Below are positions 1 to 64,000 of a stretch of DNA of 64,000 nt, piece by piece. The notes beneath the pieces were generated by a model that was not told the origin of the DNA, searched no databases, and saw only the letters and a list, made by a program, of their open reading frames with translations. The stretch's first letter is position 1. Each line of letters begins with the position of its first letter. Source of the DNA: an uncultured virus (IMG/VR IMGVR_UViG_3300022555_000054) (lineage: Duplodnaviria > Heunggongvirae > Uroviricota > Caudoviricetes); IMG/VR virus record IMGVR_UViG_3300022555_000054. One strand, written 5' to 3'. Made by a program: the position numbers and the translations under genes.

Positions 1-1
1 G

Positions 2-526
2 GGGGCTTCTCCCCAGAAGCCAGAAGCCAGAAGCCAGATAACCCCCAAAGCCCCCTCGGCTGGAGGCGATGAAGGCGACGGCGCGAAGGCGATCTGTAAA
101 AAGTTCCTCGAAGAGCGTTCCCGGCTTTGGCCCGACGAAAGTGCGCTGCCGGCCCCAACCATGACTATCAAGTCGATTGCTCGGCAGCACCTGGATGCCG
201 GGGGGTCTGTTGACCTGATTATCGAAGTCATGGCCCGAGGAATGGAGCGGATGTCAAAGTCCGGAAAGACCGCCCCGAATAGCTTGGCGGTGTTTAAGAA
301 CTCAATTGCTGATGCCATAACTCAGCACAAGCAATCTGGTTCAAATGGAAGTTCAACAAGCGCGTCAGTTTATGTTTCTGCGTCTGATCGTGACGATGAA
401 AGGCAGAGGACGTGGATTAGACTTTGGAAGTCATCAGGACATTGGCCGGAAGACATCAGGGGTCCAAAGCCAGGGTCTTACGGGTGCCGGGTACGTCCAG
501 AAATTCTTGCGGAGTTTTCGAATTGA
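2..526 (+). CDS. 3' part of phage replication initiator (O-like); 5' end lies outside the window
   Basis: Frame open from base 2 (GASPQKPEARSQITPKAP... into the 161..526 ORF). QKPEARSQ linker and C-terminal W-x-G-x-W...GPKPG..GC motif resemble alphaproteobacterial prophage initiators. DnaB ends the window. Confidence 0.6.
   Translation, partial: GASPQKPEARSQITPKAPSAGGDEGDGAKAICKKFLEERSRLWPDESALPAPTMTIKSIARQHLDAGGSVDLIIEVMARGMERMSKSGKTAPNSLAVFKNSIADAITQHKQSGSNGSSTSASVYVSASDRDDERQRTWIRLWKSSGHWPEDIRGPKPGSYGCRVRPEILAEFSN
13..40 (+). repeat. 7-bp tandem repeat (CCAGAAG x3 + CCAGATA) inside the initiator gene; possible origin-associated repeat
   Basis: Repeat seen directly. Lambdoid origins lie inside the initiator gene. 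Confidence 0.5.
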
Positions 527-528
527 CC

Positions 529-879
529 ATGCACATTCCACTTTTCAAACCAGCCTGCTGGACCGACACCGCCACCGAACGCTGCGGCTGGTCCTGGGAC
601 TGTGGCCGGGCCTGTGCCAACGCCTATTCCCCGGCCGGCGTCGAAATCCTGCTGCGGCACACCCCGACCTGTCACGGATGCCGACGCTTGATCCGCGCAT
701 GGGAGATTATCGAGGGCACGGTGACGCCGGATGCGCCGGACCCGCGCGGACCGGGCGTCAAGGGGGATAATCCGGCCGCTGGTGCGTTTCAGGCGGTGGA
801 TGCTACGTCCGAGCATCCCGAAGCGCAGAACGCACCAGACAGGGCTCTAATCAATTCGTTCTGGAGCGCAACGAAATGA
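529..879 (+). CDS. Cys-rich hypothetical protein
   Basis: ATG 2 nt after the upstream stop; stop overlaps the next ATG (ATGA). Confidence 0.55.
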   Translation: MHIPLFKPACWTDTATERCGWSWDCGRACANAYSPAGVEILLRHTPTCHGCRRLIRAWEIIEGTVTPDAPDPRGPGVKGDNPAAGAFQAVDATSEHPEAQNAPDRALINSFWSATK

Positions 880-1499
880 CGCAAAACCGATCTCACGCCG
901 TCATGGCGCAGCGCACCGAGCCGCACGATAGCTTGGATTTCTTCCCGACGCCGCCCTGGGCGACGCGGGCTCTCGTCGAGCACATTCTAGCGCCCGCCGA
1001 TTGGCTTGGAAAATCAACATGGGAACCGGCTTGCGGAACCGGAGACATGGCCCGGCCGCTCGCTGAGTATTTCGATAGCGTCAGGGCATCTGATGTCCAC
1101 GATTACGGCTTCGGCGAGGTGCTGGATTTCCTGATGCCGATCCCGGTTTCCTTGCGGCCTGACTGGGTGATCACCAATCCACCATTCCGACTGGCAGAAC
1201 AGTTCATCGAGCGCGGACTTGAGAAATCGACAGTCGGAGTTGCCGTCCTGGTCCGCACGGTGTTTCTCGCCACGGTTGGCCGGTTCGAGATGTTCCGCCG
1301 TTGGCCTCCCACTGCTGTTGCTCAGTTCGCCGAGCGCGTCCCGATGGTCAAGGGGCGCGTTGATCCGAAGGCCAGCACGGCGACGGATTATTGCTGGATC
1401 GTGTTTAAGCACGGCGAGACGGACACACGGATGCGCTGGATACCCCCTTGCCGGAAGGCGCTGGAGCGGCCGGGGGATTACGAGCGGGTGGAGGCATGA
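876..1499 (+). CDS. Orphan DNA N6-adenine methyltransferase
   Basis: DFFPTPPWATRAL, motif I WEPACGTG, motif IV ITNPPF. Confidence 0.85.
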   Translation: MTQNRSHAVMAQRTEPHDSLDFFPTPPWATRALVEHILAPADWLGKSTWEPACGTGDMARPLAEYFDSVRASDVHDYGFGEVLDFLMPIPVSLRPDWVITNPPFRLAEQFIERGLEKSTVGVAVLVRTVFLATVGRFEMFRRWPPTAVAQFAERVPMVKGRVDPKASTATDYCWIVFKHGETDTRMRWIPPCRKALERPGDYERVEA

Positions 1500-1708
1500 C
1501 CGCCCAACGCGCCGCAGACAGGCAGCTCCGGTGTCGCCTTGGGGACAAGGTGCCGAGCGCTGCGAACGACCTGGAGCCTATCGCTCGCCGCTCATGGCAC
1601 GAGCGGGGATTCGTTTCGATCTCGATCACGGACCCGGCGCTGACCAGGAGCGAGCGCGCGGCATTGGCCGGAATAGCAGAGCGGAGATTTGGGAGGCGGA
1701 ATGGCTGA
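1496..1708 (+). CDS. Hypothetical protein
   Basis: ATGA-coupled to the MTase; GGAGG RBS. Confidence 0.55.
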   Translation: MTAQRAADRQLRCRLGDKVPSAANDLEPIARRSWHERGFVSISITDPALTRSERAALAGIAERRFGRRNG

Positions 1709-2315
1709 CGACAGGCTGCGGATACTGACGGAGGCGATGGGCATCGAAACCGTGACCAAGATGGTCGATTGCCAGCCGGTCCAGTACCGGCGGGTTCAGT
1801 GCTCGTCATGCGGGGCGGTTTCTGAGGTGCGTCACAAGATCGATGCCCCACCGGATCGGGTTCGTCAGAGCTTCGAGCAGAAGGGGTGGAAAACCCCGAA
1901 GCCACGTCTCTGGAGCTGCCCAGATTGCGCAAGACCGAGACGAAAAACAGAGGAATACAAAAAGTTTTCACGACCGGAACAACTGGAGATTTTGGACATG
2001 AATAAGGCGCCGATTAAGCAGGAACATATCGCGGCGGCCAGGGAGCCGACAGCGAAAGAATGCAAGGCTGTGTTCGAATTGGCTGGAGGTTACTTCAAGG
2101 ACGGAAAGTACGATTCAGGTTGGTCAGACCGGCGCGTGGCCGATGAACTGAAGATGCCGCCGGCCGTCGTTGCCAAAGCTCGCGAGGAGTTTTTCGGTCC
2201 GATCAAGGGCGATCCAGAACTCGAAGCCGCGAAGTCCGATCTGGCGGCGATCCTGAGCATGATCAAGCCGCTCGAACAGCGGATAACGGCCATCGAAAAG
2301 CGCATCTGCGGCTGA
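1701..2315 (+). CDS. Zn-finger (CxxC...CxxC) and HTH-like hypothetical protein
   Basis: CSSC and CPDC pairs; WSDRRVADELKMP HTH-like segment; GGAGG RBS. Confidence 0.7.
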   Translation: MADDRLRILTEAMGIETVTKMVDCQPVQYRRVQCSSCGAVSEVRHKIDAPPDRVRQSFEQKGWKTPKPRLWSCPDCARPRRKTEEYKKFSRPEQLEILDMNKAPIKQEHIAAAREPTAKECKAVFELAGGYFKDGKYDSGWSDRRVADELKMPPAVVAKAREEFFGPIKGDPELEAAKSDLAAILSMIKPLEQRITAIEKRICG

Positions 2316-2334
2316 ACCAACACCAGGGGGCACA

Positions 2335-3078
2335 ATGACCGAGCACAGGACCAAGGCGCGGACGCGGGCCGGGCGGAGAGAAGGCAGGAAGCGGCGGCAG
2401 GATGTGCTGCGCGAACCGAATGGCCGTGTCGCCGAGCGCGTCCAGATTGCTGATCGCGGGCCAACTGTCCACGAGGAACTGAAGCGGCAGATGGCGATCC
2501 GCTTTGGCCTGACGGTTGAGCAGATTGAAGCTGGAATGACCGGGAACAAGGACATAACCGGAATGGGGATGACGGCCGTCTATGCCCTCTGGCTCCGCGA
2601 TTTGCTCGGCCATAAAGGCGGTGTCGGGGAAAAGCGCAAGACGAACCTGGAGGATTACCGCACGCTCTGGGTAAACTGGTCGGCCATGACCGGAAGCAGG
2701 CGGTGGAAGCCGGACCAGAAGCCAGCCGGAATGGGTCTTACCGAGGAAGCATGGAGGGCTTGCGACGACAAAATGGCCGCGTGCGACGGGGTGCTGCAAC
2801 GGCTTCCTGGCGGCGATAATATCCGCGATGTGCTGGCGGAGATATGTCTCGACGACGCCATTCCCTGCGACCTAATCCCCCCGGAGGGCGCGCGGAACGC
2901 CGTCGTCGAGACGGCATTCTCCGGCCTAAAGGTCATCAGGGCAATCCGACTGGGCGCCGATGCCGTCGGGGCCGTTCTGTCGTCCAGGAAAATCCCAGAA
3001 CGCGCCCGCCCATCATTCGAGGACAAGCGGGCGGTGTTTGATAGCGTCATTCGGAATCGGGGGGCGTCGCCTGGGTAG
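2335..3078 (+). CDS. Putative late-transcription regulator (Q-position gene)
   Basis: Last early-right gene before a promoter/terminator pair and the late operon. Function is inferred from position only. Confidence 0.4.
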   Translation: MTEHRTKARTRAGRREGRKRRQDVLREPNGRVAERVQIADRGPTVHEELKRQMAIRFGLTVEQIEAGMTGNKDITGMGMTAVYALWLRDLLGHKGGVGEKRKTNLEDYRTLWVNWSAMTGSRRWKPDQKPAGMGLTEEAWRACDDKMAACDGVLQRLPGGDNIRDVLAEICLDDAIPCDLIPPEGARNAVVETAFSGLKVIRAIRLGADAVGAVLSSRKIPERARPSFEDKRAVFDSVIRNRGASPG

Positions 3079-3223
3079 ACTTTTGGCGCTCACGGAAACG
3101 GCGTTGGCGTTCGGCGTTGGTTGATTGTCCGCCGCTTTCGCTCGGGAGTCCAGCAGCTTTCCGAGCCGCGCGCCGTTTGGCAGATGCGGCCCGGAACTGG
3201 GCTTTGCGGTGTTCGTCGGTCAA
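3047..3223 (-). CDS. Small basic protein (STNAERQRRFRERQK motif)
   Basis: TTG start overlaps the upstream stop; AERQRRxRER motif is common in small phage proteins. Confidence 0.55.
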   Translation of the reverse strand: MTDEHRKAQFRAASAKRRAARKAAGLPSESGGQSTNAERQRRFRERQKSTQATPPDSE

Positions 3224-3399
3224 GCTGCTACGCCCATCGCCCAGTCTTCGCACTTCTGCATGTGAGCGGCGCGCTTCTCAGCTTCGGCGCGGGTCCGGTA
3301 TGAGCCGGCGCAAAAGTTGCCTTGCTGGTCGATGACGATCCATGACTTGCGGGCGGTATCGGCACAAACGTCGAGGTGGGCGAGGAAAACTTGGCGCAT
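3220..3399 (-). CDS. Small hypothetical protein
   Basis: GGAG RBS before MRQVFLAHLDV... Confidence 0.55.
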   Translation of the reverse strand: MRQVFLAHLDVCADTARKSWIVIDQQGNFCAGSYRTRAEAEKRAAHMQKCEDWAMGVAA

Positions 3400-3445
3400 T
3401 GTCTGTCTCCGTGGTGAATGCGGCCCCGAAGGGCCGCTGTTGGTG

Positions 3446-3664
3446 TTAGGCGGCAATGTTATGGTCGAGATAGTCGTTCCGGTAGGCGGCGCGACGGAAA
3501 TAGGCGCTCCCATCGATCCGCTTGCGCCCGTCAGCCAAGCAACGCTTAAACTCATTGGCGCTATCCTCTGCCGTATCGCCAACTCCGCAAAGCAGGTCGC
3601 CATCAATAATCTGGGAAGTGGTGAACTCGAACCGGCCGCAGTACATGCGAGAGGTGGTTTTCAT
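3446..3664 (-). CDS. Small hypothetical protein
   Basis: GGAG RBS; lies directly downstream of a leftward sigma70-type promoter. Confidence 0.6.
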   Translation of the reverse strand: MKTTSRMYCGRFEFTTSQIIDGDLLCGVGDTAEDSANEFKRCLADGRKRIDGSAYFRRAAYRNDYLDHNIAA

Positions 3665-3711
3665 CGTTCGTCTCCGTTGGTTGGTGGCGTTCCCGCCGTC
3701 TTGATGTTCTA

Positions 3712-3740
3712 ACTGTAACGCGTCATCACACCGCCGTCAA
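3712..3740 (-). promoter_or_regulatory. Leftward sigma70-type promoter
   Basis: TTGACG-N17-TACAGT on the minus strand. Confidence 0.6.
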
Positions 3741-3797
3741 CAGGAAAATAACGCGTCAACGAAATAATCCGCGCCCCTACCCGCTGCGCTTTTCCCC

Positions 3798-3825
3798 TTG
3801 ACGCCGCGCTAACCATCGTGATAAC
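3798..3825 (+). promoter_or_regulatory. Candidate late promoter (pR'-like)
   Basis: TTGACG-N16-GATAAC, followed about 30 nt later by a terminator. Confidence 0.4.
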
Positions 3826-3857
3826 CGTCGAAATAGATGCTGAACTTGTTGTCAGTG

Positions 3858-3891
3858 AAGCCCCGCCCGGCCATCCCCGAGGCGGGCTTTT
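3858..3891 (+). terminator. Intrinsic terminator (tR'-like)
   Basis: AAGCCCCGCC...GGCGGGCTTTT hairpin followed by a U tract. Confidence 0.6.
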
Positions 3892-3935
3892 CGTGTCTGC
3901 GGCCCTGACCGGACCAACGCCGTGATATCCGGCGC

Positions 3936-4169
3936 CGGTTATCCGCAATGGGGGCTAACTGCGTAGCGGGTGGCCCTCTTCGTGTCCGACATGGGGTGCA
4001 TCCTGAGTCGGCAAAGCCGGTGACGAGGCCGGTATGCTGTCGTGCAACTCGACGGCGCCAATCCAGCCCTCAGCGGGCCAGGGATCGCGCACACAGCCGA
4101 GCGGCGACAGCGCCAGTACCGAAACGAGCCGAAAGCCAACGATGAACCCGGTGAGCCGGGCGCGTTGGC
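3936..4169 (+). ncRNA. Candidate structured RNA with a tRNA-like T-arm
   Basis: Stems GGTTATCCGC/GCGGGTGGCC, CCGAC/GTCGG, GCCGG/CCGGT, GCTGTCG-TGCAACT-CGACGGC then ..CCA, and GCCAACG..CCCGG-TGAG-CCGGG..CGTTGGC. Confidence 0.4.
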
Positions 4170-4187
4170 CTGCGCCGTAGCTGCCAT

Positions 4188-4475
4188 GTGCCTGCCCTGC
4201 CCGAACTGTTCGATAAAATCGAATGGTTGGGGAAAGGGGCTTTGGGGATTGGGGCACCGATAGAACCGAATACCACTGCGCCAGAGCGCTACGTCGCGGC
4301 GGCGCTGGAACCGATACACCGAGGCATCATGGACGAATACGGCTTCACCGTCGAAACCCGGCCTCGTCTCGGCTCGGGAGCGGTTCGCACCCCCAGCCGT
4401 CCCGCCAGTATCGAGTCGACACGGTGCAGCCTGACGGTCGCCGAGTGCGCGGCTATCGTCTACGGGGGGAAATGA
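4188..4475 (+). CDS. Hypothetical protein
   Basis: Stop overlaps the Cache gene ATG (ATGA); start uncertain. Confidence 0.45.
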   Translation: MPALPELFDKIEWLGKGALGIGAPIEPNTTAPERYVAAALEPIHRGIMDEYGFTVETRPRLGSGAVRTPSRPASIESTRCSLTVAECAAIVYGGK

Positions 4476-5161
4476 TGCCACGCGCCATCGCTCACTTCCC
4501 CGAGTTCGTCGGGCATCTGACAGGGCGCACGCGGTCACAAGTCGTTCTCGCCATTCTGGCGATGCTGATGCTGCCGCTCTCCCTGATGGGTGTGGTCGAG
4601 ATCAAGAACGCCGCCATCGCGGCTCGTATGGACGGAAGTCAGCACCTCGTCGAAGCCAGCATCAATACCGTCTTGGGCTACTACAACGCCGCGATGGCCG
4701 GTAAGATCACCCAAGCCGACGCGCAACGAGCCGCCGTCGCCGTGCTCGACAGCATGTCCTACGACAAAAGCAATTATGTCTATGGCTACGACTACCGGTC
4801 ACAGCCGGGCAAAATCCTGCTGAAGTTCAATCGGGTTCGCCCCGATCTGGTCGGTGTTGACCGACGCGATGCCACATCGTCAGATGGCGTCAAATACGTC
4901 CTGGCCGGCTACAACGTCGCTCGAAATGGCGGCGGGTTCTACTCGTACCAGTGGGATGCTGGAGGCACATCGCCGAAAGCTCGCCCGAAAGTCAGCTACG
5001 CCGCAGCGTTCGAACCATGGGGCTGGTACATCGGCACCGGTTCGTACATCGACGATATCCTGATCCAATTTTGGAACAACATCTCATTCGTTTTGTCATT
5101 ATTCGCCGCGCTCTGTGCTCTCGGCTCTGCCCTGATTGATTGGCTTTATTCGAGGGTGTGA
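4472..5161 (+). CDS. Stand-alone membrane-anchored single Cache (sCache_2-type) sensor-domain protein with no cytoplasmic output domain
   Basis: TM1 VVLAILAMLMLPLSLMGVV; Cache signature G-IT-ADAQ-AA..Y...NYVYGYD...GGGFYSYQW...PKVSYAAAFEPWGWYIGTGSYIDDI; TM2 followed by a stop. Confidence 0.85.
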   Translation: MMPRAIAHFPEFVGHLTGRTRSQVVLAILAMLMLPLSLMGVVEIKNAAIAARMDGSQHLVEASINTVLGYYNAAMAGKITQADAQRAAVAVLDSMSYDKSNYVYGYDYRSQPGKILLKFNRVRPDLVGVDRRDATSSDGVKYVLAGYNVARNGGGFYSYQWDAGGTSPKARPKVSYAAAFEPWGWYIGTGSYIDDILIQFWNNISFVLSLFAALCALGSALIDWLYSRV

Positions 5162-5162
5162 T

Positions 5163-5696
5163 GTGCTCAGCGAAGCCGATATCTCTCCGACGATTCAAGC
5201 CGTCGTCACGGCCGTCTGTGGCATCGGCGCCATCGGGTATTTTTTGTGGCAGGTCTTCAGCCGCATAAAGGTCGATGATCGGCGTTCGGAACTTGACGCC
5301 GAACAGAAGGAAGACCGCTCGTCACTGCGTCGGCGCAATGACCAGCTAGAGCACAAGGTTTCGGAACTCCAAGACAGGCTGATCGAAGCCACCGCCGCAT
5401 CATCCGGTGCCGGTTCCTGCGTTGCCCAGATGCAGCGCACGATTATCCACCTTGAACGCCGCATCAAAGAGCTGTCGTCCGACATCAAGACGGTTGAGGC
5501 AGCATTCGATGAGTCCGAGGCGCTAACCGAGCAATACCGGCTGCTGTTGGCGCAAGCCAAGTTCTACCTGGAAAATTGCAAGGGCTGCCAGAACCCAGAG
5601 GCGCTAAAGTACCTTCGTGCTGAGCTGCCGAAGTACCTCGTCAAGACCGAGCACAACGAGCCGCTGCTGCTGGTGGAGCAATTCAATGATCGATAA
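5163..5696 (+). CDS. Single-TM coiled-coil protein
   Basis: GTG with GAGGG RBS 1 nt after the Cache stop; TM AVVTAVCGIGAIGYFLW; long heptad region; CKGC near the C terminus. Confidence 0.7.
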   Translation: MLSEADISPTIQAVVTAVCGIGAIGYFLWQVFSRIKVDDRRSELDAEQKEDRSSLRRRNDQLEHKVSELQDRLIEATAASSGAGSCVAQMQRTIIHLERRIKELSSDIKTVEAAFDESEALTEQYRLLLAQAKFYLENCKGCQNPEALKYLRAELPKYLVKTEHNEPLLLVEQFNDR

Positions 5697-5796
5697 CCCG
5701 TTTCTCGGAATCGCGTTTCGCTCGCTCGCCGTCATGACGACGCTCTGGCTGGCGCCGTTCGCCGCCTGTGGCGTGCCGATGATGTGGCGGGCGTGA
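5686..5796 (+). CDS. 36-aa hydrophobic peptide
   Basis: GGAG RBS; overlaps the upstream stop; MIDNPFLGIAFRSLAVMTTLWLAPFAACGVPMMWRA. Confidence 0.4.
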   Translation: MIDNPFLGIAFRSLAVMTTLWLAPFAACGVPMMWRA

Positions 5797-5976
5797 CCTT
5801 TTAAAGAACTAGGGCCAACGCGCCCTTCTGAACTATCGCCTCTGCCAAGTGGCGAATAGACGCGGCCAGTCAAGATCAACCGAAATTCTTCGGGGTCTGG
5901 ATGGCCGCATTAACCTGCGGCACCCGTCCGCGTCCGGGGCTTGGCAGCTTCCGGACCCCGAAGGAGACACCACATC

Positions 5977-7563
5977 ATGACCACGACCAACGCCGCATCT
6001 GCGGAGAATACCATGCTGCGTTCGATTTCCTTTGTTACCAGCCGCCACATGGTTCGGCCGGTAAACGCCGCCCACAAAGCGGCCGTGAAGGCGAAGATCG
6101 AGCGCATCGGCTTTCTTGCGCAGCATCCGCTTTGCGTGACGGCCGAAGGCAAGCTCTGGGCCGGCAATCATCGCTATGAGGTAGCGCTTGAACTGGGGCT
6201 TTCCGAAGTCCCAATGTTCATCGCCCCCGAGCCGGAGAGCCTGGACCGAGCCGCCATCGAGGATAACGACGCGAGCGCCGACGCTCTGCCGAACACCTTC
6301 GTGGACATCGCCGAGCTGGTATGGCGCAAACTGGACGCCGGCCAGACACAGCAGGCAGTGGCGGATGAGTTGGGGAAGAGTCGGGACGCCATCGCCAAGT
6401 TCGCGGCCATGAAAGCGATTTCGGTAAGCGCGTGGGATGTTGTGACGACGGCTGTAAGGTCCGTCACAACCTCGGGGGAAGATGGCGTCACAGCCAATGT
6501 GACGGACGGCACATTCTCTGAGAACCTTCTCCGATCGATCCTCGCCCTCACCCCAGCCCAGCAACTCGACCTCGTCACCCGCCTCGCCGCCGGCCATATC
6601 AAGAAGTCCCAGTTCAAGACGCAGGCCGAGAACCTGAAGTCGCGAAACGAGGCGACGGACTGGGTACGCAAGGAACTGTCGGCGGTTGATGCTGATATCC
6701 TTGATGGTGCCCTCGCCGAAGTCGCCAAGGGCATCTATGACGACGAATGGAAGGCCGCAAGCGGATCGGGGGCGCGGCTCGGGAAACTAGTTGAAGCGAA
6801 GCGCGATGCACACAAAAAGCTGCACGCGATCACTTTGATACGAGGCGATTTCGCTCAGGAAATCGAGAAGTTGCCGTCTGGATCAATCGACGCCATCATC
6901 ACCGATCCGCCGTACAACATTAGCCAGGATCGAACCTATACGCGGACTGACGGCGCCAACATCGAGAAAAATTTCGGCGCATGGGACAATGTCGACCATG
7001 CTGAGTTCAAGGGCATGATTAGCGCGTGGGCCGCGTCGTTCGCGCGAGTGCTCAAGCCCGGCGGAACGGGATTCATGTTCGTCGGAGAGCGGTATTTCAA
7101 CGTCGCACAGGACATCTTTGAGGCGGCCGGGTTCGAGATCAAGGGCACGTTCTTCTGGTGCCGAACCAATCCCGGCGCAAGCATGACCCAAGCCGACTTC
7201 ATGCCGGCAATGGATTATGCAATCCAGTTCGTGAAGCCGGGAGCCAAGCGAACATTCAACTATCCCGGAGATGCGGACGGAGACGGATTCAACTGGCGCC
7301 GCTTCCCGATCTGCGGCGGTGGAGAGCGGATTAAGCGTCAGGGGGCGCGGGCCGATGAAAGCGCCAGCCTGCACCCGACGCAGAAGCCGGAAGCTGTGAT
7401 CCGCCACCTGATGGAGTGCGTCACCGTTCCGGGCGACACGGTTCTTGACGGATTCATGGGGGTCGGGACTACGGCCGCTGTAGCGAAGAAGTCGGGCCGT
7501 AGGTTCATCGGGTTCGAGATCGACCAGACGTTCTTTGACGCGGCAAAGCAGCGGCTGGCGTAA
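5977..7563 (+). CDS. ParB/Srx-like domain + HTH + N4/N6 DNA methyltransferase (beta class) fusion
   Basis: N-terminal LWAGNHRYEVA; HTH TQQAVADELGKSRDAIAK; TDPPY, HPTQKP, LDGFMGVGTT; AAGGAG RBS. Confidence 0.9.
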   Translation: MTTTNAASAENTMLRSISFVTSRHMVRPVNAAHKAAVKAKIERIGFLAQHPLCVTAEGKLWAGNHRYEVALELGLSEVPMFIAPEPESLDRAAIEDNDASADALPNTFVDIAELVWRKLDAGQTQQAVADELGKSRDAIAKFAAMKAISVSAWDVVTTAVRSVTTSGEDGVTANVTDGTFSENLLRSILALTPAQQLDLVTRLAAGHIKKSQFKTQAENLKSRNEATDWVRKELSAVDADILDGALAEVAKGIYDDEWKAASGSGARLGKLVEAKRDAHKKLHAITLIRGDFAQEIEKLPSGSIDAIITDPPYNISQDRTYTRTDGANIEKNFGAWDNVDHAEFKGMISAWAASFARVLKPGGTGFMFVGERYFNVAQDIFEAAGFEIKGTFFWCRTNPGASMTQADFMPAMDYAIQFVKPGAKRTFNYPGDADGDGFNWRRFPICGGGERIKRQGARADESASLHPTQKPEAVIRHLMECVTVPGDTVLDGFMGVGTTAAVAKKSGRRFIGFEIDQTFFDAAKQRLA

Positions 7564-7584
7564 TCGGCACCAGGAGCATCGGCC

Positions 7585-8028
7585 ATGGGCCGGGCAAACC
7601 CGCTTCGATGGGATTGCGACAGCAAGGGCTGTTTCAATCTCAAGAAGCGCCCAAAGATTGAACTCTTTGCGGAGTGTCTTCCCGGAAACATGGCTTTTGG
7701 CGACATCGACGGAATTGCCGAACTGAATGGAAACTTCCTCCTTCTTGAGTGGAAGCAGAGCATAAGCGGAGATATTGGCCGGGGTCAGGCCATCATGTAC
7801 GAGCGGATGGCATCAAATCCCGCATGGCATGTCTTCGTGATTGTTGGCGATCCCGAAACCATGAAAATCGAGAGGTATGCCGTTTTTCATTCTGGCAAGA
7901 TGAGTAGATGGAAACCGGCCAATATAGATGATGTTAAAGAACGAATCAGAGGCTGGGTTCGGTGGGCGGGAGAAAATAACCGAGCATCGCTATATCAGCT
8001 ACGCCGACCAGCAACGCTATCTCGATGA
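7585..8028 (+). CDS. Small PD-(D/E)XK-like nuclease-fold protein
   Basis: GDIDG...LLEWK...GQ motif spacing; AGGAG RBS. Confidence 0.55.
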   Translation: MGRANPLRWDCDSKGCFNLKKRPKIELFAECLPGNMAFGDIDGIAELNGNFLLLEWKQSISGDIGRGQAIMYERMASNPAWHVFVIVGDPETMKIERYAVFHSGKMSRWKPANIDDVKERIRGWVRWAGENNRASLYQLRRPATLSR

Positions 8029-8098
8029 CGGTTGGGAACTGATGCCCCAAACCGGACCTCATGCAGCTTACGGCGTGATCGCGACCAGGGAAATACCG
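7976..8098 (+). repeat. Diverged 123-bp direct repeat, copy 1 (copy 2 at 9626-9748)
   Basis: Encodes ITEHRYISYADQQRYLDDGWELMPQTGPHAAYGVIATREIP. Confidence 0.9.
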
Positions 8099-8278
8099 AT
8101 GACCGAGACCCGCAAGCGCCGCGTCGTGCGGCACGTCCAGGCGCATCGCCGGCAGTACACGATTACTGTCAGCGCGGCGATGGTCGGGACGGTGCTGTAC
8201 CTCGTCGGAGACCTGGTGATCGGGGCGCTGGGGAATGGGCTGTGGTCGGTTGTGGCGCCGGTTTTTGGGATAAAATAG
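8099..8278 (+). CDS. Small basic and TM protein
   Basis: MTETRKRR... followed by a hydrophobic C-terminal half; in frame with repeat copy 1. Confidence 0.5.
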   Translation: MTETRKRRVVRHVQAHRRQYTITVSAAMVGTVLYLVGDLVIGALGNGLWSVVAPVFGIK

Positions 8279-8292
8279 GAAAAATCGGAACT

Positions 8293-9624
8293 ATGAACAC
8301 TGAATTGCGCGTAGAACAGTGGCCGACCGATAAACTGGTAGACTACGCCCGCAATCCGCGCAAGAACGATGCTGTCGTTGACAAGATGTGCGCCGCTATT
8401 CGTGAGTTCGGCTTTCGTATCCCGGTGGTGGCAAAGTCGGACGGCACCGTGGTCGACGGCCACTTGCGACTGAAGGCAGCAAGAAAACTCGGGCTTGAGA
8501 CTGTTCCGGTTGCACTCGCTGATGACTTAACCGACGCGCAGATCAAAGCGTTCCGCCTGCTGGCGAACAAGTCGGCAAACTGGGCTGAGTGGGACGACGA
8601 ACTGCTGGCGCTGGAGTTGGGCGAGCTACAAGCCGAGGGGTTCGATCTCGAACTGACCGGTTTCGACGGCGACGAGATTGCTGAGTTGCTGGCGGAAGAG
8701 ACTGAGGGGCTGACTGACCCCGATGACACGCCGGAGACGCCGGCCGACCCGGTTAGCGTGCTCGGCGATGTCTGGGTGCTCGGGAGGCATCGGATCGTGT
8801 GCGGCGATAGCACAAGCGCCGACGTTATCGAAAAGCTGATGTTGGGCAAACAAGCCGATCTGTGTTTCACGTCCCCGCCCTACGCGCAACAGCGCGACTA
8901 CAAATCCGGCGGGATCAACGATTGGGATGCTCTGATGCAGGGCGTGTTCTCAATCCTACCGGTCAAGCACGAAGCTCAAGTCTTGGTAAATCTCGGGCTC
9001 GTCCACCGCGATGGCGAGTGGATGCCCTATTGGGACGGCTGGGTCGAGTGGATGAGGACCGCCGGATATCGCCGCTTCGGCTGGTACGTCTGGGATCAGG
9101 GTCCGGGACTGCCCGGCGATTGGAATGGCCGACTAGCGCCATCGCACGAGTTCATCTTCCACTTCAACCGCGTGGCTGAGAAAGCGCGGAAGACGAAAGA
9201 GTCGAAGCACGCTGGTTCCGCCAACCACGGGACTGGGATGCGAGGGAAAGACGGGAAAGTCGGTGGATATACAGCCATCGGGAAGAACGTCCAAGACAGG
9301 AAGATACCAGATAGCGTCGTCCGAGTGATGCGCCACAAAGCGCGTGGGATTGAGACTGCGCATCCGGCAGTGTTTCCAGTCGATCTCGTTTCGGAGATGA
9401 TGACAGCATTCAGCGATCCAGACGACTTGATATACGAGCCGTTTATGGGCAGCGGCACGCAGCTTATCAGCGCCCAGAAAAACGGCCGCAGTTGCTACGG
9501 CTGCGAACTGGCCCCGGAATACGTTGACGTTGCCGTTCGTCGGTTCCAACAGTTCAGCGGGCAACTGGCTAAACTTGAGTCCGATGGCCGCACGTTCGAC
9601 GAGATCAAGAATGCCGGCCGGTGA
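8293..9624 (+). CDS. ParB-like domain + N4/N6 DNA methyltransferase fusion
   Basis: YARNPRKND, VVDGHLRLKAA (ParB-like); TSPPY, HPAVFP, YEPFMGSGT. Confidence 0.92.
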   Translation: MNTELRVEQWPTDKLVDYARNPRKNDAVVDKMCAAIREFGFRIPVVAKSDGTVVDGHLRLKAARKLGLETVPVALADDLTDAQIKAFRLLANKSANWAEWDDELLALELGELQAEGFDLELTGFDGDEIAELLAEETEGLTDPDDTPETPADPVSVLGDVWVLGRHRIVCGDSTSADVIEKLMLGKQADLCFTSPPYAQQRDYKSGGINDWDALMQGVFSILPVKHEAQVLVNLGLVHRDGEWMPYWDGWVEWMRTAGYRRFGWYVWDQGPGLPGDWNGRLAPSHEFIFHFNRVAEKARKTKESKHAGSANHGTGMRGKDGKVGGYTAIGKNVQDRKIPDSVVRVMRHKARGIETAHPAVFPVDLVSEMMTAFSDPDDLIYEPFMGSGTQLISAQKNGRSCYGCELAPEYVDVAVRRFQQFSGQLAKLESDGRTFDEIKNAGR

Positions 9625-9790
9625 CATCACCGAGTGCCGCTACATCAGCTACGCCGACCAGCAACGCTACCTCGACGACGGCTGGACGATTACCCCACAG
9701 CGCGGCCCGCACGCGGCTTATGGCGTGATCGCCAGCAGACCCATTCCGGACAGCAACCATGCCCCGCAAACCCTTCCGCCCCACCCCTGA
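9611..9790 (+). CDS. Small protein containing repeat copy 2 (9626-9748)
   Basis: MPAGDITECRYISYADQQRYLDDGWTITPQRGPHAAYGVIASRPIP... Confidence 0.5.
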   Translation: MPAGDITECRYISYADQQRYLDDGWTITPQRGPHAAYGVIASRPIPDSNHAPQTLPPHP

Positions 9791-10172
9791 ACACCGGAAG
9801 CTGGTCGAGCAGCTATCCGCCTATGGCATCCCCCAGGCGGACATCTGCGCCATGATCATCAACCCGGAATCGGGCCGGAAAATCGACGAGCAGACGCTGG
9901 CGAATAACTTCCGACATGAACTGGACACCGGCACGACCAAGGCCAACGCCCGCGTTGCAGGCTCGCTCTACAAGAACGCCACCGAGGGCAATAACGTCAC
10001 GGCGCAAATCTTCTGGCTCAAGACGCGCGCCCGCTGGAAAGAGCCGCCGCAGGAATTGCGCCATGGGGGCAGCGATGAGGCGGGGCCGATTCATGTTGAT
10101 GTTGGTTCGCCCGAGCAACGCCAAGCGGCACTAACTCTCGCCATCGAAATGGCCGCGTCGAAAGCCGAGTAG
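9759..10172 (+). CDS. terS: Terminase small subunit
   Basis: HTH-like N terminus; VAGSLYKNATEGNNVTAQIFWLKTR; directly upstream of terL. Confidence 0.8.
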   Translation: MPRKPFRPTPEHRKLVEQLSAYGIPQADICAMIINPESGRKIDEQTLANNFRHELDTGTTKANARVAGSLYKNATEGNNVTAQIFWLKTRARWKEPPQELRHGGSDEAGPIHVDVGSPEQRQAALTLAIEMAASKAE

Positions 10173-11608
10173 TGGGCGCCACCGCGATAATCGAGACGAT
10201 GGCGGCGGAGTTGGCCGCGAACCGTGACGCTCTCGCGATCATGGCCGCGCAAGAGCAGTTGGTTCCATTTGCCGGATTCGCCCACTGCGGAAGGTTTCGC
10301 GCGCCGCGTCACTTGCAAAAGCTGGCGCGGGCGCTGGAAGCGGTAGAACGCGGAGACATCAAGCGGCTCATTGTTGCCATGCCGCCGAGACACGGTAAGT
10401 CGCATCTGGTATCCGAGACGTTTCCGGCATGGTATCTTGGGCGCAACCCTGACAAGTACGTGATCTCCGCGACATACGCGCAAGAGTTTGCCGACGACAT
10501 CGGGCGAAAAGTCCGCAATACCATGGCGGACCCCAGCTACGGCGCGTTGTTCCCGAAATCCATGCTTGCGAAAGACAGCACAAGCGTTCGCAGGTTCAGC
10601 ACGGTATCCGGTGGATCATACTTCTCGGTTGGCGCGGGCGGCCCAATTACTGGGCGCGGCGCACACTTGCTTCTGATAGATGATCCCCTGAAAAGTCGCG
10701 AAGACGCCGACAGTGAAATCATCCGCAAGCATTTGCGGGACTGGTACGCATCGGTTGCCTACACTCGGCTTATGCCCGGAGGCGCGGTTGTTATTATAGC
10801 CACCCGCTGGCATGAGGACGACCTAACCGGCTGGCTTCTTAGGGACCATCAACACGAGGACTGGACCGTTATCGATATGCCGGCGATCAGTGACGTTGGC
10901 GAGGCTCTGTGGCCTGAGCAATACCCGCTTGAGCGGCTCCGGGAGATCGAGCGCACCATCGGCGTCCGAGAGTGGTCAGCCCTGTACCAGCAACGCCCGG
11001 CCCCGGTCGAAGGCGTGCTGTTCAAGCCGGAGCGGATCACGCCGGTTGACGCGTTGCCGGCCGGGTTGAAGTTCGCTCGCGGCTGGGATTTGGCCGCGAC
11101 GGCGCAACTCGGGACCAATGACCCGGACTGGACTGTTGGGGCGCTTGTCGGCCGGGACACGGCGGGCGTGATCTACATCGCCGATATTGTCCGGCTGCGC
11201 GGTTCGCCGCTGGATGTTGAGCGCGCCATCGCCAACACGGCGGCACGAGACCGGGCCGAGCATGGCGCGGGTGTTTCGATCAGCCTACCGCAAGACCCAG
11301 GGCAGGCCGGCAAAGCACAGGCCCAAGCGTTCGTACGGATGCTGGCCGGTTACGTGGTCGAGACGACGCCGGAGACCGGAGACAAGGCCACACGCGCCGC
11401 GCCGCTCGCCGCTCAGGTTGAGGCGGGTAATGTGCGGATGCTCAAGGCGCCGTGGAACCGGGATTTGCTCGGTGAGATGTCGGTGTTTCCAGCCGGCAAG
11501 CATGATGACCAAGTGGACGCGCTGAGTAGGGCGTTCGCGAAGGTTTGCGTGAGCAATACATCCGTCATCGACTTCTACGCCGGCCTATCCGCCGCCAAGA
11601 AAGCATAG
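10172..11608 (+). CDS. terL: Terminase large subunit
   Basis: Walker A MPPRHGKS, Walker B LLLIDD, TRWHEDD, GWDLA, HDDQVDALS nuclease motif. Confidence 0.95.
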   Translation: MGATAIIETMAAELAANRDALAIMAAQEQLVPFAGFAHCGRFRAPRHLQKLARALEAVERGDIKRLIVAMPPRHGKSHLVSETFPAWYLGRNPDKYVISATYAQEFADDIGRKVRNTMADPSYGALFPKSMLAKDSTSVRRFSTVSGGSYFSVGAGGPITGRGAHLLLIDDPLKSREDADSEIIRKHLRDWYASVAYTRLMPGGAVVIIATRWHEDDLTGWLLRDHQHEDWTVIDMPAISDVGEALWPEQYPLERLREIERTIGVREWSALYQQRPAPVEGVLFKPERITPVDALPAGLKFARGWDLAATAQLGTNDPDWTVGALVGRDTAGVIYIADIVRLRGSPLDVERAIANTAARDRAEHGAGVSISLPQDPGQAGKAQAQAFVRMLAGYVVETTPETGDKATRAAPLAAQVEAGNVRMLKAPWNRDLLGEMSVFPAGKHDDQVDALSRAFAKVCVSNTSVIDFYAGLSAAKKA

Positions 11609-11613
11609 CCCTA

Positions 11614-13836
11614 ATGTCCGAACCCGTTAGAATCCTCATTGACCCTGGAATCGTCCAGCGCGTCGCGCAGGGGTTCCGCTACGCCTTGACCGGCGTTGCC
11701 CCTAACGGGTGGTTCGGGCCGTCACAGCCGATGCAGCCGGCGGCGCAAGAGCAGGCTGTCGGGCGGCAGTTCGACTATCAAACCGGCTACAACATCCAAA
11801 TGGCACCGCGCGCCAACGAGCCGGTGACATTTGCGACGTTGCGCGGTCTGGCCGACGGCTACGACCTGCTGCGGCTGGTGATTGAAACCCGCAAGGACCA
11901 GCTTGAGCGCATGGCATGGGACATCCAGTTTCGCGATGGCGCGACCGGATCAGAAGCCAAGCTGAAGGAAGTCACCGACAGGTTGCTGCGCCCCGATGGT
12001 CGCCTGTCCTGGCGCCAATGGTCGCGCATGTTGCTGGAAGACATGCTGGTGCTCGACGCCCCCGCCGTTTACCTGCGGCGAACCAACGGAGGCGCTCTGT
12101 TCGCCCTGGAGCCAATCGACGGCGCCACCATCGCGCCGAAGATCGATGATAGTGGCCGCGCGCCGATGGACGGAGTTGCCTATCAGCAGATCATCAAGGG
12201 CATCCCGGCATGCGACTATACGGCCGACGAGCTGGTCTACTACCCGCGCAACCTGCGGACAAATCGGGTCTATGGCTTCGGCCCAGTCGAGCAAATCATC
12301 ACGACGGTCAACCTCGCTCTGCGCCGTCAGGTCAGCCAGCTTCAGTATTACACGGAAGGCAACCTGCCCGAGACGCTGATCAGCGTTCCGAAGGAATGGT
12401 CCGTCGATCAGATCAAGCAGTTCGACGAGCATTTCAACTCGATGCTCCAGGGCAACACCGCCGCCCGGCGGCGCGGGTTCTTTGTCCCCGAAGGCACCAA
12501 GCCATGGGACATCAAGGAAAGCCCGCTCAAGGACCAATTCGACGATTGGCTCGCCCGGATCGTGTGCTTTGCGTTCTCCGTCAGCCCGCAGGCCCTCGTG
12601 CAAATGCAGAACCGGGCAACCGCCCAGGTCGGCGCCGAGGAAGCCTCGAAAGAGGGTCTTGAGCCGCTGAAGCTCTGGATGTCGGATTTCATCAACGAGT
12701 GCATCCAGCGCGGCTTCGGCTATGACGATATCGAGTTCGTCTGGTCGGAAGAGGAAGCTGTTTCCCCGGATATCCGGGCGACGGTCAACGACAAATATTT
12801 GCGTTCTGGCGTCAAGACGCTGAATGAGGTCCGCGGCGACCTTGGCCTTGATCCTGTTGAGGGCGGTGATGTTCACCTGATCTACACTGCGGCCGGCGCC
12901 GTGAAGCTCGACGAGGTGCTGAACCCTCCGGAGCCGCCGCCGGCGCAGAGCCAAGACCCAGCCGGCCCCCCGGCTCAGGAGGTAGGCAAATCCGCCGACG
13001 CCCCTTTCGTCAAATTCGCTGACGACAAAGTCATTGACGCGGTCGATACTGCTGGGGCCGTGACGCCGACGCCAGAATCGGCCGTTGACGAGAAGAAGGA
13101 CGATCATCGCAAGGAACTCGCGGCGGTTATCCTGGCGCTGCTGACGAACTGGCGCCGCTCGGTATTGATCGGGATATTCTGGACCGGCGAGGACGCCGGC
13201 GATCCGCAGCTTGCGGAATGGGCCATGGCCTACGCCGACCACACGCTCGGGCTGGTGAACAACACGACGCGGCGGGCCATCATTGACGCGATGGCGGTTG
13301 TGCAGGGTGGCGGCGGGGTAGCGGCTACCGTAAGCGGAACAACCGGGCCGGCGGCCAATGACAGCGCCGCCGCGACCATTGATGCCATCAAGCGGGCGTT
13401 CAAGCAGGCCATCGACAGCCGGTCGGTCATCGCGGGAGATACGGTAGCGGTTGCCACCGCAGGCTTTGCAGCCCGGTCAGCATACAAGACGGCCGGTGTC
13501 AAAGCGGCCGAGTGGATTACCTGCCTGGATAGCCGGGTCCGCGACACGCATTGGGCCATGCACGGGCAGGTTCGTGAACTGGGGCGGCCGTTCGATAGCC
13601 CGAGTGGCGCGCAGGCGTTCTACCCAGGCGGGTTTGGTATCGCGGCGGAAGATGTGAACTGCCGCTGCGTTCTCGGCCCGGCGGAACTGAGCAAGGCCGA
13701 CGATCCGCGAGATGCGCTCTGGCATGAGCGCGAGGCGATGCGGGCCAAAGGGGCAAAGAAGATCGCCATCGTCATGCGCCGGATATTCCGGGCGCAGCGG
13801 GCGGCGGTCCTCACGACAATCGGGAATAAGCCATGA
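11614..13836 (+). CDS. Portal protein fused to a MuF/SPP1 gp7-like minor head domain
   Basis: Portal-like core (YG.GPVE, T.NEVR..LGL.PV.GGD), Pro-rich linker, then EWITCLDSRVRDTH..MHGQ...FYPG...VNCRC. Confidence 0.85.
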   Translation: MSEPVRILIDPGIVQRVAQGFRYALTGVAPNGWFGPSQPMQPAAQEQAVGRQFDYQTGYNIQMAPRANEPVTFATLRGLADGYDLLRLVIETRKDQLERMAWDIQFRDGATGSEAKLKEVTDRLLRPDGRLSWRQWSRMLLEDMLVLDAPAVYLRRTNGGALFALEPIDGATIAPKIDDSGRAPMDGVAYQQIIKGIPACDYTADELVYYPRNLRTNRVYGFGPVEQIITTVNLALRRQVSQLQYYTEGNLPETLISVPKEWSVDQIKQFDEHFNSMLQGNTAARRRGFFVPEGTKPWDIKESPLKDQFDDWLARIVCFAFSVSPQALVQMQNRATAQVGAEEASKEGLEPLKLWMSDFINECIQRGFGYDDIEFVWSEEEAVSPDIRATVNDKYLRSGVKTLNEVRGDLGLDPVEGGDVHLIYTAAGAVKLDEVLNPPEPPPAQSQDPAGPPAQEVGKSADAPFVKFADDKVIDAVDTAGAVTPTPESAVDEKKDDHRKELAAVILALLTNWRRSVLIGIFWTGEDAGDPQLAEWAMAYADHTLGLVNNTTRRAIIDAMAVVQGGGGVAATVSGTTGPAANDSAAATIDAIKRAFKQAIDSRSVIAGDTVAVATAGFAARSAYKTAGVKAAEWITCLDSRVRDTHWAMHGQVRELGRPFDSPSGAQAFYPGGFGIAAEDVNCRCVLGPAELSKADDPRDALWHEREAMRAKGAKKIAIVMRRIFRAQRAAVLTTIGNKP

Positions 13837-15092
13837 ACCTCTACGGCGAAATCAGCAAGGTCGATCCCCAGGACGACGGCACGATCAAGGTCTACGGCTT
13901 CGCCTCAACCGCCGCCGAAGATAGCCAGGGCGAGACGGTGCTGCCCGACGCGATCAAGGCCGCACTGCCCGACTACATGAAGTTCGGCGCCGTCCGCGAG
14001 ATGCACCAGCCGCTCGCCGCTGGCACCGCCATCGAAGCAAGCGTGCAAGACGACGGCCGGACTTGGTTCGGAGCCCACGTGGTCGATCCGATCGCCGTGA
14101 AGAAGGTCCAGACCGGCGTCTACAAGGGGTTCAGCATCGGCGGCAAGGTCACCGAGCGCGACACTTTGAACCGAACCATCATCAAGGGAATCAGGCTAAC
14201 CGAGATCAGTCTGGTTGACCGCCCGGCCAATCCCGAGGCCGTTTTCACCATGTACAAGGCCGAAGGAGCCGATATGAACCAGGAAGCTACGGCCTCCGAA
14301 GAGGCGACGATTGCCACCGAGACCGAGGGCCCGGCCGTGCTGACCGAGCGCGACGCGGCCAAGTCCGCCGCCCTGGATGGGCTCAAGAAGTACCTCGGAG
14401 AGGAAGTCTGGGACGCCCAGCGCGCCCTCGACGCCCTGGCCGCGCTGACCGATCTGCTCCGGAATGAGCTGTGGGAAGCCGAAGACGGCGACGGCGAACC
14501 GCCTGAGCAAGTCGCCGCCCTCCGCGAGGCCATCGCCCGGCTGAAGGCGTTCATCGTCTCCGAAATCCAGGAGAACAACGATGAGGGCGCCGCGCCGGCC
14601 GACGACGCCGTTGCCCAGGCTGAGCCCATCGCCGACCTGGAGAAGGCCGGAAAGGAGATCAGCGCCAAGAACAGCGAACACCTTGGCGCCATCCACAAGG
14701 CCGCCAGCGACATCGCCACGCGCTGCGCCAAGATGATGGGCGCGGCCGACGCCGCCGCCGTGGACGATGCCGACAAGGCCGAAGCCCCCGATGATCTGGC
14801 AAAGGCCGATCTGGCGAAGGTCCAGGCCGAAGCCACCGACCTGCGCAAGTCCCTTGATACCGTGACCGCCGAGCGCGACACCCTGGCGAAAGCCAAGGCC
14901 GAGTGGGAAGCGCAACCGGCCCCGGCCAAGGGCGCCGTGCGAGTTATCGAGAAGTCCGCCGACACGGGCGCGTCCGAGCCGTCAGCGATCGACAACCTCC
15001 AGAAGTCGCTCGAAAAGATGTCTCCTGAACAGCAGGCGCAAGCCGTGCTCAAGTTCACGCTCAAGCACGGCGGCAAAATACTACCGGTGTAA
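13833..15092 (+). CDS. HK97-type prohead protease with scaffold-like C terminus
   Basis: VYGFAST..DSQGE, VREMH, KGFSIGG, EISLVDRPANPEA; acidic coiled-coil tail. Confidence 0.9.
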   Translation: MNLYGEISKVDPQDDGTIKVYGFASTAAEDSQGETVLPDAIKAALPDYMKFGAVREMHQPLAAGTAIEASVQDDGRTWFGAHVVDPIAVKKVQTGVYKGFSIGGKVTERDTLNRTIIKGIRLTEISLVDRPANPEAVFTMYKAEGADMNQEATASEEATIATETEGPAVLTERDAAKSAALDGLKKYLGEEVWDAQRALDALAALTDLLRNELWEAEDGDGEPPEQVAALREAIARLKAFIVSEIQENNDEGAAPADDAVAQAEPIADLEKAGKEISAKNSEHLGAIHKAASDIATRCAKMMGAADAAAVDDADKAEAPDDLAKADLAKVQAEATDLRKSLDTVTAERDTLAKAKAEWEAQPAPAKGAVRVIEKSADTGASEPSAIDNLQKSLEKMSPEQQAQAVLKFTLKHGGKILPV

Positions 15093-15115
15093 CGGCAGGA
15101 ACATTTCGGAATAAC

Positions 15116-15138
15116 AGCCGCCTTCATGGCGGCTTTTT
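15116..15138 (+). terminator. Hairpin and U tract before the capsid gene
   Basis: AGCCGCC-TTCAT-GGCGGCT-TTTT. Confidence 0.5.
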
Positions 15139-15211
15139 CATGCCCGCGTGTTAGCCCGCGTGGGGTCATCTAATCCAATGCTCTTGGGCAAGGCATTCAA
15201 GGAGCCTCAAA

Positions 15212-16711
15212 ATGGCTAACACCGTCAACGAAGCCCTCGCGCTTCTCAAAAACAGCATCCAGAACCCCGACGCCGATCTCCAGAAGGCTTACACCCAGTC
15301 TGGGACCGCGACCTCGGGCATTACCGCCTATGACCTTGAAGCCGGCGCCAAGCTGCTCTTCCCGGTCCTCACCCCTCTGCGCAACAGTATTCCCCGCGTC
15401 TCCGGTCGTGGTGGCATTCAGGCTAACTGGCGCTCGATCACCGGCATCAACACCTCGAACGGCAACATCGGCGTGTCCGAAGGCAACCGGGGTGTTGTGG
15501 CCGCGACCAGCACCGCTGACTATACCGCCGCCTACAAGACCATCGGTCTGGAAGACAGCGTGACCTTCGAAGCCGACTATGCGGCGGAAGGCTTCGACGA
15601 CGTGAAGGCGCTGGCGACCTCCAACCTGCTGCGCGCCCTGATGATCGGCGAGGAAAAGTACATCCTCGGCGGCAACAACAGCGTGGCGCTCGGAACCTGC
15701 GGCACCCCGACCGTGACCGATGTTGCGACCGGTGGCGCCATTGCCCAGACCACCGTGGTCTCGGTGATCGTGGTCGCGCTGACCATGGAAGGCTATCTGA
15801 ACGCCTCGGTTGCTGGCGGCTTGCCGCTTTCGGCAACCCGCACGCTGGCTGATGGCTCAACCGAAGCCGTCAATCAGGGCACCTCGATCAAGTCGGCGGC
15901 TGGGTCCGCCACCACTGCGACCGATGGCCTCTCGACCCACTCGGTTCGCGCTTCGTGGACCTGGAAGTCCGGCGCCGTGGCGTACGGCGTCTACTGGGGC
16001 ACGGCCGGCAACGAGACCCTCGGCGCCATCGTCTTCCAGAACTCCTACCTGATCACCGTTGCCACCGGCACCGGCACTCAGTTGGCCTCGGCCGGCTTCA
16101 CTGCCGATAAGAGCCGCAACAGCATGGCCTTCGACGGCCTGTTGACCCAGGCTCTGACCTCCAACTCCGGCGCCTACGTCAAGACCCTAGCGACCGGCAC
16201 CCCCGGCGTTGGTTCGACCCTGACCGGCGACGGCGTGGGCGGCATCGTCGAGATCGACACCGCGCTCCAGTCGTTCTGGGACAACTACCGCCTGTCGCCC
16301 GATACTATCTGGGTGTCGTCGCAGCAGCAGAAGGACATCTCGGCGAAGGTGCTGGCCGGGAACGCCAACACCGCGCAGCGGTTCTCCTTCAACGTCGATC
16401 AGGGCATGATCGCTGGCGGCGTGATGGTTCGCTCGTACCTGAACAAGTTCAGCATGAGCGGCGCCCAGGAAATCCCGATCAAGATTCACCCGAACCTTCC
16501 GGCCGGGACTATCCTGTTCACGTCGAACAGCATCCCCTACCCGCTGTCGAACGTCGGCAACGTGATGCAGATTCGCACTCGTCGCGAATACTACAGCATC
16601 GAGTGGCCGCGCCGGACCCGCAAGTACGAGTACGGCGTCTATGCCGACGAAGTGCTCCAGCACTACTTCCCCCCGTCGATGGGCGTCATTCAGAACATCG
16701 CCGCCGGCTGA
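15212..16711 (+). CDS. Major capsid protein with a T/G/A-rich central insertion
   Basis: Position after the protease; strong AAGGAG RBS; strongly biased codons; TPLRNSIPR, FDGL, and C-terminal GVIQNI. Confidence 0.85.
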   Translation: MANTVNEALALLKNSIQNPDADLQKAYTQSGTATSGITAYDLEAGAKLLFPVLTPLRNSIPRVSGRGGIQANWRSITGINTSNGNIGVSEGNRGVVAATSTADYTAAYKTIGLEDSVTFEADYAAEGFDDVKALATSNLLRALMIGEEKYILGGNNSVALGTCGTPTVTDVATGGAIAQTTVVSVIVVALTMEGYLNASVAGGLPLSATRTLADGSTEAVNQGTSIKSAAGSATTATDGLSTHSVRASWTWKSGAVAYGVYWGTAGNETLGAIVFQNSYLITVATGTGTQLASAGFTADKSRNSMAFDGLLTQALTSNSGAYVKTLATGTPGVGSTLTGDGVGGIVEIDTALQSFWDNYRLSPDTIWVSSQQQKDISAKVLAGNANTAQRFSFNVDQGMIAGGVMVRSYLNKFSMSGAQEIPIKIHPNLPAGTILFTSNSIPYPLSNVGNVMQIRTRREYYSIEWPRRTRKYEYGVYADEVLQHYFPPSMGVIQNIAAG

Positions 16712-16720
16712 TAATTGGGC

Positions 16721-16740
16721 GGGGAGGCTTCGGCCTCCCC
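16721..16740 (+). terminator. Stem-loop after the capsid gene
   Basis: GGGGAGGC-TTCG-GCCTCCCC. Confidence 0.55.
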
Positions 16741-16765
16741 CTCATTCTCTCGAAGGAGTGTCGCC

Positions 16766-16963
16766 ATGAAATTCCGCCTTCCCGACGAATGCTCTCCCAA
16801 CGGGACTTTCGGCATTGATGCCCAGGAGTTCCCGGTTGCGGATGGCGTCGTTGATCTGCCCGACATCATCGTCACCGACTACGCCGAGCAGATTGCCGCG
16901 CATGGCCTGACCGTCGTTGTCCCCGGAGAGCCCGTGACCGCTCGCAAGCGCAGGGGCGAGTAA
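16766..16963 (+). CDS. Small head-associated protein
   Basis: AAGGAG RBS; position after the capsid gene. Confidence 0.6.
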   Translation: MKFRLPDECSPNGTFGIDAQEFPVADGVVDLPDIIVTDYAEQIAAHGLTVVVPGEPVTARKRRGE

Positions 16964-16965
16964 TC

Positions 16966-17529
16966 ATGAACCTGACCAGCGTTGCCGCCGTTCGTGGCTA
17001 TTCCGGCCTCGCGGCCTCGGATATCAGCGACTACGAACTCGGCAACCTCGTCACCCTCGCGTCCGCCGTGATCCGGGGCTATTGCAGCCGCGATATCACC
17101 GCCGAGGGACCGTATACCGAGACGTTCGATGGCAACGGCGGCGCAAAGTTCGTTCCGCAGCAATGGCCGGTGACGGCGGTGTCGTCGGTGACGGTCAACG
17201 ACCAGGCCATCCCGGCCGCGACGAGCGCGACCGCTCCGGGCTTTGTGTTCTCGGCCGGAGCTGTGGGGCTGCGAGGGTACCGATTCTCCTGCGGCATGGC
17301 GAACTGCACCGTGGCCTATACCGCTGGGCAGGGGATCGTTCCCGCCGATGTCGAGCAAGCCTGCATCCTAACCGTTCTTGCCGCATACAATGCGGCGACA
17401 CGCGACCCGGCAGTGCGCAGTGAGGTCGTCAATCACGGCGTCTATCAGGCCACCTACGCGCCGCTGGAAATCCCAGCCGACGCCAAGCTCATTCTCGACC
17501 AAACCCCGTATGTGCGGCGGTGGGCGTGA
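16966..17529 (+). CDS. Head-tail connector (gp6/gp15-like adaptor)
   Basis: LTSVAAVR, I.GYCSR, TETFDG, PVTAVSSV, VAYTAG, VPADVEQA. Confidence 0.8.
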   Translation: MNLTSVAAVRGYSGLAASDISDYELGNLVTLASAVIRGYCSRDITAEGPYTETFDGNGGAKFVPQQWPVTAVSSVTVNDQAIPAATSATAPGFVFSAGAVGLRGYRFSCGMANCTVAYTAGQGIVPADVEQACILTVLAAYNAATRDPAVRSEVVNHGVYQATYAPLEIPADAKLILDQTPYVRRWA

Positions 17530-18080
17530 GCGCCCGTTCCCGGCGGGTAACGCAGGTCATCCGCAAATGCCCCGGTAGCGAGGACATCATCTTCCGCCGC
17601 GTCACCACAACGGCGGCAAAGAGCGGAGCGGCCTATCCCATTGGGACCAGCACGATCAACGTCACCAACTGCTCGGCCGGCTGGGGTGGTGTGGTTCCGG
17701 GCGACACCTTCGGCACCTACCCCTATGCCGTCAGCAATACCGTCGCTCCCGTCGCGGGGGTCATGACCGGCGTCACATTCACCCCGGCCATCACCATGGC
17801 CCTGACCAACGGCTCGGCGCTCAGTTTCAACCACGCCATCGACACAACGGTGCGCGCAGAAGTCACGAGCTTTGACCAAGCGATGATCGCTATGGGCGTC
17901 GTGAGCATCTCCGACCTCAAGGTCACGATGTCGGCCATCGACAACACCGGCTCGGCGCTCCCTACCCCGATCCCGACTGACAAGCTGGTGATTGGCGGGA
18001 AGGTGTTGAGCGTGGGCGCTGTCAGGCAAATCCGCATCGACGGCCAGATCGTCATGTTCGAAATCCAAGCGAAGGGCTGA
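17526..18080 (+). CDS. Head-closure/stopper-like protein
   Basis: Position; C-terminal P.PTDKLVIGG...FEIQAKG. Confidence 0.6.
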   Translation: MSARSRRVTQVIRKCPGSEDIIFRRVTTTAAKSGAAYPIGTSTINVTNCSAGWGGVVPGDTFGTYPYAVSNTVAPVAGVMTGVTFTPAITMALTNGSALSFNHAIDTTVRAEVTSFDQAMIAMGVVSISDLKVTMSAIDNTGSALPTPIPTDKLVIGGKVLSVGAVRQIRIDGQIVMFEIQAKG

Positions 18081-18831
18081 TCTCCATGGCACTCCAATTC
18101 GAGACGACGACCCGCAACGCCTGGCTGGACACCATCACCAGCAAAGTTGCCAGCAGCCGGCGGGCCAAGCTGTTGCGGCCCTTGGTCATGCATTTGGCGG
18201 TATCGAGAAGCTGACGGACGGCAACCAGTTCACCGGTGCCCCGGCGAGCGTCGGTCGTGAGGAGCAATCCCTCAATCCGCCGGTTGGACTCATCGATCCG
18301 ATGGTTCGCCTCGGTCAAGAGCGCAGCCTGCGCCTTGCACACGTTGGCGAGTTCGAGGACGGCGGTTCCGATCTGGCCGACTTCGGACTCGATGCCCGTG
18401 ACCTTGTGCGCCAGCATCCGGGCGATGCCATCGGTGCGGCGGATCAACTCTTCGTTCCCCGTCGCCTTGGCGAAGAAGTGGGCGAACAGCACGTCGGCGC
18501 ACTCGGTCTGGTAGGCGATGACCTTGGCGCGGGTTTCGAGGTTGGGAACCTTGTTCGGCTGGATCGTGGCGAGCCAGAAGCTTAGGCGGGATAGCGGTAG
18601 CGCCGTCATCTCTTGCAGGCCACCATTAGAAGGTATTGCGATATTCGCAATCCCTTGGCTGAGAACCGGGTGGGCCTGGATTTTGACGAACTGCGCCGCC
18701 CAGGAAAGCCCCATGCCCTCGACGACGGGCTTCATGGCAACCAGGGTGTCGGCGGGGGTTTCACCGCGGAGCGCGATCAGCTTGGCGCCGTGGAAATCGA
18801 CGGTGGTCAGTTGTGAACCGGTCATGGTCAT
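18052..18831 (-). CDS. Phage antirepressor (P22 Ant N-terminal domain); C terminus probably truncated
   Basis: VDFHG..L......VAMKPVVEGMGLSWAAQFVKI...LPLSRLSFWLATIQPNKV...YQTECADVL..HF. Confidence 0.85.
   Translation of the reverse strand: MTMTGSQLTTVDFHGAKLIALRGETPADTLVAMKPVVEGMGLSWAAQFVKIQAHPVLSQGIANIAIPSNGGLQEMTALPLSRLSFWLATIQPNKVPNLETRAKVIAYQTECADVLFAHFFAKATGNEELIRRTDGIARMLAHKVTGIESEVGQIGTAVLELANVCKAQAALLTEANHRIDESNRRIEGLLLTTDARRGTGELVAVRQLLDTAKCMTKGRNSLARRLLATLLVMVSSQALRVVVSNWSAMEISPSLGFRT
18086..18214 (+). pseudogene. 5' remnant of a virion structural gene cut off by the antirepressor island
   Basis: MALQFETTTRNAWLDTITSKV.. lies 5 nt after the previous stop, then runs into the antisense strand of the antirepressor and stops after 42 aa. 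Confidence 0.55.
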
Positions 18832-18837
18832 TTCCCC

Positions 18838-19035
18838 TCACGCCAGACGGACGAAGCAACGGCCGGTCGTATCAACCAGCCACGGACCTTGAGCGACCCA
18901 CGACGGGGTGGCGACCGGGTTGCTGATCTCGACCTGCGTCGAGCTGGCTCGGAACGTCGGGGGCAGGATGCGGCGCAGGAACGCGAAAACGGTTCGAGCG
19001 GAACGGGGCGATGTGGTAGGATTGCGGTTAGCCAT
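18838..19035 (-). CDS. Small protein, paralog of 20356-20523
   Basis: MANRNPT...LRRILPPTFRASSTQVEI...PSWVAQGPWLVDTTGRCFVRLA; GAGG RBS. Confidence 0.6.
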   Translation of the reverse strand: MANRNPTTSPRSARTVFAFLRRILPPTFRASSTQVEISNPVATPSWVAQGPWLVDTTGRCFVRLA

Positions 19036-19129
19036 TTTGGGCCTCGTGCGGCTTGGGGTGGTTAGGATGTTCCGGGAGATTGAGCCCTCCCGGTTCATCC
19101 GACTGAACGTCTCGTGTTCAGTTGAACTA

Positions 19130-19158
19130 AACATATTCATCAGACGCTCTTGCGTCAA
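19130..19158 (-). promoter_or_regulatory. Leftward promoter of antirepressor module 1
   Basis: TTGACG-N17-TATGTT. Confidence 0.6.
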
Positions 19159-19184
19159 GGCTTTTTTGAAGCTATTGTCATCAC

Positions 19185-19412
19185 ATGATGACGCCAGTTC
19201 AAAGCAGGATGGCCCGTGCGGCCTTGGGGTGGGGAACCCGCGATCTCGCCAGAGAGGCGGGAATCGGTGTTTCGACGGTTACTCGCTTCGAGACGGGGCA
19301 GAAAGAGCCCACCAAGGCCAACCTCGCCGCCATCCAGCGCGCCCTTGAGACAGCGGGCATCGAGTTCACGGACGACGGCGGGGTTCGGCCGAAGCCGCCA
19401 TGCGCCGGATAG
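19185..19412 (+). CDS. XRE-family HTH regulator (copy 1)
   Basis: QSRMARAALGWGTRDLAREAGIGVSTVTRFE...AIQRALETAGIEF. Confidence 0.9.
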   Translation: MMTPVQSRMARAALGWGTRDLAREAGIGVSTVTRFETGQKEPTKANLAAIQRALETAGIEFTDDGGVRPKPPCAG

Positions 19413-19762
19413 CTTCCGACTGGCACCGAGTTGGTATCGCCCGAGAGGCCGTCGAGCCGCTGGTGGCGGATTACGTCGCCCGCAACCGCGCCGACCCCTA
19501 CGCCGGTGCCGAGCATGACCGGCGGTTCGAGCGCGAGCTACACGCCATCGCCGACCAGCACGGCATGAGCGACGCACACCGGGCCGAGCTGTTCGGCATC
19601 GCGCAGGAAATGGTTGATGACGCGACCGTTGCGGCGCGGGCAGAAGTATTGGAAGCGATCCGGCGGCATCGCCCGCAGGTAATCATGGTGAAGCAGCCGA
19701 GCGGCTGTTCGCCGGTTCTTTGGATAGCCGCTATTCTGGCGGCGCTACTCATCATCAGGTGA
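19400..19762 (+). CDS. Hypothetical protein with C-terminal TM
   Basis: Typical codon use; VLWIAAILAALLII tail; start uncertain. Confidence 0.55.
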   Translation: MRRIASDWHRVGIAREAVEPLVADYVARNRADPYAGAEHDRRFERELHAIADQHGMSDAHRAELFGIAQEMVDDATVAARAEVLEAIRRHRPQVIMVKQPSGCSPVLWIAAILAALLIIR

Positions 19763-19765
19763 CAC

Positions 19766-20005
19766 ATGCAAGATCACAGACAAGCCGCTGCCCGCATGGT
19801 TGCGGCGGCGGAACTTCGCGTGGGCGCCCATGCCGCGCTGTATCAGGCCGCGTTTCTGCTGTGCGATGAGGTCGGCATGGAGCGGGAAAAGCGCATGGCG
19901 CAGACCGCCACGGATTCCCTGCTCCAGGCCCGTTCGGCGATGTCGGTGGCGATGTTCCCGAGCGAGGAAGCGGCTGCCGAGACGGCTGAGACTGCTGTCG
20001 GCTGA
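19766..20005 (+). CDS. Hypothetical protein
   Basis: AGGTG RBS; ends at a terminator. Confidence 0.55.
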   Translation: MQDHRQAAARMVAAAELRVGAHAALYQAAFLLCDEVGMEREKRMAQTATDSLLQARSAMSVAMFPSEEAAAETAETAVG

Positions 20006-20008
20006 TAA

Positions 20009-20039
20009 AGAAAAAACCCCGGTGGTTGGCCGGGGCTTT
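20009..20039. terminator. Bidirectional terminator between convergent genes
   Basis: AAAAAA-CCCCGG..CCGGGG-CTTT. Confidence 0.6.
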
Positions 20040-20051
20040 GAGGCGAGTGGG

Positions 20052-20342
20052 TCATGCAGTCCTGAGCGTCTTCTCCCACTCCAGATGCTTTGCGAGCTTC
20101 CGCAGGCTCCCAGCCAGCGGTTCGATAGCGTCGTCTCGGGCGCCGATCATGTTCTCAACGTGGTCGGCAACCGTCAGGCAGGCGTAGCGGACCATGGGGC
20201 TGAACTCGTCCAGCGGCAGCGACAGCACCTCTTCAACGAGCGCGCGGTGGCGATAGCGCAGGGTCTCGATGCTGAGGGATTTCGGTTGCGGGTCGCCGGC
20301 TAGGGCGCGGCGGGTGGCGAAGTCAATGACGGTTGCGGTCAT
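20052..20342 (-). CDS. Hypothetical protein
   Basis: GAGGGGG RBS before MTATVIDFATRR... Confidence 0.6.
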   Translation of the reverse strand: MTATVIDFATRRALAGDPQPKSLSIETLRYRHRALVEEVLSLPLDEFSPMVRYACLTVADHVENMIGARDDAIEPLAGSLRKLAKHLEWEKTLRTA

Positions 20343-20355
20343 CGTTCGATCCCCC

Positions 20356-20523
20356 TCACGCCATGCGAACGAACACGGACCCGGTACGGTCCACCAGCCA
20401 CGGCGTCGCCGGAACCTAGCTCGGCACGGACAGCGGCGGGGCGATCTCGACCTGAGACGAATTGGCCCGGAACGTGGCCGGCAAAATCCGGCGAAGGCGG
20501 GCGAGGACGGTGTGGTTGAACAT
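20356..20523 (-). pseudogene. Paralog of 18838-19035 with an in-frame TAG at a Trp position
   Basis: MFNHTVLARLRRILPATFRANSSQVEIAPPLSVPS*VPATPWLVDRTGSVFVRMA; TAG at 20418-20416 aligns with TGG in the paralog. Confidence 0.75.
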
Positions 20524-20565
20524 GGTTGGTCTCCGTGAGTCTGTACCGTTATCCGGTATGAACTA

Positions 20566-20641
20566 ACGATAACCGTTACAGCACCAGGCGTCAAGATGTT
20601 TTTCGTTATCTCTTGACGTTTTCCGTTAGCCGTGCGACAAC
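20566..20641. promoter_or_regulatory. Divergent promoter pair of module 2
   Basis: Minus strand TTGACG-N17-TATCGT (20594-20566); plus strand TTGACG-N17-GACAAC (20613-20641) giving a near-leaderless XRE mRNA. Confidence 0.6.
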
Positions 20642-20647
20642 CCTTTC

Positions 20648-20884
20648 ATGATGACGCCCGCCCAATGCCGCGCCGCACGCGCACTGATCGATTGTCCCCA
20701 AAAGCGCCTCGCTGAAGAGTCGCACCTGGGGGAAAGCACCATTCGAAACTTCGAGGCGGGGCGCTCTGTCCCGTCACACAACAATCTCGCTGCGATCCGC
20801 GCCGCTCTTGAAGCGGCTGGCGTGCAGTTCATCGAGAGGAATGGCGGCGGATATGGAGTCCGCCTCAGAGATCCGGGCGAATAG
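20648..20884 (+). CDS. XRE-family HTH regulator (copy 2)
   Basis: [31 protein letters not shown]...[13 protein letters not shown]. Confidence 0.9.
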
Positions 20885-21001
20885 CTCGGCGAGGCCGACA
20901 ACAGCGACAGGTTCCTAGGCCAACGCGCTGTTGTCGGTCTCTTCCCCGGTTCCGGTTACCAGCCGGAGCCATCATCACCAACGGCTTAACAGGAGCCCCT
21001 G

Positions 21002-21793
21002 ATGACTGACCCGAAAATGCCCCACGATGGGGAAAAAGTAAACCTGCCGATTGCCTGCGTCGAAGGCGAGCCGCGTATCCTGGATACCGACCTTGCCAAA
21101 CGGCTGGGGTTCTCCAATCCCATCGATATCCGCAAGCTGGTCCGCCGGCACGAGGCGTCCCTCGCTGAATTTGGCACTGTTGCCACGGTGGCAAGAGTGA
21201 AGCGCGGCCAGGAAGCCACCGAATATCACCTCAGCCGCAAGCAGGCGATCTTCATCACCGCCAAGTCCGAGACGGCCGCCGCCACTGAGATCACCATCGA
21301 GATCATCGAGCGGTTTGACGCCTACGAGAAGGGTCTGACGCCGCCGAAGGTCGCCCGCGCTCTGCCGCCGGCAATGAGTGCCCGCCAGATGTATGCGGTC
21401 AGCAAGCTGATCAACACCGTGATGTCGGTCCTGCCGAACCTGGGCGAGAACTCGCGGCAGTCGTTCATCTCGACGGCGACGGAGGCCGCGCTGGGCCGGG
21501 CTCTGGTTCCGCAGCCGGTTCTTACGCAGGCGTCCTACACCACGACCGAGATTGCCGAGGAAGCCGGTATCTCTGCGCAACGGGCGGGAGCCATCGCCAA
21601 TCGCCACGGTCTGAAGGTTCCCGCGAACGGCGAGAACAGGATGTCGAAGTCGCAGTACAGCTCGAAGCAAGTGGAGCAGTTCCATTGGAACCCCACCGGC
21701 AAGGCCGCGCTGCTTGCGGCTATCGCTGCCGAGTTCGTGCCGTCCAGGGGCAACGGGGCCGAGCCGACCGTTCAACAAGAGGGCCGGGCCTAA
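21002..21793 (+). CDS. Antirepressor/Rha-like DNA-binding protein
   Basis: GEPRILDTDLAKRLGF..PIDIRKLVRR, EYHLSRKQA.FI..KSET, C-terminal YTTTEIAEEAGISAQRAG.IAN..GLK; AGGAG RBS. Confidence 0.75.
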   Translation: MTDPKMPHDGEKVNLPIACVEGEPRILDTDLAKRLGFSNPIDIRKLVRRHEASLAEFGTVATVARVKRGQEATEYHLSRKQAIFITAKSETAAATEITIEIIERFDAYEKGLTPPKVARALPPAMSARQMYAVSKLINTVMSVLPNLGENSRQSFISTATEAALGRALVPQPVLTQASYTTTEIAEEAGISAQRAGAIANRHGLKVPANGENRMSKSQYSSKQVEQFHWNPTGKAALLAAIAAEFVPSRGNGAEPTVQQEGRA

Positions 21794-21814
21794 CCATCCT
21801 GAGTTCGTAACCAG

Positions 21815-21847
21815 AAGGCGCTCGCTGAAAATGCGGGCGCCTTTTCT
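21815..21847 (+). terminator. Intrinsic terminator
   Basis: AAGGCGCTCGC...GCGGGCGCCTTTT. Confidence 0.6.
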
Positions 21848-21858
21848 TGTGAGGCGCC

Positions 21859-22368
21859 ATGCTCTGCACCACCGCGTCCGAATGGCAAAACGCTATCGGC
21901 CGGGTGCAGAAGAAGGTCGCCGACCTGCCTTCGCTGGCTCAGTTCCAGGTGGCGCAAGAGGCGCTGTATACTTGGCAGTGGGCGCGGGCGACTTGGAGTC
22001 CTCGAAACCCGAGCCGTTACTGGACTGGCCGATATAGAGGGTCCGTCACTATCGGGGTCGGGAGCAAAAATTTAGACGCGCTTCCTGAACACCCAGATGC
22101 GGCAGACGGAACTATTGTATGGCCTCCGGATAGGAGTGGGCCAAGGAATAAGCACCCAGACAGCCCATACATGCCAGTAGATACCGATCAGTTAATGCTT
22201 GGGCTACGGCCATCGGACAGCCCTCCCGTTGTCTATGTATCTGTTACTTTGCCATACGCTGAACGGGTTGAGCAAAACTCACCAGAACATCCCCGCGCTC
22301 TGGCGTGGGAAGCGGCGGCGCATCATCCGTACAACTGGCAAGCCCTCGCTGGGCCGCTGACGGGATAA
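21859..22368 (+). CDS. Neck/tail-completion protein (HK97 gp10-like)
   Basis: TGRYRGS and PYAERVE motifs; position before the tail terminator. Confidence 0.55.
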   Translation: MLCTTASEWQNAIGRVQKKVADLPSLAQFQVAQEALYTWQWARATWSPRNPSRYWTGRYRGSVTIGVGSKNLDALPEHPDAADGTIVWPPDRSGPRNKHPDSPYMPVDTDQLMLGLRPSDSPPVVYVSVTLPYAERVEQNSPEHPRALAWEAAAHHPYNWQALAGPLTG

Positions 22369-22371
22369 CCC

Positions 22372-22809
22372 ATGCCCCTCTCCACCGACGACATCAAGCA
22401 GACGATCCGAGACCGGTTCGCGCTGCTGATGACGGCTGTCCCGGCCGCCAACATCTTCTTTGAGCAATACCCGGAAGAGCCGGCCACGCTCGGCGGCGCG
22501 CCATGGTTCGAGCTGTACATCAAGATCGGCGGCATCAACCAAGTTGGCTTTGGCTCGACCGGCCAGGGCGACCGAGCATTCCGGTCCAACAGCAGCATCA
22601 CGATTTACGCCAACACTCCGATGGGGATTGGCACTTCGCTGTGCGACCAACTCATCGACGCGGCCCGCGCCATCTTCGAGGGCCAAGTCTTCGACGGGGC
22701 CGGTTGCCACATCCGCGTCACCTCGACCTCAGTTCCGCCGGCTGCCCCGCGCAACGGCTACCTGACCGGAACCGTCATGTTCACTTTCTGGGCTGACGGC
22801 TTCCAGTAA
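22372..22809 (+). CDS. Tail terminator protein
   Basis: Size, position before the tail tube gene, and I.IYANTP.G.G...F motif. Confidence 0.65.
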   Translation: MPLSTDDIKQTIRDRFALLMTAVPAANIFFEQYPEEPATLGGAPWFELYIKIGGINQVGFGSTGQGDRAFRSNSSITIYANTPMGIGTSLCDQLIDAARAIFEGQVFDGAGCHIRVTSTSVPPAAPRNGYLTGTVMFTFWADGFQ

Positions 22810-22881
22810 CCCAATCACCCCACCGCTGAAACCACATCAACCGGGCCATCGCCCGGCTCTTTTGCTTGAAAGGACTGTACG

Positions 22882-24321
22882 ATGGCCTTCGCCGTTACGA
22901 ACCTCATCAACATGGCCTACGGTGCGGAAGTCACCCCCGGCACCGTTCCCACGATCAGCTTCCAGCAGATGCGGGTGAAGGGCCAGAGCCTCAACCCGAA
23001 CCTGACCTACATCAAGTCGGGCGAGTTCCGCGCCGACCGCCAGATTCCCGACCAAATCCTCACCGATCAGTCGCCCGGCGGCGCGCTTGACCTCGAAGTC
23101 AGCTACGGCGCGGTGGATGACTTCTGGGCGGCTGTGCTCCAGAACGCGCTGACCTGGAGCGGCCCGGCCAACTTCCTGACCGGCGCCAGCGTGACCAGCT
23201 CCAGCGTCTTCACCGTGGCCTCGGGCGGCACCGCTGCGGTGGTCAACTCTCTGGTCTATTCCAAGGGCTGGACGACTGCCGGAAACAACGGCGTTAACGT
23301 CGTCACCGCCTCTTCGGGTACCACCATCACCGTCACCGGCACCCCGCTCACCATCGAATCCAGCGGCACCGGCAAGACGCTCGAAGTTATCGGCATCCAG
23401 GGCGCCAGCGGCGACATCACCGCCACCAGCAACGGCCTCGCCAGCACCACTCTTGACTTCACCACCCTCGGCCTCGCGGTCGGTCAGTGGCTCAAGCTCG
23501 GCGGCGCGCTTGCGGCCAACCAGTTCGCCATCAACGCGGCCAACAACGGCTTTGCCCGCATCACCGCCATCGCGGCCCATGCGCTGACCCTTGACAACCT
23601 GCCCACCGGCTGGGGCGTCGATGCCGGCACCGGCAAGTTGATCCGCATTCAGTTCTGCGACTACATCTGCAACGGCACCACGCAGACCGCGTTCACCCTG
23701 GAGCGGGCGCACACCGACGTTACGAACGGGTATTTCGACTTCTCCGGCATGTACCCGAACACTGCCAGCATCGCCTTCAAGGTCGGCGCCCTGCTGGACA
23801 GCAACATCAACTTCATGGGCCTCTCGACCACCCGCAATGCGGCCTCGCTCTCGACCGGCGCCTACACCGCCGCGCCGACGAACAGCGTGTTCAACGCGGC
23901 TTCCAACGTGGTCCGGGTTTACGAGGGCGGCGCCGCCTCCGGCAAAATCCAGGACTTCACCGCCAACCTGAACAACAACCTGCGGGCTCAGAAGGCGGTC
24001 GGCACACTCGGCAATGCCGGTATCGGTGTCGGGCAGTTCGAAGCGACGTTGCAGTTCAACATGTACCTCGTGACTGGCACCGGCACGGCCATTTACGACA
24101 AGTTCATCAACAGCACCCAGTCGTCGTTCTCCACCGCCATCCAAGACACGGCGGGCAATGCCTACCTGTTCACCTTCCCGGCGGTGAAGTACACGTCGTG
24201 CTCGGTCAATGCCGGCTCGGTCAACCAGGATTGCATCTTGGGCATGACCGCTGCCGCCAAGCTCGACACCCTCACCAACTGCATGTTCCAGATCGACCGC
24301 CTCGCTGTTTACGGCGCCTGA
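22882..24321 (+). CDS. Major tail tube protein
   Basis: E.TPG..P, SGEFRADRQ, GG..D.EVSYG, FTLER, NNNLR..AVG; strong codon bias; AAAGGA RBS. Confidence 0.85.
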   Translation: MAFAVTNLINMAYGAEVTPGTVPTISFQQMRVKGQSLNPNLTYIKSGEFRADRQIPDQILTDQSPGGALDLEVSYGAVDDFWAAVLQNALTWSGPANFLTGASVTSSSVFTVASGGTAAVVNSLVYSKGWTTAGNNGVNVVTASSGTTITVTGTPLTIESSGTGKTLEVIGIQGASGDITATSNGLASTTLDFTTLGLAVGQWLKLGGALAANQFAINAANNGFARITAIAAHALTLDNLPTGWGVDAGTGKLIRIQFCDYICNGTTQTAFTLERAHTDVTNGYFDFSGMYPNTASIAFKVGALLDSNINFMGLSTTRNAASLSTGAYTAAPTNSVFNAASNVVRVYEGGAASGKIQDFTANLNNNLRAQKAVGTLGNAGIGVGQFEATLQFNMYLVTGTGTAIYDKFINSTQSSFSTAIQDTAGNAYLFTFPAVKYTSCSVNAGSVNQDCILGMTAAAKLDTLTNCMFQIDRLAVYGA

Positions 24322-24333
24322 TCTTGACGAATA

Positions 24334-24413
24334 CCGGCCGACACCGGCCCCAACGTCCGAAAGGACGGCAGGGTTCGCGCGAACAGCAGGCGGGGGTGTC
24401 GGTCCCCGCCTGC
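24334..24413 (+). promoter_or_regulatory. Structured intergenic RNA with complementary hairpin loops (kissing loop)
   Basis: Loop CCGACA (24338-24343) is the exact complement of loop TGTCGG (24397-24402); CGTCC-GAAA-GGACG hairpin lies between them. Confidence 0.55.
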
Positions 24414-24446
24414 GCTAATTCCTTCCGACAAAGGATGCAATTCAAC

Positions 24447-24905
24447 ATGAGCATTTCGAACCTGAGGCGCCGTTTCGCGCTCGACCTGACCAAGGCCGAG
24501 ACTGGCGTTACCGCCGACCTTGGCGACGGCATCACCGTCACCATCGCCCGCTTCCTCAACCCGAAGCATGAAGCCGCACTGGAACGCGCCCGCGAGCCGT
24601 ACAAGGCATTGCTCGAAGCCGGCGGTAAAATCCCCGACGCCGAGTGGAAACGCGCCCAGTCGCGCGCTCTGGCCGAAGGCGTGCTGGTAGGCTGGGCCGG
24701 CGTCACCGACGAAGACGGCGCGGCCATCCCCTACAGCGTCGACGCGGCCGCCGACCTGCTGGCCGACGAGGAAATGATCTCGTTCCGCCAGATCGTCACC
24801 GCCAAGAGCCAGGAGCAGTCGCTGTTCCTGAAATACTCGGCGGGCGCTGCGGAAAAAAACTCCGTGACCTCGCCCGCTGGTATGGAGAGTGGTGCGAGCA
24901 GCTAA
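24447..24905 (+). CDS. Tail assembly chaperone (G)
   Basis: VLVGWAGVTDEDG..IPYS..AA..LL; ends ...EKNS; lies between tail tube and tape measure genes. Confidence 0.85.
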   Translation: MSISNLRRRFALDLTKAETGVTADLGDGITVTIARFLNPKHEAALERAREPYKALLEAGGKIPDAEWKRAQSRALAEGVLVGWAGVTDEDGAAIPYSVDAAADLLADEEMISFRQIVTAKSQEQSLFLKYSAGAAEKNSVTSPAGMESGASS

Positions 24906-25210
24906 GTTTTTTCCACGAGATCGTCGTCAGCAGCGGCGAAGTTCCCGAGGCGCTGGCGAATAAGCCCCGCCTCCCGGAAGCCCTCCAGGTCTATTGGACG
25001 GCATTCCACACCCTCTCGACATGCCGACCCGCCTCAATGGGCGGAATGCTCCCGATCCCCTGGGATGCCGTGCGCCGTTATGCGCGGCACCTCGGACTGA
25101 GGGGGCGGCATGACATCGACCATTTCTGCCGGCTGGTGATGGCAGCGGATGAAGACTTCCGCGCCGCCATTGCTGCCCGTCAGGAAAAGAAAGCGCAGCC
25201 GGCCGCTTAA
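24851..25210 (+). CDS. Tail assembly chaperone GT extension via -1 frameshift
   Basis: Slippery A AAA AAC (24854-24860); -1 frame KLRDLARWYGEW...YWTAFHTLSTCRPASMGG..PIPW has no start of its own. Confidence 0.8.
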   Translation, partial: GKKLRDLARWYGEWCEQLSFFHEIVVSSGEVPEALANKPRLPEALQVYWTAFHTLSTCRPASMGGMLPIPWDAVRRYARHLGLRGRHDIDHFCRLVMAADEDFRAAIAARQEKKAQPAA

Positions 25211-25239
25211 CGCCGGCACCCAATTCCCCCGAGGCGCCC

Positions 25240-28200
25240 ATGTCCGACATTACGCTTGCGATTGGCGTTCAAGCCGATGGTGCGGTTCAGAGCGTCAATG
25301 CGCTCTCCGACGCCCTCTCCCGGCTTTCGACGCAGGGCAGCGGCGCTCTCGATATCACCGGCAAGATCAGCCAAGCATGGCGCGGCGGCGATAGCTTCGG
25401 CGGCATCTCTCAGCAGTTCGACCGGCTGAATGGGTCGATACAGCAGGTGTCGCAGTCGATTGATCAGCTTGGTCAGCGGTTCACGGCCAGTTCCGGTCAG
25501 ATCACGGGCGCCATCAATTCTCAGACGACTGCGCTCAAAGGCTTGCTTGAGGTTATAGCGCAGCAAGGAACCGCTGCAAATCAGGCAGCTGTTGCTCAAA
25601 AAGCCGCGCAGGAAGCTATATCCCAGTCGTCGAAGGCCGCACTTACCGACATGAAGGCCGAGACTGAACTCGGAAAACAGCGTGTCCTTGAAGAGAACGC
25701 CAATGCCGCCGCAATGCTTGGGCTGGAGCGTGACCTTCGGGCACAACGGCAGGCGCTGCGTTTAGCCGAGGAAACATCACGCAAAGCTGAACGTGACAAC
25801 CGCATCGAAGCGACGAGGCAAGAAGTCGCGGCTGAATCCGAAGCTGCAAGAACGATTAATTCCGCTCGCAATGCCGCTCGGTTCGGCGGCGCCGATATGC
25901 GGGCCGACCAGTCGCTATCTCAAACCGGAGGCGTGAACTGGGTCAAGAGTTCACTGGCTAATCAACAGCGAGAGAACGACGCGATTTTCAGCTCGTGGCG
26001 GTCTCAGTTATCCCAGATGGCGGATGCCGATAAGGAGTTTGAAAAAAGTGTAAACCGCGCCCACGCCGAAGCTGTCCAAATAAACAAGTCTATTGATCGG
26101 CAGTATTTGGCTGACTACAAAGCAACTTTAAATGAGGCGCACGCGCTTAATAAATCGTTTAATACCCAGAAGTTGTCTGCTGGCGATGATGGCTCTAATC
26201 TATCGAAAAGAAATCAGGAGCGCGAGGAATATCAGGCATTCGTGCGCAAGCAGCAGGCTGACGCAGCGTCGTGGCAAAAGGAGCAAGGCGATCTTTGGAA
26301 GACATCCGCTGGATCGCGGAAGGCCACCGAGAAAGAGCTTGACGCCCTTGCTCAGAGCCAATTCGACAACAGGAAGAAGAGCATAAAAGAGACGCTTGAC
26401 GGATATAAGGAAAACACTACTGCTGTAGGGAATCATAAAGCTGCCGTTGATGAATTAACGAAGTCCTACGCGCTGAATGGCGGACAGATTCGCGAGATGA
26501 TGGTCATCTTGCATGAGTTTGGGACTGGGCAAGACGCGCGCATCCCTGGATCGCTGTTCGTTTTGTTAGCAGAGCGTGGATTTAGCCTCACCAATGCCGT
26601 AGAGGCAATGGCAGCCGCCACGGAGATATCGGCTGGGGCCTTCGGATTGCTCGCAGGCACAGGCGTCGCCGCCGTTGCCACGCTGGCGACTATCGGAGCC
26701 GCCGCCGCCCAGACTGGGCGGCAGATGACCGAGTTGAAGATTGCGCTTAAGGCATCTGGCGGCGGGGTCGGGCTGACCGCCGGACAGATTGACCAGATGG
26801 CGGTATCCGCATCGTCTCATGTGGCGTCGAGCAACTATCGAGCCATCGCAAACGACGCGATGAATCAGGGGAACATCGGCCCGGCCGCGCTCCAGAATAT
26901 CATGGGCCTGACGGCCAACTACGCGGCTGTTACCGGACAGGATGCAGAGGAAGCCGGCAAAGCCCTGGTCAAAATGTTCGAGAATCCGGCGGCGGCAGCT
27001 AAAAAGCTCGACGACGCTTATCATATTCTTGGCTATTCAGAAGTCGAGTTTATCCACAGACTTCAGGAAGCTGGAAACCTTGAGGGCGCGCAAGCCGAAT
27101 TGGCGAGCAAGCTCAACACCCAATACAAAGGGCTGGCGGATGAAGGGCTAAACTGGGTTGGCCGCCGGTTACGTGATGCTGCTGAGGCGTGGAAGTTTTA
27201 CTATGACGCGGCGGGTAATATCGGAAAGTCTTCATCGTCGGAAACATCGTCCCAGATCAGTGATCGCATCGCGGCGGCGAAAACGCCAAGTAGCCTCGGT
27301 GGCGAATCATCGCCTGAGCAGATCGCGGCCCTTAATGCCAAGCTGCAACAGGCCCAAAAGCAAGAGGCTGATGCGCAGTCGCGCGCTGATCTCGCATCGG
27401 CCAATCGGCAAATCAGCGCCGGAATGGCGCTCGCCAATCAAGCTATGCCGTTTGAGCAACAGCAGCGGGCAATTCAGGGCCAGATTGATGCAACGCAGCG
27501 CGCTCTTGATGAGAACGAACGATATGGGGAATCAGTCAGGAATGTTGGTGGTGATACATTAAACTATGAAAGGCAGGCGCAATCCCTTTATCAAACGCTC
27601 GGAGCACTTGCCGACAAGGCTAACAGCGCTCAGACGGCGTTCAGTGCGCTTCGGCAGGAACTTTCCCACAATACCATGTCAGGGTTTGTTGCCCCAGGAG
27701 AAGAGCGCCAGATATTTGACGCGATGGACGCTGCGAGGAAAAAGTATGAGAGCGATCCTTCCGTAAGGACCGGGGGGGTTACGAAGGATCAATTCGTCAA
27801 CGCCCAAGCCGATATTGTCCGCCAGCAACAAGCCAATGCGGCGCGAGACGCTGCCGAATACAATAACGCTCAGGCGGATATTAACGAAAAGATCGCAGAT
27901 GCTGAGCGTAAGCATCAGGACGAATTGGTCGATAAGTACCGCCGTGAAATGTCCGTTCTCCAGCAGACGCACGGGAGAAGACCTGAAACCGCGCAGGTTC
28001 TCGGGAGTTCTATCGACAGGCTGACGGCTTCGCAGCAGGGAATACAGAACGCTAGGGATGATCGGAGGGAAGCCGACAAATCGCCATCTTCCAAAGGCGA
28101 AGACGCCACCGCCCGTATTCTTGCCCAGGCCGATGCAGAGAAGAAGCTGGCCGATGCCTGGGCCACCGGCAACGTCGCCGAAGTCCACCGGGTCGAGCTT

Positions 28201-31200
28201 GAGAAGGCCATTGCGCTTGCCTCTGTCGGCAAGACGGATGAGCAGAAGGCGAGCATTGATGCCGCGATGCGCGAGGCTGATGCGTCGAAACAGTTGCTGA
28301 CCGCCGAGCAGCACCGCTACGCCCAAATGCAGCAGATGAACGCTGCGAACCAGAATATGTCCTATCTCGGCATGGGCGAGGACGCGGCCAAGCGTGCGAA
28401 GGCCGAGAACGATGTAACGAAATGGTACAGGGACCAGTATGGTGCTATTGCTGACCTGAATCCCGAAATCCGCAAGGTCTACGAGGACGAACTCGCCCGC
28501 GCCGACGCCATCGCGAACCAGACCATCGCCTACGAGCAGCAGAAAGCCGCCCTCGACGAACTGGGCAAGTTCGGCGATCAGGTCTTCGACCGCATGGGCA
28601 CGGCGATTACCCAGGCGTTTACCCAGGGCAACGGCGCCGCGATCAACTTCAAGAGCATCCTCCAGGGCATCCAGTCGGAGATCACGCAGGAACTACTCAA
28701 GCTCGCGGTGATAAATCCAATAAAAAATTACATCAATGGTGGGTCAAGCCTGCCGATGCTTACGAGCATTTCTAATGCATTTGGCCTATCTTCATCAGGT
28801 AGTTCGGCGCCTCAACAACTAACGACATCCAACTTTTTCTCACAATCACCAAACGTAGCAAATAGCAACGGATCGTATGGCGGTTATAATCCAGGTATTC
28901 AAGTTGTTGGGGGAAGCACTCCAGGGATGTTGACCAGCGCGACAACAGCATCGTCTGGTTCTGGAGTTATGGGCCAGTTAAATAACCTCGCATCTATGGC
29001 AAGCATCGGTGAAAAGGTATCAAATTTCTTCTCAAACGGATACACGGGAAGTTGGCTACAGGGAATCTTCGGTGGTGGGAGTGCGGCCAGTTACTCTGCA
29101 TCCGATAGCGCGGTGTTGGGGAATCTAACTGGGGCGATTTCTGAAACAGGTGCAACGGATATGACCGCCGGGATGGTGACTCCCGCATCCGCCGGTGGCG
29201 GCTTTATGTCTGGGGCTGGCGGAAGCACTGCTGCGGAAACCGCGACAGGGACAATGGCCGGGGCCGGTATGTCCTCGTATCTCCCCTATGCCGGAGCAGC
29301 GATCAACAGCATCACGAACTTCTCCCAAGGCAACACGGGAGCCGGCATCGGAAGCTTGGTCGGCGGCATAGCTGGAGCCTATTTCGGGCCTATCGGCTCG
29401 ATGGCCGGCTCGATGATTGGCGGCATGATCGGCGGCCTGTTCGACGGTGGCTCCGAGCACGGCCCTGCCGCCACCGGCTCGATTGAAACCGGCGGCGCCA
29501 CCCACGGGATGAACTCCCCGGTCAACGGAAACCAAGACGCCGCCTGGAACGCCGACGCCGGCCGGTTGATCGGCGTCACGTCCTCGTCGCAGCTCGACCC
29601 GAACACTTGGTACGCCAACACGAACAGCGAATCGGTACGTGGTGGCGACGGCGGGTCCATGTCCTCGCTGGCTAAAAGCACCGCCGACAGCTTGAACGCC
29701 TTCATGGCTCAGTACAACCTGACCATGACGAAGCAGGCATCGGCCCTGATGATCTCGGGGGACAACTCGAACCCCGGCTACGGCTCGACCGATGCCCTGA
29801 TGATGGCCCTCGCCAACAACAAGATGATGGCCGGCAGCGGTGACGTCGGTCAGGTCATGCAGGCCGGTGGATGGAAGGATACCAAGACGCTCCAAGCTGC
29901 GCTCCAGGCGGCATCTGGCGTCGATACTTCGTACAAGGCCCTCAACGAGAACTCGTATCAGCAGAAGCAGGACCAGCTCGACCAGCAGTTCGCGGCTCAG
30001 AAGGCCCAGGCGACGCAGTACGGCTATAGCACCGATCAGCTCACCGCCATCTACAACCAGAACACCCTCTACAACAACCAGGACCAAGCCGCCGCCGCCA
30101 ACTCGAACAGCGCCGCTCTGGCATCTCGGGCTGCCGCGCTGACTGGCGGATCGCTCGACACGACAGCCGCCTCTCTCAAGGCGTCCCAGGCCGAGGAGAT
30201 GCTCAAGGCCCAGCGCGACCACACGACGGATACCACGAAGCTGGCGGCGGTCCAGGATCAAGAATACGCCCAGACGATGGCCGACGCTGCGGCCAAGCTC
30301 CAGACCGTTCAGACCACGCTTGCGGCCAAGGGCATGGCCGACCTCGGTCAGGTCGTCAATGCGGCTTGGGCGCAGATCGCGCAGCAGGGCTATAACACGG
30401 TCCTGGACGCGGCCAAGAATGGGCAGGACGTGAGCCAAGCATCGGCGATTGCCGCAGTGGACGCGGCCAAGGCGCAGTTGCAGGCGGTGATTTCCTCGGC
30501 GCAGAGCCAGATCAGCGTCCTCCAGACCGAGTTGCAGCAGTCTGGCAGCCTGCGCGATGCCGTTACGTCGATGCAGGACTCTCGACTGACGCCGCAGCAG
30601 GCGTATGACACCGCGATCAGCCGGTTCCAGACGACGCTCACGGCGGCGCAGGGCGGCAATCTGGACGCGCTCGGCAAGGTCACGGCCTACGGCCAAGCGG
30701 CGGTGAACGCCGAGAGCACGGTCTACGGCGGGACGCAGACCACGGTCTTCGATCAGGTGACGACTGGGCTGGCCGGACTTGCCGACCAGATCGACGCTCA
30801 GAACGGCATCCAGTACGACGCCGCGATGGCGCAGCTCAATGCCCTCCAGACCATTGCGCTCAACACCCAGAAGCAGCTCACGGCGTCCACGGACTCGGTG
30901 TCCGCGCTCCAGGGGTACGAGGCCACCGCGACCGCCGCCTACGCCCAGGCGACGGCTCAGCTCGCCTCGATGGCCGGCACGTTCAGCTCGGCGGTCTCGA
31001 CGATCCCGGCCTTGACGGCTGCCGTCAACACAGTCGCCCAGATTTCGGCCGGTGTGTCGAGCGTGGTGACCTCGGCGCTGAGCGGGGGGTCCAGCAGTTC
31101 CGGTTCGGGGGGTGCAGGTTCGTCGTCCAGCGCTCCGGCTTGGGCGAGTCAGATTGACCTCTCAGCGTACAACACCTCCGGAGCCGCTGCGAACATCAAC

Positions 31201-31818
31201 GCCTTCCGTACGTCTGATAACCCGCAGCAATACGGGCTGCTGTACGACATGATAAGCGGCTCGAACAATGCAACGACCGCTGGCTCTAAGTACGATTTCG
31301 GCACTCAGTCCGTGGCATACCAAGCGTATAACGCGGCGGTTAGCCCTAACGCTTATCAAAGCGCGCTGCTAACCACCGTCGGAAACGCCCTGTACGGCTC
31401 CGTCCCTTCGGGAGCGCAGATCGGAGCCCTTTACTACTTGCTGCTTAACGGACCTTCTAGCAAGCCCGGCGTCAATAAGTCCGACTTCAGCTCGAACGAG
31501 GCGATTCTCGGAATCTCTGGGTTCGCCTCCGGTGGTGACTTCGGAGGCGGCCTGCGCATCGTCGGCGAGCGCGGGCCAGAGCTTGAGGCCACCGGCCCGG
31601 CCCGGATATGGAACGCCGATCAGACGCGACGGATAGTCGGCGGTGATAACTCGGACCTCCTGGCGGAACTCCAGGCACTGCGGGCCGAGGTCGCCGCTCT
31701 CAGGCAGGCCACCGCCGCCGGCGCCATGCACGTCGCCGATACGGTGTCTGCGGGGAATAACCGCCTCGCCACCGCCGCTGAGCATGCGGCTTATCAACCC
31801 CGCGCGGTGGCGGCGTAA
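25240..31818 (+). CDS. Tail tape measure protein (2192 aa)
   Basis: Very long Ala/Gln-rich helical ORF after the chaperones; lambda-type GLTAGQI..MA segment; glycine-zipper region; C-terminal GFASGG.FGGG.RIVGERGPELE. Confidence 0.95.
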   Translation: MSDITLAIGVQADGAVQSVNALSDALSRLSTQGSGALDITGKISQAWRGGDSFGGISQQFDRLNGSIQQVSQSIDQLGQRFTASSGQITGAINSQTTALKGLLEVIAQQGTAANQAAVAQKAAQEAISQSSKAALTDMKAETELGKQRVLEENANAAAMLGLERDLRAQRQALRLAEETSRKAERDNRIEATRQEVAAESEAARTINSARNAARFGGADMRADQSLSQTGGVNWVKSSLANQQRENDAIFSSWRSQLSQMADADKEFEKSVNRAHAEAVQINKSIDRQYLADYKATLNEAHALNKSFNTQKLSAGDDGSNLSKRNQEREEYQAFVRKQQADAASWQKEQGDLWKTSAGSRKATEKELDALAQSQFDNRKKSIKETLDGYKENTTAVGNHKAAVDELTKSYALNGGQIREMMVILHEFGTGQDARIPGSLFVLLAERGFSLTNAVEAMAAATEISAGAFGLLAGTGVAAVATLATIGAAAAQTGRQMTELKIALKASGGGVGLTAGQIDQMAVSASSHVASSNYRAIANDAMNQGNIGPAALQNIMGLTANYAAVTGQDAEEAGKALVKMFENPAAAAKKLDDAYHILGYSEVEFIHRLQEAGNLEGAQAELASKLNTQYKGLADEGLNWVGRRLRDAAEAWKFYYDAAGNIGKSSSSETSSQISDRIAAAKTPSSLGGESSPEQIAALNAKLQQAQKQEADAQSRADLASANRQISAGMALANQAMPFEQQQRAIQGQIDATQRALDENERYGESVRNVGGDTLNYERQAQSLYQTLGALADKANSAQTAFSALRQELSHNTMSGFVAPGEERQIFDAMDAARKKYESDPSVRTGGVTKDQFVNAQADIVRQQQANAARDAAEYNNAQADINEKIADAERKHQDELVDKYRREMSVLQQTHGRRPETAQVLGSSIDRLTASQQGIQNARDDRREADKSPSSKGEDATARILAQADAEKKLADAWATGNVAEVHRVELEKAIALASVGKTDEQKASIDAAMREADASKQLLTAEQHRYAQMQQMNAANQNMSYLGMGEDAAKRAKAENDVTKWYRDQYGAIADLNPEIRKVYEDELARADAIANQTIAYEQQKAALDELGKFGDQVFDRMGTAITQAFTQGNGAAINFKSILQGIQSEITQELLKLAVINPIKNYINGGSSLPMLTSISNAFGLSSSGSSAPQQLTTSNFFSQSPNVANSNGSYGGYNPGIQVVGGSTPGMLTSATTASSGSGVMGQLNNLASMASIGEKVSNFFSNGYTGSWLQGIFGGGSAASYSASDSAVLGNLTGAISETGATDMTAGMVTPASAGGGFMSGAGGSTAAETATGTMAGAGMSSYLPYAGAAINSITNFSQGNTGAGIGSLVGGIAGAYFGPIGSMAGSMIGGMIGGLFDGGSEHGPAATGSIETGGATHGMNSPVNGNQDAAWNADAGRLIGVTSSSQLDPNTWYANTNSESVRGGDGGSMSSLAKSTADSLNAFMAQYNLTMTKQASALMISGDNSNPGYGSTDALMMALANNKMMAGSGDVGQVMQAGGWKDTKTLQAALQAASGVDTSYKALNENSYQQKQDQLDQQFAAQKAQATQYGYSTDQLTAIYNQNTLYNNQDQAAAANSNSAALASRAAALTGGSLDTTAASLKASQAEEMLKAQRDHTTDTTKLAAVQDQEYAQTMADAAAKLQTVQTTLAAKGMADLGQVVNAAWAQIAQQGYNTVLDAAKNGQDVSQASAIAAVDAAKAQLQAVISSAQSQISVLQTELQQSGSLRDAVTSMQDSRLTPQQAYDTAISRFQTTLTAAQGGNLDALGKVTAYGQAAVNAESTVYGGTQTTVFDQVTTGLAGLADQIDAQNGIQYDAAMAQLNALQTIALNTQKQLTASTDSVSALQGYEATATAAYAQATAQLASMAGTFSSAVSTIPALTAAVNTVAQISAGVSSVVTSALSGGSSSSGSGGAGSSSSAPAWASQIDLSAYNTSGAAANINAFRTSDNPQQYGLLYDMISGSNNATTAGSKYDFGTQSVAYQAYNAAVSPNAYQSALLTTVGNALYGSVPSGAQIGALYYLLLNGPSSKPGVNKSDFSSNEAILGISGFASGGDFGGGLRIVGERGPELEATGPARIWNADQTRRIVGGDNSDLLAELQALRAEVAALRQATAAGAMHVADTVSAGNNRLATAAEHAAYQPRAVAA

Positions 31819-31820
31819 TC

Positions 31821-33467
31821 ATGGACATCCTCTTCGAGCAGTCCGCCATTGATACCGGCGGAAACGCCGTCGTGCGCCGGTTCGGCGGCACGGCGTTTAC
31901 GACCGCCCCCACGGATAGCCCGTCGAACACCGTCTACCTGCCGCTGATCCGCACCGCCGGCAGCTTCGAACGGCACTCCTGGAGCAAAGGCGCCACCACC
32001 GGCCGCAGCCAAGCCGGGTTCGGCGCAATCCGAGTGGCGAACACCAAGGTGAACGGCGTTTGGCTGCTGGACAGCCTCGTCCATGACGCGGTCGACGGCC
32101 AGCCGTTTGTGATCCGGATGGGAGATGGCAATAGCCTGTCGGGATATCCGGTCTATGCCACCGGGATCACCAAGGCGATCCAGCCGGGGTGGGACTACAT
32201 CGATTACATCCTCAATGACCAGACGTCGTTTCTCTGGGATTTGCCTCTCCAACAGACGAAGTACCTGGGCACGAACTCGGGGGGCACCGGCCTAGAAGGG
32301 CTCGCAACCGACCTCATCGGAACGATCAAGCCGATGCTGGTCGGCAAAGTCCAGAACATCAGTCCTCCGCTCGCCAATGCGGTGCAACTCGTCTATCAGG
32401 TGGACGACGGCGGCGCCAAGCTGCCGATGACGCTTACGGTTTACAGCAGCCGCAACGTCGTCACGCCCGGCACCCAGCGCGCCACCCTGGCGCTGCTACA
32501 GAGCAACACACCGACCAGCAGCACATACGATTGGTACGCTGGCCCAGAGGGTTGGTACTTCAAGCTCTGCGTCGGGATTGTTGGCCGCATCACCTGCGAT
32601 GTCGCCGAGGGCGCATCGTCTGATCGCACCATCGCGCAGACCACCAGCCGACTGATCACGCGCGTCGCCAGTAAATACCCAGGGTACGCGATCCCAGCTA
32701 TCGACGGGATCACGACGCTGGATGGTAAATTCTTGGCGGAAGTCGGGGGCTGGACGATCAGCGATACCACTCTCGGGGCCACCCTTGATGTGATCCTGGC
32801 AAGCGGGGGATGCTACCTCGCCGACAAGCGCGTGACTGGCTTGAACCTTGGCCGGCTTGAAGACCCCGACACGCTGCCGAGCGCATTGACGCTTTCTGAG
32901 TGGCAGATAGTCAACCTGACCCTCTCGGCACCGAACGATTCCGGCATTGGTCTCCGGGTGGGATCGACAGGGTTCGGGATTTACGCCAGCAACCCGATCT
33001 ACAGCGCGCAAGGAACCGTCGCAGGAATCCCGCCTTGGCAGGTAATGCTCGACTACGGTCAGAATTACACGATCATGACCGAGACAGACCTTCCGTCAGA
33101 TAGCGCAACAGATGTTGCATTCACTAAGGTTCAATTCCGAACGGTCATGGCGAGCGACACGTCCGTTCTTGCAGCTCACTTAAAGGCACCTGAGTTTGAC
33201 CTAACCACTCTTCTCCGGTTTCAAGCCGACGCGCAGACGGAAGCAAACCGCCAACTCGCGCTCCGTAAGGTGCAGCGGGTAGTCGTTAGTGTGCAGGTGC
33301 CGAGCAATTTCGCGGCTTCACTAGACTTGGGAAGCGCGTTCACTCTCGCGCTGGCAAGGTTTGGCTGGGATGCGGGGCGCAACTTCCTCTGCATCGGTCT
33401 TATAGAAAATTACGGGGACTACCAAACCCCGGCGACAACCACAATCATCGGATGGGGGCTACTATGA
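31821..33467 (+). CDS. Tail tip/hub protein
   Basis: KPMLVGKVQNISP and LVYQV motifs; follows the tape measure gene. Confidence 0.7.
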   Translation: MDILFEQSAIDTGGNAVVRRFGGTAFTTAPTDSPSNTVYLPLIRTAGSFERHSWSKGATTGRSQAGFGAIRVANTKVNGVWLLDSLVHDAVDGQPFVIRMGDGNSLSGYPVYATGITKAIQPGWDYIDYILNDQTSFLWDLPLQQTKYLGTNSGGTGLEGLATDLIGTIKPMLVGKVQNISPPLANAVQLVYQVDDGGAKLPMTLTVYSSRNVVTPGTQRATLALLQSNTPTSSTYDWYAGPEGWYFKLCVGIVGRITCDVAEGASSDRTIAQTTSRLITRVASKYPGYAIPAIDGITTLDGKFLAEVGGWTISDTTLGATLDVILASGGCYLADKRVTGLNLGRLEDPDTLPSALTLSEWQIVNLTLSAPNDSGIGLRVGSTGFGIYASNPIYSAQGTVAGIPPWQVMLDYGQNYTIMTETDLPSDSATDVAFTKVQFRTVMASDTSVLAAHLKAPEFDLTTLLRFQADAQTEANRQLALRKVQRVVVSVQVPSNFAASLDLGSAFTLALARFGWDAGRNFLCIGLIENYGDYQTPATTTIIGWGLL

Positions 33468-33865
33468 CTTTACTTTGCAGCACCGCGATCACGACAGCGG
33501 TCACCGGCTCTATCCAAACCGCCCAGACAGGCTTCGGTAAGGTCACCGCCCTCACCATCGAGGCGGCCTTTACCTACGTCGCATCAGCCGCAACAACGGT
33601 CGATGCCTACGTCCAGACCAGCATCGACGGCGGCACGACCTGGATCGACATCGCCAACTTCCACTTCACCACTGCGTCGGCGACGAACATCGTCAACGTG
33701 AGCGGCCTGACCGCCGTTACGACGCCGACCGCGATCACGGACGGCAGCATCGCGAACAACACGGTTCAGCAGGGCGTCCTCGGCGAGCGCTACCGGGTCA
33801 AGATCACGTCGGTTGGCACTTACGGCGCCGGCACCACTCTGATCGTCAACGTCGCGGCGCGGTAA
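33464..33865 (+). CDS. Virion structural protein (beta-rich)
   Basis: VQTSIDGGTTWIDIA and RYRV motifs; ATGA coupling. Confidence 0.65.
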   Translation: MTLLCSTAITTAVTGSIQTAQTGFGKVTALTIEAAFTYVASAATTVDAYVQTSIDGGTTWIDIANFHFTTASATNIVNVSGLTAVTTPTAITDGSIANNTVQQGVLGERYRVKITSVGTYGAGTTLIVNVAAR

Positions 33866-33871
33866 ACGATC

Positions 33872-34759
33872 ATGACCGCATCCGCCTCGAACTGCTTGCT
33901 CTGCACCCAGAATTACGTGGACGTGAATGGGCTCTACGCGCCTACGTTCTCAGGGGGATTGTGGTCGGATACTTTGCCTCTGACCAACCTGCAAAACCCG
34001 ATGCTGGCTTACAAGGCGCGGTCGGCGAGTTGCGTTCCGTCGGACACCTCGTTTGTCTGCGACCTCGGGGTGACGCGATCGATCATGGCCGTCGTCATCC
34101 CGGCTCCGCATAACCTGAGCCAGAGCGCGTCCTACACGATCAGCGTCTTCAAAGACGCCGCTCTCACCGTCCTCGCAGGTACATACTCTGGCGTTCTTTC
34201 TCCAGTGGTATTCCCATTTGGAACGGTGCCGTTCGAAGACCAGCATTGGTATAATGGGCAGTATACCCCGGAAGAGTTCAACAACTTTAAGGTTCCTGTG
34301 GTCGCTCTATTCACCACTGCGGTACTGGGGCGATATGTCCAGGTGCTGATAACCGACCAGAGCAACCCGTATGGTTACATCGAACTGTCTCGCCTGTTCG
34401 TTTCCCCAGGTTATCAGCCGTTCTACAATATGAGCTATGGGGCTCAGCTTGTCCCGGTTGACCCGTCCGTCGTGACGAAGACGATTGGTGGATACAGAGC
34501 TTTCGATGCTCGGCCGAAATACCGTGAATTCCATCTGGCTATCCAGACCCTCCCAAACCAGGAAGCTCTGTCTTCGGTCTTCGATCAGCAATTCGCGCTC
34601 GGCTTGTCTGGTCAGGTATTCTTCTCGGCCAACCCGAAAGACATAACCAACCTCCATCGCGTGTCGTTCCTTGCGAACCTGAGCAAGTTGAACCCAATCA
34701 CGATGGCTTACTACGGATACTCGGGCGTCGCTTACGACCTGATCGAAGTCGTCGCCTAA
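33872..34759 (+). CDS. Distal tail-like protein
   Basis: LPLTNLQ, HNLS, RYVQV.ITD..NP.GYIELSRLFV, NMSYG; position. Confidence 0.65.
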   Translation: MTASASNCLLCTQNYVDVNGLYAPTFSGGLWSDTLPLTNLQNPMLAYKARSASCVPSDTSFVCDLGVTRSIMAVVIPAPHNLSQSASYTISVFKDAALTVLAGTYSGVLSPVVFPFGTVPFEDQHWYNGQYTPEEFNNFKVPVVALFTTAVLGRYVQVLITDQSNPYGYIELSRLFVSPGYQPFYNMSYGAQLVPVDPSVVTKTIGGYRAFDARPKYREFHLAIQTLPNQEALSSVFDQQFALGLSGQVFFSANPKDITNLHRVSFLANLSKLNPITMAYYGYSGVAYDLIEVVA

Positions 34760-34814
34760 GAACTCGAACGCATCGTCTGAAATGCCTCGATTGGCCTCTT
34801 GCTAGGGGACTGAT

Positions 34815-36071
34815 ATGTCTACAGTTACGCTCAACGGAAACCCCTATCCTGACAATATTCTGTCGGGGTTCGGGTATTTAACCCCTGGGGCATTTGGTGA
34901 TGTCTACCCGCTCTGGCAAAAGATGTGGGTGGACGGTAAGGCTGACCTCGGGACGTCTTCGACCCTGGCGCAAAACTGGGCGTCTCTGACCGGATCGCTG
35001 GTCGCCTCGACGGACTATTCAGCCAAGGAATGGGCGCAGGGAACAACGGCGTTATCGTCCAAGAGCTGGGCCACCCTCACCGGGGCTTATGTCACCGGCA
35101 CCAGCCTAAGCGCCCAGGAATGGGCCGCCGGCACGTATAAGCGCGGCGCGGCCGGTTTTGGCTCTGCTAAGGACTGGGCGACCCTGTTGGCGGCGACCGC
35201 CGACAACGCGGAATATTCTGCGAAAGAATATGCCATCGGGATGACGGTTGCGGCCGGGTCTTCCAAGAGCTGGGCGACGCTTACCGGGGCCTACGTCACC
35301 GGCACATCCCTCTCAGCGCAGGAGTGGGCCACGGGGACTTACAAGCGAGGTTCGGCTGGCTATGGGTCGGCTCAAGACTGGGCGATGTATATCGGCGGAA
35401 CGGTTGACGGCACGAACTACAGCGCCAAGTACAACGCGAATTTGGCGGCGGCCTCGGCCACTGCGGCAGCGGCGTCTGTCGTCGCCCTAAGCGACACCAG
35501 CAGCACCAGCCTCACCATCGGAACCGGCTCGAATACTTTCACCGTCTCGGCTGGAAAGCAGTTCATCACGGGCGAGTTCATCACCGCCGCCTACACGACC
35601 ACGCCCGCGAACTATATGCACGGGCAGGTGACGAGTTACAGCGGCACGACCCTGATCGTCAATGTCACGGACGTCGGTGGGTCCGGGACTTACAGCGCCT
35701 GGACGATCAGTCCCTCAGGGAGCCAAGGCACGACAGGCGCATCGGGCGCCAACACCATCCTCCAGGGCGGCGCCGCCGGCGGAACAGCCAACGCTTTGAC
35801 CGTCAGCACCCAGGGCGCGATCTCGACGGCGCTCAGGGGCTATCACGTCACCGTGACGACGGGAGGTTCCGCCAGCAGCGCCACGTCCGCGACGCTCTCG
35901 GTGGACACTTCCGGCGTCAAGTCGATCTCGATCAACGGCAGCACGACTCTGGCCTTGGGCGCTCTCCCGGCCAACACCACCCTCAGCTTCGACTTCGACG
36001 GTACCAACTGGCAACTAGCTGGCGGCTCTGGATCGTCTGACTTTGACCAAAGCTGGCTTTACGCATTCTAG
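34815..36071 (+). CDS. Tail fibre protein with SAK(E/S/D)WA repeats
   Basis: About nine SAxxWA-type repeats; STSLTIGTG and GQVTSYSGTTL domain; FDGTNWQL end. Confidence 0.8.
   Translation: MSTVTLNGNPYPDNILSGFGYLTPGAFGDVYPLWQKMWVDGKADLGTSSTLAQNWASLTGSLVASTDYSAKEWAQGTTALSSKSWATLTGAYVTGTSLSAQEWAAGTYKRGAAGFGSAKDWATLLAATADNAEYSAKEYAIGMTVAAGSSKSWATLTGAYVTGTSLSAQEWATGTYKRGSAGYGSAQDWAMYIGGTVDGTNYSAKYNANLAAASATAAAASVVALSDTSSTSLTIGTGSNTFTVSAGKQFITGEFITAAYTTTPANYMHGQVTSYSGTTLIVNVTDVGGSGTYSAWTISPSGSQGTTGASGANTILQGGAAGGTANALTVSTQGAISTALRGYHVTVTTGGSASSATSATLSVDTSGVKSISINGSTTLALGALPANTTLSFDFDGTNWQLAGGSGSSDFDQSWLYAF
35058..35384 (+). repeat. Internal duplication in the tail fibre gene (35058-35180 vs 35262-35384, period 204 nt)
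   Basis: SKSWATLTGAYVTGTSLSAQEWA.GTYKRG.AG.GSA.DWA occurs twice; differences are mostly synonymous. Confidence 0.9.
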
Positions 36072-36090
36072 TTCTGAAGGAGAAAACGAA

Positions 36091-36537
36091 ATGACAACCA
36101 CAATGGATACAAACAGCTATCGGGCGACATTTCCGAAAACTATCGGAACGCTCGACATCACGACCTGCGCCACCGGTAAGCTGACGTACAACACGCTGAC
36201 GGGGTGCTCAAAGCTGAGCACGGCCGGAGCGAATGGCTCTGAGTATACACATCTGGGTGCATTTCCGATGGTTGGAACTTCCGCTACTCAGGTGACGTTG
36301 CTGTATTCTCCGGACGGAACTGCATGTGCTGGTCCGATTGCAAGCACGACGTTGTCGGCGTTTGCGACCACGACCGCGGGCACGTTACAGACAGCAGCTT
36401 TTCTGAATGCCGATGGTACGCAGATATCTGAATCATCTCCGCTCCGGCTTCCCGCCAATGGTCAGTTATGGGTGCAGATCGGGGCCACTCAGACTGCGCC
36501 GGGCGTCGCCGTTGTCGCGCAGCGGAGGGACTTGTAA
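36091..36537 (+). CDS. Tail-associated protein
   Basis: AAGGAG RBS; lies in the fibre module. Confidence 0.6.
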   Translation: MTTTMDTNSYRATFPKTIGTLDITTCATGKLTYNTLTGCSKLSTAGANGSEYTHLGAFPMVGTSATQVTLLYSPDGTACAGPIASTTLSAFATTTAGTLQTAAFLNADGTQISESSPLRLPANGQLWVQIGATQTAPGVAVVAQRRDL

Positions 36538-37481
36538 TGGCCCTCGGTGGACCCCTTGGCGTAGCACTCGGCGCTACGTCGAAGACTGCTCCATTCACAG
36601 GCACTGTCTCCCCAGCCAATGCTGGAGCGGGGTCCATTACCGCACCCGCAGGCGCCACTCGAATGACGTGCATATTGCAGGGCGCGGGCGGAGGCGGAGG
36701 CGGAGCCGATGCTGCGGGTTATGACGGCGGTGCTGGTGGCGCAGGGAGCAAGGTAACAGTTGTGCTTCCGGTCTCCGGCGGGGCCGGTATCTCGTATAAC
36801 GTCCCAACTGGTGGCCGCGGTGGCGCGTACGATACGCGCGGAGCTGAAGGCGAAGATGCGGGCGGCGGTGGCGGCGGTGGCGGATATTGTAGCTTGTCCA
36901 TCAACGGAACGCTTGTTGCCATCGCGGCAGGCGGCGGCGGGGGCCCTGGCGCGTCCTGGGGGGCGTCTGAGACATCCCCTGGTGGCGCGGGGGGAGGCCT
37001 GACGGGAGCCTCTGGGTCAACCCCACCTTATGGTGGTTCTCCCGCCACGGGTGGGACTCAAGTAGGTGGTGGGAGTGGCTCGATAGCCGGAAACAACGTG
37101 TCTGGTGGTTACAACGGAATCTCTGGGTCCGCACTGACAGGCGGAAATATCAGTCCCAGTCCCCAACCGTCTCCGGCAAATGCAACGACGGTCGGGGGCG
37201 GCGGAGGCGCGGCCAATAATTCCATTGTCCATGGTGCTACTTGCGGCGGTGGCGGGGGCGCGGGATATTTCGGAGGTGGCGCGGGTTCTGAGACTGGGTA
37301 TGGCAACTATGACTACGGCAGCAGCGGCGCAGGTGGTTCTGATTATGTGAGCGGTGCGGTTACGTCATATACGATGTCTCAAGGTTCCGGTGGCGTAGGA
37401 GGCGCTGCTGGGGTCCACGGAACATCACAGCTTAGTGGTGCCGCTGGAGCCAACGGCTCGCTGCTAATCACTTTCGGGTGA
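36537..37481 (+). CDS. Glycine-rich tail fibre/receptor-binding protein
   Basis: GAGGGGG, IAAGGGGG, GGGGAGYFGGGAG, GAGGS.YV motifs. Confidence 0.75.
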   Translation: MALGGPLGVALGATSKTAPFTGTVSPANAGAGSITAPAGATRMTCILQGAGGGGGGADAAGYDGGAGGAGSKVTVVLPVSGGAGISYNVPTGGRGGAYDTRGAEGEDAGGGGGGGGYCSLSINGTLVAIAAGGGGGPGASWGASETSPGGAGGGLTGASGSTPPYGGSPATGGTQVGGGSGSIAGNNVSGGYNGISGSALTGGNISPSPQPSPANATTVGGGGGAANNSIVHGATCGGGGGAGYFGGGAGSETGYGNYDYGSSGAGGSDYVSGAVTSYTMSQGSGGVGGAAGVHGTSQLSGAAGANGSLLITFG

Positions 37482-37491
37482 GGGTAGAAAT

Positions 37492-38052
37492 ATGTCGTGC
37501 TATAAAGTGAACACACTGACGGGTGAGATATTATCCGCTCAGCTCGTCCAGCCCCCGGAAGAGTTTTCCGGCTTGTCTTATGCTGTGCTTCAAGACCTTG
37601 GACCGGCGTTCCCAGATCGGTCGGACCTTTCCGGGGTCGGATTTTGGGAGGAATCTCGGGTTTCCGCGTGTCCGGACCCGATGCACATTGCGGCAGATGT
37701 TTGGCCGCCTGTCGCCGATATGGAACGTAAAGTAGTCGTCACAACTCAGGGGGTGGTGCCAAAGCCGCTCTTTCTGATCCAGAGGGATGTTAAGCGTTTA
37801 GGCGTTGAGGTTGATGCCTGGATTGATCAGATATCGCAGGAACGTGGCTACAAGTCTATCGAAGCCGTGTGCAGCTATGCCAACAGCGCGAATGCGGCCT
37901 GGGCGGCTGATGCTCATGCGGCAATCACTTGGCGCGATGCTGTTTGGTCGGCGTTCTTCGCTACTCAGGCCCAAGTCCTCGCCGGGACCGTTCCGATGAT
38001 GACCCAGGGCGCTCTCATCGCTTCACTGCCCAAGATCGTGTGGCCATCATGA
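37492..38052 (+). CDS. Tail fibre assembly-like protein
   Basis: ERGY.SI...CSYANS....W.ADA.A...WRDAVW...LPKIVWP. Confidence 0.7.
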   Translation: MSCYKVNTLTGEILSAQLVQPPEEFSGLSYAVLQDLGPAFPDRSDLSGVGFWEESRVSACPDPMHIAADVWPPVADMERKVVVTTQGVVPKPLFLIQRDVKRLGVEVDAWIDQISQERGYKSIEAVCSYANSANAAWAADAHAAITWRDAVWSAFFATQAQVLAGTVPMMTQGALIASLPKIVWPS

Positions 38053-38834
38053 CCACCATCGACCCTGCCGCCCTCGCGCTGATCAAGCAGTTCGAGGGCC
38101 GCCCGACGCATCCCGAGTGGCCGGGCGGCGCCAGCGGAATCACTATCGGTTACGGCTCGGACATCGGCGCTGACCCTGACGGCCTGGACGATTGGCACGA
38201 CCACCTCGACCCCTACGCTTTCGCTCGTCTGCAAGAGGCGCGCGGCGTTCGGGGACCGGCGGCGATGGCGCTGTTGCCCAAGCTCCGGGACATTGAGATT
38301 CCGCCGGCCGCGTCCGAAGCGGTGCTGATCGGCGCCGCGTTGCCGGCCTATCTCGTGCTGACGCTCCATACATTCCCCGGCGCCGAACATCTCCCGGCCA
38401 TGAGCCAGGGCGCGTTGGTGTCGCTGGTCTACAATCGCGGAGCATCGCTCGACGGCCCTAAGCGCCAGGAAATGGCAGCCATCCGCGACCACATCGACGC
38501 CGCCGTCTACGACATGGTGCCGCTTGAGTTCGCGTTGATGGCGCGGCTTTGGAAAAACGGCGTTCCGACAGCATCGAATCTCGCCGGCCGCCGGTATTAC
38601 GAGGGCCACCTGTTCGAGCGCGGGTTGATGGGCGCTCATCTGACCGACCAATCCACGCTCCTGCTCGGGGACTCTGGCGACAGGGTGCGGGCGATGCAGC
38701 GGGCGCTGCGGGTCAATGCTGATGGTGAGTTCGGCACCGGCACTCTGATTGCGCTTCTCATTTGGCAGAGCCGTCAGGGGTTCTCAAAGCACGGCATGGC
38801 TGACGCCGATACGCTGCGGTCGTTGGGGCTATGA
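38049..38834 (+). CDS. Endolysin: GH24/pesticin-like muramidase with C-terminal peptidoglycan-binding domain
   Basis: LIKQFEG, WPGGASGITIGYG.D.G, ALVSLVYNRG, L.GRR..E, GDSG.RV..MQ.AL...ADGEFG.GT. Confidence 0.9.
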   Translation: MTTIDPAALALIKQFEGRPTHPEWPGGASGITIGYGSDIGADPDGLDDWHDHLDPYAFARLQEARGVRGPAAMALLPKLRDIEIPPAASEAVLIGAALPAYLVLTLHTFPGAEHLPAMSQGALVSLVYNRGASLDGPKRQEMAAIRDHIDAAVYDMVPLEFALMARLWKNGVPTASNLAGRRYYEGHLFERGLMGAHLTDQSTLLLGDSGDRVRAMQRALRVNADGEFGTGTLIALLIWQSRQGFSKHGMADADTLRSLGL

Positions 38835-38978
38835 AGCCGAAGTTTCCGCCCCCGGTCATCTCTGCCGCCGAAGTCGCCGAAGCCGCAGCCTGCCCGGCTC
38901 GGACGGTGCGGTGCCAGTCGCCGGGGTATTGCTACACCACCCTCTGCCGGCGCAGGCTGGCGCACAAGGATACCTGAC

Positions 38979-39506
38979 ATGAGTATCTTCTCCGACATCG
39001 CCGAGGCTGGGCTCAACAGCCTCGCCCAGTACGCCCCGACTCTCGCCACCATGATCGGCGGCCCGCTCGCCGGCACGGCCGTCACCGCGATCGAATCCGT
39101 GCTCGGCATCACTCCGACCGGCGACGCCAACAAAGCCCTGGCCGCCTGCGCCAACGCCACGCCGGAGCAAATCCTGGCGCTCAAGGCCGAGGACAACCGG
39201 CACGCCGAGGCTCTCCAGAAGGCCGGTATCGACCTGGAGACCTTGGCGCAGAAGGATCGGGACTCCGCGCGCCAGCGGGAAATCGCCGTGAAAGACTGGG
39301 TTCCCGGCGTGCTGGCTATCGTCCTCACTGTAGGGTTCTTCGGTCTTTTAGGCTGGCTTGTGAGCCACGAACCGCCTGTAGGCAGTCGCGACATCCTCAA
39401 CATCATGCTCGGAGCACTCGGGGCCGGTTGGGGAACCATGGTGAGCTATTTCTACGGCAGTTCTAAAGGAGCTGACGCTATGGCCGCAAAGCTCTCAGTG
39501 CGATAA
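38979..39506 (+). CDS. Holin-like membrane protein (3TM type)
   Basis: APTLATMIGGPLAG, DRDSARQRE, two C-terminal TMs, YFYGSS. Confidence 0.75.
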   Translation: MSIFSDIAEAGLNSLAQYAPTLATMIGGPLAGTAVTAIESVLGITPTGDANKALAACANATPEQILALKAEDNRHAEALQKAGIDLETLAQKDRDSARQREIAVKDWVPGVLAIVLTVGFFGLLGWLVSHEPPVGSRDILNIMLGALGAGWGTMVSYFYGSSKGADAMAAKLSVR

Positions 39507-39602
39507 GAGCGGCATGGTGTAGCATACGCCACAAGGCTTTAATTGTGTTCCCCGCTGCTGCATAGCAGAATTCCCCATTCGCTGGTCTCCAGGGAGGGGG
39601 AA

Positions 39603-40055
39603 ATGGGTGAGCCGCATGTCGTTTCTGCGCTGCGCGACAAGAGAGCCGAGTTGGCCGGGCTGGCGCAGCACCATGAGCAACAGGCTCTCGCCTTTAGGTC
39701 CGAGATGGGCCACGTCGATGCCGTCCTGAGGCTCTACGCGCCCGACCTGGAGCCGGAATCGATCCCCGCTCGCCGGTATCGGCGGCGGTGCCCATTCTTC
39801 AAGAACAAGGAGGCCACCAGACTCTGCGCCGACGTGCTGCGCGGTGCCGACGAGCCAATGGCGACGAACGCCATCACGGCTCGGGTGATGCACCGGAAGA
39901 AGATGGCGGGCGATGACCCGAAGGTGATCGACCAGATGCGCCGGACGGTCTACAAGACGCTCAGCCGGCAGCGCAGCTACTTCCAGCGCCACGATGGGGA
40001 GTTCGGCGAACTCACATGGTCGCTGCTGGACCCAATGCAGCCAATGATGATCTAG
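39603..40055 (+). CDS. Transposon-associated hypothetical protein
   Basis: GGAGG RBS; HVVSALRDKRAELAG...HVDAVLRL. Confidence 0.7.
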   Translation: MGEPHVVSALRDKRAELAGLAQHHEQQALAFRSEMGHVDAVLRLYAPDLEPESIPARRYRRRCPFFKNKEATRLCADVLRGADEPMATNAITARVMHRKKMAGDDPKVIDQMRRTVYKTLSRQRSYFQRHDGEFGELTWSLLDPMQPMMI

Positions 40056-40073
40056 TCGTGCCGCTCGCCGATA

Positions 40074-41084
40074 TCACGCCGCCCAATTCCGCTGCCAGTA
40101 CCCGACGAAATCAATGCTGGGCGCGGTTTTGCCGACCAGACGACCGACAATCTCGAACTGATCGCCGTTCGACAGGTCTTTGAAGTCTTCCCGCCATGCG
40201 ATTTCGTTAGCGTACCGGGCGGCGTAGGCGCCAGAGATGTGGTGATGAATGCCAATTTCCGACCGACGGAGGCGGTTGAAGAGTCCCTCAGCATGGTTGG
40301 TGCAGGCTTTGTCCTCACCAAAATATTCGACCGAGTGGTTCACCCGATAGTTTTTGTAAGGCGCAACAACCTTGTCCCATGCAGGAGCCTCATCGGCGTG
40401 GACGATTGTTCCCTTGTCGAGGTTATCGCGGATGAATTCACCAGAATCATCTTCGCTCTGAAACACCTTGGTTTTGGTACGACCGCCCCGCTCGGTTATG
40501 GCGACAACGCATTGTTCCTTGCCGTTCTGATTCTCCTTACGGCGCATGTCCTTGCGTTTGGCTTTTCGATTTTCGGGATATTCATAGCCACCGATAAAGC
40601 AGCCGTCGATTTCAACAATCTTGTCGAGACCTCCAATATTATTAGCCATAACCTCTTTATGAATGCATTCGCGCAGCTTGTGCTCAAGGACGAATGCGGT
40701 TTTGTATTGAACATTAAGCTCACGCGAGAGCATCAATGCCGCAGAACCCTTAACATTATTAACGTAGATTACAATGGCGGCGAGGTAGTCCCGTATTGGC
40801 AACTTGTGATGGGCGAACGAGGTGCCAGCGGTGAGGCCAATGTCCTTTGCGCACCCCGAGCAGCGGTAGCGGAACGTTCCGTTTGGTCGGCGACAGTCGT
40901 AGTGCTCGTCGCAGGAGCCGCAGTGCCGGCAGATTGGCTTGCCGTCATTTTGGTGCCAGCGGAGCCGAGCAAAGGCGGCCTCGGCCTCAAGATCGGTCAT
41001 TCTGAAGATGTTGCCAAGGGAGATGGTGCGAGCCGACGCCTTCTTGAGGCGGTGCGTGCCTTGCTTGCGGTAGCGACGGGCCAT
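40074..41084 (-). CDS. IS1595-family (ISXO2-like DDE) transposase
   Basis: Zn ribbon CRHCG...YRCSGC; LSRELNVQYKTAF; VEIDG.FIGG; VHADE; VNHS.EY; TNHAEG.F; GIHHHIS..Y..RY.NE..WR. Confidence 0.95.
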   Translation of the reverse strand: MARRYRKQGTHRLKKASARTISLGNIFRMTDLEAEAAFARLRWHQNDGKPICRHCGSCDEHYDCRRPNGTFRYRCSGCAKDIGLTAGTSFAHHKLPIRDYLAAIVIYVNNVKGSAALMLSRELNVQYKTAFVLEHKLRECIHKEVMANNIGGLDKIVEIDGCFIGGYEYPENRKAKRKDMRRKENQNGKEQCVVAITERGGRTKTKVFQSEDDSGEFIRDNLDKGTIVHADEAPAWDKVVAPYKNYRVNHSVEYFGEDKACTNHAEGLFNRLRRSEIGIHHHISGAYAARYANEIAWREDFKDLSNGDQFEIVGRLVGKTAPSIDFVGYWQRNWAA

Positions 41085-41226
41085 GGCCGAACCCCCTCTT
41101 ACTGTGTTCGACAAGGCTAGCACACCCTACCATTGGTGTCAACACAAAACCAATGGTAGGCATTGCTATACAAATGTGATAGGTATCTTGACCACCCTAC
41201 GGGGCAACCATTTTTTGGGAAGAATC

Positions 41227-41478
41227 ATGACCTACGACGAGTTTCGGCGGCAGCTTGGTAAGGCAGCCATCAGCATCCGTGAGTTTGCAGAACTGCTTCG
41301 AATGTCACCCAACACCGTTTCAAACAAGGCCCAGCAGGGCCGCGTCCCAGACCACATGGCGGTGATCGCAGCGCTGATCGCCGAGATGGCTGAGAGGCAG
41401 ATCGACTACCGTTCTATCATAGGCAAGCTTGACTTGGACGGCGGCTCACATCGCGGCAACCGCACGAGGAATGATTGA
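41227..41478 (+). CDS. HTH regulator (passenger)
   Basis: MTYDEFRRQLGKAAISIREFAELLRMSPNTVSN. Confidence 0.75.
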   Translation: MTYDEFRRQLGKAAISIREFAELLRMSPNTVSNKAQQGRVPDHMAVIAALIAEMAERQIDYRSIIGKLDLDGGSHRGNRTRND

Positions 41479-41481
41479 GCC

Positions 41482-41511
41482 TTGAACCCCGCGAGCGTTC
41501 ACGTTATGTTC
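41482..41511 (+). promoter_or_regulatory. Promoter overlapped by an alphaproteobacterial LexA-type box
   Basis: TTGAAC-N17-TATGTT; GTTC-acgttat-GTTC at 41497-41511. Confidence 0.6.
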
Positions 41512-41648
41512 TGGTTGCGGAAAAAATCAATGTATCCCGCAAATTCAGGCTTGACTTTGGCGCCAGTTTGGCGCCACATATGTAATCAGCGTTAGCTTAG
41601 GGCAATCAGTGCGCGATGTCTCCAACATTTGAAGGGATGTGCTCAAAA

Positions 41649-41816
41649 ATGGACTCGCGAAATCGCACCAGTTTCCGGTTGCCACCTGAGGTAAACAATC
41701 AGATTGACATCCTAAGGCAGCAACTTCCTGGCACGGTGTCTCGGAACACTTGGATAGAGATTGCAATACGAGAAAAGATCGAGCGCGACACTAAGGTCGA
41801 TGGGGTGACAAAATGA
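41649..41816 (+). CDS. Ribbon-helix-helix controller-like protein
   Basis: TSFRLPPEV...ID......VSRNTWIEIAIREK; ATGA-coupled to the MTase. Confidence 0.7.
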   Translation: MDSRNRTSFRLPPEVNNQIDILRQQLPGTVSRNTWIEIAIREKIERDTKVDGVTK

Positions 41817-42994
41817 GCCATAAATTCTTTGAGTTTTTCGCAGGCGGTGGCATGGCTAGAGCCGGCCTTGGGAGGAATTGGGCTTGTGCTTTCGCGAATG
41901 ATTTTGATCCCAATAAAGCATCGGCTTATAGGGCTAATTGGGGAGAGTCTGATTTGTTGCTTGGTGATATTAATGTCATCACCCCGAAACAGCTTCCAGG
42001 AACGCCTGACTTAGTATGGGCATCATTTCCTTGTCAGGACCTTTCGCTTGCAGGGAATTACCTTGGTATTGGTTCATCATCGGACAAATGCCACACCCGA
42101 TCTGGGACATTCTGGCCATTTTGGCGTCTAATGCAGTCCTTGATGAAAGATGGACGTTCTCCGAAAATAATTGTCCTTGAGAATGTATTTGGAGCATTAA
42201 CATCCAATAATGGACAGGATTTTGCCGCAATCGCAGCGACATTTGCGCACTCAGGCTACCGTTTTGGCGCAATGGTTATCGATGCCGCGAAGTTCCTCCC
42301 CCACAGCCGCCCTCGGGTATTTGTGGTTGGTGTTCACCCCGATATTAGTATTCCGGCAAAACTATTGCTGAGTAAGCCGAATGAGGCGTGGCATCCACAA
42401 GCTTTGCGTCAGGCTTACACCAACATCTCTCAAGAAGCCAAATCGATGTGGGTTTGGTGGAAACTTGCTGAACCGCCTGTGCGCTCGTCCCGTTTCTCAG
42501 ACCTAATACAGGACAATCCTGAGGGGTGTTCTTGGCACACCCCTGCCGAGACGGCCCGTCTACTTGGTATGATGAACTCCTTGCACCTTGGAAAAGTTGA
42601 GGCTGCTAAGGCAATAGCTCAGTCTGAGGGGCGCCTCGTTGTTGGCGGGGTTTACAAGCGCACCCGCGTTGACGACGGGGATAAGGTGCAGCGCGCCGAG
42701 GTGCGCTTCGACGATCTTGCTGGATGCCTTAGAACACCTTCTGGCGGATCATCAAGGCAGAGCATCATCGTGGTGGACCAGAGCCGGAGAGTTAGATCCC
42801 GCCTGCTCTCTCCGCGTGAAGCTGCACGGCTGATGGGGTTGCCCGATACTTATAAGCTTCCAAAGAGCTACAACGAAGCCTATCATCTGGCAGGTGACGG
42901 GGTGGCTGTCCCCGTCGTCCGGTGGCTTGCTCAACACATCTTTGAACCTCTCTTGAGTCACAACCTTTCGCGCTTAGCAAAGAAGGCGGCCTAA
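41813..42994 (+). CDS. DNA cytosine-C5 methyltransferase
   Basis: EFFAGGG, ASFPCQDLS.AG, LENV, HSRPRVF, R.LSPREAARLMG.PD.Y, GDGVAVP. Confidence 0.95.
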   Translation: MSHKFFEFFAGGGMARAGLGRNWACAFANDFDPNKASAYRANWGESDLLLGDINVITPKQLPGTPDLVWASFPCQDLSLAGNYLGIGSSSDKCHTRSGTFWPFWRLMQSLMKDGRSPKIIVLENVFGALTSNNGQDFAAIAATFAHSGYRFGAMVIDAAKFLPHSRPRVFVVGVHPDISIPAKLLLSKPNEAWHPQALRQAYTNISQEAKSMWVWWKLAEPPVRSSRFSDLIQDNPEGCSWHTPAETARLLGMMNSLHLGKVEAAKAIAQSEGRLVVGGVYKRTRVDDGDKVQRAEVRFDDLAGCLRTPSGGSSRQSIIVVDQSRRVRSRLLSPREAARLMGLPDTYKLPKSYNEAYHLAGDGVAVPVVRWLAQHIFEPLLSHNLSRLAKKAA

Positions 42995-42997
42995 TAA

Positions 42998-43918
42998 ATG
43001 ATTTCTTTTCTCGATGACTTTTACAAAGCGAACCGTTTCCGTGGAAAAGGGCCGCTTTCTGTGGCATTAGTTGTAACTGATCATGCGAGAATATCAGGCA
43101 TTCCGCTGAACCCAGATAACCTTATCACTGGTGGCGGTGGGCAGGTTCTCGGGCTAGGCCAGGGGAAGGTACAAGCGATCCTGGCTAGGCACGGCATTAC
43201 AAGGATTCTTGCAAAAGAGTGCGGAAGGACTTCGCGCGGAAGCATCGCGAACATGCGTACTTACGTTGCGTTCCTTAACGACCATCCAGAATTTAGCATC
43301 ACCGATGTAGAGGAATTTTGGATAAACCGTGTTCGCGATTTTTTTACAGCCAAGCCATTTACTCTTCGACTTGACGGCGCACTTGGCCTAAGGGCTGTTG
43401 TGCGAAGCTTGATGCGGCAAGCCGAGGAAAGACAACGCGAAATGCCTGGGAATATGTTTCTTGGCACTATGATGCAGCATCTCGTCGGGGCCAAGCTATC
43501 CCTTGTTCTTGGACGTGGCGTTGTCGAGCAACATGGTTCTAATGAGAATGATGAAGCTGACAATAGGACTGGTGATTTTGAAACGGGCGATGTTTCTATC
43601 CATGTTTCAACCGCGCCCGGCGAGGCGCTTATGCGAAAATGTTCGGAGAACATCGATATTGGGCGCAAGCCTATAATTGTGACAACCTCAAAAGGAGCTA
43701 TGGCCGCTGAGGTTTTTGCAGAGAAGTGCAATATCACTGACCGAATTGACATTGTTGAATTTGAACAGTTCATTGCGACAAATATTTATGAGCTTGGCCG
43801 GTTTGTTCCGGAAGAACGTCGCCTCCGTATAGATTCACTTCTTCAATTATATAATGAGATAATTGACACTTACGAAACCGACCCAAGCTTAAAGATTGAA
43901 CTGTCTAAGGGGCGGTGA
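42998..43918 (+). CDS. Putative restriction endonuclease partner (DUF4928-like)
   Basis: Begins 3 nt after the C5-MTase; ECGRTSRGS, QHLVGAKL, AD..TGDF, IHVS.APGEAL..KC; low GC. Family name recalled from motifs, not searched. Confidence 0.6.
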   Translation: MISFLDDFYKANRFRGKGPLSVALVVTDHARISGIPLNPDNLITGGGGQVLGLGQGKVQAILARHGITRILAKECGRTSRGSIANMRTYVAFLNDHPEFSITDVEEFWINRVRDFFTAKPFTLRLDGALGLRAVVRSLMRQAEERQREMPGNMFLGTMMQHLVGAKLSLVLGRGVVEQHGSNENDEADNRTGDFETGDVSIHVSTAPGEALMRKCSENIDIGRKPIIVTTSKGAMAAEVFAEKCNITDRIDIVEFEQFIATNIYELGRFVPEERRLRIDSLLQLYNEIIDTYETDPSLKIELSKGR

Positions 43919-44044
43919 CACATCGCCCATCATACGCTATAACCTAGGTTGTCACAGACTCTCACCATACACGCTTAGGTTCTGTGGCGTATGCTACACC
44001 ATGCCGGATAAGAGCCTTGCAGCAGTTTCGGAGCGATGGCTTAT

Positions 44045-44212
44045 TCATGGTGTCACCTCGTCGTTCCAAGTGAACTTCCCGCTCGTCGTGTCATAGTGCG
44101 CGGCGTGGTGGGCGATGATATCTGCATGAGGTTCAGTGGCTTTGGCAGCCAGGATACCAACCCCTACTGCTCCGAGGAAAAGACCAACCAGGAATCCAGT
44201 CAGCGTATCCAT
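44045..44212 (-). CDS. Small membrane protein
   Basis: AAGGAG RBS; MDTLTGFLVGLFLGAVGVGIL. Confidence 0.6.
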   Translation of the reverse strand: MDTLTGFLVGLFLGAVGVGILAAKATEPHADIIAHHAAHYDTTSGKFTWNDEVTP

Positions 44213-44379
44213 CAATTGTTCTCCTTCTTCACCGGCCGGTACGCCTCACACTTATCTTCCCCAGTCTTCGGGGTGAAAGCCATGTACGACTGCCGGTATT
44301 CACACGGAGTTGCTGTTGCTCGATAGCAATGGCTGCGGCTGGGGCAGTCTAGGTTCAGGCAGAGAGAAATATCAGGCAT
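44212..44379 (-). CDS. Small Cys-rich protein
   Basis: MPDISLCLNLDCPSRSHCYRATATPCEYRQSY; GGAGG RBS; coupled on both sides. Confidence 0.65.
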   Translation of the reverse strand: MPDISLCLNLDCPSRSHCYRATATPCEYRQSYMAFTPKTGEDKCEAYRPVKKENN

Positions 44380-44669
44380 CACGTATCCTCCACCGGCTTA
44401 TCAAGGCGGATTTCACTAATGTCTTTCCATCCGTCCTCTCCATCCTGACCATAGAAATGGTTGACACCACCCAGCGGCACCACAGCCGCCTGCCCCGCCA
44501 GCAAAGCGTCAACCGCTTCATCGGTCAGGCCGAGAGCTTCGAGGGTGACGATAATCGCCCGGTGCGCGTGCATGGTCGCAACGCTGTCCTGGCATTTTGT
44601 GCCGAGAATATAGGCACGGTGAATGGCGGATGCGCCAAGATCAACCAGCTTCTTCAGTCCGTTTTCCAT
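44379..44669 (-). CDS. Hypothetical protein
   Basis: Translationally coupled; shares L-.G-AAVVP and RLDKP.E with the upstream gene. Confidence 0.6.
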   Translation of the reverse strand: MENGLKKLVDLGASAIHRAYILGTKCQDSVATMHAHRAIIVTLEALGLTDEAVDALLAGQAAVVPLGGVNHFYGQDGEDGWKDISEIRLDKPVEDT

Positions 44670-45292
44670 TATTTGTTCTCCATCGGCTTGTCGAGGCGGC
44701 CAGCGTTTATTGCTCTCGTCCAATCAGGCTGTATATCGGCGGGTGTTGTCTCGTAACAAAGTTCATCGACCATAGACTGAGTAATGGTCATCGGCACCAC
44801 AGCCGCGCGGCCTTCGATGAGGGCTTTTCCAGCTTCAACGCCGATATTCGCTGTCAGCAGTTCGCCAGTGACCAGCAAGCGCTGTTCAGCCTTCCGCCTC
44901 CGCCCCACCTCTCGATTGTTGGTCTCCAAGAGTTTGGTGACGTGGGCGTCGTGCTTGGTCTTCGCCAATTCAATGTGGGTGCGCAATACCCGTATATTGG
45001 CTTTGGCCTCATTGAGTTCGTTCCAGTAATTTTTCTCCCCCATCGCAGAGAAATGGGACAACCCGGCTTCCAGTTCTGCCACCATGGAACTGATCGCGTC
45101 ACGCTCGGCTTCCAGTTCAGTGACACGGGCGTCGTGCTTGGTCTGCATCTCGGATGTCATCCGGTTCGCCCAAGCGGACCATTCAATGGCCTGCGCCTTG
45201 AGCGCGTCACGCTCAGCGCGGATGACTTCGATCTGTCGATCCTGCGTCTCCGCGATCAGCCGCCACTCGCATTCGTGGTCAGACATTGGCAT
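44669..45292 (-). CDS. Coiled-coil hypothetical protein
   Basis: Internal repeat TKHDARVTEL / TKHDAHVTKL. Confidence 0.65.
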   Translation of the reverse strand: MPMSDHECEWRLIAETQDRQIEVIRAERDALKAQAIEWSAWANRMTSEMQTKHDARVTELEAERDAISSMVAELEAGLSHFSAMGEKNYWNELNEAKANIRVLRTHIELAKTKHDAHVTKLLETNNREVGRRRKAEQRLLVTGELLTANIGVEAGKALIEGRAAVVPMTITQSMVDELCYETTPADIQPDWTRAINAGRLDKPMENK

Positions 45293-45629
45293 CCTCCTGT
45301 GCGATTAACGCCGCGAACAGGGCGCGCAAGATGGCGAGCGGGGCGGTGGGGGCCTTAGCTTCTTCCATATGTTTTCCTACTTCCAGGTGTAGGAAGAACT
45401 GATAGCGATTTGCTGCAATCGGGTCGTACTCCATATCCCACATAGATACCGGCAGCACTCGCTCCACCAGCCCCAGCGCGGCGTCTATACTGGCGGTATA
45501 CGGCGGCGTACCTTGGCTCACATCTACGCTGTTGAGTGCCAGCCTGATGGCTGTGTCAATTTTCCACCCCAGCCCGCTCGCCTCTTCCAGTCGCCGGGCG
45601 ATGTCGCGGAGTTGTTCGAGTTTGGTCAT
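45279..45629 (-). CDS. Hypothetical phage protein
   Basis: PPYTASIDAAL.LVERVLP...APTAPLAI..A motif; GGAG RBS. Confidence 0.7.
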   Translation of the reverse strand: MTKLEQLRDIARRLEEASGLGWKIDTAIRLALNSVDVSQGTPPYTASIDAALGLVERVLPVSMWDMEYDPIAANRYQFFLHLEVGKHMEEAKAPTAPLAILRALFAALIAQEDANV

Positions 45630-45982
45630 ACGGGCTCACTCCATTCAGGAAGCTGAACAGTAGCGATATGCCGACTATCCAGGGATCGTTTTTGGGTATC
45701 GTAGATTATTGCCGACGTGACAAACTCGTTACCTATCCCATAGACCTCAGCCACCCCCACCACTTGACTGGTGGGTTGATGAGGTCTAAGCAATGCCCTG
45801 AGTATCCAGAAATGCTTTTACCGTCAGCGCACCAGGTTCTAACAGCATTCTCAATGCTCGGCGTGGCGATGGTGGATTATGGTGAACTGCGGCGGGTGCT
45901 GCGGGCTTGCCGAGGGGATTCCCCGTCCTAAATGTGTGCAAAATTTGCACGTAGTCACTAGCTACCATCCAAAATAGTCACC

Positions 45983-46017
45983 ACCCCGCTGGCTTCGGCT
46001 GGCGGGGTTCTTTTTTG
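45983..46017 (+). terminator. Intrinsic terminator (plus strand)
   Basis: ACCCCGCTGGC-TTCG-GCTGGCGGGGT-TCTTTTTT. Confidence 0.7.
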
Positions 46018-46135
46018 CGTTTAGGTGGGTGGGGTTAGGGTCTGCATGCTTCGGCTCCTGTAAAAAAGCGGCGTGGTGATCAATTCCGGCGTTTCAGCAG
46101 CGGCGGCGCGCCACCCTGTCAGGGGCTGGGGCCGG

Positions 46136-46390
46136 TCATATCGGGAGATCAGGCGGAAGGTGGCGGCCCGAGGGCGATATGGCAGAAACGCAATCAAGCA
46201 GGTAGCATCCCGTCACTCCATCCAGCCAAATCACCGCCGAGTGACCAGACAAAATCCCCGCCTTGGTCCGTGTTGTTGTTTCGATCACCGCACCATCGTC
46301 CTTGCGAAGCCGCACCCGTTGACCGACCTGATAACGTGAGTTCCATCGCTCAACTGCGTCGGAAAGTTTCTTGGCGGATGGCGGTTTCAT
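46136..46390 (-). CDS. Hypothetical phage protein
   Basis: WNSRYQVG..V...T.TRT.A.ILSGHSAVIWLDGV.GC..L; AGGAG RBS. Confidence 0.7.
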   Translation of the reverse strand: MKPPSAKKLSDAVERWNSRYQVGQRVRLRKDDGAVIETTTRTKAGILSGHSAVIWLDGVTGCYLLDCVSAISPSGRHLPPDLPI

Positions 46391-46452
46391 AATCGACTCC
46401 TGTACAGACTGGCGGGGGGTGACTGGAGAAAACAGTAAAACTGGATGTGCGC

Positions 46453-46719
46453 TCATGGTTTCGGAGCAAAATCGATCAGAACCGCCCATGTGTCGGTTGA
46501 AATCGCACCCGCACGAAGCATCGTCTCCGTCGGGGTCCTGGGCAAAATAGCGTGCTCCTGTTCAATTGCCCGGATGACCTCGGACGCGACGCCGATTTGG
46601 TCCTGCCACTTGAACGCATTCCGTGGGGGTTCGCCACGCTGCCGAATCACGCCGGGATCGTCCGGATTCTCGCCACGGCGCGCGGTGATAACTCTGGCGA
46701 TTTTTTCTATCAGGTTCAC
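46453..46719 (-). CDS. Hypothetical protein
   Basis: IEKIARVI...PTETM..AG motif. Confidence 0.55.
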   Translation of the reverse strand: MNLIEKIARVITARRGENPDDPGVIRQRGEPPRNAFKWQDQIGVASEVIRAIEQEHAILPRTPTETMLRAGAISTDTWAVLIDFAPKP

Positions 46720-46865
46720 GACTTCACCTTTTGGGGGCGTTGTTGGATGGTCAGGCGGCAACCGCAGCCTCGTTTTGCGACCCCCCGACATGCTCCGAAA
46801 TTCACGATGGACAAAATATCGCATATCAGCTATCGTGTCAATCGCATATTCGATATGGGTTGGGC

Positions 46866-47057
46866 ATGGGCCGGAAAAAAGAGTTCACCGAGCGGATGAT
46901 CGCGGCGTTTCCGGCGGGAACGCTGGTACGGATTGATGCCGCGCTCGTGCCCGGAGAAAAGCGAACCGATCTTATTCGGGGGGCTGTATCGAAGGAAGTG
47001 GCGAAGCGTGGGCGTCTCCGCAAACACCCTGACCGAAGGAATGACGGTGATGAGTGA
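46866..47057 (+). CDS. Ribbon-helix-helix DNA-binding protein
   Basis: MGRKKEFTERM...F..GT..RIDAAL..GEKRTDLIR.AV..E. Confidence 0.7.
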   Translation: MGRKKEFTERMIAAFPAGTLVRIDAALVPGEKRTDLIRGAVSKEVAKRGRLRKHPDRRNDGDE

Positions 47058-47331
47058 CGAAACGCGCGAAGGGGTATCGGTGACGAAAAAAATCGCATGG
47101 GATCGTAATTGGAGCCGGGAGATGCGCCGCGTCCGACTGTGTGGTAGGATGGCGCACCATGGGCCGTGGGCGTGGCAGCGCAAGCCGAGGGTCTTCACGC
47201 GGGTTCGATATCTGGTAGGCATCATGACCTATGAGGCGGAAATCCGCTGTTGGCTGACTCAGCGCCCGCATGGCTCACTTACGTCGATCTACGGAGAGAA
47301 GCCCCTGCCTAGGGCGTGGCGGAAGCGGTGA
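47050..47331 (+). CDS. Basic hypothetical protein
   Basis: Overlaps the RHH gene stop. Confidence 0.45.
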   Translation: MSDETREGVSVTKKIAWDRNWSREMRRVRLCGRMAHHGPWAWQRKPRVFTRVRYLVGIMTYEAEIRCWLTQRPHGSLTSIYGEKPLPRAWRKR

Positions 47332-47395
47332 CGGCCGTGATGTGCGCGGACGGAGTTTACGCGGGCGGACCGGGTGGCGGGGCGCGGTTAGCCAG

Positions 47396-47602
47396 CATCC
47401 GGTTTACATCCGGCCTTCCCCGCGACGATACCGAGTCATTTCTCCGTAAAACATGCCCAAACCAAGAATAAACGCAGAACATCAGCGCAACATCATATAA
47501 TACCCAACCTTGCCAAGGTTGGGGTCGAGGGTTCGAATCCCTTCGCCCGCTCCAATACTTAGCCGGTATTGGGGCGACCGCACATCCGGTTTTACATCCG
47601 GC
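47396..47602. repeat. Integrase arm-type repeats flanking the att core
   Basis: CATCCGGTTTACATCCGGC (47396-47414) and CATCCGGTTTTACATCCGGC (47583-47602). Confidence 0.7.
47505..47554 (+). other. attP core = 3' half of tRNA-Gly(GCC)
   Basis: CAACCTTGCCAAGGTTGGGGTCGAGGGTTCGAATCCCTTCGCCCGCTCCA (anticodon arm, T arm, 3' acceptor strand, CCA); 5' half absent; near the integrase. Confidence 0.92.
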
Positions 47603-47922
47603 TAACGAAACTCAGGAGGGGCGGTAATCGGCATCCAAAAAACAGGTTCGAATGTCAGGCCGGCGTTCTCCATGTCCCATTCCTCTTGATCCGTTATCTG
47701 AGTCAATGTGCTAAATGCTGGATATGTCCAGAGACCTTTGACAAAGCCTCCTGCCCAGACAAAATAGTCACCATCGCCCCAGAGATTGCTTATAAGTAAT
47801 ATCAGAGAGCCATCAAGAGTGGCTGTTGATATTGGCATCCATCTGCAATTGCACGCACTGATCTTATCTTCAATTTTATACCGAGCTGCCATAGCGGCTA
47901 AATTACGGTAGTGATCCGTCAT
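47602..47922 (-). CDS. DUF551-like phage protein
   Basis: WMPISTA..DG..IL...P.FWMP...PP. Confidence 0.6.
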   Translation of the reverse strand: MTDHYRNLAAMAARYKIEDKISACNCRWMPISTATLDGSLILLISNLWGDGDYFVWAGGFVKGLWTYPAFSTLTQITDQEEWDMENAGLTFEPVFWMPITAPPEFR

Positions 47923-49058
47923 CTCCCCCTCCTGCTCTGCGCAATATCCTGCATATGCTCCGGCGCGTGGTGGCCGTAGCGGTCATTGACCATCTTCTCC
48001 GACATCCCGACGAACCCGCCGACTTTCCAGGCCGGATGCCCGTCTTGCATCAGCCACGAGACCGCCGTGTGCCGGAGCGTGTGTGGTGTCACATCGTCCA
48101 AGCCAGCATCAGCGCACGCCGACTCGAACGACTTCCGAATGTTCTTGATCGGCTGGCCTTCAGCCTCGATGACGAACTGACGAGTCCGCGCTCTGATTCT
48201 CCGCAGCCGCGCCAAGAGTCGATTCGGGATCGGGGACGTTGCTCGACGTTTTTTCGTCTGGGCTCTCCCTACTGGCATAAAGTCGATGACGCCGCGCTCC
48301 AGGTCGATCCAGCCGCCGGCCGTGTTGGGCTGCCATTGGAGCGACAGAATTGCTTCCTTGCGGGCGCCCATGTAGATGCCGATCAGGATGAAGTCGGTGA
48401 GGTATAGCCCCGCCTCTTTGCGCTTCCAAGCGGCGCGCAGTAGCTTTGCGGCGGCGGATCGGTCCAGCCACACCTCTTTCCCTTTCGGGGCATCAGGAAG
48501 CACGACAACCGGCGCCTCGCCGAGCAAATAGCCCTCGGTGCGGCACCACTCGACGGCGCTGCGCAGAACCCCAAGTTCCCGGCGAACGGTTCCGGCCGCC
48601 TTCTTGCCGCCCGTGCGAATCGTCTTGTCCTTGCGGACGCGATCAACGCATTTTGCCTCTCTGGCGTAACGTCGGCATGTCGCGGCGGTGATCTTGTCGA
48701 CCGTCAGCTCTCCCCACCATTCGGCCAGGGCTTGGCAGTTGTTCGCCAGCGTCTCCCGGCCGGAAACCCCCGGGCCGTGGTGCTCGGCGTAGAGTGACAG
48801 CGCATCAACGATCAGGAAAACATTGGGATCACGCGGGCTGTTCCGTTCGTGCTCTGCGTCTCTGGTTTGGGTGAATTCCCCGAGCGCCCCTTCAGCTTCT
48901 CGAAGGTCGCCAGTGCCCGTCGAACGCTCACGCTGCCGGCCGCCTTCCTGGTAGAGGATGTACCAGACGTAGCGGGTGAACCCGCGTCTTGGCTTGGCTC
49001 CGCGCATGGAGTCTGGCCCGTAGAGCTGGAGGTGGACGCCCTTGCTCTGGCGCGGCAT
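47919..49058 (-). CDS. int: Tyrosine recombinase (integrase)
   Basis: GARKEAIL (R), TPHTLRHT (HxxR), RYGH (catalytic Y). Confidence 0.95.
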   Translation of the reverse strand: MPRQSKGVHLQLYGPDSMRGAKPRRGFTRYVWYILYQEGGRQRERSTGTGDLREAEGALGEFTQTRDAEHERNSPRDPNVFLIVDALSLYAEHHGPGVSGRETLANNCQALAEWWGELTVDKITAATCRRYAREAKCVDRVRKDKTIRTGGKKAAGTVRRELGVLRSAVEWCRTEGYLLGEAPVVVLPDAPKGKEVWLDRSAAAKLLRAAWKRKEAGLYLTDFILIGIYMGARKEAILSLQWQPNTAGGWIDLERGVIDFMPVGRAQTKKRRATSPIPNRLLARLRRIRARTRQFVIEAEGQPIKNIRKSFESACADAGLDDVTPHTLRHTAVSWLMQDGHPAWKVGGFVGMSEKMVNDRYGHHAPEHMQDIAQSRRGR

Positions 49059-49237
49059 GGCTTGTCTCCCTGCTTCATGTAGTCGTCCAGGTCGGTCTTG
49101 GCGATCAGGAGCGTTTTGCCGAACCGTCGCGCCCGGAGACGGCCGGCGTCAATGGCGGCTTTCACAGTTGCGGTCTTCACGGCCCCGTTCGGGTGGATAT
49201 AGGCCGCCGCCTCCGATATGGTCATCAGATCGTGCAT
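48812..49237 (-). CDS. xis: Excisionase (HTH_17-like); C-terminal tail overlaps int
   Basis: LMTISEAAAY...TV..AI..GRLRARRFG...LI...DLDDY; GGAGG RBS. Confidence 0.8.
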   Translation of the reverse strand: MHDLMTISEAAAYIHPNGAVKTATVKAAIDAGRLRARRFGKTLLIAKTDLDDYMKQGDKPCRARARASTSSSTGQTPCAEPSQDAGSPATSGTSSTRKAAGSVSVRRALATFEKLKGRSGNSPKPETQSTNGTARVIPMFS

Positions 49238-49283
49238 TGCGCCATCCGCCTCCTCAGCACCTCGTTTTCCGCCGCAATGTCCA

Positions 49284-49775
49284 TCACGCAAACACCCCCT
49301 CAGCTTCCAACCGCGCCAGAACCTTCCGCGCCGACTTCGCCGCGCTCCTATCCAGCGCCTCCAGAGCTTCGGCGTTGTCCGGCTTACTGCGGATTGTCTC
49401 GTCGAGCATCTCGTACCCCCGGTCGAAGTCGCTGCCCGAGATCAGCCGCAGCCGGTCGCTTTCCAGCAGTTCGGCCATCAGATATTGTGCATGACGGTAC
49501 GCCGGCAGGATTCCGCGCTTGTCGGCCATGACTGCATTCGCCAACCGATCTGCCCGGCGCAGCAGCTTCCTGGCCTTGCGGTCGATCTGCCCGCCGTCGA
49601 GGATGGCCTCGGCCGCAGCCTTGCCCAGCAGATGGATCGCGGGCCACAGATCGGGGTGGTCATCCGGCTTGGCATACATTCCGGTCTCGACACAGTGGTC
49701 GAGGATTTGGCCGGCGATCCGCACGAACACCAGCGGGATCACTGCAAGCTCAACGCGGCGGCGGTCGGAGATCAT
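49284..49775 (-). CDS. Hypothetical protein
   Basis: GGAG RBS; ATGA coupling. Confidence 0.6.
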   Translation of the reverse strand: MISDRRRVELAVIPLVFVRIAGQILDHCVETGMYAKPDDHPDLWPAIHLLGKAAAEAILDGGQIDRKARKLLRRADRLANAVMADKRGILPAYRHAQYLMAELLESDRLRLISGSDFDRGYEMLDETIRSKPDNAEALEALDRSAAKSARKVLARLEAEGVFA

Positions 49776-49972
49776 GGCTGCGGCTCCACCGGCTTCGGAT
49801 ACCAAAACCGCCCGCTCAGGCCGCAGACATCGCTCCAGGGGAGGGCGAGGACGCGCTGATATCGAACCCAATTGTCGAACGGAAGCCCGATGTACCTGCG
49901 AGTTGCCTTCCAGGGGCCGGAAGCTGCCGCATCACACAGCGCCCGCAGTTCAGCGATTTTCTCTGGCGTCAT
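49772..49972 (-). CDS. Ead/Ea22-like small protein
   Basis: MTPEKIAELRALCDAA.SGPW. Confidence 0.55.
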   Translation of the reverse strand: MTPEKIAELRALCDAAASGPWKATRRYIGLPFDNWVRYQRVLALPWSDVCGLSGRFWYPKPVEPQP

Positions 49973-50194
49973 CCCTCACTCCCCCACCAAATAACAACCC
50001 CGGCTGCGATGATCAGGGCGGCGATGATTTCGGTTTCCATCAGCAGTTCGCCTCCCGTGGCACCCAGACATCGCGGCGCGCTTCTGCCCCCGAACGGGCG
50101 AAGACCACACACCATCCATCTCCCCCGTCATGGGCGATGTAAGCGAGATTGGGTCGTTTCTTAGGTGGATCGGGTTTCGCGCGCGCCATCTCGC

Positions 50195-51046
50195 TCACTC
50201 CTGCCCGGCGGCGGTGTCGGGGCCGGGCCAGCCGTCTCCGGCGCCTACCTCACCGGTATCGGCGTCGTAATCGGCATCGACCGGCTGGTGTTCGATCTGG
50301 GCGCCGGCAGACGCAGCAAGGAACGGGTCGGATGACGGGGCGATCTGCTGGGCCGGCGGGTGATCCAGCGAGATCGCGTGCATGGCGTCGTCGCGCTCCA
50401 GCACCCGCTCAACCTCGGTGGACATGGGAAGCCGCTTCGCCAGCGCCTTAATCACGGTCTTGCACGCCCCCTCTTCGTACCATCCCGTCCACATCGGGGA
50501 GTTGGCCGAGCCGGCCTTGCGGCGCTTCTCGATGTCGGCCTTGAGCATCACGCGGCGCTCGATACCGCCGCCGGCCAGCTTCGCGATGGCGTAGGCGGCG
50601 ATGACGGGGCCGCGATCTTCCTTCATGCTCGGCTCATGATGGATGCTTTCCTCATCGCCGAGGATGTAGCGGAACTCGTCCTCCCTGTAGACGGGGTGAG
50701 CGGTCAGGCTGAGGATTTCCCCGCTGTTCCGCATCTTCTTGATGATGCCGTAGACCATCGGCATCCACTGCGCCTTGCCCTTGAATAGGACGATGGCGCC
50801 CTCGCGGCCATCGGGGAGCAACCCGTCCTGGGCTGCCATCATGCAGGCGCCGAGCAGGGCCTTCGGGTCCGACTTCAGGAGTTCCGGAGACCGCGTGACT
50901 GCGGTCTGGGCCACGCGGCGGAACCGCTCAACGGGGATGTGGGCCGGTAGGGCAGACTGGAACTCGGGCGTCATGCGCTCCAAGTCCTGACGGAATTGCT
51001 GGATCGGCGCGAGCTGGCGGCCTTGCGGCTGGTGCTGTTCGGACAT
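50195..51046 (-). CDS. recT: RecT-family single-strand annealing protein
   Basis: ALPAHIPVERF.RV, AAQDGLLPDGRE, V.R.DEF.Y..G, W..WYEE...KTV.K.L.KRLP.S. Confidence 0.92.
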   Translation of the reverse strand: MSEQHQPQGRQLAPIQQFRQDLERMTPEFQSALPAHIPVERFRRVAQTAVTRSPELLKSDPKALLGACMMAAQDGLLPDGREGAIVLFKGKAQWMPMVYGIIKKMRNSGEILSLTAHPVYREDEFRYILGDEESIHHEPSMKEDRGPVIAAYAIAKLAGGGIERRVMLKADIEKRRKAGSANSPMWTGWYEEGACKTVIKALAKRLPMSTEVERVLERDDAMHAISLDHPPAQQIAPSSDPFLAASAGAQIEHQPVDADYDADTGEVGAGDGWPGPDTAAGQE

Positions 51047-51049
51047 TGG

Positions 51050-52039
51050 TTAAACCTCCTGGTCGAGCGGCGCGAACCCACGGAAAGCCGTGGCAAAGCG
51101 CGGGTCAAAGAAACTCGCCCCATTGGCCTCGCGGGCGTCGATCTGCCGGCGATACCAGTCGGGCATTGCGATGTTGTGGGCGCCGCCGGACGCGCTCTGG
51201 TAGCCGGGCCACTTGCCGGAGTTCAGGCACTCGGCGAACTTCTGGCGGGCAGCCTCGCCGGCCTTCCGGCCCTCGTTGATCCACTCCGGCTCAAGCCAGT
51301 GGACCGAGCAGAGGTAGGGCGCGGTCTTCTCCTGGAAGACGAAGGCGAAGCGGTCGAGACGCGGGCCGCCGGTCTGGGCAACGCTCTCCAGATACCAAGC
51401 GGCCTGGATGTGGTAGCCGTAGTTGACGATGGCCTTCGCCACGTCGTCGGGCTTGGCGCTGACGGTGGTCTTGTAGTCCGACACCCACATGCCGGAGATC
51501 GCCGAGCCGTCGAGCCGAGCTTTGCACCACACCTTCGTCTCGGGATCGATCCACACCCGCGTTTGCTCGGAGACGACATAGGCCGGGTCGAATGCAGCGC
51601 GGGCCACCGGGTCGAGTTCCAGGGCCTCACGCATGGCAAGGATCATCTCGTGCTCGTCAGGAAGCAGCGGCACCAAGCCGGCGTCATAGGCGGCGTCGCG
51701 CTGATCCTTGGCGTCCTGGCTGGTGTAGCCGGCACTCAGCTTGCCGTCCTTGGTCTTACCGCGAACGATGGCGACCGAGTGATCGAACAGCTTGGGCTCG
51801 AGGACGAGAAGGTGCGCGGCTTGGCCGATGTCGAAGGTCCGCTTGTGGACCGCCGGGCGCGGCTTGACGTAATCGAAATAGAATTTTGCGGGGCACCCGG
51901 TCAGAAGCGCGCGGGCGCCGGAGGACGATAGGGCCGGCTGCGGCGTAAGGCCGGCGGTGTGGTAGACGGCGGATTCGATGTCGTCGAAAATTCCCGGCTC
52001 GGTGATAAGCGGATGGTGCGGGGTGATGGTGTCTGGCAT
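51050..52039 (-). CDS. RecE/Exo VIII-like PD-(D/E)XK exonuclease
   Basis: LSSSGAR.LL..CPAKF, G.AAH.LVLEP, CKARLD, DYKTT, YGYHIQAAWY, F.FVFQEKTAPY, WPGY. Confidence 0.9.
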   Translation of the reverse strand: MPDTITPHHPLITEPGIFDDIESAVYHTAGLTPQPALSSSGARALLTGCPAKFYFDYVKPRPAVHKRTFDIGQAAHLLVLEPKLFDHSVAIVRGKTKDGKLSAGYTSQDAKDQRDAAYDAGLVPLLPDEHEMILAMREALELDPVARAAFDPAYVVSEQTRVWIDPETKVWCKARLDGSAISGMWVSDYKTTVSAKPDDVAKAIVNYGYHIQAAWYLESVAQTGGPRLDRFAFVFQEKTAPYLCSVHWLEPEWINEGRKAGEAARQKFAECLNSGKWPGYQSASGGAHNIAMPDWYRRQIDAREANGASFFDPRFATAFRGFAPLDQEV

Positions 52040-52058
52040 GGCGTGATCCTCAGTTTCC

Positions 52059-52619
52059 TCAGTAAGTAATGGAAACGCCAGCCACCTGCCCCTTGGCGAT
52101 AGCGGTGATCACCATCCGGGCGGTCGCATCGTCGATGCTGGTGACCGACACCAGGGCGGCCACGGCAGCGCGGTTGACGGCCTTGCGGTTCTCAACATCC
52201 TTCTCCCTCCGCGCCCGCTCATCCGCCTCGGCCTTCTGCTGCGCCGCGATCCTGGCGCGCTCCCGTTCGGCGGCTTCCTGCTCCCGGCGCTGGGCTGCGG
52301 CTTCGGCGGCGATGCGGTCCTGTTCTGCCTTTTCGGCAGCCTCCACCCGGTCCCGCTCGGCATCAACAAGCTTTGCCGACGTTTTCCAGCCTTCGACCAG
52401 CTTCTTACCCATGTCGTCGAGGAAGGTTTTTGACCGCGCGACCTTGTAGGCCAGCGAAGCGCAGCGCTTGCGGCCGGTGGGCGTCGAGATGTCGATGTCC
52501 TCTGCCGTCACCTCGGCCCGGATGCGGGCAATGATCGGGTCAACGCCTCCGGGGGTGAAAACCTGGGCCGGGACGAGGGTTTCAAGAACGACGGGTGTGT
52601 TGGTGATCGCGGTGTCCAT
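52059..52619 (-). CDS. Conserved phage coiled-coil protein
   Basis: D.ST..GRK..ASLAYKVARSKT.LD..GK.LV...I.AIAKG.V..VSITY. Confidence 0.7.
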   Translation of the reverse strand: MDTAITNTPVVLETLVPAQVFTPGGVDPIIARIRAEVTAEDIDISTPTGRKRCASLAYKVARSKTFLDDMGKKLVEGWKTSAKLVDAERDRVEAAEKAEQDRIAAEAAAQRREQEAAERERARIAAQQKAEADERARREKDVENRKAVNRAAVAALVSVTSIDDATARMVITAIAKGQVAGVSITY

Positions 52620-52621
52620 GG

Positions 52622-53179
52622 CTATTCACCCCTCATCAAAGTAACAGGCTCGGCGAGATGGTCGTCGTAGGGACTCCTGAGCGACATCACCGCCCCTTGA
52701 CCGCCGCTGAACGTAAACAGAAGTGCATTGTTCGAGATCGGCCCGTCTTGTATTTTTAATTCATCAAGCTGGCTCATCATCCGGACGTATTCCAGGTTAA
52801 ACGGAACCCCGTTTATGTTTATTGACCTCTCAACTATGAGATCAATCTTACCAGTCCCTTCGCAACATTCGCATTCGCAGTCACAACTCGGACAATCATG
52901 CTCCGTCCCACGACCCTCGCACTCCGGGCATTCCTCCGATTTCTTTGCAGGAGAGCCAGGAAGCGCGGGGAACGCCGCCGGATAGAGCTGGACAGATGAA
53001 TGCCCTTCAAAAATATTCAGGAGCATGCTGATGTCGCCAGGGCATTCGCGGGTTACTGACGGAATCCTTGGGATGCGGACGGCGATATGGCCGTTCGCGG
53101 CGTATGTCCATTCTCCCGCTGAGAACGGATGATCAGTGTTGACAGATGTCCAGCAGAAATCATCAAGAGAAAACTTCAT
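52622..53179 (-). CDS. Protein with DnaJ-type CxxCxGxG Zn finger
   Basis: CPECEGRG...CECCEGTG; YAANGHIAVR. Confidence 0.7.
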   Translation of the reverse strand: MKFSLDDFCWTSVNTDHPFSAGEWTYAANGHIAVRIPRIPSVTRECPGDISMLLNIFEGHSSVQLYPAAFPALPGSPAKKSEECPECEGRGTEHDCPSCDCECECCEGTGKIDLIVERSININGVPFNLEYVRMMSQLDELKIQDGPISNNALLFTFSGGQGAVMSLRSPYDDHLAEPVTLMRGE

Positions 53180-53181
53180 CT

Positions 53182-53358
53182 TCACTTCCCTCCCTGCGCC
53201 AAAGCCACCCACTCGCCACAGCTGTTCTTGACGTGCATCAGCCCAGCATCGGCGACATCGCGCAGGCTCTTGAACCCGAGAAGGACGACGGTGCCGCCCG
53301 TGAGGTAAAGCTGGCCGTCGTTCCGGCCGCGTAGGGGCTTGAGGGTGAGGGTTTGCAT
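53182..53358 (-). CDS. Small hypothetical protein
   Basis: GGAG RBS before MQTLTLKP... Confidence 0.55.
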   Translation of the reverse strand: MQTLTLKPLRGRNDGQLYLTGGTVVLLGFKSLRDVADAGLMHVKNSCGEWVALAQGGK

Positions 53359-53374
53359 CGTGTGTCTCCGGGAA

Positions 53375-53730
53375 AGGGGCCGGGGCTTTTGACGGCCCCG
53401 GCAGTTAGGGAGGAATCCTGCCGCCATGTCTCGAAACGACCTGCGGACAGCCGGCGGAATGGCTCTCCGAAGGTGCCGGGCTCTCACCGGCTGCGATATC
53501 ACGCGTGCCTCATCGCGGCCCCATTAACGCAGAGCTGCGGGTGGGTGATCCGGGCTCACACCACCAAGGCACCATCGTCGGCCTCTCGGCCGATTCTTGG
53601 CCCTGGCGCCTCGCGGGGCCGATTGATCTGCGTGGTCACCGTTCCACAAGTTCGCGCGCAGTCAATCGGGTCATCCGGGCTCTCCAGGGCCACCCCCACC
53701 GCTAACTTCGGACGGGAGGCGGCGGGGGAA
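53375..53730 (-). ncRNA. Candidate ~350-nt structured RNA in the early-left transcript
   Basis: Nested stems GGCCCTGG/CCAGGGCC, CCGATTGA/TCAATCGG, TCGGCC-GAGA-GGCCGA, GGTGCC/GGCACC, GCCGG-TGAGAGC-CCGGC; GAGCCCGG occurs three times. Confidence 0.45.
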
Positions 53731-53735
53731 CTTGT

Positions 53736-54287
53736 TCAGGCGGCCTCAGCCACCGACTCTGCGGCACCCTCCGGCGTCCACAACTCGGCGTGCAGCTCGG
53801 CCATATCGCAGGCCAGCCCATATTCGCGGCCGTGAACGCCGGAACCATGCTCGGCGGCGACGGCGGCGCGGAACTCTTCGAGCGAGCCGAAAAAGCAGCC
53901 AGCGCGGACCTTGATTCCGGCGTCGGTGAGGAAAAACAGGACGCTGTCGGAGCGCGACCCGATGGGGCTAATGGCGACGATGGGGCGTCGGCCGACAAGC
54001 TTTATCCCGCCGGCCAGATCGGCGCCGGCCAGATCGGCGCCGGCCAGATCGGCGCCGGTCAAATTGGCGCCGGTCAAATAGGCGCCGGCCAGATAGGCGC
54101 CGGTCAAATTGGCGCCGGTCAAATAGGCGCCGGCCAGATAGGCGCCGGTCAAATTGGCGCCGGTCTTGGTGGCAAGCTTAACAGCCGCCCCAAGCCTCAC
54201 GTCAAACGCTTCCGTTTCGAACTCCACCCCCAATTCACATTCAAACTGGGCGGCGCCAGACCAGCGGTTTTTGATCTCGAATTTCAT
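53736..54287 (-). CDS. Pentapeptide-repeat protein
   Basis: Ten A(N/Y/D)L(T/A)G units encoded by 15-bp repeats (about 54010-54163); [10 protein letters not shown] terminus; VRAGCF.GSLEEF C-terminal domain. Confidence 0.9.
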
Positions 54288-54320
54288 CGTGGAATCCCCT
54301 ATTGCGCCGGAGCGCGGTTG

Positions 54321-54488
54321 TCAGGCGGCGCGTCGAGTCTCCCGAAGCGCATTCCTGGCGACATCAAGGGCCTCGCGGATGTGCCCTGCGATTAGCTTGT
54401 TGTCGGTCGGCAGGAGCTGCGAGACGGTGGCGCCGAGGGTGTCGGAGATGTCTTGGAGAGCAGCGCGCATGATCTGGTCAGGGGTCAT
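54321..54488 (-). CDS. Small hypothetical protein
   Basis: GGAGG RBS; coupled to the upstream stop. Confidence 0.55.
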
Positions 54489-54757
54489 CACGCAGCCCTC
54501 CCGAACATGCTGGCGTACACACCGCGCGGTGCCCGGTAGTAATCGGCCTCTGACTCCAGTTCGAGCGAGATGGTCAGTTCTTCGATGGAAAGTTCCAACT
54601 CGACAATCGCGTCGTCGGTCAGGTGGCAGTAGCAATCCTCGATGTGGCGCGTCTCGGCCATATCCGCCGGAGCGGTCAACAGTTCTGCGGCTTGCTTGAG
54701 CAGCGGGAGCGCGGCTTCCATGCGCTTGATCTGTTCGAATTTGCTGATGATTTCCAT
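54488..54757 (-). CDS. Acidic hypothetical protein
   Basis: GGGGAG RBS. Confidence 0.6.
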   Translation of the reverse strand: MEIISKFEQIKRMEAALPLLKQAAELLTAPADMAETRHIEDCYCHLTDDAIVELELSIEELTISLELESEADYYRAPRGVYASMFGRAA

Positions 54758-54822
54758 GTCCGTAACTCCCCGATCTGTTCCCGCTTCCGCCCTGGTCCTT
54801 TAGGGCCAGGGCGGTGTTGATT

Positions 54823-55302
54823 TCAGGCTTTGTTTTTCAGCAGCGGCAGGTTCTCGGCCCACACGTAGGTGGCGGCCGGCAGCTCCGGCAGCGCGGTCAG
54901 CAGCGGCAGGTTCTCGGCCCACACGTAGGTGGCGGCCGGCAGCTCCGGCAGCGCGGTCAGCAGCGGCAGGTTGATGGCCCACACCTCGGTAGCGGCCGGC
55001 AGCGGCGGCAGCGCGGTCAGCAGCGGCAGGTTCTCGGCCCGCACGTAGGTGGCGGCCGGCAGCGGCGGCAGCGCGGTCAGCAGCGGCAGGTTCTCGGCCC
55101 ACACGTAGGTGGCGGCCGGCAGCTCCGGCAGCGCGGTCAGCAGCGGCAGGTTGATGGCCCACACCTCGGTAGCGGCCGGCAGCGGCGGCAGCGCGGTCAC
55201 GTCCAGATCGTACATCTCGACCCGCTTCGCGACCCTTAGATCGCTGTCCTTGATTTTATTGGCGCCGATCCTGCGCCCATCGACGATATAATACCCAGCC
55301 AT
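54823..55302 (-). CDS. LRR-like 20-aa tandem-repeat protein; first gene after pL
   Basis: LTALP(E/P)LPAAT(Y/E)VWA(E/I)NLPL x6; AGGGGA RBS. Confidence 0.75.
   Translation of the reverse strand: MAGYYIVDGRRIGANKIKDSDLRVAKRVEMYDLDVTALPPLPAATEVWAINLPLLTALPELPAATYVWAENLPLLTALPPLPAATYVRAENLPLLTALPPLPAATEVWAINLPLLTALPELPAATYVWAENLPLLTALPELPAATYVWAENLPLLKNKA
54838..55199. repeat. Six near-identical 60-bp tandem repeats
   Basis: Visible as aligned 60-nt rows; variant order A,A,B,C,A,B. Confidence 0.97.
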
Positions 55303-55432
55303 CGCAATCCCCTATCTGTTGCCCGCCCCAGCTCCTGCTTCCCGTTCCCAGCCCAGCGGTCCCTTTCGGAAGCGGCTCTTAGGGGCTTTCAGTTTCGGCA
55401 GTGGCGGCGGGGTGCGCGGTGTTGATGGGGAG

Positions 55433-55483
55433 ATGATGGCTTACATTTCGTCAGGTGTCAACGATTATTTCTGACAAATGTAA
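55433..55483 (-). promoter_or_regulatory. pL-like promoter with two operator copies
   Basis: TTGACA-N17-CATCAT (55461-55433); CCTGACGAAATGTAA in the spacer; CTGACAAATGTAA at 55471-55483. Confidence 0.7.
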
Positions 55484-55540
55484 GATCGCTGCTATCCTCC
55501 CCTCATCAGTCAGGCGCGGCCTGACGGGGACGCAGGGAGT

Positions 55541-56023
55541 ATGAACATATCTAAGAAGGCGGTTGCTAAGATGCACGACCGGGAGCAGTGGCTTGCGCTG
55601 CGTTCGGAAAAGCGCGGCGGGGGCGATCTCGCCATCCGTGCGGATGGAAAAGACTCCCATGATAAACTGGGCGAAATGTATGAGCCGTGGTCGAAGTATG
55701 CCGGCCCTGATGGAAAAGGACCCGAGCCGAAGAAAGACCCAATTGGGCACTACGGACGGCAATTCAAAAGGATGATCTATCCTGCGCTTGGTATTCCACA
55801 GGACTTAAAACGAGACGATCTTGAGGCAATGAAACTTACGCAAGCCCTTCGCGCTATCAGCGCAATTGAGAGCGGCCTCGCCGATCTTTTGCGCGAGGCG
55901 ATGGCGGCAAATGAGCTGCGGGACCACATCAAGAAACGATATGCCGACTACATCAAAAAGATGGCTGAGCCGTTTCGCGACGCCATCCGACTCGAACGCG
56001 GCATTCTGGAGAAAGCGGCATGA
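55541..56023 (+). CDS. Hypothetical cargo protein
   Basis: GGGAG RBS; first gene of a coupled four-gene operon. Confidence 0.7.
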   Translation: MNISKKAVAKMHDREQWLALRSEKRGGGDLAIRADGKDSHDKLGEMYEPWSKYAGPDGKGPEPKKDPIGHYGRQFKRMIYPALGIPQDLKRDDLEAMKLTQALRAISAIESGLADLLREAMAANELRDHIKKRYADYIKKMAEPFRDAIRLERGILEKAA

Positions 56024-56211
56024 GCTACGAACACATCCATAGGGGCGCATGGCTCATCCGCGATGCCGTCGAGAAGCTCGGAGACATTCCACTCAAGGGG
56101 ATGAGCAAGGAGTCCCGATCCGTCATCACTGACACCATCAGATACCTGAACATTCAGGCCGCTCGGCTTGAGTGCTCTTTTTCTGGTAATTCCGAGGGGG
56201 ACGCGGCATGA
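56020..56211 (+). CDS. Small cargo protein
   Basis: ATGA overlaps on both sides. Confidence 0.6.
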   Translation: MSYEHIHRGAWLIRDAVEKLGDIPLKGMSKESRSVITDTIRYLNIQAARLECSFSGNSEGDAA

Positions 56212-56471
56212 GCCAACTTGACGTATTGGGGCCGGGGTTTGGAATGCCGTCCACCGCATTCGACGCATTCGTCGGGTCTGGAAACAAGTGCCGAAAGGTC
56301 GATGTCATTCTTGCTGGCGTTGTCGCCCCCAGAGCAAGCAACAGAGAAATAGCCGATAAGCTATTTTGCTCGGAGAGCACGGTTGCGAAGTGGAGAAAGC
56401 ATATCAAACCAGGGGTTGGTGTATTTGTTCGGACTTCTGACGGGTCTACGTTCTCAGTGAGGGCTAAATAA
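56208..56471 (+). CDS. HTH cargo protein
   Basis: SNREIADKLFCSESTVAKWRK. Confidence 0.65.
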   Translation: MSQLDVLGPGFGMPSTAFDAFVGSGNKCRKVDVILAGVVAPRASNREIADKLFCSESTVAKWRKHIKPGVGVFVRTSDGSTFSVRAK

Positions 56472-57811
56472 TGGCGTCATTAGGAATCACAAAGCTCCGG
56501 CGTGATGGTGGAACACAGCCGCGCGCCGGCATCTACACCGACACCGTGGAGGAATATGCCGAAGCCCTCGACTCGGGGGCGTCGTTCCCGCCTGTGGTCG
56601 TTTTCTATGACGGTAGCGACTACTGGCTGGCCGATGGCTTCCACCGGACTATGGCCCATGAGAAGGCCGGGCGCACTGAGATCGCCGTGGATGTGCGGCA
56701 AGGTACACGTCGGGACGCGGTTCTCCATAGTACCGGAGCGAATGCTGCGCATGGCCTTCCAAGGACTCGTCATGACAAGAGGCGGGCTGTCGAGACGCTG
56801 TTGTTCGATGATGAGTGGAGGAAATGGAATGATAGCAAGATTGGAAAGATGACTTCCGTCGATCATAAGACGGTGGCGTCGATCCGTTCGTCCCTATCTT
56901 GGGAATTCCCAAGATGCGACGAGCGTCTTGTTGAGAGAAACGGCACAACCTACACCATGAACACCGCCGCTATCGGCATCGCGCCCGAGGAAGCTGAGCG
57001 CCGGGAGCGCGCCGCTGCTGAGAAAGCTGCGGCGGATGCCCGCGCCCAGGCCGAGAAGGGAGCCGCAGTCCTCAAGGCCGAGCTGGCGGCCAAGCTCGTG
57101 ATCATCAGCGCCGGCAGCGCCAACGAGCGGCGCTTGATGGGTGAGCTTGATACTGCCAAAGGTGAGGCCGAGAAGGCCCGCCGAGCTATCAGCGACGCAC
57201 TGACCAGGCTTGAGGATGCCAAGTCCGACAAAGCCCGCGCCCTGGCCGACAAGGACGAAGCCAAAAGCAAAGCCGCTGAGCTGGCCGAGAAGGCCGCCGA
57301 GGAAGCGTGGCAGGAGGCGGACGAGAAATATGAGACTATCGTCAACCGCCTGACCCGCGAGGCCAAGGAGGCGAAAGAAGCGGTTGCCGTGGCAGAAGCA
57401 AACTCGAAAAAGGCTGCCGAGGAAATGGCGGCAGCCATGGCGGAGAAAGCTCTTCAGTCCAAGAAGAAAGAATTTGATGAACTAGAAAGAATGAGTAAAG
57501 CCGCTCAGGAAAACTCGAAACGCGCATATGCAGCAGAGCAGTTGGCGAAAGAGCGTCTCGCTGGGTATGACGATTTCATCAAAAAACACAATGAGGAAAT
57601 GTCAAAATGGCAACGCGGCGAGGCAGAGACTGCGGAACAGGTCAGGATTGCTACGGGATTGGCCGAGGCCGTTGGAAAGTCCATGTCTGATCTTATGATG
57701 CTAGATCACGCACCACAAGACGCCGCTACGGGGAAATTCCATAGGGCTTCCCAGATGTGCCGGCAGATGGCCGACGCCATCGACCAGTTTCTATCCCCGC
57801 GCATCGCATGA
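56471..57811 (+). CDS. ParB/Srx-like domain + HTH + long coiled-coil protein
   Basis: GTQPRA, FPPVVVFYDG.DYWLADGFHR..A, ANAAHGLPRT..DKRRAV, W.D..I....VDHKTV; Ala/Glu/Lys heptads. Confidence 0.85.
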   Translation: MASLGITKLRRDGGTQPRAGIYTDTVEEYAEALDSGASFPPVVVFYDGSDYWLADGFHRTMAHEKAGRTEIAVDVRQGTRRDAVLHSTGANAAHGLPRTRHDKRRAVETLLFDDEWRKWNDSKIGKMTSVDHKTVASIRSSLSWEFPRCDERLVERNGTTYTMNTAAIGIAPEEAERRERAAAEKAAADARAQAEKGAAVLKAELAAKLVIISAGSANERRLMGELDTAKGEAEKARRAISDALTRLEDAKSDKARALADKDEAKSKAAELAEKAAEEAWQEADEKYETIVNRLTREAKEAKEAVAVAEANSKKAAEEMAAAMAEKALQSKKKEFDELERMSKAAQENSKRAYAAEQLAKERLAGYDDFIKKHNEEMSKWQRGEAETAEQVRIATGLAEAVGKSMSDLMMLDHAPQDAATGKFHRASQMCRQMADAIDQFLSPRIA

Positions 57812-57838
57812 AACCGGGCGGCTTCGGCCGCCCTTTTC
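57811..57838 (+). terminator. Intrinsic terminator
   Basis: GGGCGGC-TTCG-GCCGCCC-TTTT. Confidence 0.75.
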
Positions 57839-57942
57839 ATTCTCGGATCACCATGCTCTCGAACACAATATGCAGGGCGCTTGGGGAATATGAATTATAG
57901 CGCAGTTATATCATCTGACGCAGCGCCACCGCATTCCATCGG

Positions 57943-58155
57943 TTACTTCTGCGCGCAAGAGAGAAGCTTGGAAACATCTGACCATACATTGGCATCAGAA
58001 TCGTTTTCCAGTTCCTTTGTCACGGCCTTATAGGGAATCCTGGCTTCCGAGTTATGCGCGAACGGCTTCCGGATTTTGTCAACTTGCGCCTGGGATAGCC
58101 CACGGCTGTTCTCGATCATTGGCTCCGCCTTTCCTCGACATATTTCGCCCGTCAT
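57943..58155 (-). CDS. Small hypothetical protein or gene remnant
   Basis: AT-richer ORF containing IRKPFAHN. Confidence 0.35.
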   Translation of the reverse strand: MTGEICRGKAEPMIENSRGLSQAQVDKIRKPFAHNSEARIPYKAVTKELENDSDANVWSDVSKLLSCAQK

Positions 58156-58277
58156 TCAGGACGCCAATAATCGGCGCCCAGTCGCGGGACGTTGGAATGA
58201 TACTGCGACGCTGCACCGTTTCCGTCAACCTGAACAGATCAGGCCCGCGCTCTCTGGGGGCGGCGTGGCGGAAAAAC

Positions 58278-58595
58278 CTACTTCTTCGGCGCGTCCTGCG
58301 TCGGGGCTGGGATGTCGAAGGTGATGTGCGGTATCGGGATAATGCGGGCGGCTACGCTCAGAAAAAACACGGTGGCGACGACAACCCCGCTGGCCCATGC
58401 AAACGTGAGCCGCAGGCCATCAATCTTTCCACCTTGCGATTTCACGTCGTCGATGAGCCTATCAACCTTTGATGACAGATCGCCGATCTTGAGCATGACG
58501 AAGCGGATATCGGACGTAGCATAAAGGTCGCGCGGCGTTGTCGGCGCAAGGTCATCTGGGGATGATAATTCGTCAGGGTTCTGATTCTTGGCCAC
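58278..58595 (-). CDS. Coiled-coil plus single-TM protein
   Basis: IGDLSSKVDRLIDDV heptads; TM FAWASGVVVATVFFLSVAA; GGAGG RBS. Confidence 0.7.
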   Translation of the reverse strand: MAKNQNPDELSSPDDLAPTTPRDLYATSDIRFVMLKIGDLSSKVDRLIDDVKSQGGKIDGLRLTFAWASGVVVATVFFLSVAARIIPIPHITFDIPAPTQDAPKK

Positions 58596-58863
58596 CGGGC
58601 GCCTCCGTGGTCTTAACCTTCAACCACTCCCAGATATTGCGCGGCGCGAAACCAAAATAACCTTCTATCTTAACGACGACGACACCGCTTATCCCCTCCG
58701 GCATCACGCCCACCTTCTCAGAAACCTCCCGCGTCGTCAGTCCTCTGGCGGCCACCAACCACGTGTTGGGCGCGAGCTTCAGGCTGGCACCTGGAAACTC
58801 TCTTTCCACAGCCATATTGAGGGCTGGGTTCTCAGTCACGCTCATGATGGCGAACGGGTTCAT
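58573..58863 (-). CDS. Small alpha/beta protein (possible ferredoxin-like fold)
   Basis: NTWLV...VVVVKI.GY.G......WEWL pattern. Confidence 0.65.
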   Translation of the reverse strand: MNPFAIMSVTENPALNMAVEREFPGASLKLAPNTWLVAARGLTTREVSEKVGVMPEGISGVVVVKIEGYFGFAPRNIWEWLKVKTTEAPGGQESEP

Positions 58864-58976
58864 GCGATCAATGTAGCCCTGGAGGGTGTTGCTGGCAACC
58901 TGAACAGATCAGGCCCGCGCCCCGGTCGGGCTCACCCCACCCTGGCCTTGGGGGATTCGGTGGCGGTGGGGGTGGC

Positions 58977-59258
58977 TTATAGCCCCAAGAACTCCCGCGC
59001 GACAACAGTAAGTCCGCCGATGTCGCCATCCTCGACCCAATCGTAGGTGACGCCATACTTAGTCTTCAGATAGCGGACCATGTCCTTCGGTATCCGCTGG
59101 CCGCGCCTTTTTATCTGGGAGATTCGGGAGTTGATGTCCCACCCCAGATCACGGCCGAAATCAGTCACCGTCTTGCCGGCCCGCGCCGCGCAAAACTCCA
59201 CCCTGGAAAAAGCAAACTCCTCGCCCAGGGGACGGATGGTTGGAGGCGTATCCGCCAT
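58977..59258 (-). CDS. CI-like repressor (HTH only, no S24 peptidase domain)
   Basis: Divergent from cro; TVTDFGRDLGW..SRISQIKR...YGVTYDWV..GD; start uncertain (59258 or 59276). Confidence 0.7.
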   Translation of the reverse strand: MADTPPTIRPLGEEFAFSRVEFCAARAGKTVTDFGRDLGWDINSRISQIKRRGQRIPKDMVRYLKTKYGVTYDWVEDGDIGGLTVVAREFLGL

Positions 59259-59279
59259 GCGTGCGTTCTTGACCATAGC

Positions 59280-59357
59280 TAACATTTTGTCAGCCCCCAT
59301 CCAAAGAGTCATCGAACAAAATGCACGCTTGACCAACCTGACGAAATGTGAGATGCT
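59280..59357. promoter_or_regulatory. oR region: pR and two operator copies
   Basis: TTGACC-N17-GATGCT (59329-59357); CCTGACGAAATGTGA (59337-59351); reverse-complement CTGACAAAATGTTA (59280-59293). Confidence 0.7.
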
Positions 59358-59363
59358 GGGGGC

Positions 59364-59624
59364 ATGCAAACGATCACCACCATCGACCAACTGGTCACCG
59401 CATTCGAAAGCCCCGCCATCCTCGGGCGCGCTCTCGGTGTTGGCGCCGACACAGTTTACGTATGGAAAATGCGTCGGTATGTGCCGCCGCGTCACATCTT
59501 CGCCCTCTCCCGCCTTGCGCGCTCTCACGGCATCGAGTTGGACGACGCGTTGTTCGAGAAACCCGCTGGTAGCCATCCCCCGCCCTCCCCAAAAATGAGT
59601 GGTGAGCATACGAAAGTGGCGTGA
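59364..59624 (+). CDS. Cro-like protein
   Basis: TIDQLVTAF..PA.LGRALGV...TV..WK.R..VPPRH...L..LA...GI; near-leaderless after pR. Confidence 0.8.
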   Translation: MQTITTIDQLVTAFESPAILGRALGVGADTVYVWKMRRYVPPRHIFALSRLARSHGIELDDALFEKPAGSHPPPSPKMSGEHTKVA

Positions 59625-59788
59625 TCATAACAAGAACAAATTGACGTTGAGTCATTCGTAAGGTTAACATCACACTACCCCCCCCCCTACACTTTGGGAC
59701 AATAAGCACCTTAGCACACTACATCTGGTAATATCAACACAAACTGCACGGGTTTCTTGGATTAACACCTTTGAGCAGGGATTTGGCG

Positions 59789-60118
59789 ATGACGATACTA
59801 TTGGATATAGCTGAGTTGTTTTCCCCCACCGCCCGCCGCCTGCGCCGCCTCGAAGCGCGCGTCATTGGGCTGACGGCCGACGTCGACCACAAGGACGGGG
59901 TGATCGCCGAGCTGCGCGCCGACAACGCCGACCTGAACGAGCGGGTCGAGTGTCTAAGCAGCACCATGATTGGAATGCAACTGCTGGTGCGCGATGCCGA
60001 CGACGCCGTTGATGGGCTTACCAAGGACATCGAGTTCAAGGACCGGCGGCTTTCCGAGCTGCGGGCCGAACTGATGGCCGCCCGCGCCGCCCACGCTCAG
60101 CAGCGGCAGGCCGCCTGA
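59789..60118 (+). CDS. Coiled-coil hypothetical protein
   Basis: AGGGA RBS; heptad pattern. Confidence 0.65.
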   Translation: MTILLDIAELFSPTARRLRRLEARVIGLTADVDHKDGVIAELRADNADLNERVECLSSTMIGMQLLVRDADDAVDGLTKDIEFKDRRLSELRAELMAARAAHAQQRQAA

Positions 60119-60294
60119 TGCGCCGCCTCATCCTCATCACCGCCTTCGTCGTCGGCCTGCCGCTGCTGGGACAGACGCTCGGCACGCTCACCGCCCAGGC
60201 TAACGCTATCGCCGAGGTGCAGGACGCCGACAGCCTGGAGCGGGACTACGTGCCGCCGGCCGACTGCGATGACGATGACAGTAGGGGGTGCTGA
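60118..60294 (+). CDS. Small exported or membrane protein
   Basis: TGATG coupling; MRRLILITAFVVGLPLLG. Confidence 0.55.
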   Translation: MRRLILITAFVVGLPLLGQTLGTLTAQANAIAEVQDADSLERDYVPPADCDDDDSRGC

Positions 60295-60660
60295 TGGCCG
60301 CCGCCGATTGCCTCAACCTGCCCGAATGCGTGCGCCGCGATCCGCTGGCCGCTTTTGCCTGTGGAGAGGTGTGGGGCCAGCTTTGCGACGAGACACCGCC
60401 GGCCGGGGCGGACGCCAGCAATGGCGACAGTACCGGCCCTCGTGACGCCTCCTCCCTGGGGACGGGACACCATGCGGCGCCTGATGAACTGCTGCCGTCA
60501 CGTGATGCAACACTAGCAAATCAGGCGGTCCCACCCCATTCCCCGCGCCACGGCTGGCACGACTGCCCGTCACTCTTCCCGGCTTGCGGCGTCTCCCGCG
60601 AGGATGCGATGACGCCGAGGCAAAAGGCCGAATGCCGCGAATGCCACCAAGGAGTCGGAC

Positions 60661-60822
60661 ATGACTAAGCCCCCGAGCGCATGGCGCGGCCACGCCTCCC
60701 GCGACGATCTCCACGAAGACCCGCCTATGACACTCCGAGAGCAGGCCATCGCCTGCGCAACGATGGCCGCCGTGGTGGTCACCATCCTGACGTTCGCGGT
60801 GATCGGGGTGTTGAGCCGATGA
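60661..60822 (+). CDS. Small TM protein
   Basis: AAGGAG RBS; hydrophobic C terminus. Confidence 0.55.
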   Translation: MTKPPSAWRGHASRDDLHEDPPMTLREQAIACATMAAVVVTILTFAVIGVLSR

Positions 60823-61031
60823 GCCTACTCACCCCAGACGAGAGCGCCCTCATCGCCAAGGTGGCTGAGCACCTGCGCAGCGGCAAAACCGTCCGCGTGC
60901 CGGAGGATCGCATCAGCCCCTTGGCCGGCGGCCTGATCGAGCGCGGGTTGATCTCCGTCCAGCCGGGCGGCGCTGTTGTTTTGACCATGCGCGGCTGCAA
61001 GACGGCGGCGCAGATGTTTCGGGGGGGGTGA
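60819..61031 (+). CDS. Small winged-helix-like protein
   Basis: LIERGLI...VLT.RG; ATGA coupling. Confidence 0.55.
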   Translation: MSLLTPDESALIAKVAEHLRSGKTVRVPEDRISPLAGGLIERGLISVQPGGAVVLTMRGCKTAAQMFRGG

Positions 61032-61035
61032 TGGG

Positions 61036-61212
61036 ATGACCGAACAAGAATCCTTCGATTGCGGCGCCTATGCCGCCCACGCCTGGATGACGGCCATTCC
61101 TGGAAGTGACGTGGAATCAAAGTCCGCGTGGATGCGCGGATGGAAGGCGTACTTCGAAATGACCGACGATCAAAAGGCCGCGATGCTGGCTCGCAAGGGG
61201 ATTGCGCGATGA
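61036..61212 (+). CDS. Small protein with Rmf-like AWxxGW motif
   Basis: FDCGAYAA...SAWMRGWKA. Confidence 0.45.
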   Translation: MTEQESFDCGAYAAHAWMTAIPGSDVESKSAWMRGWKAYFEMTDDQKAAMLARKGIAR

Positions 61213-61448
61213 TCCACACCGCCGCGATCCGCTCCATTACCGACTGGACCAAGCTGCGCCGATCGCTCGCCGAAAAGCGGACTGCGCTGGGGCTCACGCG
61301 GGTCGAAGTCGGCGACCAGTGCGGGGTGAGTAAACAGGCTGTTGCCAACTGGGAAGCCGGAAAGCGGATGCCGATTGCGGCCAACCTGTTCATGTGGGCG
61401 GCGGCGCTCGGGGTGCGGCTGGTGGATGTTGCGGAGGACCGGGTATGA
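61209..61448 (+). CDS. XRE-family HTH protein
   Basis: LAEKRTALGLTR.EVGDQCGVSKQAVANWEAG.R.P. Confidence 0.85.
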   Translation: MIHTAAIRSITDWTKLRRSLAEKRTALGLTRVEVGDQCGVSKQAVANWEAGKRMPIAANLFMWAAALGVRLVDVAEDRV

Positions 61449-61801
61449 ACCGCGAGGATCGCCTCCAAGTCTCCGTCATGCAATGGCTCAAGCTGGCGTT
61501 GCCGGCCGATGCCATCGCCTTCCACCCGGCGAACGGTGGATCACGCAACCCTATCGAGGGCGCGAAGCTCAAAGCCATGGGCGTGGTAGCTGGCGCGCCG
61601 GACATCGTGATCTTCTGGAATGAGCGGGCTTTCTGCATCGAACTGAAGACCGCGACTGGCCGGCAGCGTCCGAACCAGAAGGAGTTCGAGCAGCGGGCCA
61701 GGAATGCCGGCGCGTTCTACCAGCTCTGCCGCAGCATGGATGAAGTCGAAGGTGCGCTTTTGGGGTGGGGATTTGCCCTGCGCGGGAGAATCGCAGCATG
61801 A
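61445..61801 (+). CDS. VRR-NUC nuclease (Holliday-junction-resolvase-like)
   Basis: FHPANGG.R, MGVVAGAPD, IELKT..GRQ..NQ. Confidence 0.88.
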   Translation: MNREDRLQVSVMQWLKLALPADAIAFHPANGGSRNPIEGAKLKAMGVVAGAPDIVIFWNERAFCIELKTATGRQRPNQKEFEQRARNAGAFYQLCRSMDEVEGALLGWGFALRGRIAA

Positions 61802-61989
61802 GCACGCGCATCGGAGAAACCTGGATCATCGAGCACCGCTTCAACGGCAACCGCCGCGTCGGCGAGTTCGCTCGCATCGACGGCGCGACGCAGCCGGGCT
61901 GGCTCTATGTCGGCCATGACGGCTGGCTGCTGGCTGACCAATGGAAGCCGGTGCGGCGGGTCGATTTGGAAGACGGGGTGGCAGCATGA
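61798..61989 (+). CDS. Small hypothetical protein
   Basis: ATGA-coupled chain; GGAG RBS. Confidence 0.55.
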   Translation: MSTRIGETWIIEHRFNGNRRVGEFARIDGATQPGWLYVGHDGWLLADQWKPVRRVDLEDGVAA

Positions 61990-62162
61990 GCTACGTCGCA
62001 GAGGTTCCCGTCGTCCACCGGATCAGGCCCGGCATCCCGTCCACGCGCTACGGCTATGGCGACACCGCTGCCGAGGCCATCTCCGATCTTGCTGCCGAGT
62101 TGGCGGCGCACCACGAGCAGGCTGTCGGGAAGATGGCGGTCAAGCAGGAGCGTCGGCCATGA
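61986..62162 (+). CDS. Small hypothetical protein
   Basis: ATGA-coupled chain. Confidence 0.55.
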   Translation: MSYVAEVPVVHRIRPGIPSTRYGYGDTAAEAISDLAAELAAHHEQAVGKMAVKQERRP

Positions 62163-62386
62163 GCCGCGCCGTAAACCGCACCGGCTCCAGGGCCGTCGTC
62201 AACACCGCCGAGGATCGCCGGTTTCATGGGACGGAGAAGTGCGGGGTTTGCGCTCGTCCGCTCGAAGGCTGCGCATTCGGGACCGACGCCACTTACGACC
62301 TGACTTTCGAATGGGGGCACTTCGAGTGCCTGAACGACGCGCATCGGCGGATTGCTGCTGGTGCTGGACGGATGGAGGCTGCGTGA
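62159..62386 (+). CDS. Small Zn-binding hypothetical protein
   Basis: CGVC...HFEC; AGGAG RBS. Confidence 0.6.
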   Translation: MSRAVNRTGSRAVVNTAEDRRFHGTEKCGVCARPLEGCAFGTDATYDLTFEWGHFECLNDAHRRIAAGAGRMEAA

Positions 62387-62562
62387 TGATGACGCCGAGC
62401 AGACCAAAACAACCGACCGCCAAGGACCGCCTCAAGGGCGTGTTGGCTGACCTGGAGATGGCGCGCCACGACCGGAATGTGCCGGGAGATGAGGTTGGAG
62501 CGATTGCCGAGAACCTGAAGATGGCGCTCCGCGAGATGGGGGTTTTGGAACCCAATGCCTGA
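62386..62562 (+). CDS. Small hypothetical protein
   Basis: GGAGG RBS; overlaps the dnaB start. Confidence 0.55.
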   Translation: MMTPSRPKQPTAKDRLKGVLADLEMARHDRNVPGDEVGAIAENLKMALREMGVLEPNA

Positions 62563-63982
62563 CGCAATCGACATCTACGCCGAGACGCCGGTCTACCACG
62601 AGCCGCACAGCGAAGAGGCTGAGCAAGCCCTGCTGGGGGCGATCTTGGTCGACAACCGGGCGTACACGCTGGTTTCCGATATCCTGCGTCCCGAGCACTT
62701 CTATAGCCCCGTGCATGGCCGGATTTTTTCCGCCGTCTCCACCTTCGTCGAGCGCGGCCAGTCCGCATCCCCGGTGACGCTGCGGCCATACTTCGACCGC
62801 GATGACAGCCTTAAGGATGTGGGCGGTCCTGCATACCTCGGCGATTTGGCCGCGAGCGTCATCGGCATATCGACCGCCCCGGACTACGCCCACGCCATCC
62901 GCGACCTTTTCATGCGCCGGACCCTGATCGCGATGGCGAAGGCGGTGATCGAGAATGCGGCGGCACCCACCATCGAAATGTCGGCCTACGACATCATGGA
63001 TAGCATCGAGCGCGATGTGTCGGGGCTTTCCGACGACGCGCCTCGGGCTAAGACGGTGATCTCGCTCAAGACGGCGACAGCGACGGCGATTGAGCAGATT
63101 GACGCGGCCCGGCGTCGCGGTGATGGGCTGACCGGCGTCACCACTGGCTTGAAGGATTTGGACTGGCGCACCGGTGGCTTGGTCAAGGGCGAGTTGACGG
63201 TCATTGCCGCCCGCCCTGGAATGGGAAAGTCTGACCTAGCCTTCAATATCGGCGTCAACTCCGCCCGCGCCGGGTTCGGAGTTCTGGTGTTCAGCCAGGA
63301 GATGACGGCGCCGGCACTGGCGATGCGCCACCTTGCCCGCGACACCAGCATCCCGGCGAGTGAGCAGCGCCTCGGCCGCGTCGATGATGCAGGCTTTGTG
63401 GCGATCATGGGCGTCCAGTCGGACATCCCGATCCACATCGACGAGACCCCGGCCGTCACCGCCGAGCATATCGCCCGCGTCGTTCGCCGGCTTCGGCAGC
63501 GCAAGCGCAAGGTTGATCTGGTCATCGTCGACCACATCCAGCTCATGACGGCCACCGGCCTGACCCGGATCAACGAGACGGCACTCGTCACTGAGATCAG
63601 CGGCAAGCTCAAGGGGCTGTCAAAGAGCCTCGATGTGGCCGTGCTGGCGCTTTCCCAGCTAAACCGCTCCGTCGAGCAGCGGGACGACAAGCGTCCGATG
63701 CTGGCCGACCTGCGTTCATCCGGTTCCATCGAGCAGGATGCCGACGCGGTGTGGACGCTGTACCGAGATGAATATTACGCGATGAAGGAGGAGCCTCAGC
63801 GTAAACAGGACGAAAGCGACGAAAAGTTTAACTCCCGCTATGAAAACTGGGAGCGTCGTTGCTCTGACAACAAGAACATTGCCGAGATTAGCTGCCTGAA
63901 ACTCCGGTGCGGAATGCCCGGAACTGTCACGGCATTCTATGATGCGGCGCGGTCAATGTTTGCCGATCTGGAGCGCACCTGA
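62555..63982 (+). CDS. dnaB: Replicative DNA helicase
   Basis: EAEQALLGAIL, GVTTG..DLD, AARPGMGKS, VDHIQL, ALSQLNR.VEQRDDKRPMLADLRSSGSIEQDAD. Confidence 0.96.
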   Translation: MPDAIDIYAETPVYHEPHSEEAEQALLGAILVDNRAYTLVSDILRPEHFYSPVHGRIFSAVSTFVERGQSASPVTLRPYFDRDDSLKDVGGPAYLGDLAASVIGISTAPDYAHAIRDLFMRRTLIAMAKAVIENAAAPTIEMSAYDIMDSIERDVSGLSDDAPRAKTVISLKTATATAIEQIDAARRRGDGLTGVTTGLKDLDWRTGGLVKGELTVIAARPGMGKSDLAFNIGVNSARAGFGVLVFSQEMTAPALAMRHLARDTSIPASEQRLGRVDDAGFVAIMGVQSDIPIHIDETPAVTAEHIARVVRRLRQRKRKVDLVIVDHIQLMTATGLTRINETALVTEISGKLKGLSKSLDVAVLALSQLNRSVEQRDDKRPMLADLRSSGSIEQDADAVWTLYRDEYYAMKEEPQRKQDESDEKFNSRYENWERRCSDNKNIAEISCLKLRCGMPGTVTAFYDAARSMFADLERT

Positions 63983-64000
63983 TGCTGAACAGCATATTGA

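Follow-up and report, generated by a model that had tools for sequence, protein, structure and literature searches.

A conserved two-gene membrane module with a Cache sensor domain in temperate phages: a possible split sensor-transducer

What use would a temperate phage have for a sensor domain that is predicted to face outward from the cytoplasm and that carries no signalling output? The question is raised by a 64,000-nt stretch of DNA (the window, by which the whole stretch analysed is meant) from a temperate phage of lake water. The phage setting described in an earlier note on this DNA is confirmed by genes for terminase, portal, tail, integrase and RecT. Directly upstream of the terminase genes is a pair of open reading frames, ORF1 and ORF2, followed by a small third frame, ORF3 (Table 1). 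In temperate phages the two genes form a conserved membrane module, inherited together, whose products may act as a split sensor-transducer. This is the preferred reading here, held with slightly less than even confidence.

Table 1. Features of the module and its surroundings (positions in the window)
Feature	Position	Strand	Basis	Remarks
Terminator-like GC-rich hairpin, then a U-run	3857–3895	+		∼575 nt 5′ of ORF1; putative function
ORF1, TM-sCache_2-TM protein without output domain, 229 aa	4472–5161	+	Pfam, PDB profiles, Foldseek, homologs	
TGA-T-GTG junction (stop codon of ORF1, a single base, start codon of ORF2)	5159–5165	+	Read in the window, L083 and L084	
ORF2, bitopic protein, 177 aa	5163–5696	+	AlphaFold model, homologs, dN/dS, K/R flanks	
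ORF3, hydrophobic peptide, 36 aa	5686–5796	+		11-nt overlap with ORF2 end; accessory
Small membrane protein, basic N-terminus, 59 aa	8099–8278	+		Possibly associated; sole other gene shared with L084

The DNA sequencing runs that match the window are freshwater and lake metagenomes. In runs X8 and X9 the stretch is present almost letter for letter, without informative variants; the matching pieces in X10 and X11 are of low depth and weak. Judged by capsid, the nearest cultured relatives are Brevundimonas phages (56%), and the region upstream of the terminase genes in these phages has no counterparts of the module genes. The hairpin ahead of ORF1 has a fold of −28.7 kcal/mol for the whole 81-nt stretch (z −1.9) and is not among the calls of a consensus scan. 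An Rfam scan of positions 3000–6200 gave no match near threshold. The starts of all three open reading frames are preceded by Shine-Dalgarno-like runs, GGGGGGAA for ORF1, GAGGG for ORF2, which starts with GTG, and GGAG for ORF3, in agreement with the intact ribosome-binding sites noted earlier. GC contents at codon positions 1/2/3 are coding-like in ORF1 (0.58/0.44/0.72) and in ORF2 (0.63/0.37/0.71), and GC3 of ORF3 is 0.84.

ORF1 matches the Pfam family sCache_2 (PF17200) over residues 54–202 with an E value of 1.6e-29 and 103.3 bits, the cut-off being 25. HAMP, MCPsignal, HisKA and GGDEF domains are absent at E ≤ 0.01 in the Pfam search, and the frame ends four residues past TM2; a stop right after TM2 had been claimed from the letters alone. 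In the predicted layout, the N-tail of 22 aa is cytoplasmic and carries the conserved motif LTGRTR; after TM1 the Cache domain lies in the periplasm, and TM2 is followed by a C-tail of 4–7 residues. Hydropathy places TM1 at 24–42 and TM2 at 204–222, with a basic N-flank, and the predicted extracytoplasmic position of the Cache domain between the two helices fits this arrangement. The AlphaFold model (mean pLDDT 91; helices 18–75 and 194–227) superposes on solved sCache_2 structures, its long N-terminal helix leading into a PAS-like alpha/beta core. The fold and family are those of the sCache_2 carboxylate chemoreceptors PscD-SD (5G4Y/5G4Z), Adeh_3718 (4K08) and Vibrio (2QHK/4EXO). Profile matches to these range from E 4e-25 to 1e-19 (5g4y, 4.2e-25; 4k08, 1.3e-21) and Foldseek TMt values from 0.83 to 0.89 (4k08 on top with 0.89 and an rmsd of 2.0, 2qhk with 0.86, 5g4y with 0.83).

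In PscD-SD, the residues that bond the carboxylate are Tyr90, His103, Tyr143 and Lys156 (PMC5062169). PscD Tyr90, Tyr143, Lys156 and the additional Trp145 align to ORF1 Y102, Y159, K173 and W161, and these are invariant or nearly so across the ORF1 family. Three of the four bonding residues are present and His103 is replaced, by alignment, with Asn120. Other pocket changes are Phe126 to Val143, Met129 to Gly146 and, flanking the pocket, Trp92 to Tyr104. We infer that the ligand would be a small carboxylate-like molecule. It may not be a C2/C3 carboxylate, because of the changes at His103, Phe126 and Met129. The pocket residues are invariant down to 45% identity, and ligand binding is therefore argued for. 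ORF1 resembles the sCache_2 chemoreceptors in its periplasmic domain between two TMs and in the pocket Tyr, Tyr, Lys and Trp. It differs in being phage-encoded, in the stop after TM2 with no HAMP/MCP signalling domain, in the Asn at the place of His103, in a 5-residue insertion after the first strand, in the LTGRTR N-tail and in an identity to cellular receptors of at most 35%.

The ORF1 family is rare: 5.8 billion proteins contain 12 clusters of it. Each of the 12 homologs is short (199–244 aa), with an identity of 45–95%, and ends just past TM2. In a quick tree with the 12 family rows included, and P0007 left out as truncated, they group in a single long-stemmed clade (SH-aLRT 100, branch length 1.21). 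TM2 is more conserved than TM1 (pairwise identity 0.46 vs 0.31), and a dN/dS of 0.072 (dS 0.58) reveals strong purifying selection. The cellular relatives are full-length receptors of at most 35% identity; searches of 185,579 species genomes, of a metagenome set and of longer proteins gave no receptor above this value. The five closest cellular relatives tested are all MCPs with MCPsignal present. At the other 157 fetched loci, 131 of the 134 complete Cache ORFs have at least 300 aa after the domain, and one fetched locus, L159, has a truly split MCP. By its sequence relationships, ORF1 is a derivative of MCP-type sensor modules. Neither ORF1 nor P0024 has a true relative in the deposited phage records, 50,697 of which were searched with ORF1; matches of ORF1 to Gordonia phage terminase genes (E 0.04) were dismissed as chance. 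Scans of IMG/VR (A1, A3, A7, P0022, P0023, P0024) gave only a near-identical UViG and an unrelated coiled-coil gene, L172.

ORF2 begins with an N-tail that is short and acidic and a Gly-rich TM at about 9–32, in which G20, G22, W29, Q30 and V31 are invariant. The coiled coil that comes next is long and contains the conserved segment LRRRN...LE as well as an SSGAG segment; the head at the C-terminus consists of a CxxC motif (C139, C142) and an LPKYL helix. The CxxC motif is missing in more distant relatives. The model shows one helix, 9–138, and then a helix at 145–158 (mean pLDDT 77.8). The dN/dS of 0.061 (dS 0.81) again reveals strong purifying selection, and the TM helix is the most conserved part of the protein (pairwise identity 0.61; coiled coil, 0.40–0.56). 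The N-flank has 0–1 K/R residues and the C-flank 2–5 in all 15 of the 15 relatives that bear a TM. The topology is predicted to be N-out/C-in and, because of this charge distribution around the TM, the coiled coil is placed in the cytoplasm. HAMP and MCPsignal were found neither in ORF2 nor in 16 relatives, and no Pfam or PHROG family reaches threshold. One PHROG, phrog_2658, annotated 'hol-like chemotaxis' (E 1.7e-4), was dropped as a lead, as only two of the 16 relatives match it; the term itself is used in passing in the literature. Credible profile matches are all 150–235 aa in length, and no fused forms appeared in a HMMER profile search of 1.84 billion representatives. The nearest clusters in the ESM Atlas are unnamed viral proteins (score 0.90–0.92). 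There are no true relatives in the 50,697 deposited phage records and none in 401 sampled alphaproteobacterial genomes, a weak set without a positive control. ORF2 belongs to a small, previously unnamed family.

The two genes are tightly coupled. The ORF1 stop (TGA, 5159–5161) and the ORF2 start are separated by the single base 5162. The pair was also found in two phage-derived metagenome contigs, L083 and L084. The same TGA-T-GTG arrangement is present in all three, though the L084 proteins are only 52–56% identical; the ORF2 of L083 is 92% identical to that of the window. The ORF2 profile matched four of 161 loci, and these are exactly the four with a family-type Cache gene, all with an identical junction; adjacency is established for three independent lineages only, the window, L083 and L084. 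P0012 and P0018 agree in contig count (9) and in their longest contig (101,996 bp), an agreement that is no more than suggestive.

The L084 phage is otherwise unrelated to the window. No similarity was found between the two in terminase, portal or HNH, and other L084 proteins gave no tblastn match to the window at 1e-3; its pair, too, is just 5′ of terminase genes. The sole other shared gene encodes the 59-aa small membrane protein of Table 1, which in a single comparison is 51% identical over 57 aa to L084:5489–5665 (E 5e-11) and for which an ESM Atlas search found nothing. In L083 the pair resembles that of the window, and a gene downstream of it resembles one of L084. The ORF1–ORF2 pair has been transferred as a unit between unrelated phages. 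Of the three-part module first proposed, with its one-nucleotide spacer and overlapping third frame, the reading of the junctions is correct and the ORF1–ORF2 pair is conserved. ORF3 is not: over 31 aa it has 32% identity to the 50-aa ORF that occupies the corresponding position in L083, and it is absent from L084. ORF3 diverges fast and lies outside the conserved core. One low-depth contig of X10 matches only positions 5684–5796, with unlike flanks.

Sensors and transducers encoded as separate proteins have precedents, including sensory rhodopsin II with HtrII and YycH/YycI, which are accessory co-sensors in the membrane for the kinase WalK. The phage pair is similar in that an output-less sensor gene stands beside one for a membrane protein with a predicted cytoplasmic coiled coil, and in the putative TM–TM signal. 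It differs in that it is viral, in that contact between the two proteins is conjectured, and in that ORF2 has no HAMP, MCP, kinase or named family. In the split sensor-transducer proposed here, ORF1, which lacks an output domain, would expose its sCache_2 domain to ligand in the periplasm, with a TM helix on either side. ORF2 would be its bitopic partner, with the acidic N-tail outside, the Gly-rich TM in the membrane and, on the cytoplasmic side, a ∼105-residue coiled coil with the CxxC head. Parallel dimerization of this coiled coil is probable, given the Asn at a core position of the conserved LRRRN-x2-L. The two proteins would form a hetero-oligomer, most simply 2:2, and, since the ORF2 coiled coil is predicted to be cytoplasmic, they would meet via their TM helices and not in the periplasm. 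Ligand would move the TM helices of the Cache protein, and the movement would be passed sideways to the ORF2 TM and down the coiled coil, where the change would alter the binding partner of the C-terminal head. The word transducer is applied to ORF2 for its architecture, as it has no recognizable output domain.

Several other readings have to be weighed, and those that invoke a decoy, a spanin, a division inhibitor or an exclusion gene are weaker rivals of the split sensor-transducer. That the module is the functionless remnant of a captured MCP is scarcely credible. The Cache domain is of MCP origin and the split MCP of L159 exists, but dN/dS values are 0.06–0.07, the short length is shared by all 12 homologs, even at 45% identity, and ORF2 has no remnant of HAMP or MCPsignal while the junction is conserved. 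Barring error in these data on selection and conservation, this reading is already refuted, in keeping with the earlier note, which had also argued against a decayed MCP. The findings that the note had named as fatal to its proposal, namely full-length MCPs as closest homologs with a recent stop or frameshift at 5161, an unconserved pair and a dN/dS near 1, were not encountered. A dominant-negative decoy, in which ORF1 would heterodimerize with a chemoreceptor or kinase of the host and so perturb the host's sensing, was one of the note's own alternatives. In its favour, ORF1 derives from MCP-type sensor modules and lacks an output. The decoy is disfavoured because the genome, metagenome and protein searches described above gave no cellular receptor more than 35% identical to ORF1; in addition, the ORF1 family is on a long stem, and the obligate ORF2 partner is left unexplained. 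Little probability remains for it, though a close paralog in the host is conceivable. Phage-encoded bitopic division inhibitors exist, and ORF2 might mimic the TM and leucine zipper of FtsB/DivIC, or an EzrA-like coiled coil, and block host division under ORF1 control. The ORF2 TM runs directly into a leucine zipper, as in FtsB/DivIC, and DivIC (PF04977) is matched by seven of 16 relatives at E ≤ 0.01 (best 1.3e-5), the most of any Pfam family, with EzrA matched by three of 16. However, these DivIC matches are sub-threshold, the window ORF2 scores 18.9 bits against a gathering cut-off of 28.9, and the likeness may reflect only a TM helix with heptads. In FtsB-type proteins the orientation is N-in and the zipper lies in the periplasm, opposite to what is predicted for ORF2, and alphaproteobacterial examples have basic N-flanks; ORF2 also has a much longer coiled coil and the extra CxxC head. 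Division interference is very improbable.

A role in lysis, with ORF2 as an i-spanin-like protein or holin regulator and ORF1 tuning lysis from the periplasm, has more sequence features to draw on. Lambdoid phages keep lysis genes ahead of terminase genes, and the module genes are 5′ of terminase genes. Features that ORF2 has in common with two-component spanins (lambda Rz/Rz1) are its N-terminal TM, two stretches of helix on either side of the central, Gly-rich SSGAG, and cysteines in the C-terminal part. Its PHROG matches of this type are weak (an Rz-like spanin at E 0.004, a holin at E 0.005). When all six frames of the window were scanned for lipoboxes, no o-spanin lipoprotein emerged as a credible candidate, so that no spanin pair is seen elsewhere. 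The same scan leaves ORF2 without an adjoining or embedded o-spanin partner: ORF3 has only eight residues after its Cys, and the corresponding L083 frame lacks a Cys altogether. The gene conserved beside ORF2 is a Cache gene and not one for a lipoprotein, the coiled coil of ORF2 is predicted from charge distribution to be cytoplasmic, opposite to the topology of Rz, and endolysin-like (37929–38834) and holin-like (38979–39506) genes are located 32 kb from the pair. The comparison with T4 holin/antiholin made in the earlier note has no sequence support in PHROGs, and the same distant genes speak against it. Lysis is a quite improbable role. Superinfection exclusion, or an envelope-modifying moron, would act structurally, by blocking DNA entry or masking a receptor, with the Cache domain as a binding module and not a switch. 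Cassette-borne small membrane proteins are typical of exclusion genes and morons, and the pair both moves as a cassette between unrelated phages and lacks an output domain. Against this are the invariant pocket residues, which point to ligand binding, and the PADLOC results, where ORF1 and ORF3 have no match and ORF2 shows only weak coiled-coil matches (LmuB, E 4.8e-4, 16.6 bits) regarded as noise. This alternative is unlikely.

For the split sensor-transducer, a late-infection function such as lysis timing or exclusion is a guess, made because the module precedes the DNA methylase and packaging genes. An extended form is possible, though doubtful: a phage-made Cache receptor in the host inner membrane would relay a periplasmic metabolite, via a new TM/coiled-coil transducer family, to a late-infection decision to lyse, exclude rivals or hold the cell, and the pair would be a plug-in cassette that moves between unrelated phages.

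Full-text literature searches gave no description of a Cache sensor encoded by a phage. To our knowledge, the known phage-encoded sensors are cytoplasmic transcription factors. Phage small-molecule sensors include VqmA-Phi of vibriophage VP882 and AimR of the arbitrium phages, which are cytoplasmic, DNA-binding and of known output. The phage described here would likewise be a temperate phage with its own chemical-cue sensor, but in contrast to VqmA-Phi and AimR, ORF1 is a predicted extracytoplasmic Cache domain. The system is small (229 + 177 aa), self-contained and directly testable. If the proposal is true, ORF2 would represent a new family of compact transducers, in which a single TM helix and a coiled coil are joined to a small head. 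The conserved two-gene module suggests that some phages may read a chemical cue outside the cell and, if the periplasmic ligand-binding Cache module is real, phages would also sample the chemistry beyond the cell in which they reside.

The ORFs described in the earlier note were all found where it had placed them, with Shine-Dalgarno-like runs upstream of each of the three starts. The ORF1 Cache domain is flanked by hydrophobic helices, and 4-7 residues follow TM2 according to hydropathy and the structure model; the domain search revealed no HAMP, MCP, kinase or GGDEF domain, in agreement with the proposed lack of an output domain. ORF2 is modelled as one helix (residues 9-138) followed by a short helix (145-158). 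Codon-position GC is coding-like in both ORF1 and ORF2; the GC3 of ORF3 is 0.84.

ORF1 is maintained as a short form and is no broken receptor. Among 5.8 billion proteins searched, 12 homologs of 199-244 aa were recovered (45-95% identity; the 199-aa protein is N-terminally cut), and all 12 terminate directly past TM2. The decayed MCP, against which the earlier note had argued, is thereby rejected: the homologs are all short and are not full-length MCPs with a recent stop. The longer-protein search yielded MCP or GGDEF receptors only, at 27-32% identity, and outside the family, scans of JGI metagenomes and of genomes sampled at one per species gave relatives of at most 35% identity. In the 157 other loci from these scans, 134 complete Cache ORFs are 264-1330 aa long (median 626) and 131 of them continue for at least 300 aa past the Cache match; the remaining three comprise proteins of Cache-HAMP (L099) and Cache-GGDEF (L080) type and the front half of a split MCP (L159). 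In a quick maximum-likelihood tree, built from 12 rows of the family plus 60 cellular domains and omitting the truncated homolog P0007, the ORF1 family falls on one side of a branch of length 1.21 (SH-aLRT 100), with two Thalassospira MCPs as a weak sister group. The cellular locus L159 (7923-9669) has a truly split MCP, in which a 264-aa TM-sCache_2-TM ORF overlaps with the next ORF, which is 330 aa long and contains the MCP signalling domain; the phage pair can usefully be contrasted with it.

ORF2 and its relatives have no Pfam or PHROG family at threshold and make up a small, new family. Close homologs number six (177-235 aa, 42-97% identity) and have in common with ORF2 a Gly-rich TM with an invariant W-Q-V, a DRSSLRRRN-x2-LE segment, an SSGAG segment and a C-terminal FYL-x-GC-x-GCQ ... 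LPKYL element; the CxxC motif is absent from more distant relatives. A HMMER profile gave 28 matches at E <= 1e-3 among 1.84 billion representatives, three of them at E <= 1e-30, and no fused form. Credible matches are all 150-235 aa and have the same layout, and long matches are generic coiled coils. Since insertions of ~49 residues (two members) and 11 residues (the homolog in metagenome locus L084) are present, a continuous coiled coil would suit better than a hairpin. All 15 TM-bearing relatives have 0-1 Lys/Arg and 1-3 acidic residues in the N-flank, and 2-5 Lys/Arg within 15 residues past the TM. Under the established positive-inside rule, this distribution favours an N-out/C-in topology with a cytoplasmic coiled coil. 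The TM is the most conserved region of ORF2 (pairwise identity 0.61). TM2 of ORF1 is more conserved than TM1, and an LTGRTR motif is present in the cytoplasmic N-tail in 7 of the 12 family sequences extending over the N-terminus.

ORF1 and ORF2, judged from their co-occurrence, form a unit. Of 161 loci whose ORFs were all scanned with the ORF2 profile, four gave a match, and these are exactly those with a family-type Cache gene: L001 and L082, both near-identical to the window, and the metagenome loci L083 and L084. Protein identities to the window are 93% (ORF1) and 92% (ORF2) in L083, and 56% and 52% in L084. The earlier note had asked for conservation in other phages, and the pair is found in these two other phage-derived loci with an identical TGA-T-GTG junction. 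L084 belongs to a different phage. Its terminase, portal, HNH and other ORFs have no window match at E 1e-3, and DNA similarity is restricted to the pair. In both phages the pair precedes the terminase genes, the distance being 4.6 kb in the window versus 1.2 kb in L084. Because L083 combines a window-like pair with an L084-like downstream gene, recombination has shuffled the flanks and not the pair. P0012, a Cache homolog, and P0018, an ORF2 homolog, are recorded on nine contigs each, the longest measuring 101,996 bp in either case, which hints at a fourth paired lineage.

Apart from the pair, the window and L084 have just one gene in common, for a 59-aa membrane protein (51% identity), and in each phage it precedes the terminase genes. 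The gene could belong to the module as a third component, or merely reflect shared ancestry of the region. Together with the second ParB-N/methyltransferase gene it is bracketed by a direct repeat whose 113-nt copies are 77% identical at a spacing of 1650, and both copies encode a YISYADQQRYLDDGW... segment in one frame; the repeat could be the trace of a cassette that was duplicated or inserted.

ORF3, which is accessory, is probably a genuine gene for a small membrane protein, and it lies outside the conserved module. Its inclusion in the module by the earlier note was not upheld: it is absent from L084, and the L083 counterpart, a hydrophobic 50-aa ORF at the corresponding position, squeezed in between ORF2 and the following gene so tightly that stops and starts overlap, is only 32% identical over 31 aa. 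Record 6 of run X10, another freshwater (lake) metagenome, is a 272-nt low-depth contig that matches 5684-5796 only, the coding stretch of ORF3, with 14 substitutions, a compensated 1-nt deletion and insertion, and unrelated flanks. This hints that the ORF3 gene may also travel alone.

The window covers nearly all of a phage-like freshwater metagenome contig, which is ~64.8 kb long. The window sequence is present at 100% identity in L082 (a 64,792-bp metagenome contig), and near-identical copies are found in an IMG/VR record and in a virus record that has 80% of the window's sampled words in common with it. Its genes are those of a temperate tailed phage. As the closest cultured relatives by capsid protein are two Brevundimonas phages (56% identity), the host is presumed to be Gram-negative, possibly alphaproteobacterial. 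A low-GC island at 40000-47500 (GC 0.50-0.57 vs ~0.62 elsewhere in the window), which also contains the IS1595-family transposase, looks like acquired restriction-modification-like cargo.

Features of the window, with coordinates
Feature	Position	Strand	Remarks
DNA methyltransferase	876-1499
Divergent promoter-like site	3740-3712	-	consensus scan
Weak promoter-like hexamers	within 3798-3895		TTGACG, 16 nt, GATAAC; ~30 nt upstream of hairpin
Terminator-like GC-rich hairpin	3857-3895		with U-run
ORF1	4472-5161	+	229 aa; sCache_2 match E 1.6e-29
ORF2	starts 5163	+	GTG, 1 base past ORF1 stop
ORF3	5686-5796	+	36-aa hydrophobic peptide; 11-nt overlap with ORF2
DNA methyltransferase	5941-7563
113-nt direct repeat	7976-8088, 9626-9738
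DNA methyltransferase	8032-9624		second ParB-N/methyltransferase gene
59-aa membrane protein	8099-8278		L084 5489-5665; basic N-terminus (ETRKRRVVRHV...), ~38 hydrophobic residues
Small-terminase candidate	9759-10172		position only; no family match
Large terminase	10172-11608
Portal, protease, capsid, tail genes	after large terminase
Endolysin-like gene	37929-38834		peptidoglycan-binding domain
Holin-like gene	38979-39506		two C-terminal hydrophobic stretches; phrog_1544, a PHROG family without assigned function
IS1595-family transposase	40074-41123	-
DNA methyltransferase	41813-42994		in low-GC island
DUF4928 protein	42998-43918		in low-GC island
Integrase	47919-49058
DnaB-like helicase	62555-63982
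RecT/exonuclease genes			in window

By sequence profile and fold alike, the best solved-structure matches of ORF1 are the carboxylate-binding sCache_2 domains of PscD-SD, Adeh_3718 and Vibrio 2QHK/4EXO. The PscD-SD pocket residues named in PMC5062169 were mapped by profile alignment to the solved structure. Tyr90, Tyr143, Lys156 and Trp145 correspond to Y102, Y159, K173 and W161 of ORF1, which are invariant or nearly so across the family; His103, Trp92, Phe126 and Met129 correspond to N120, Y104, V143 and G146. With the first four kept and the others changed, the predicted pocket is, for the residues named there, conserved but altered. That the ligand is carboxylate-like is a reasonable guess, no more.

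Lambdoid late promoters have a nearby terminator that is overridden by an antiterminator, and the hexamers and hairpin ahead of ORF1 resemble this layout; neither was picked up by the consensus scan. Together with the location of the pair before methylase and packaging genes, they hint that the pair may open a late transcription unit.

Output-less Cache sensors and sensor/transducer pairs are already known in cells, and cytoplasmic sensors of small molecules are known from phages. Neither a phage-encoded sCache_2 membrane sensor already described nor a named family for ORF2 turned up in full-text literature searches, the PHROGs library, 50,697 deposited phage records or BFVD (best TMq 0.50). 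The Cache/coiled-coil family is rare and so far found in metagenome-derived sequence only.

Other explanations differ in weight. An exclusion or moron module is unlikely. A lysis-associated role is improbable; the window has its endolysin-like and holin-like genes at 37929-39506, and a lipobox scan of it found no two-component spanin. DivIC is the most consistent sub-threshold Pfam match of ORF2 relatives (7 of 16, best E 1.3e-5), and FtsB/DivIC-like interference with division seems a shade more doubtful still. All five of the closest cellular relatives of ORF1 tested are MCPs; that ORF1 acts as a receptor decoy is given even less credence. A dead remnant is very hard to credit: dN/dS, which the earlier note had expected near 1 if its proposal failed, is 0.072 for ORF1 (146 codons, dS 0.58) and 0.061 for ORF2 (177 codons, dS 0.81) between the window and L083, synonymous sites being saturated between the window and L084.

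The best-supported reading, held tentatively, is that ORF1 and ORF2 may be a split sensor-transducer, for which we infer every mechanistic step past the anatomy. As ORF1 is predicted to be N-in/C-in and ORF2 N-out/C-in, the two proteins would meet within the membrane and at its cytoplasmic face.
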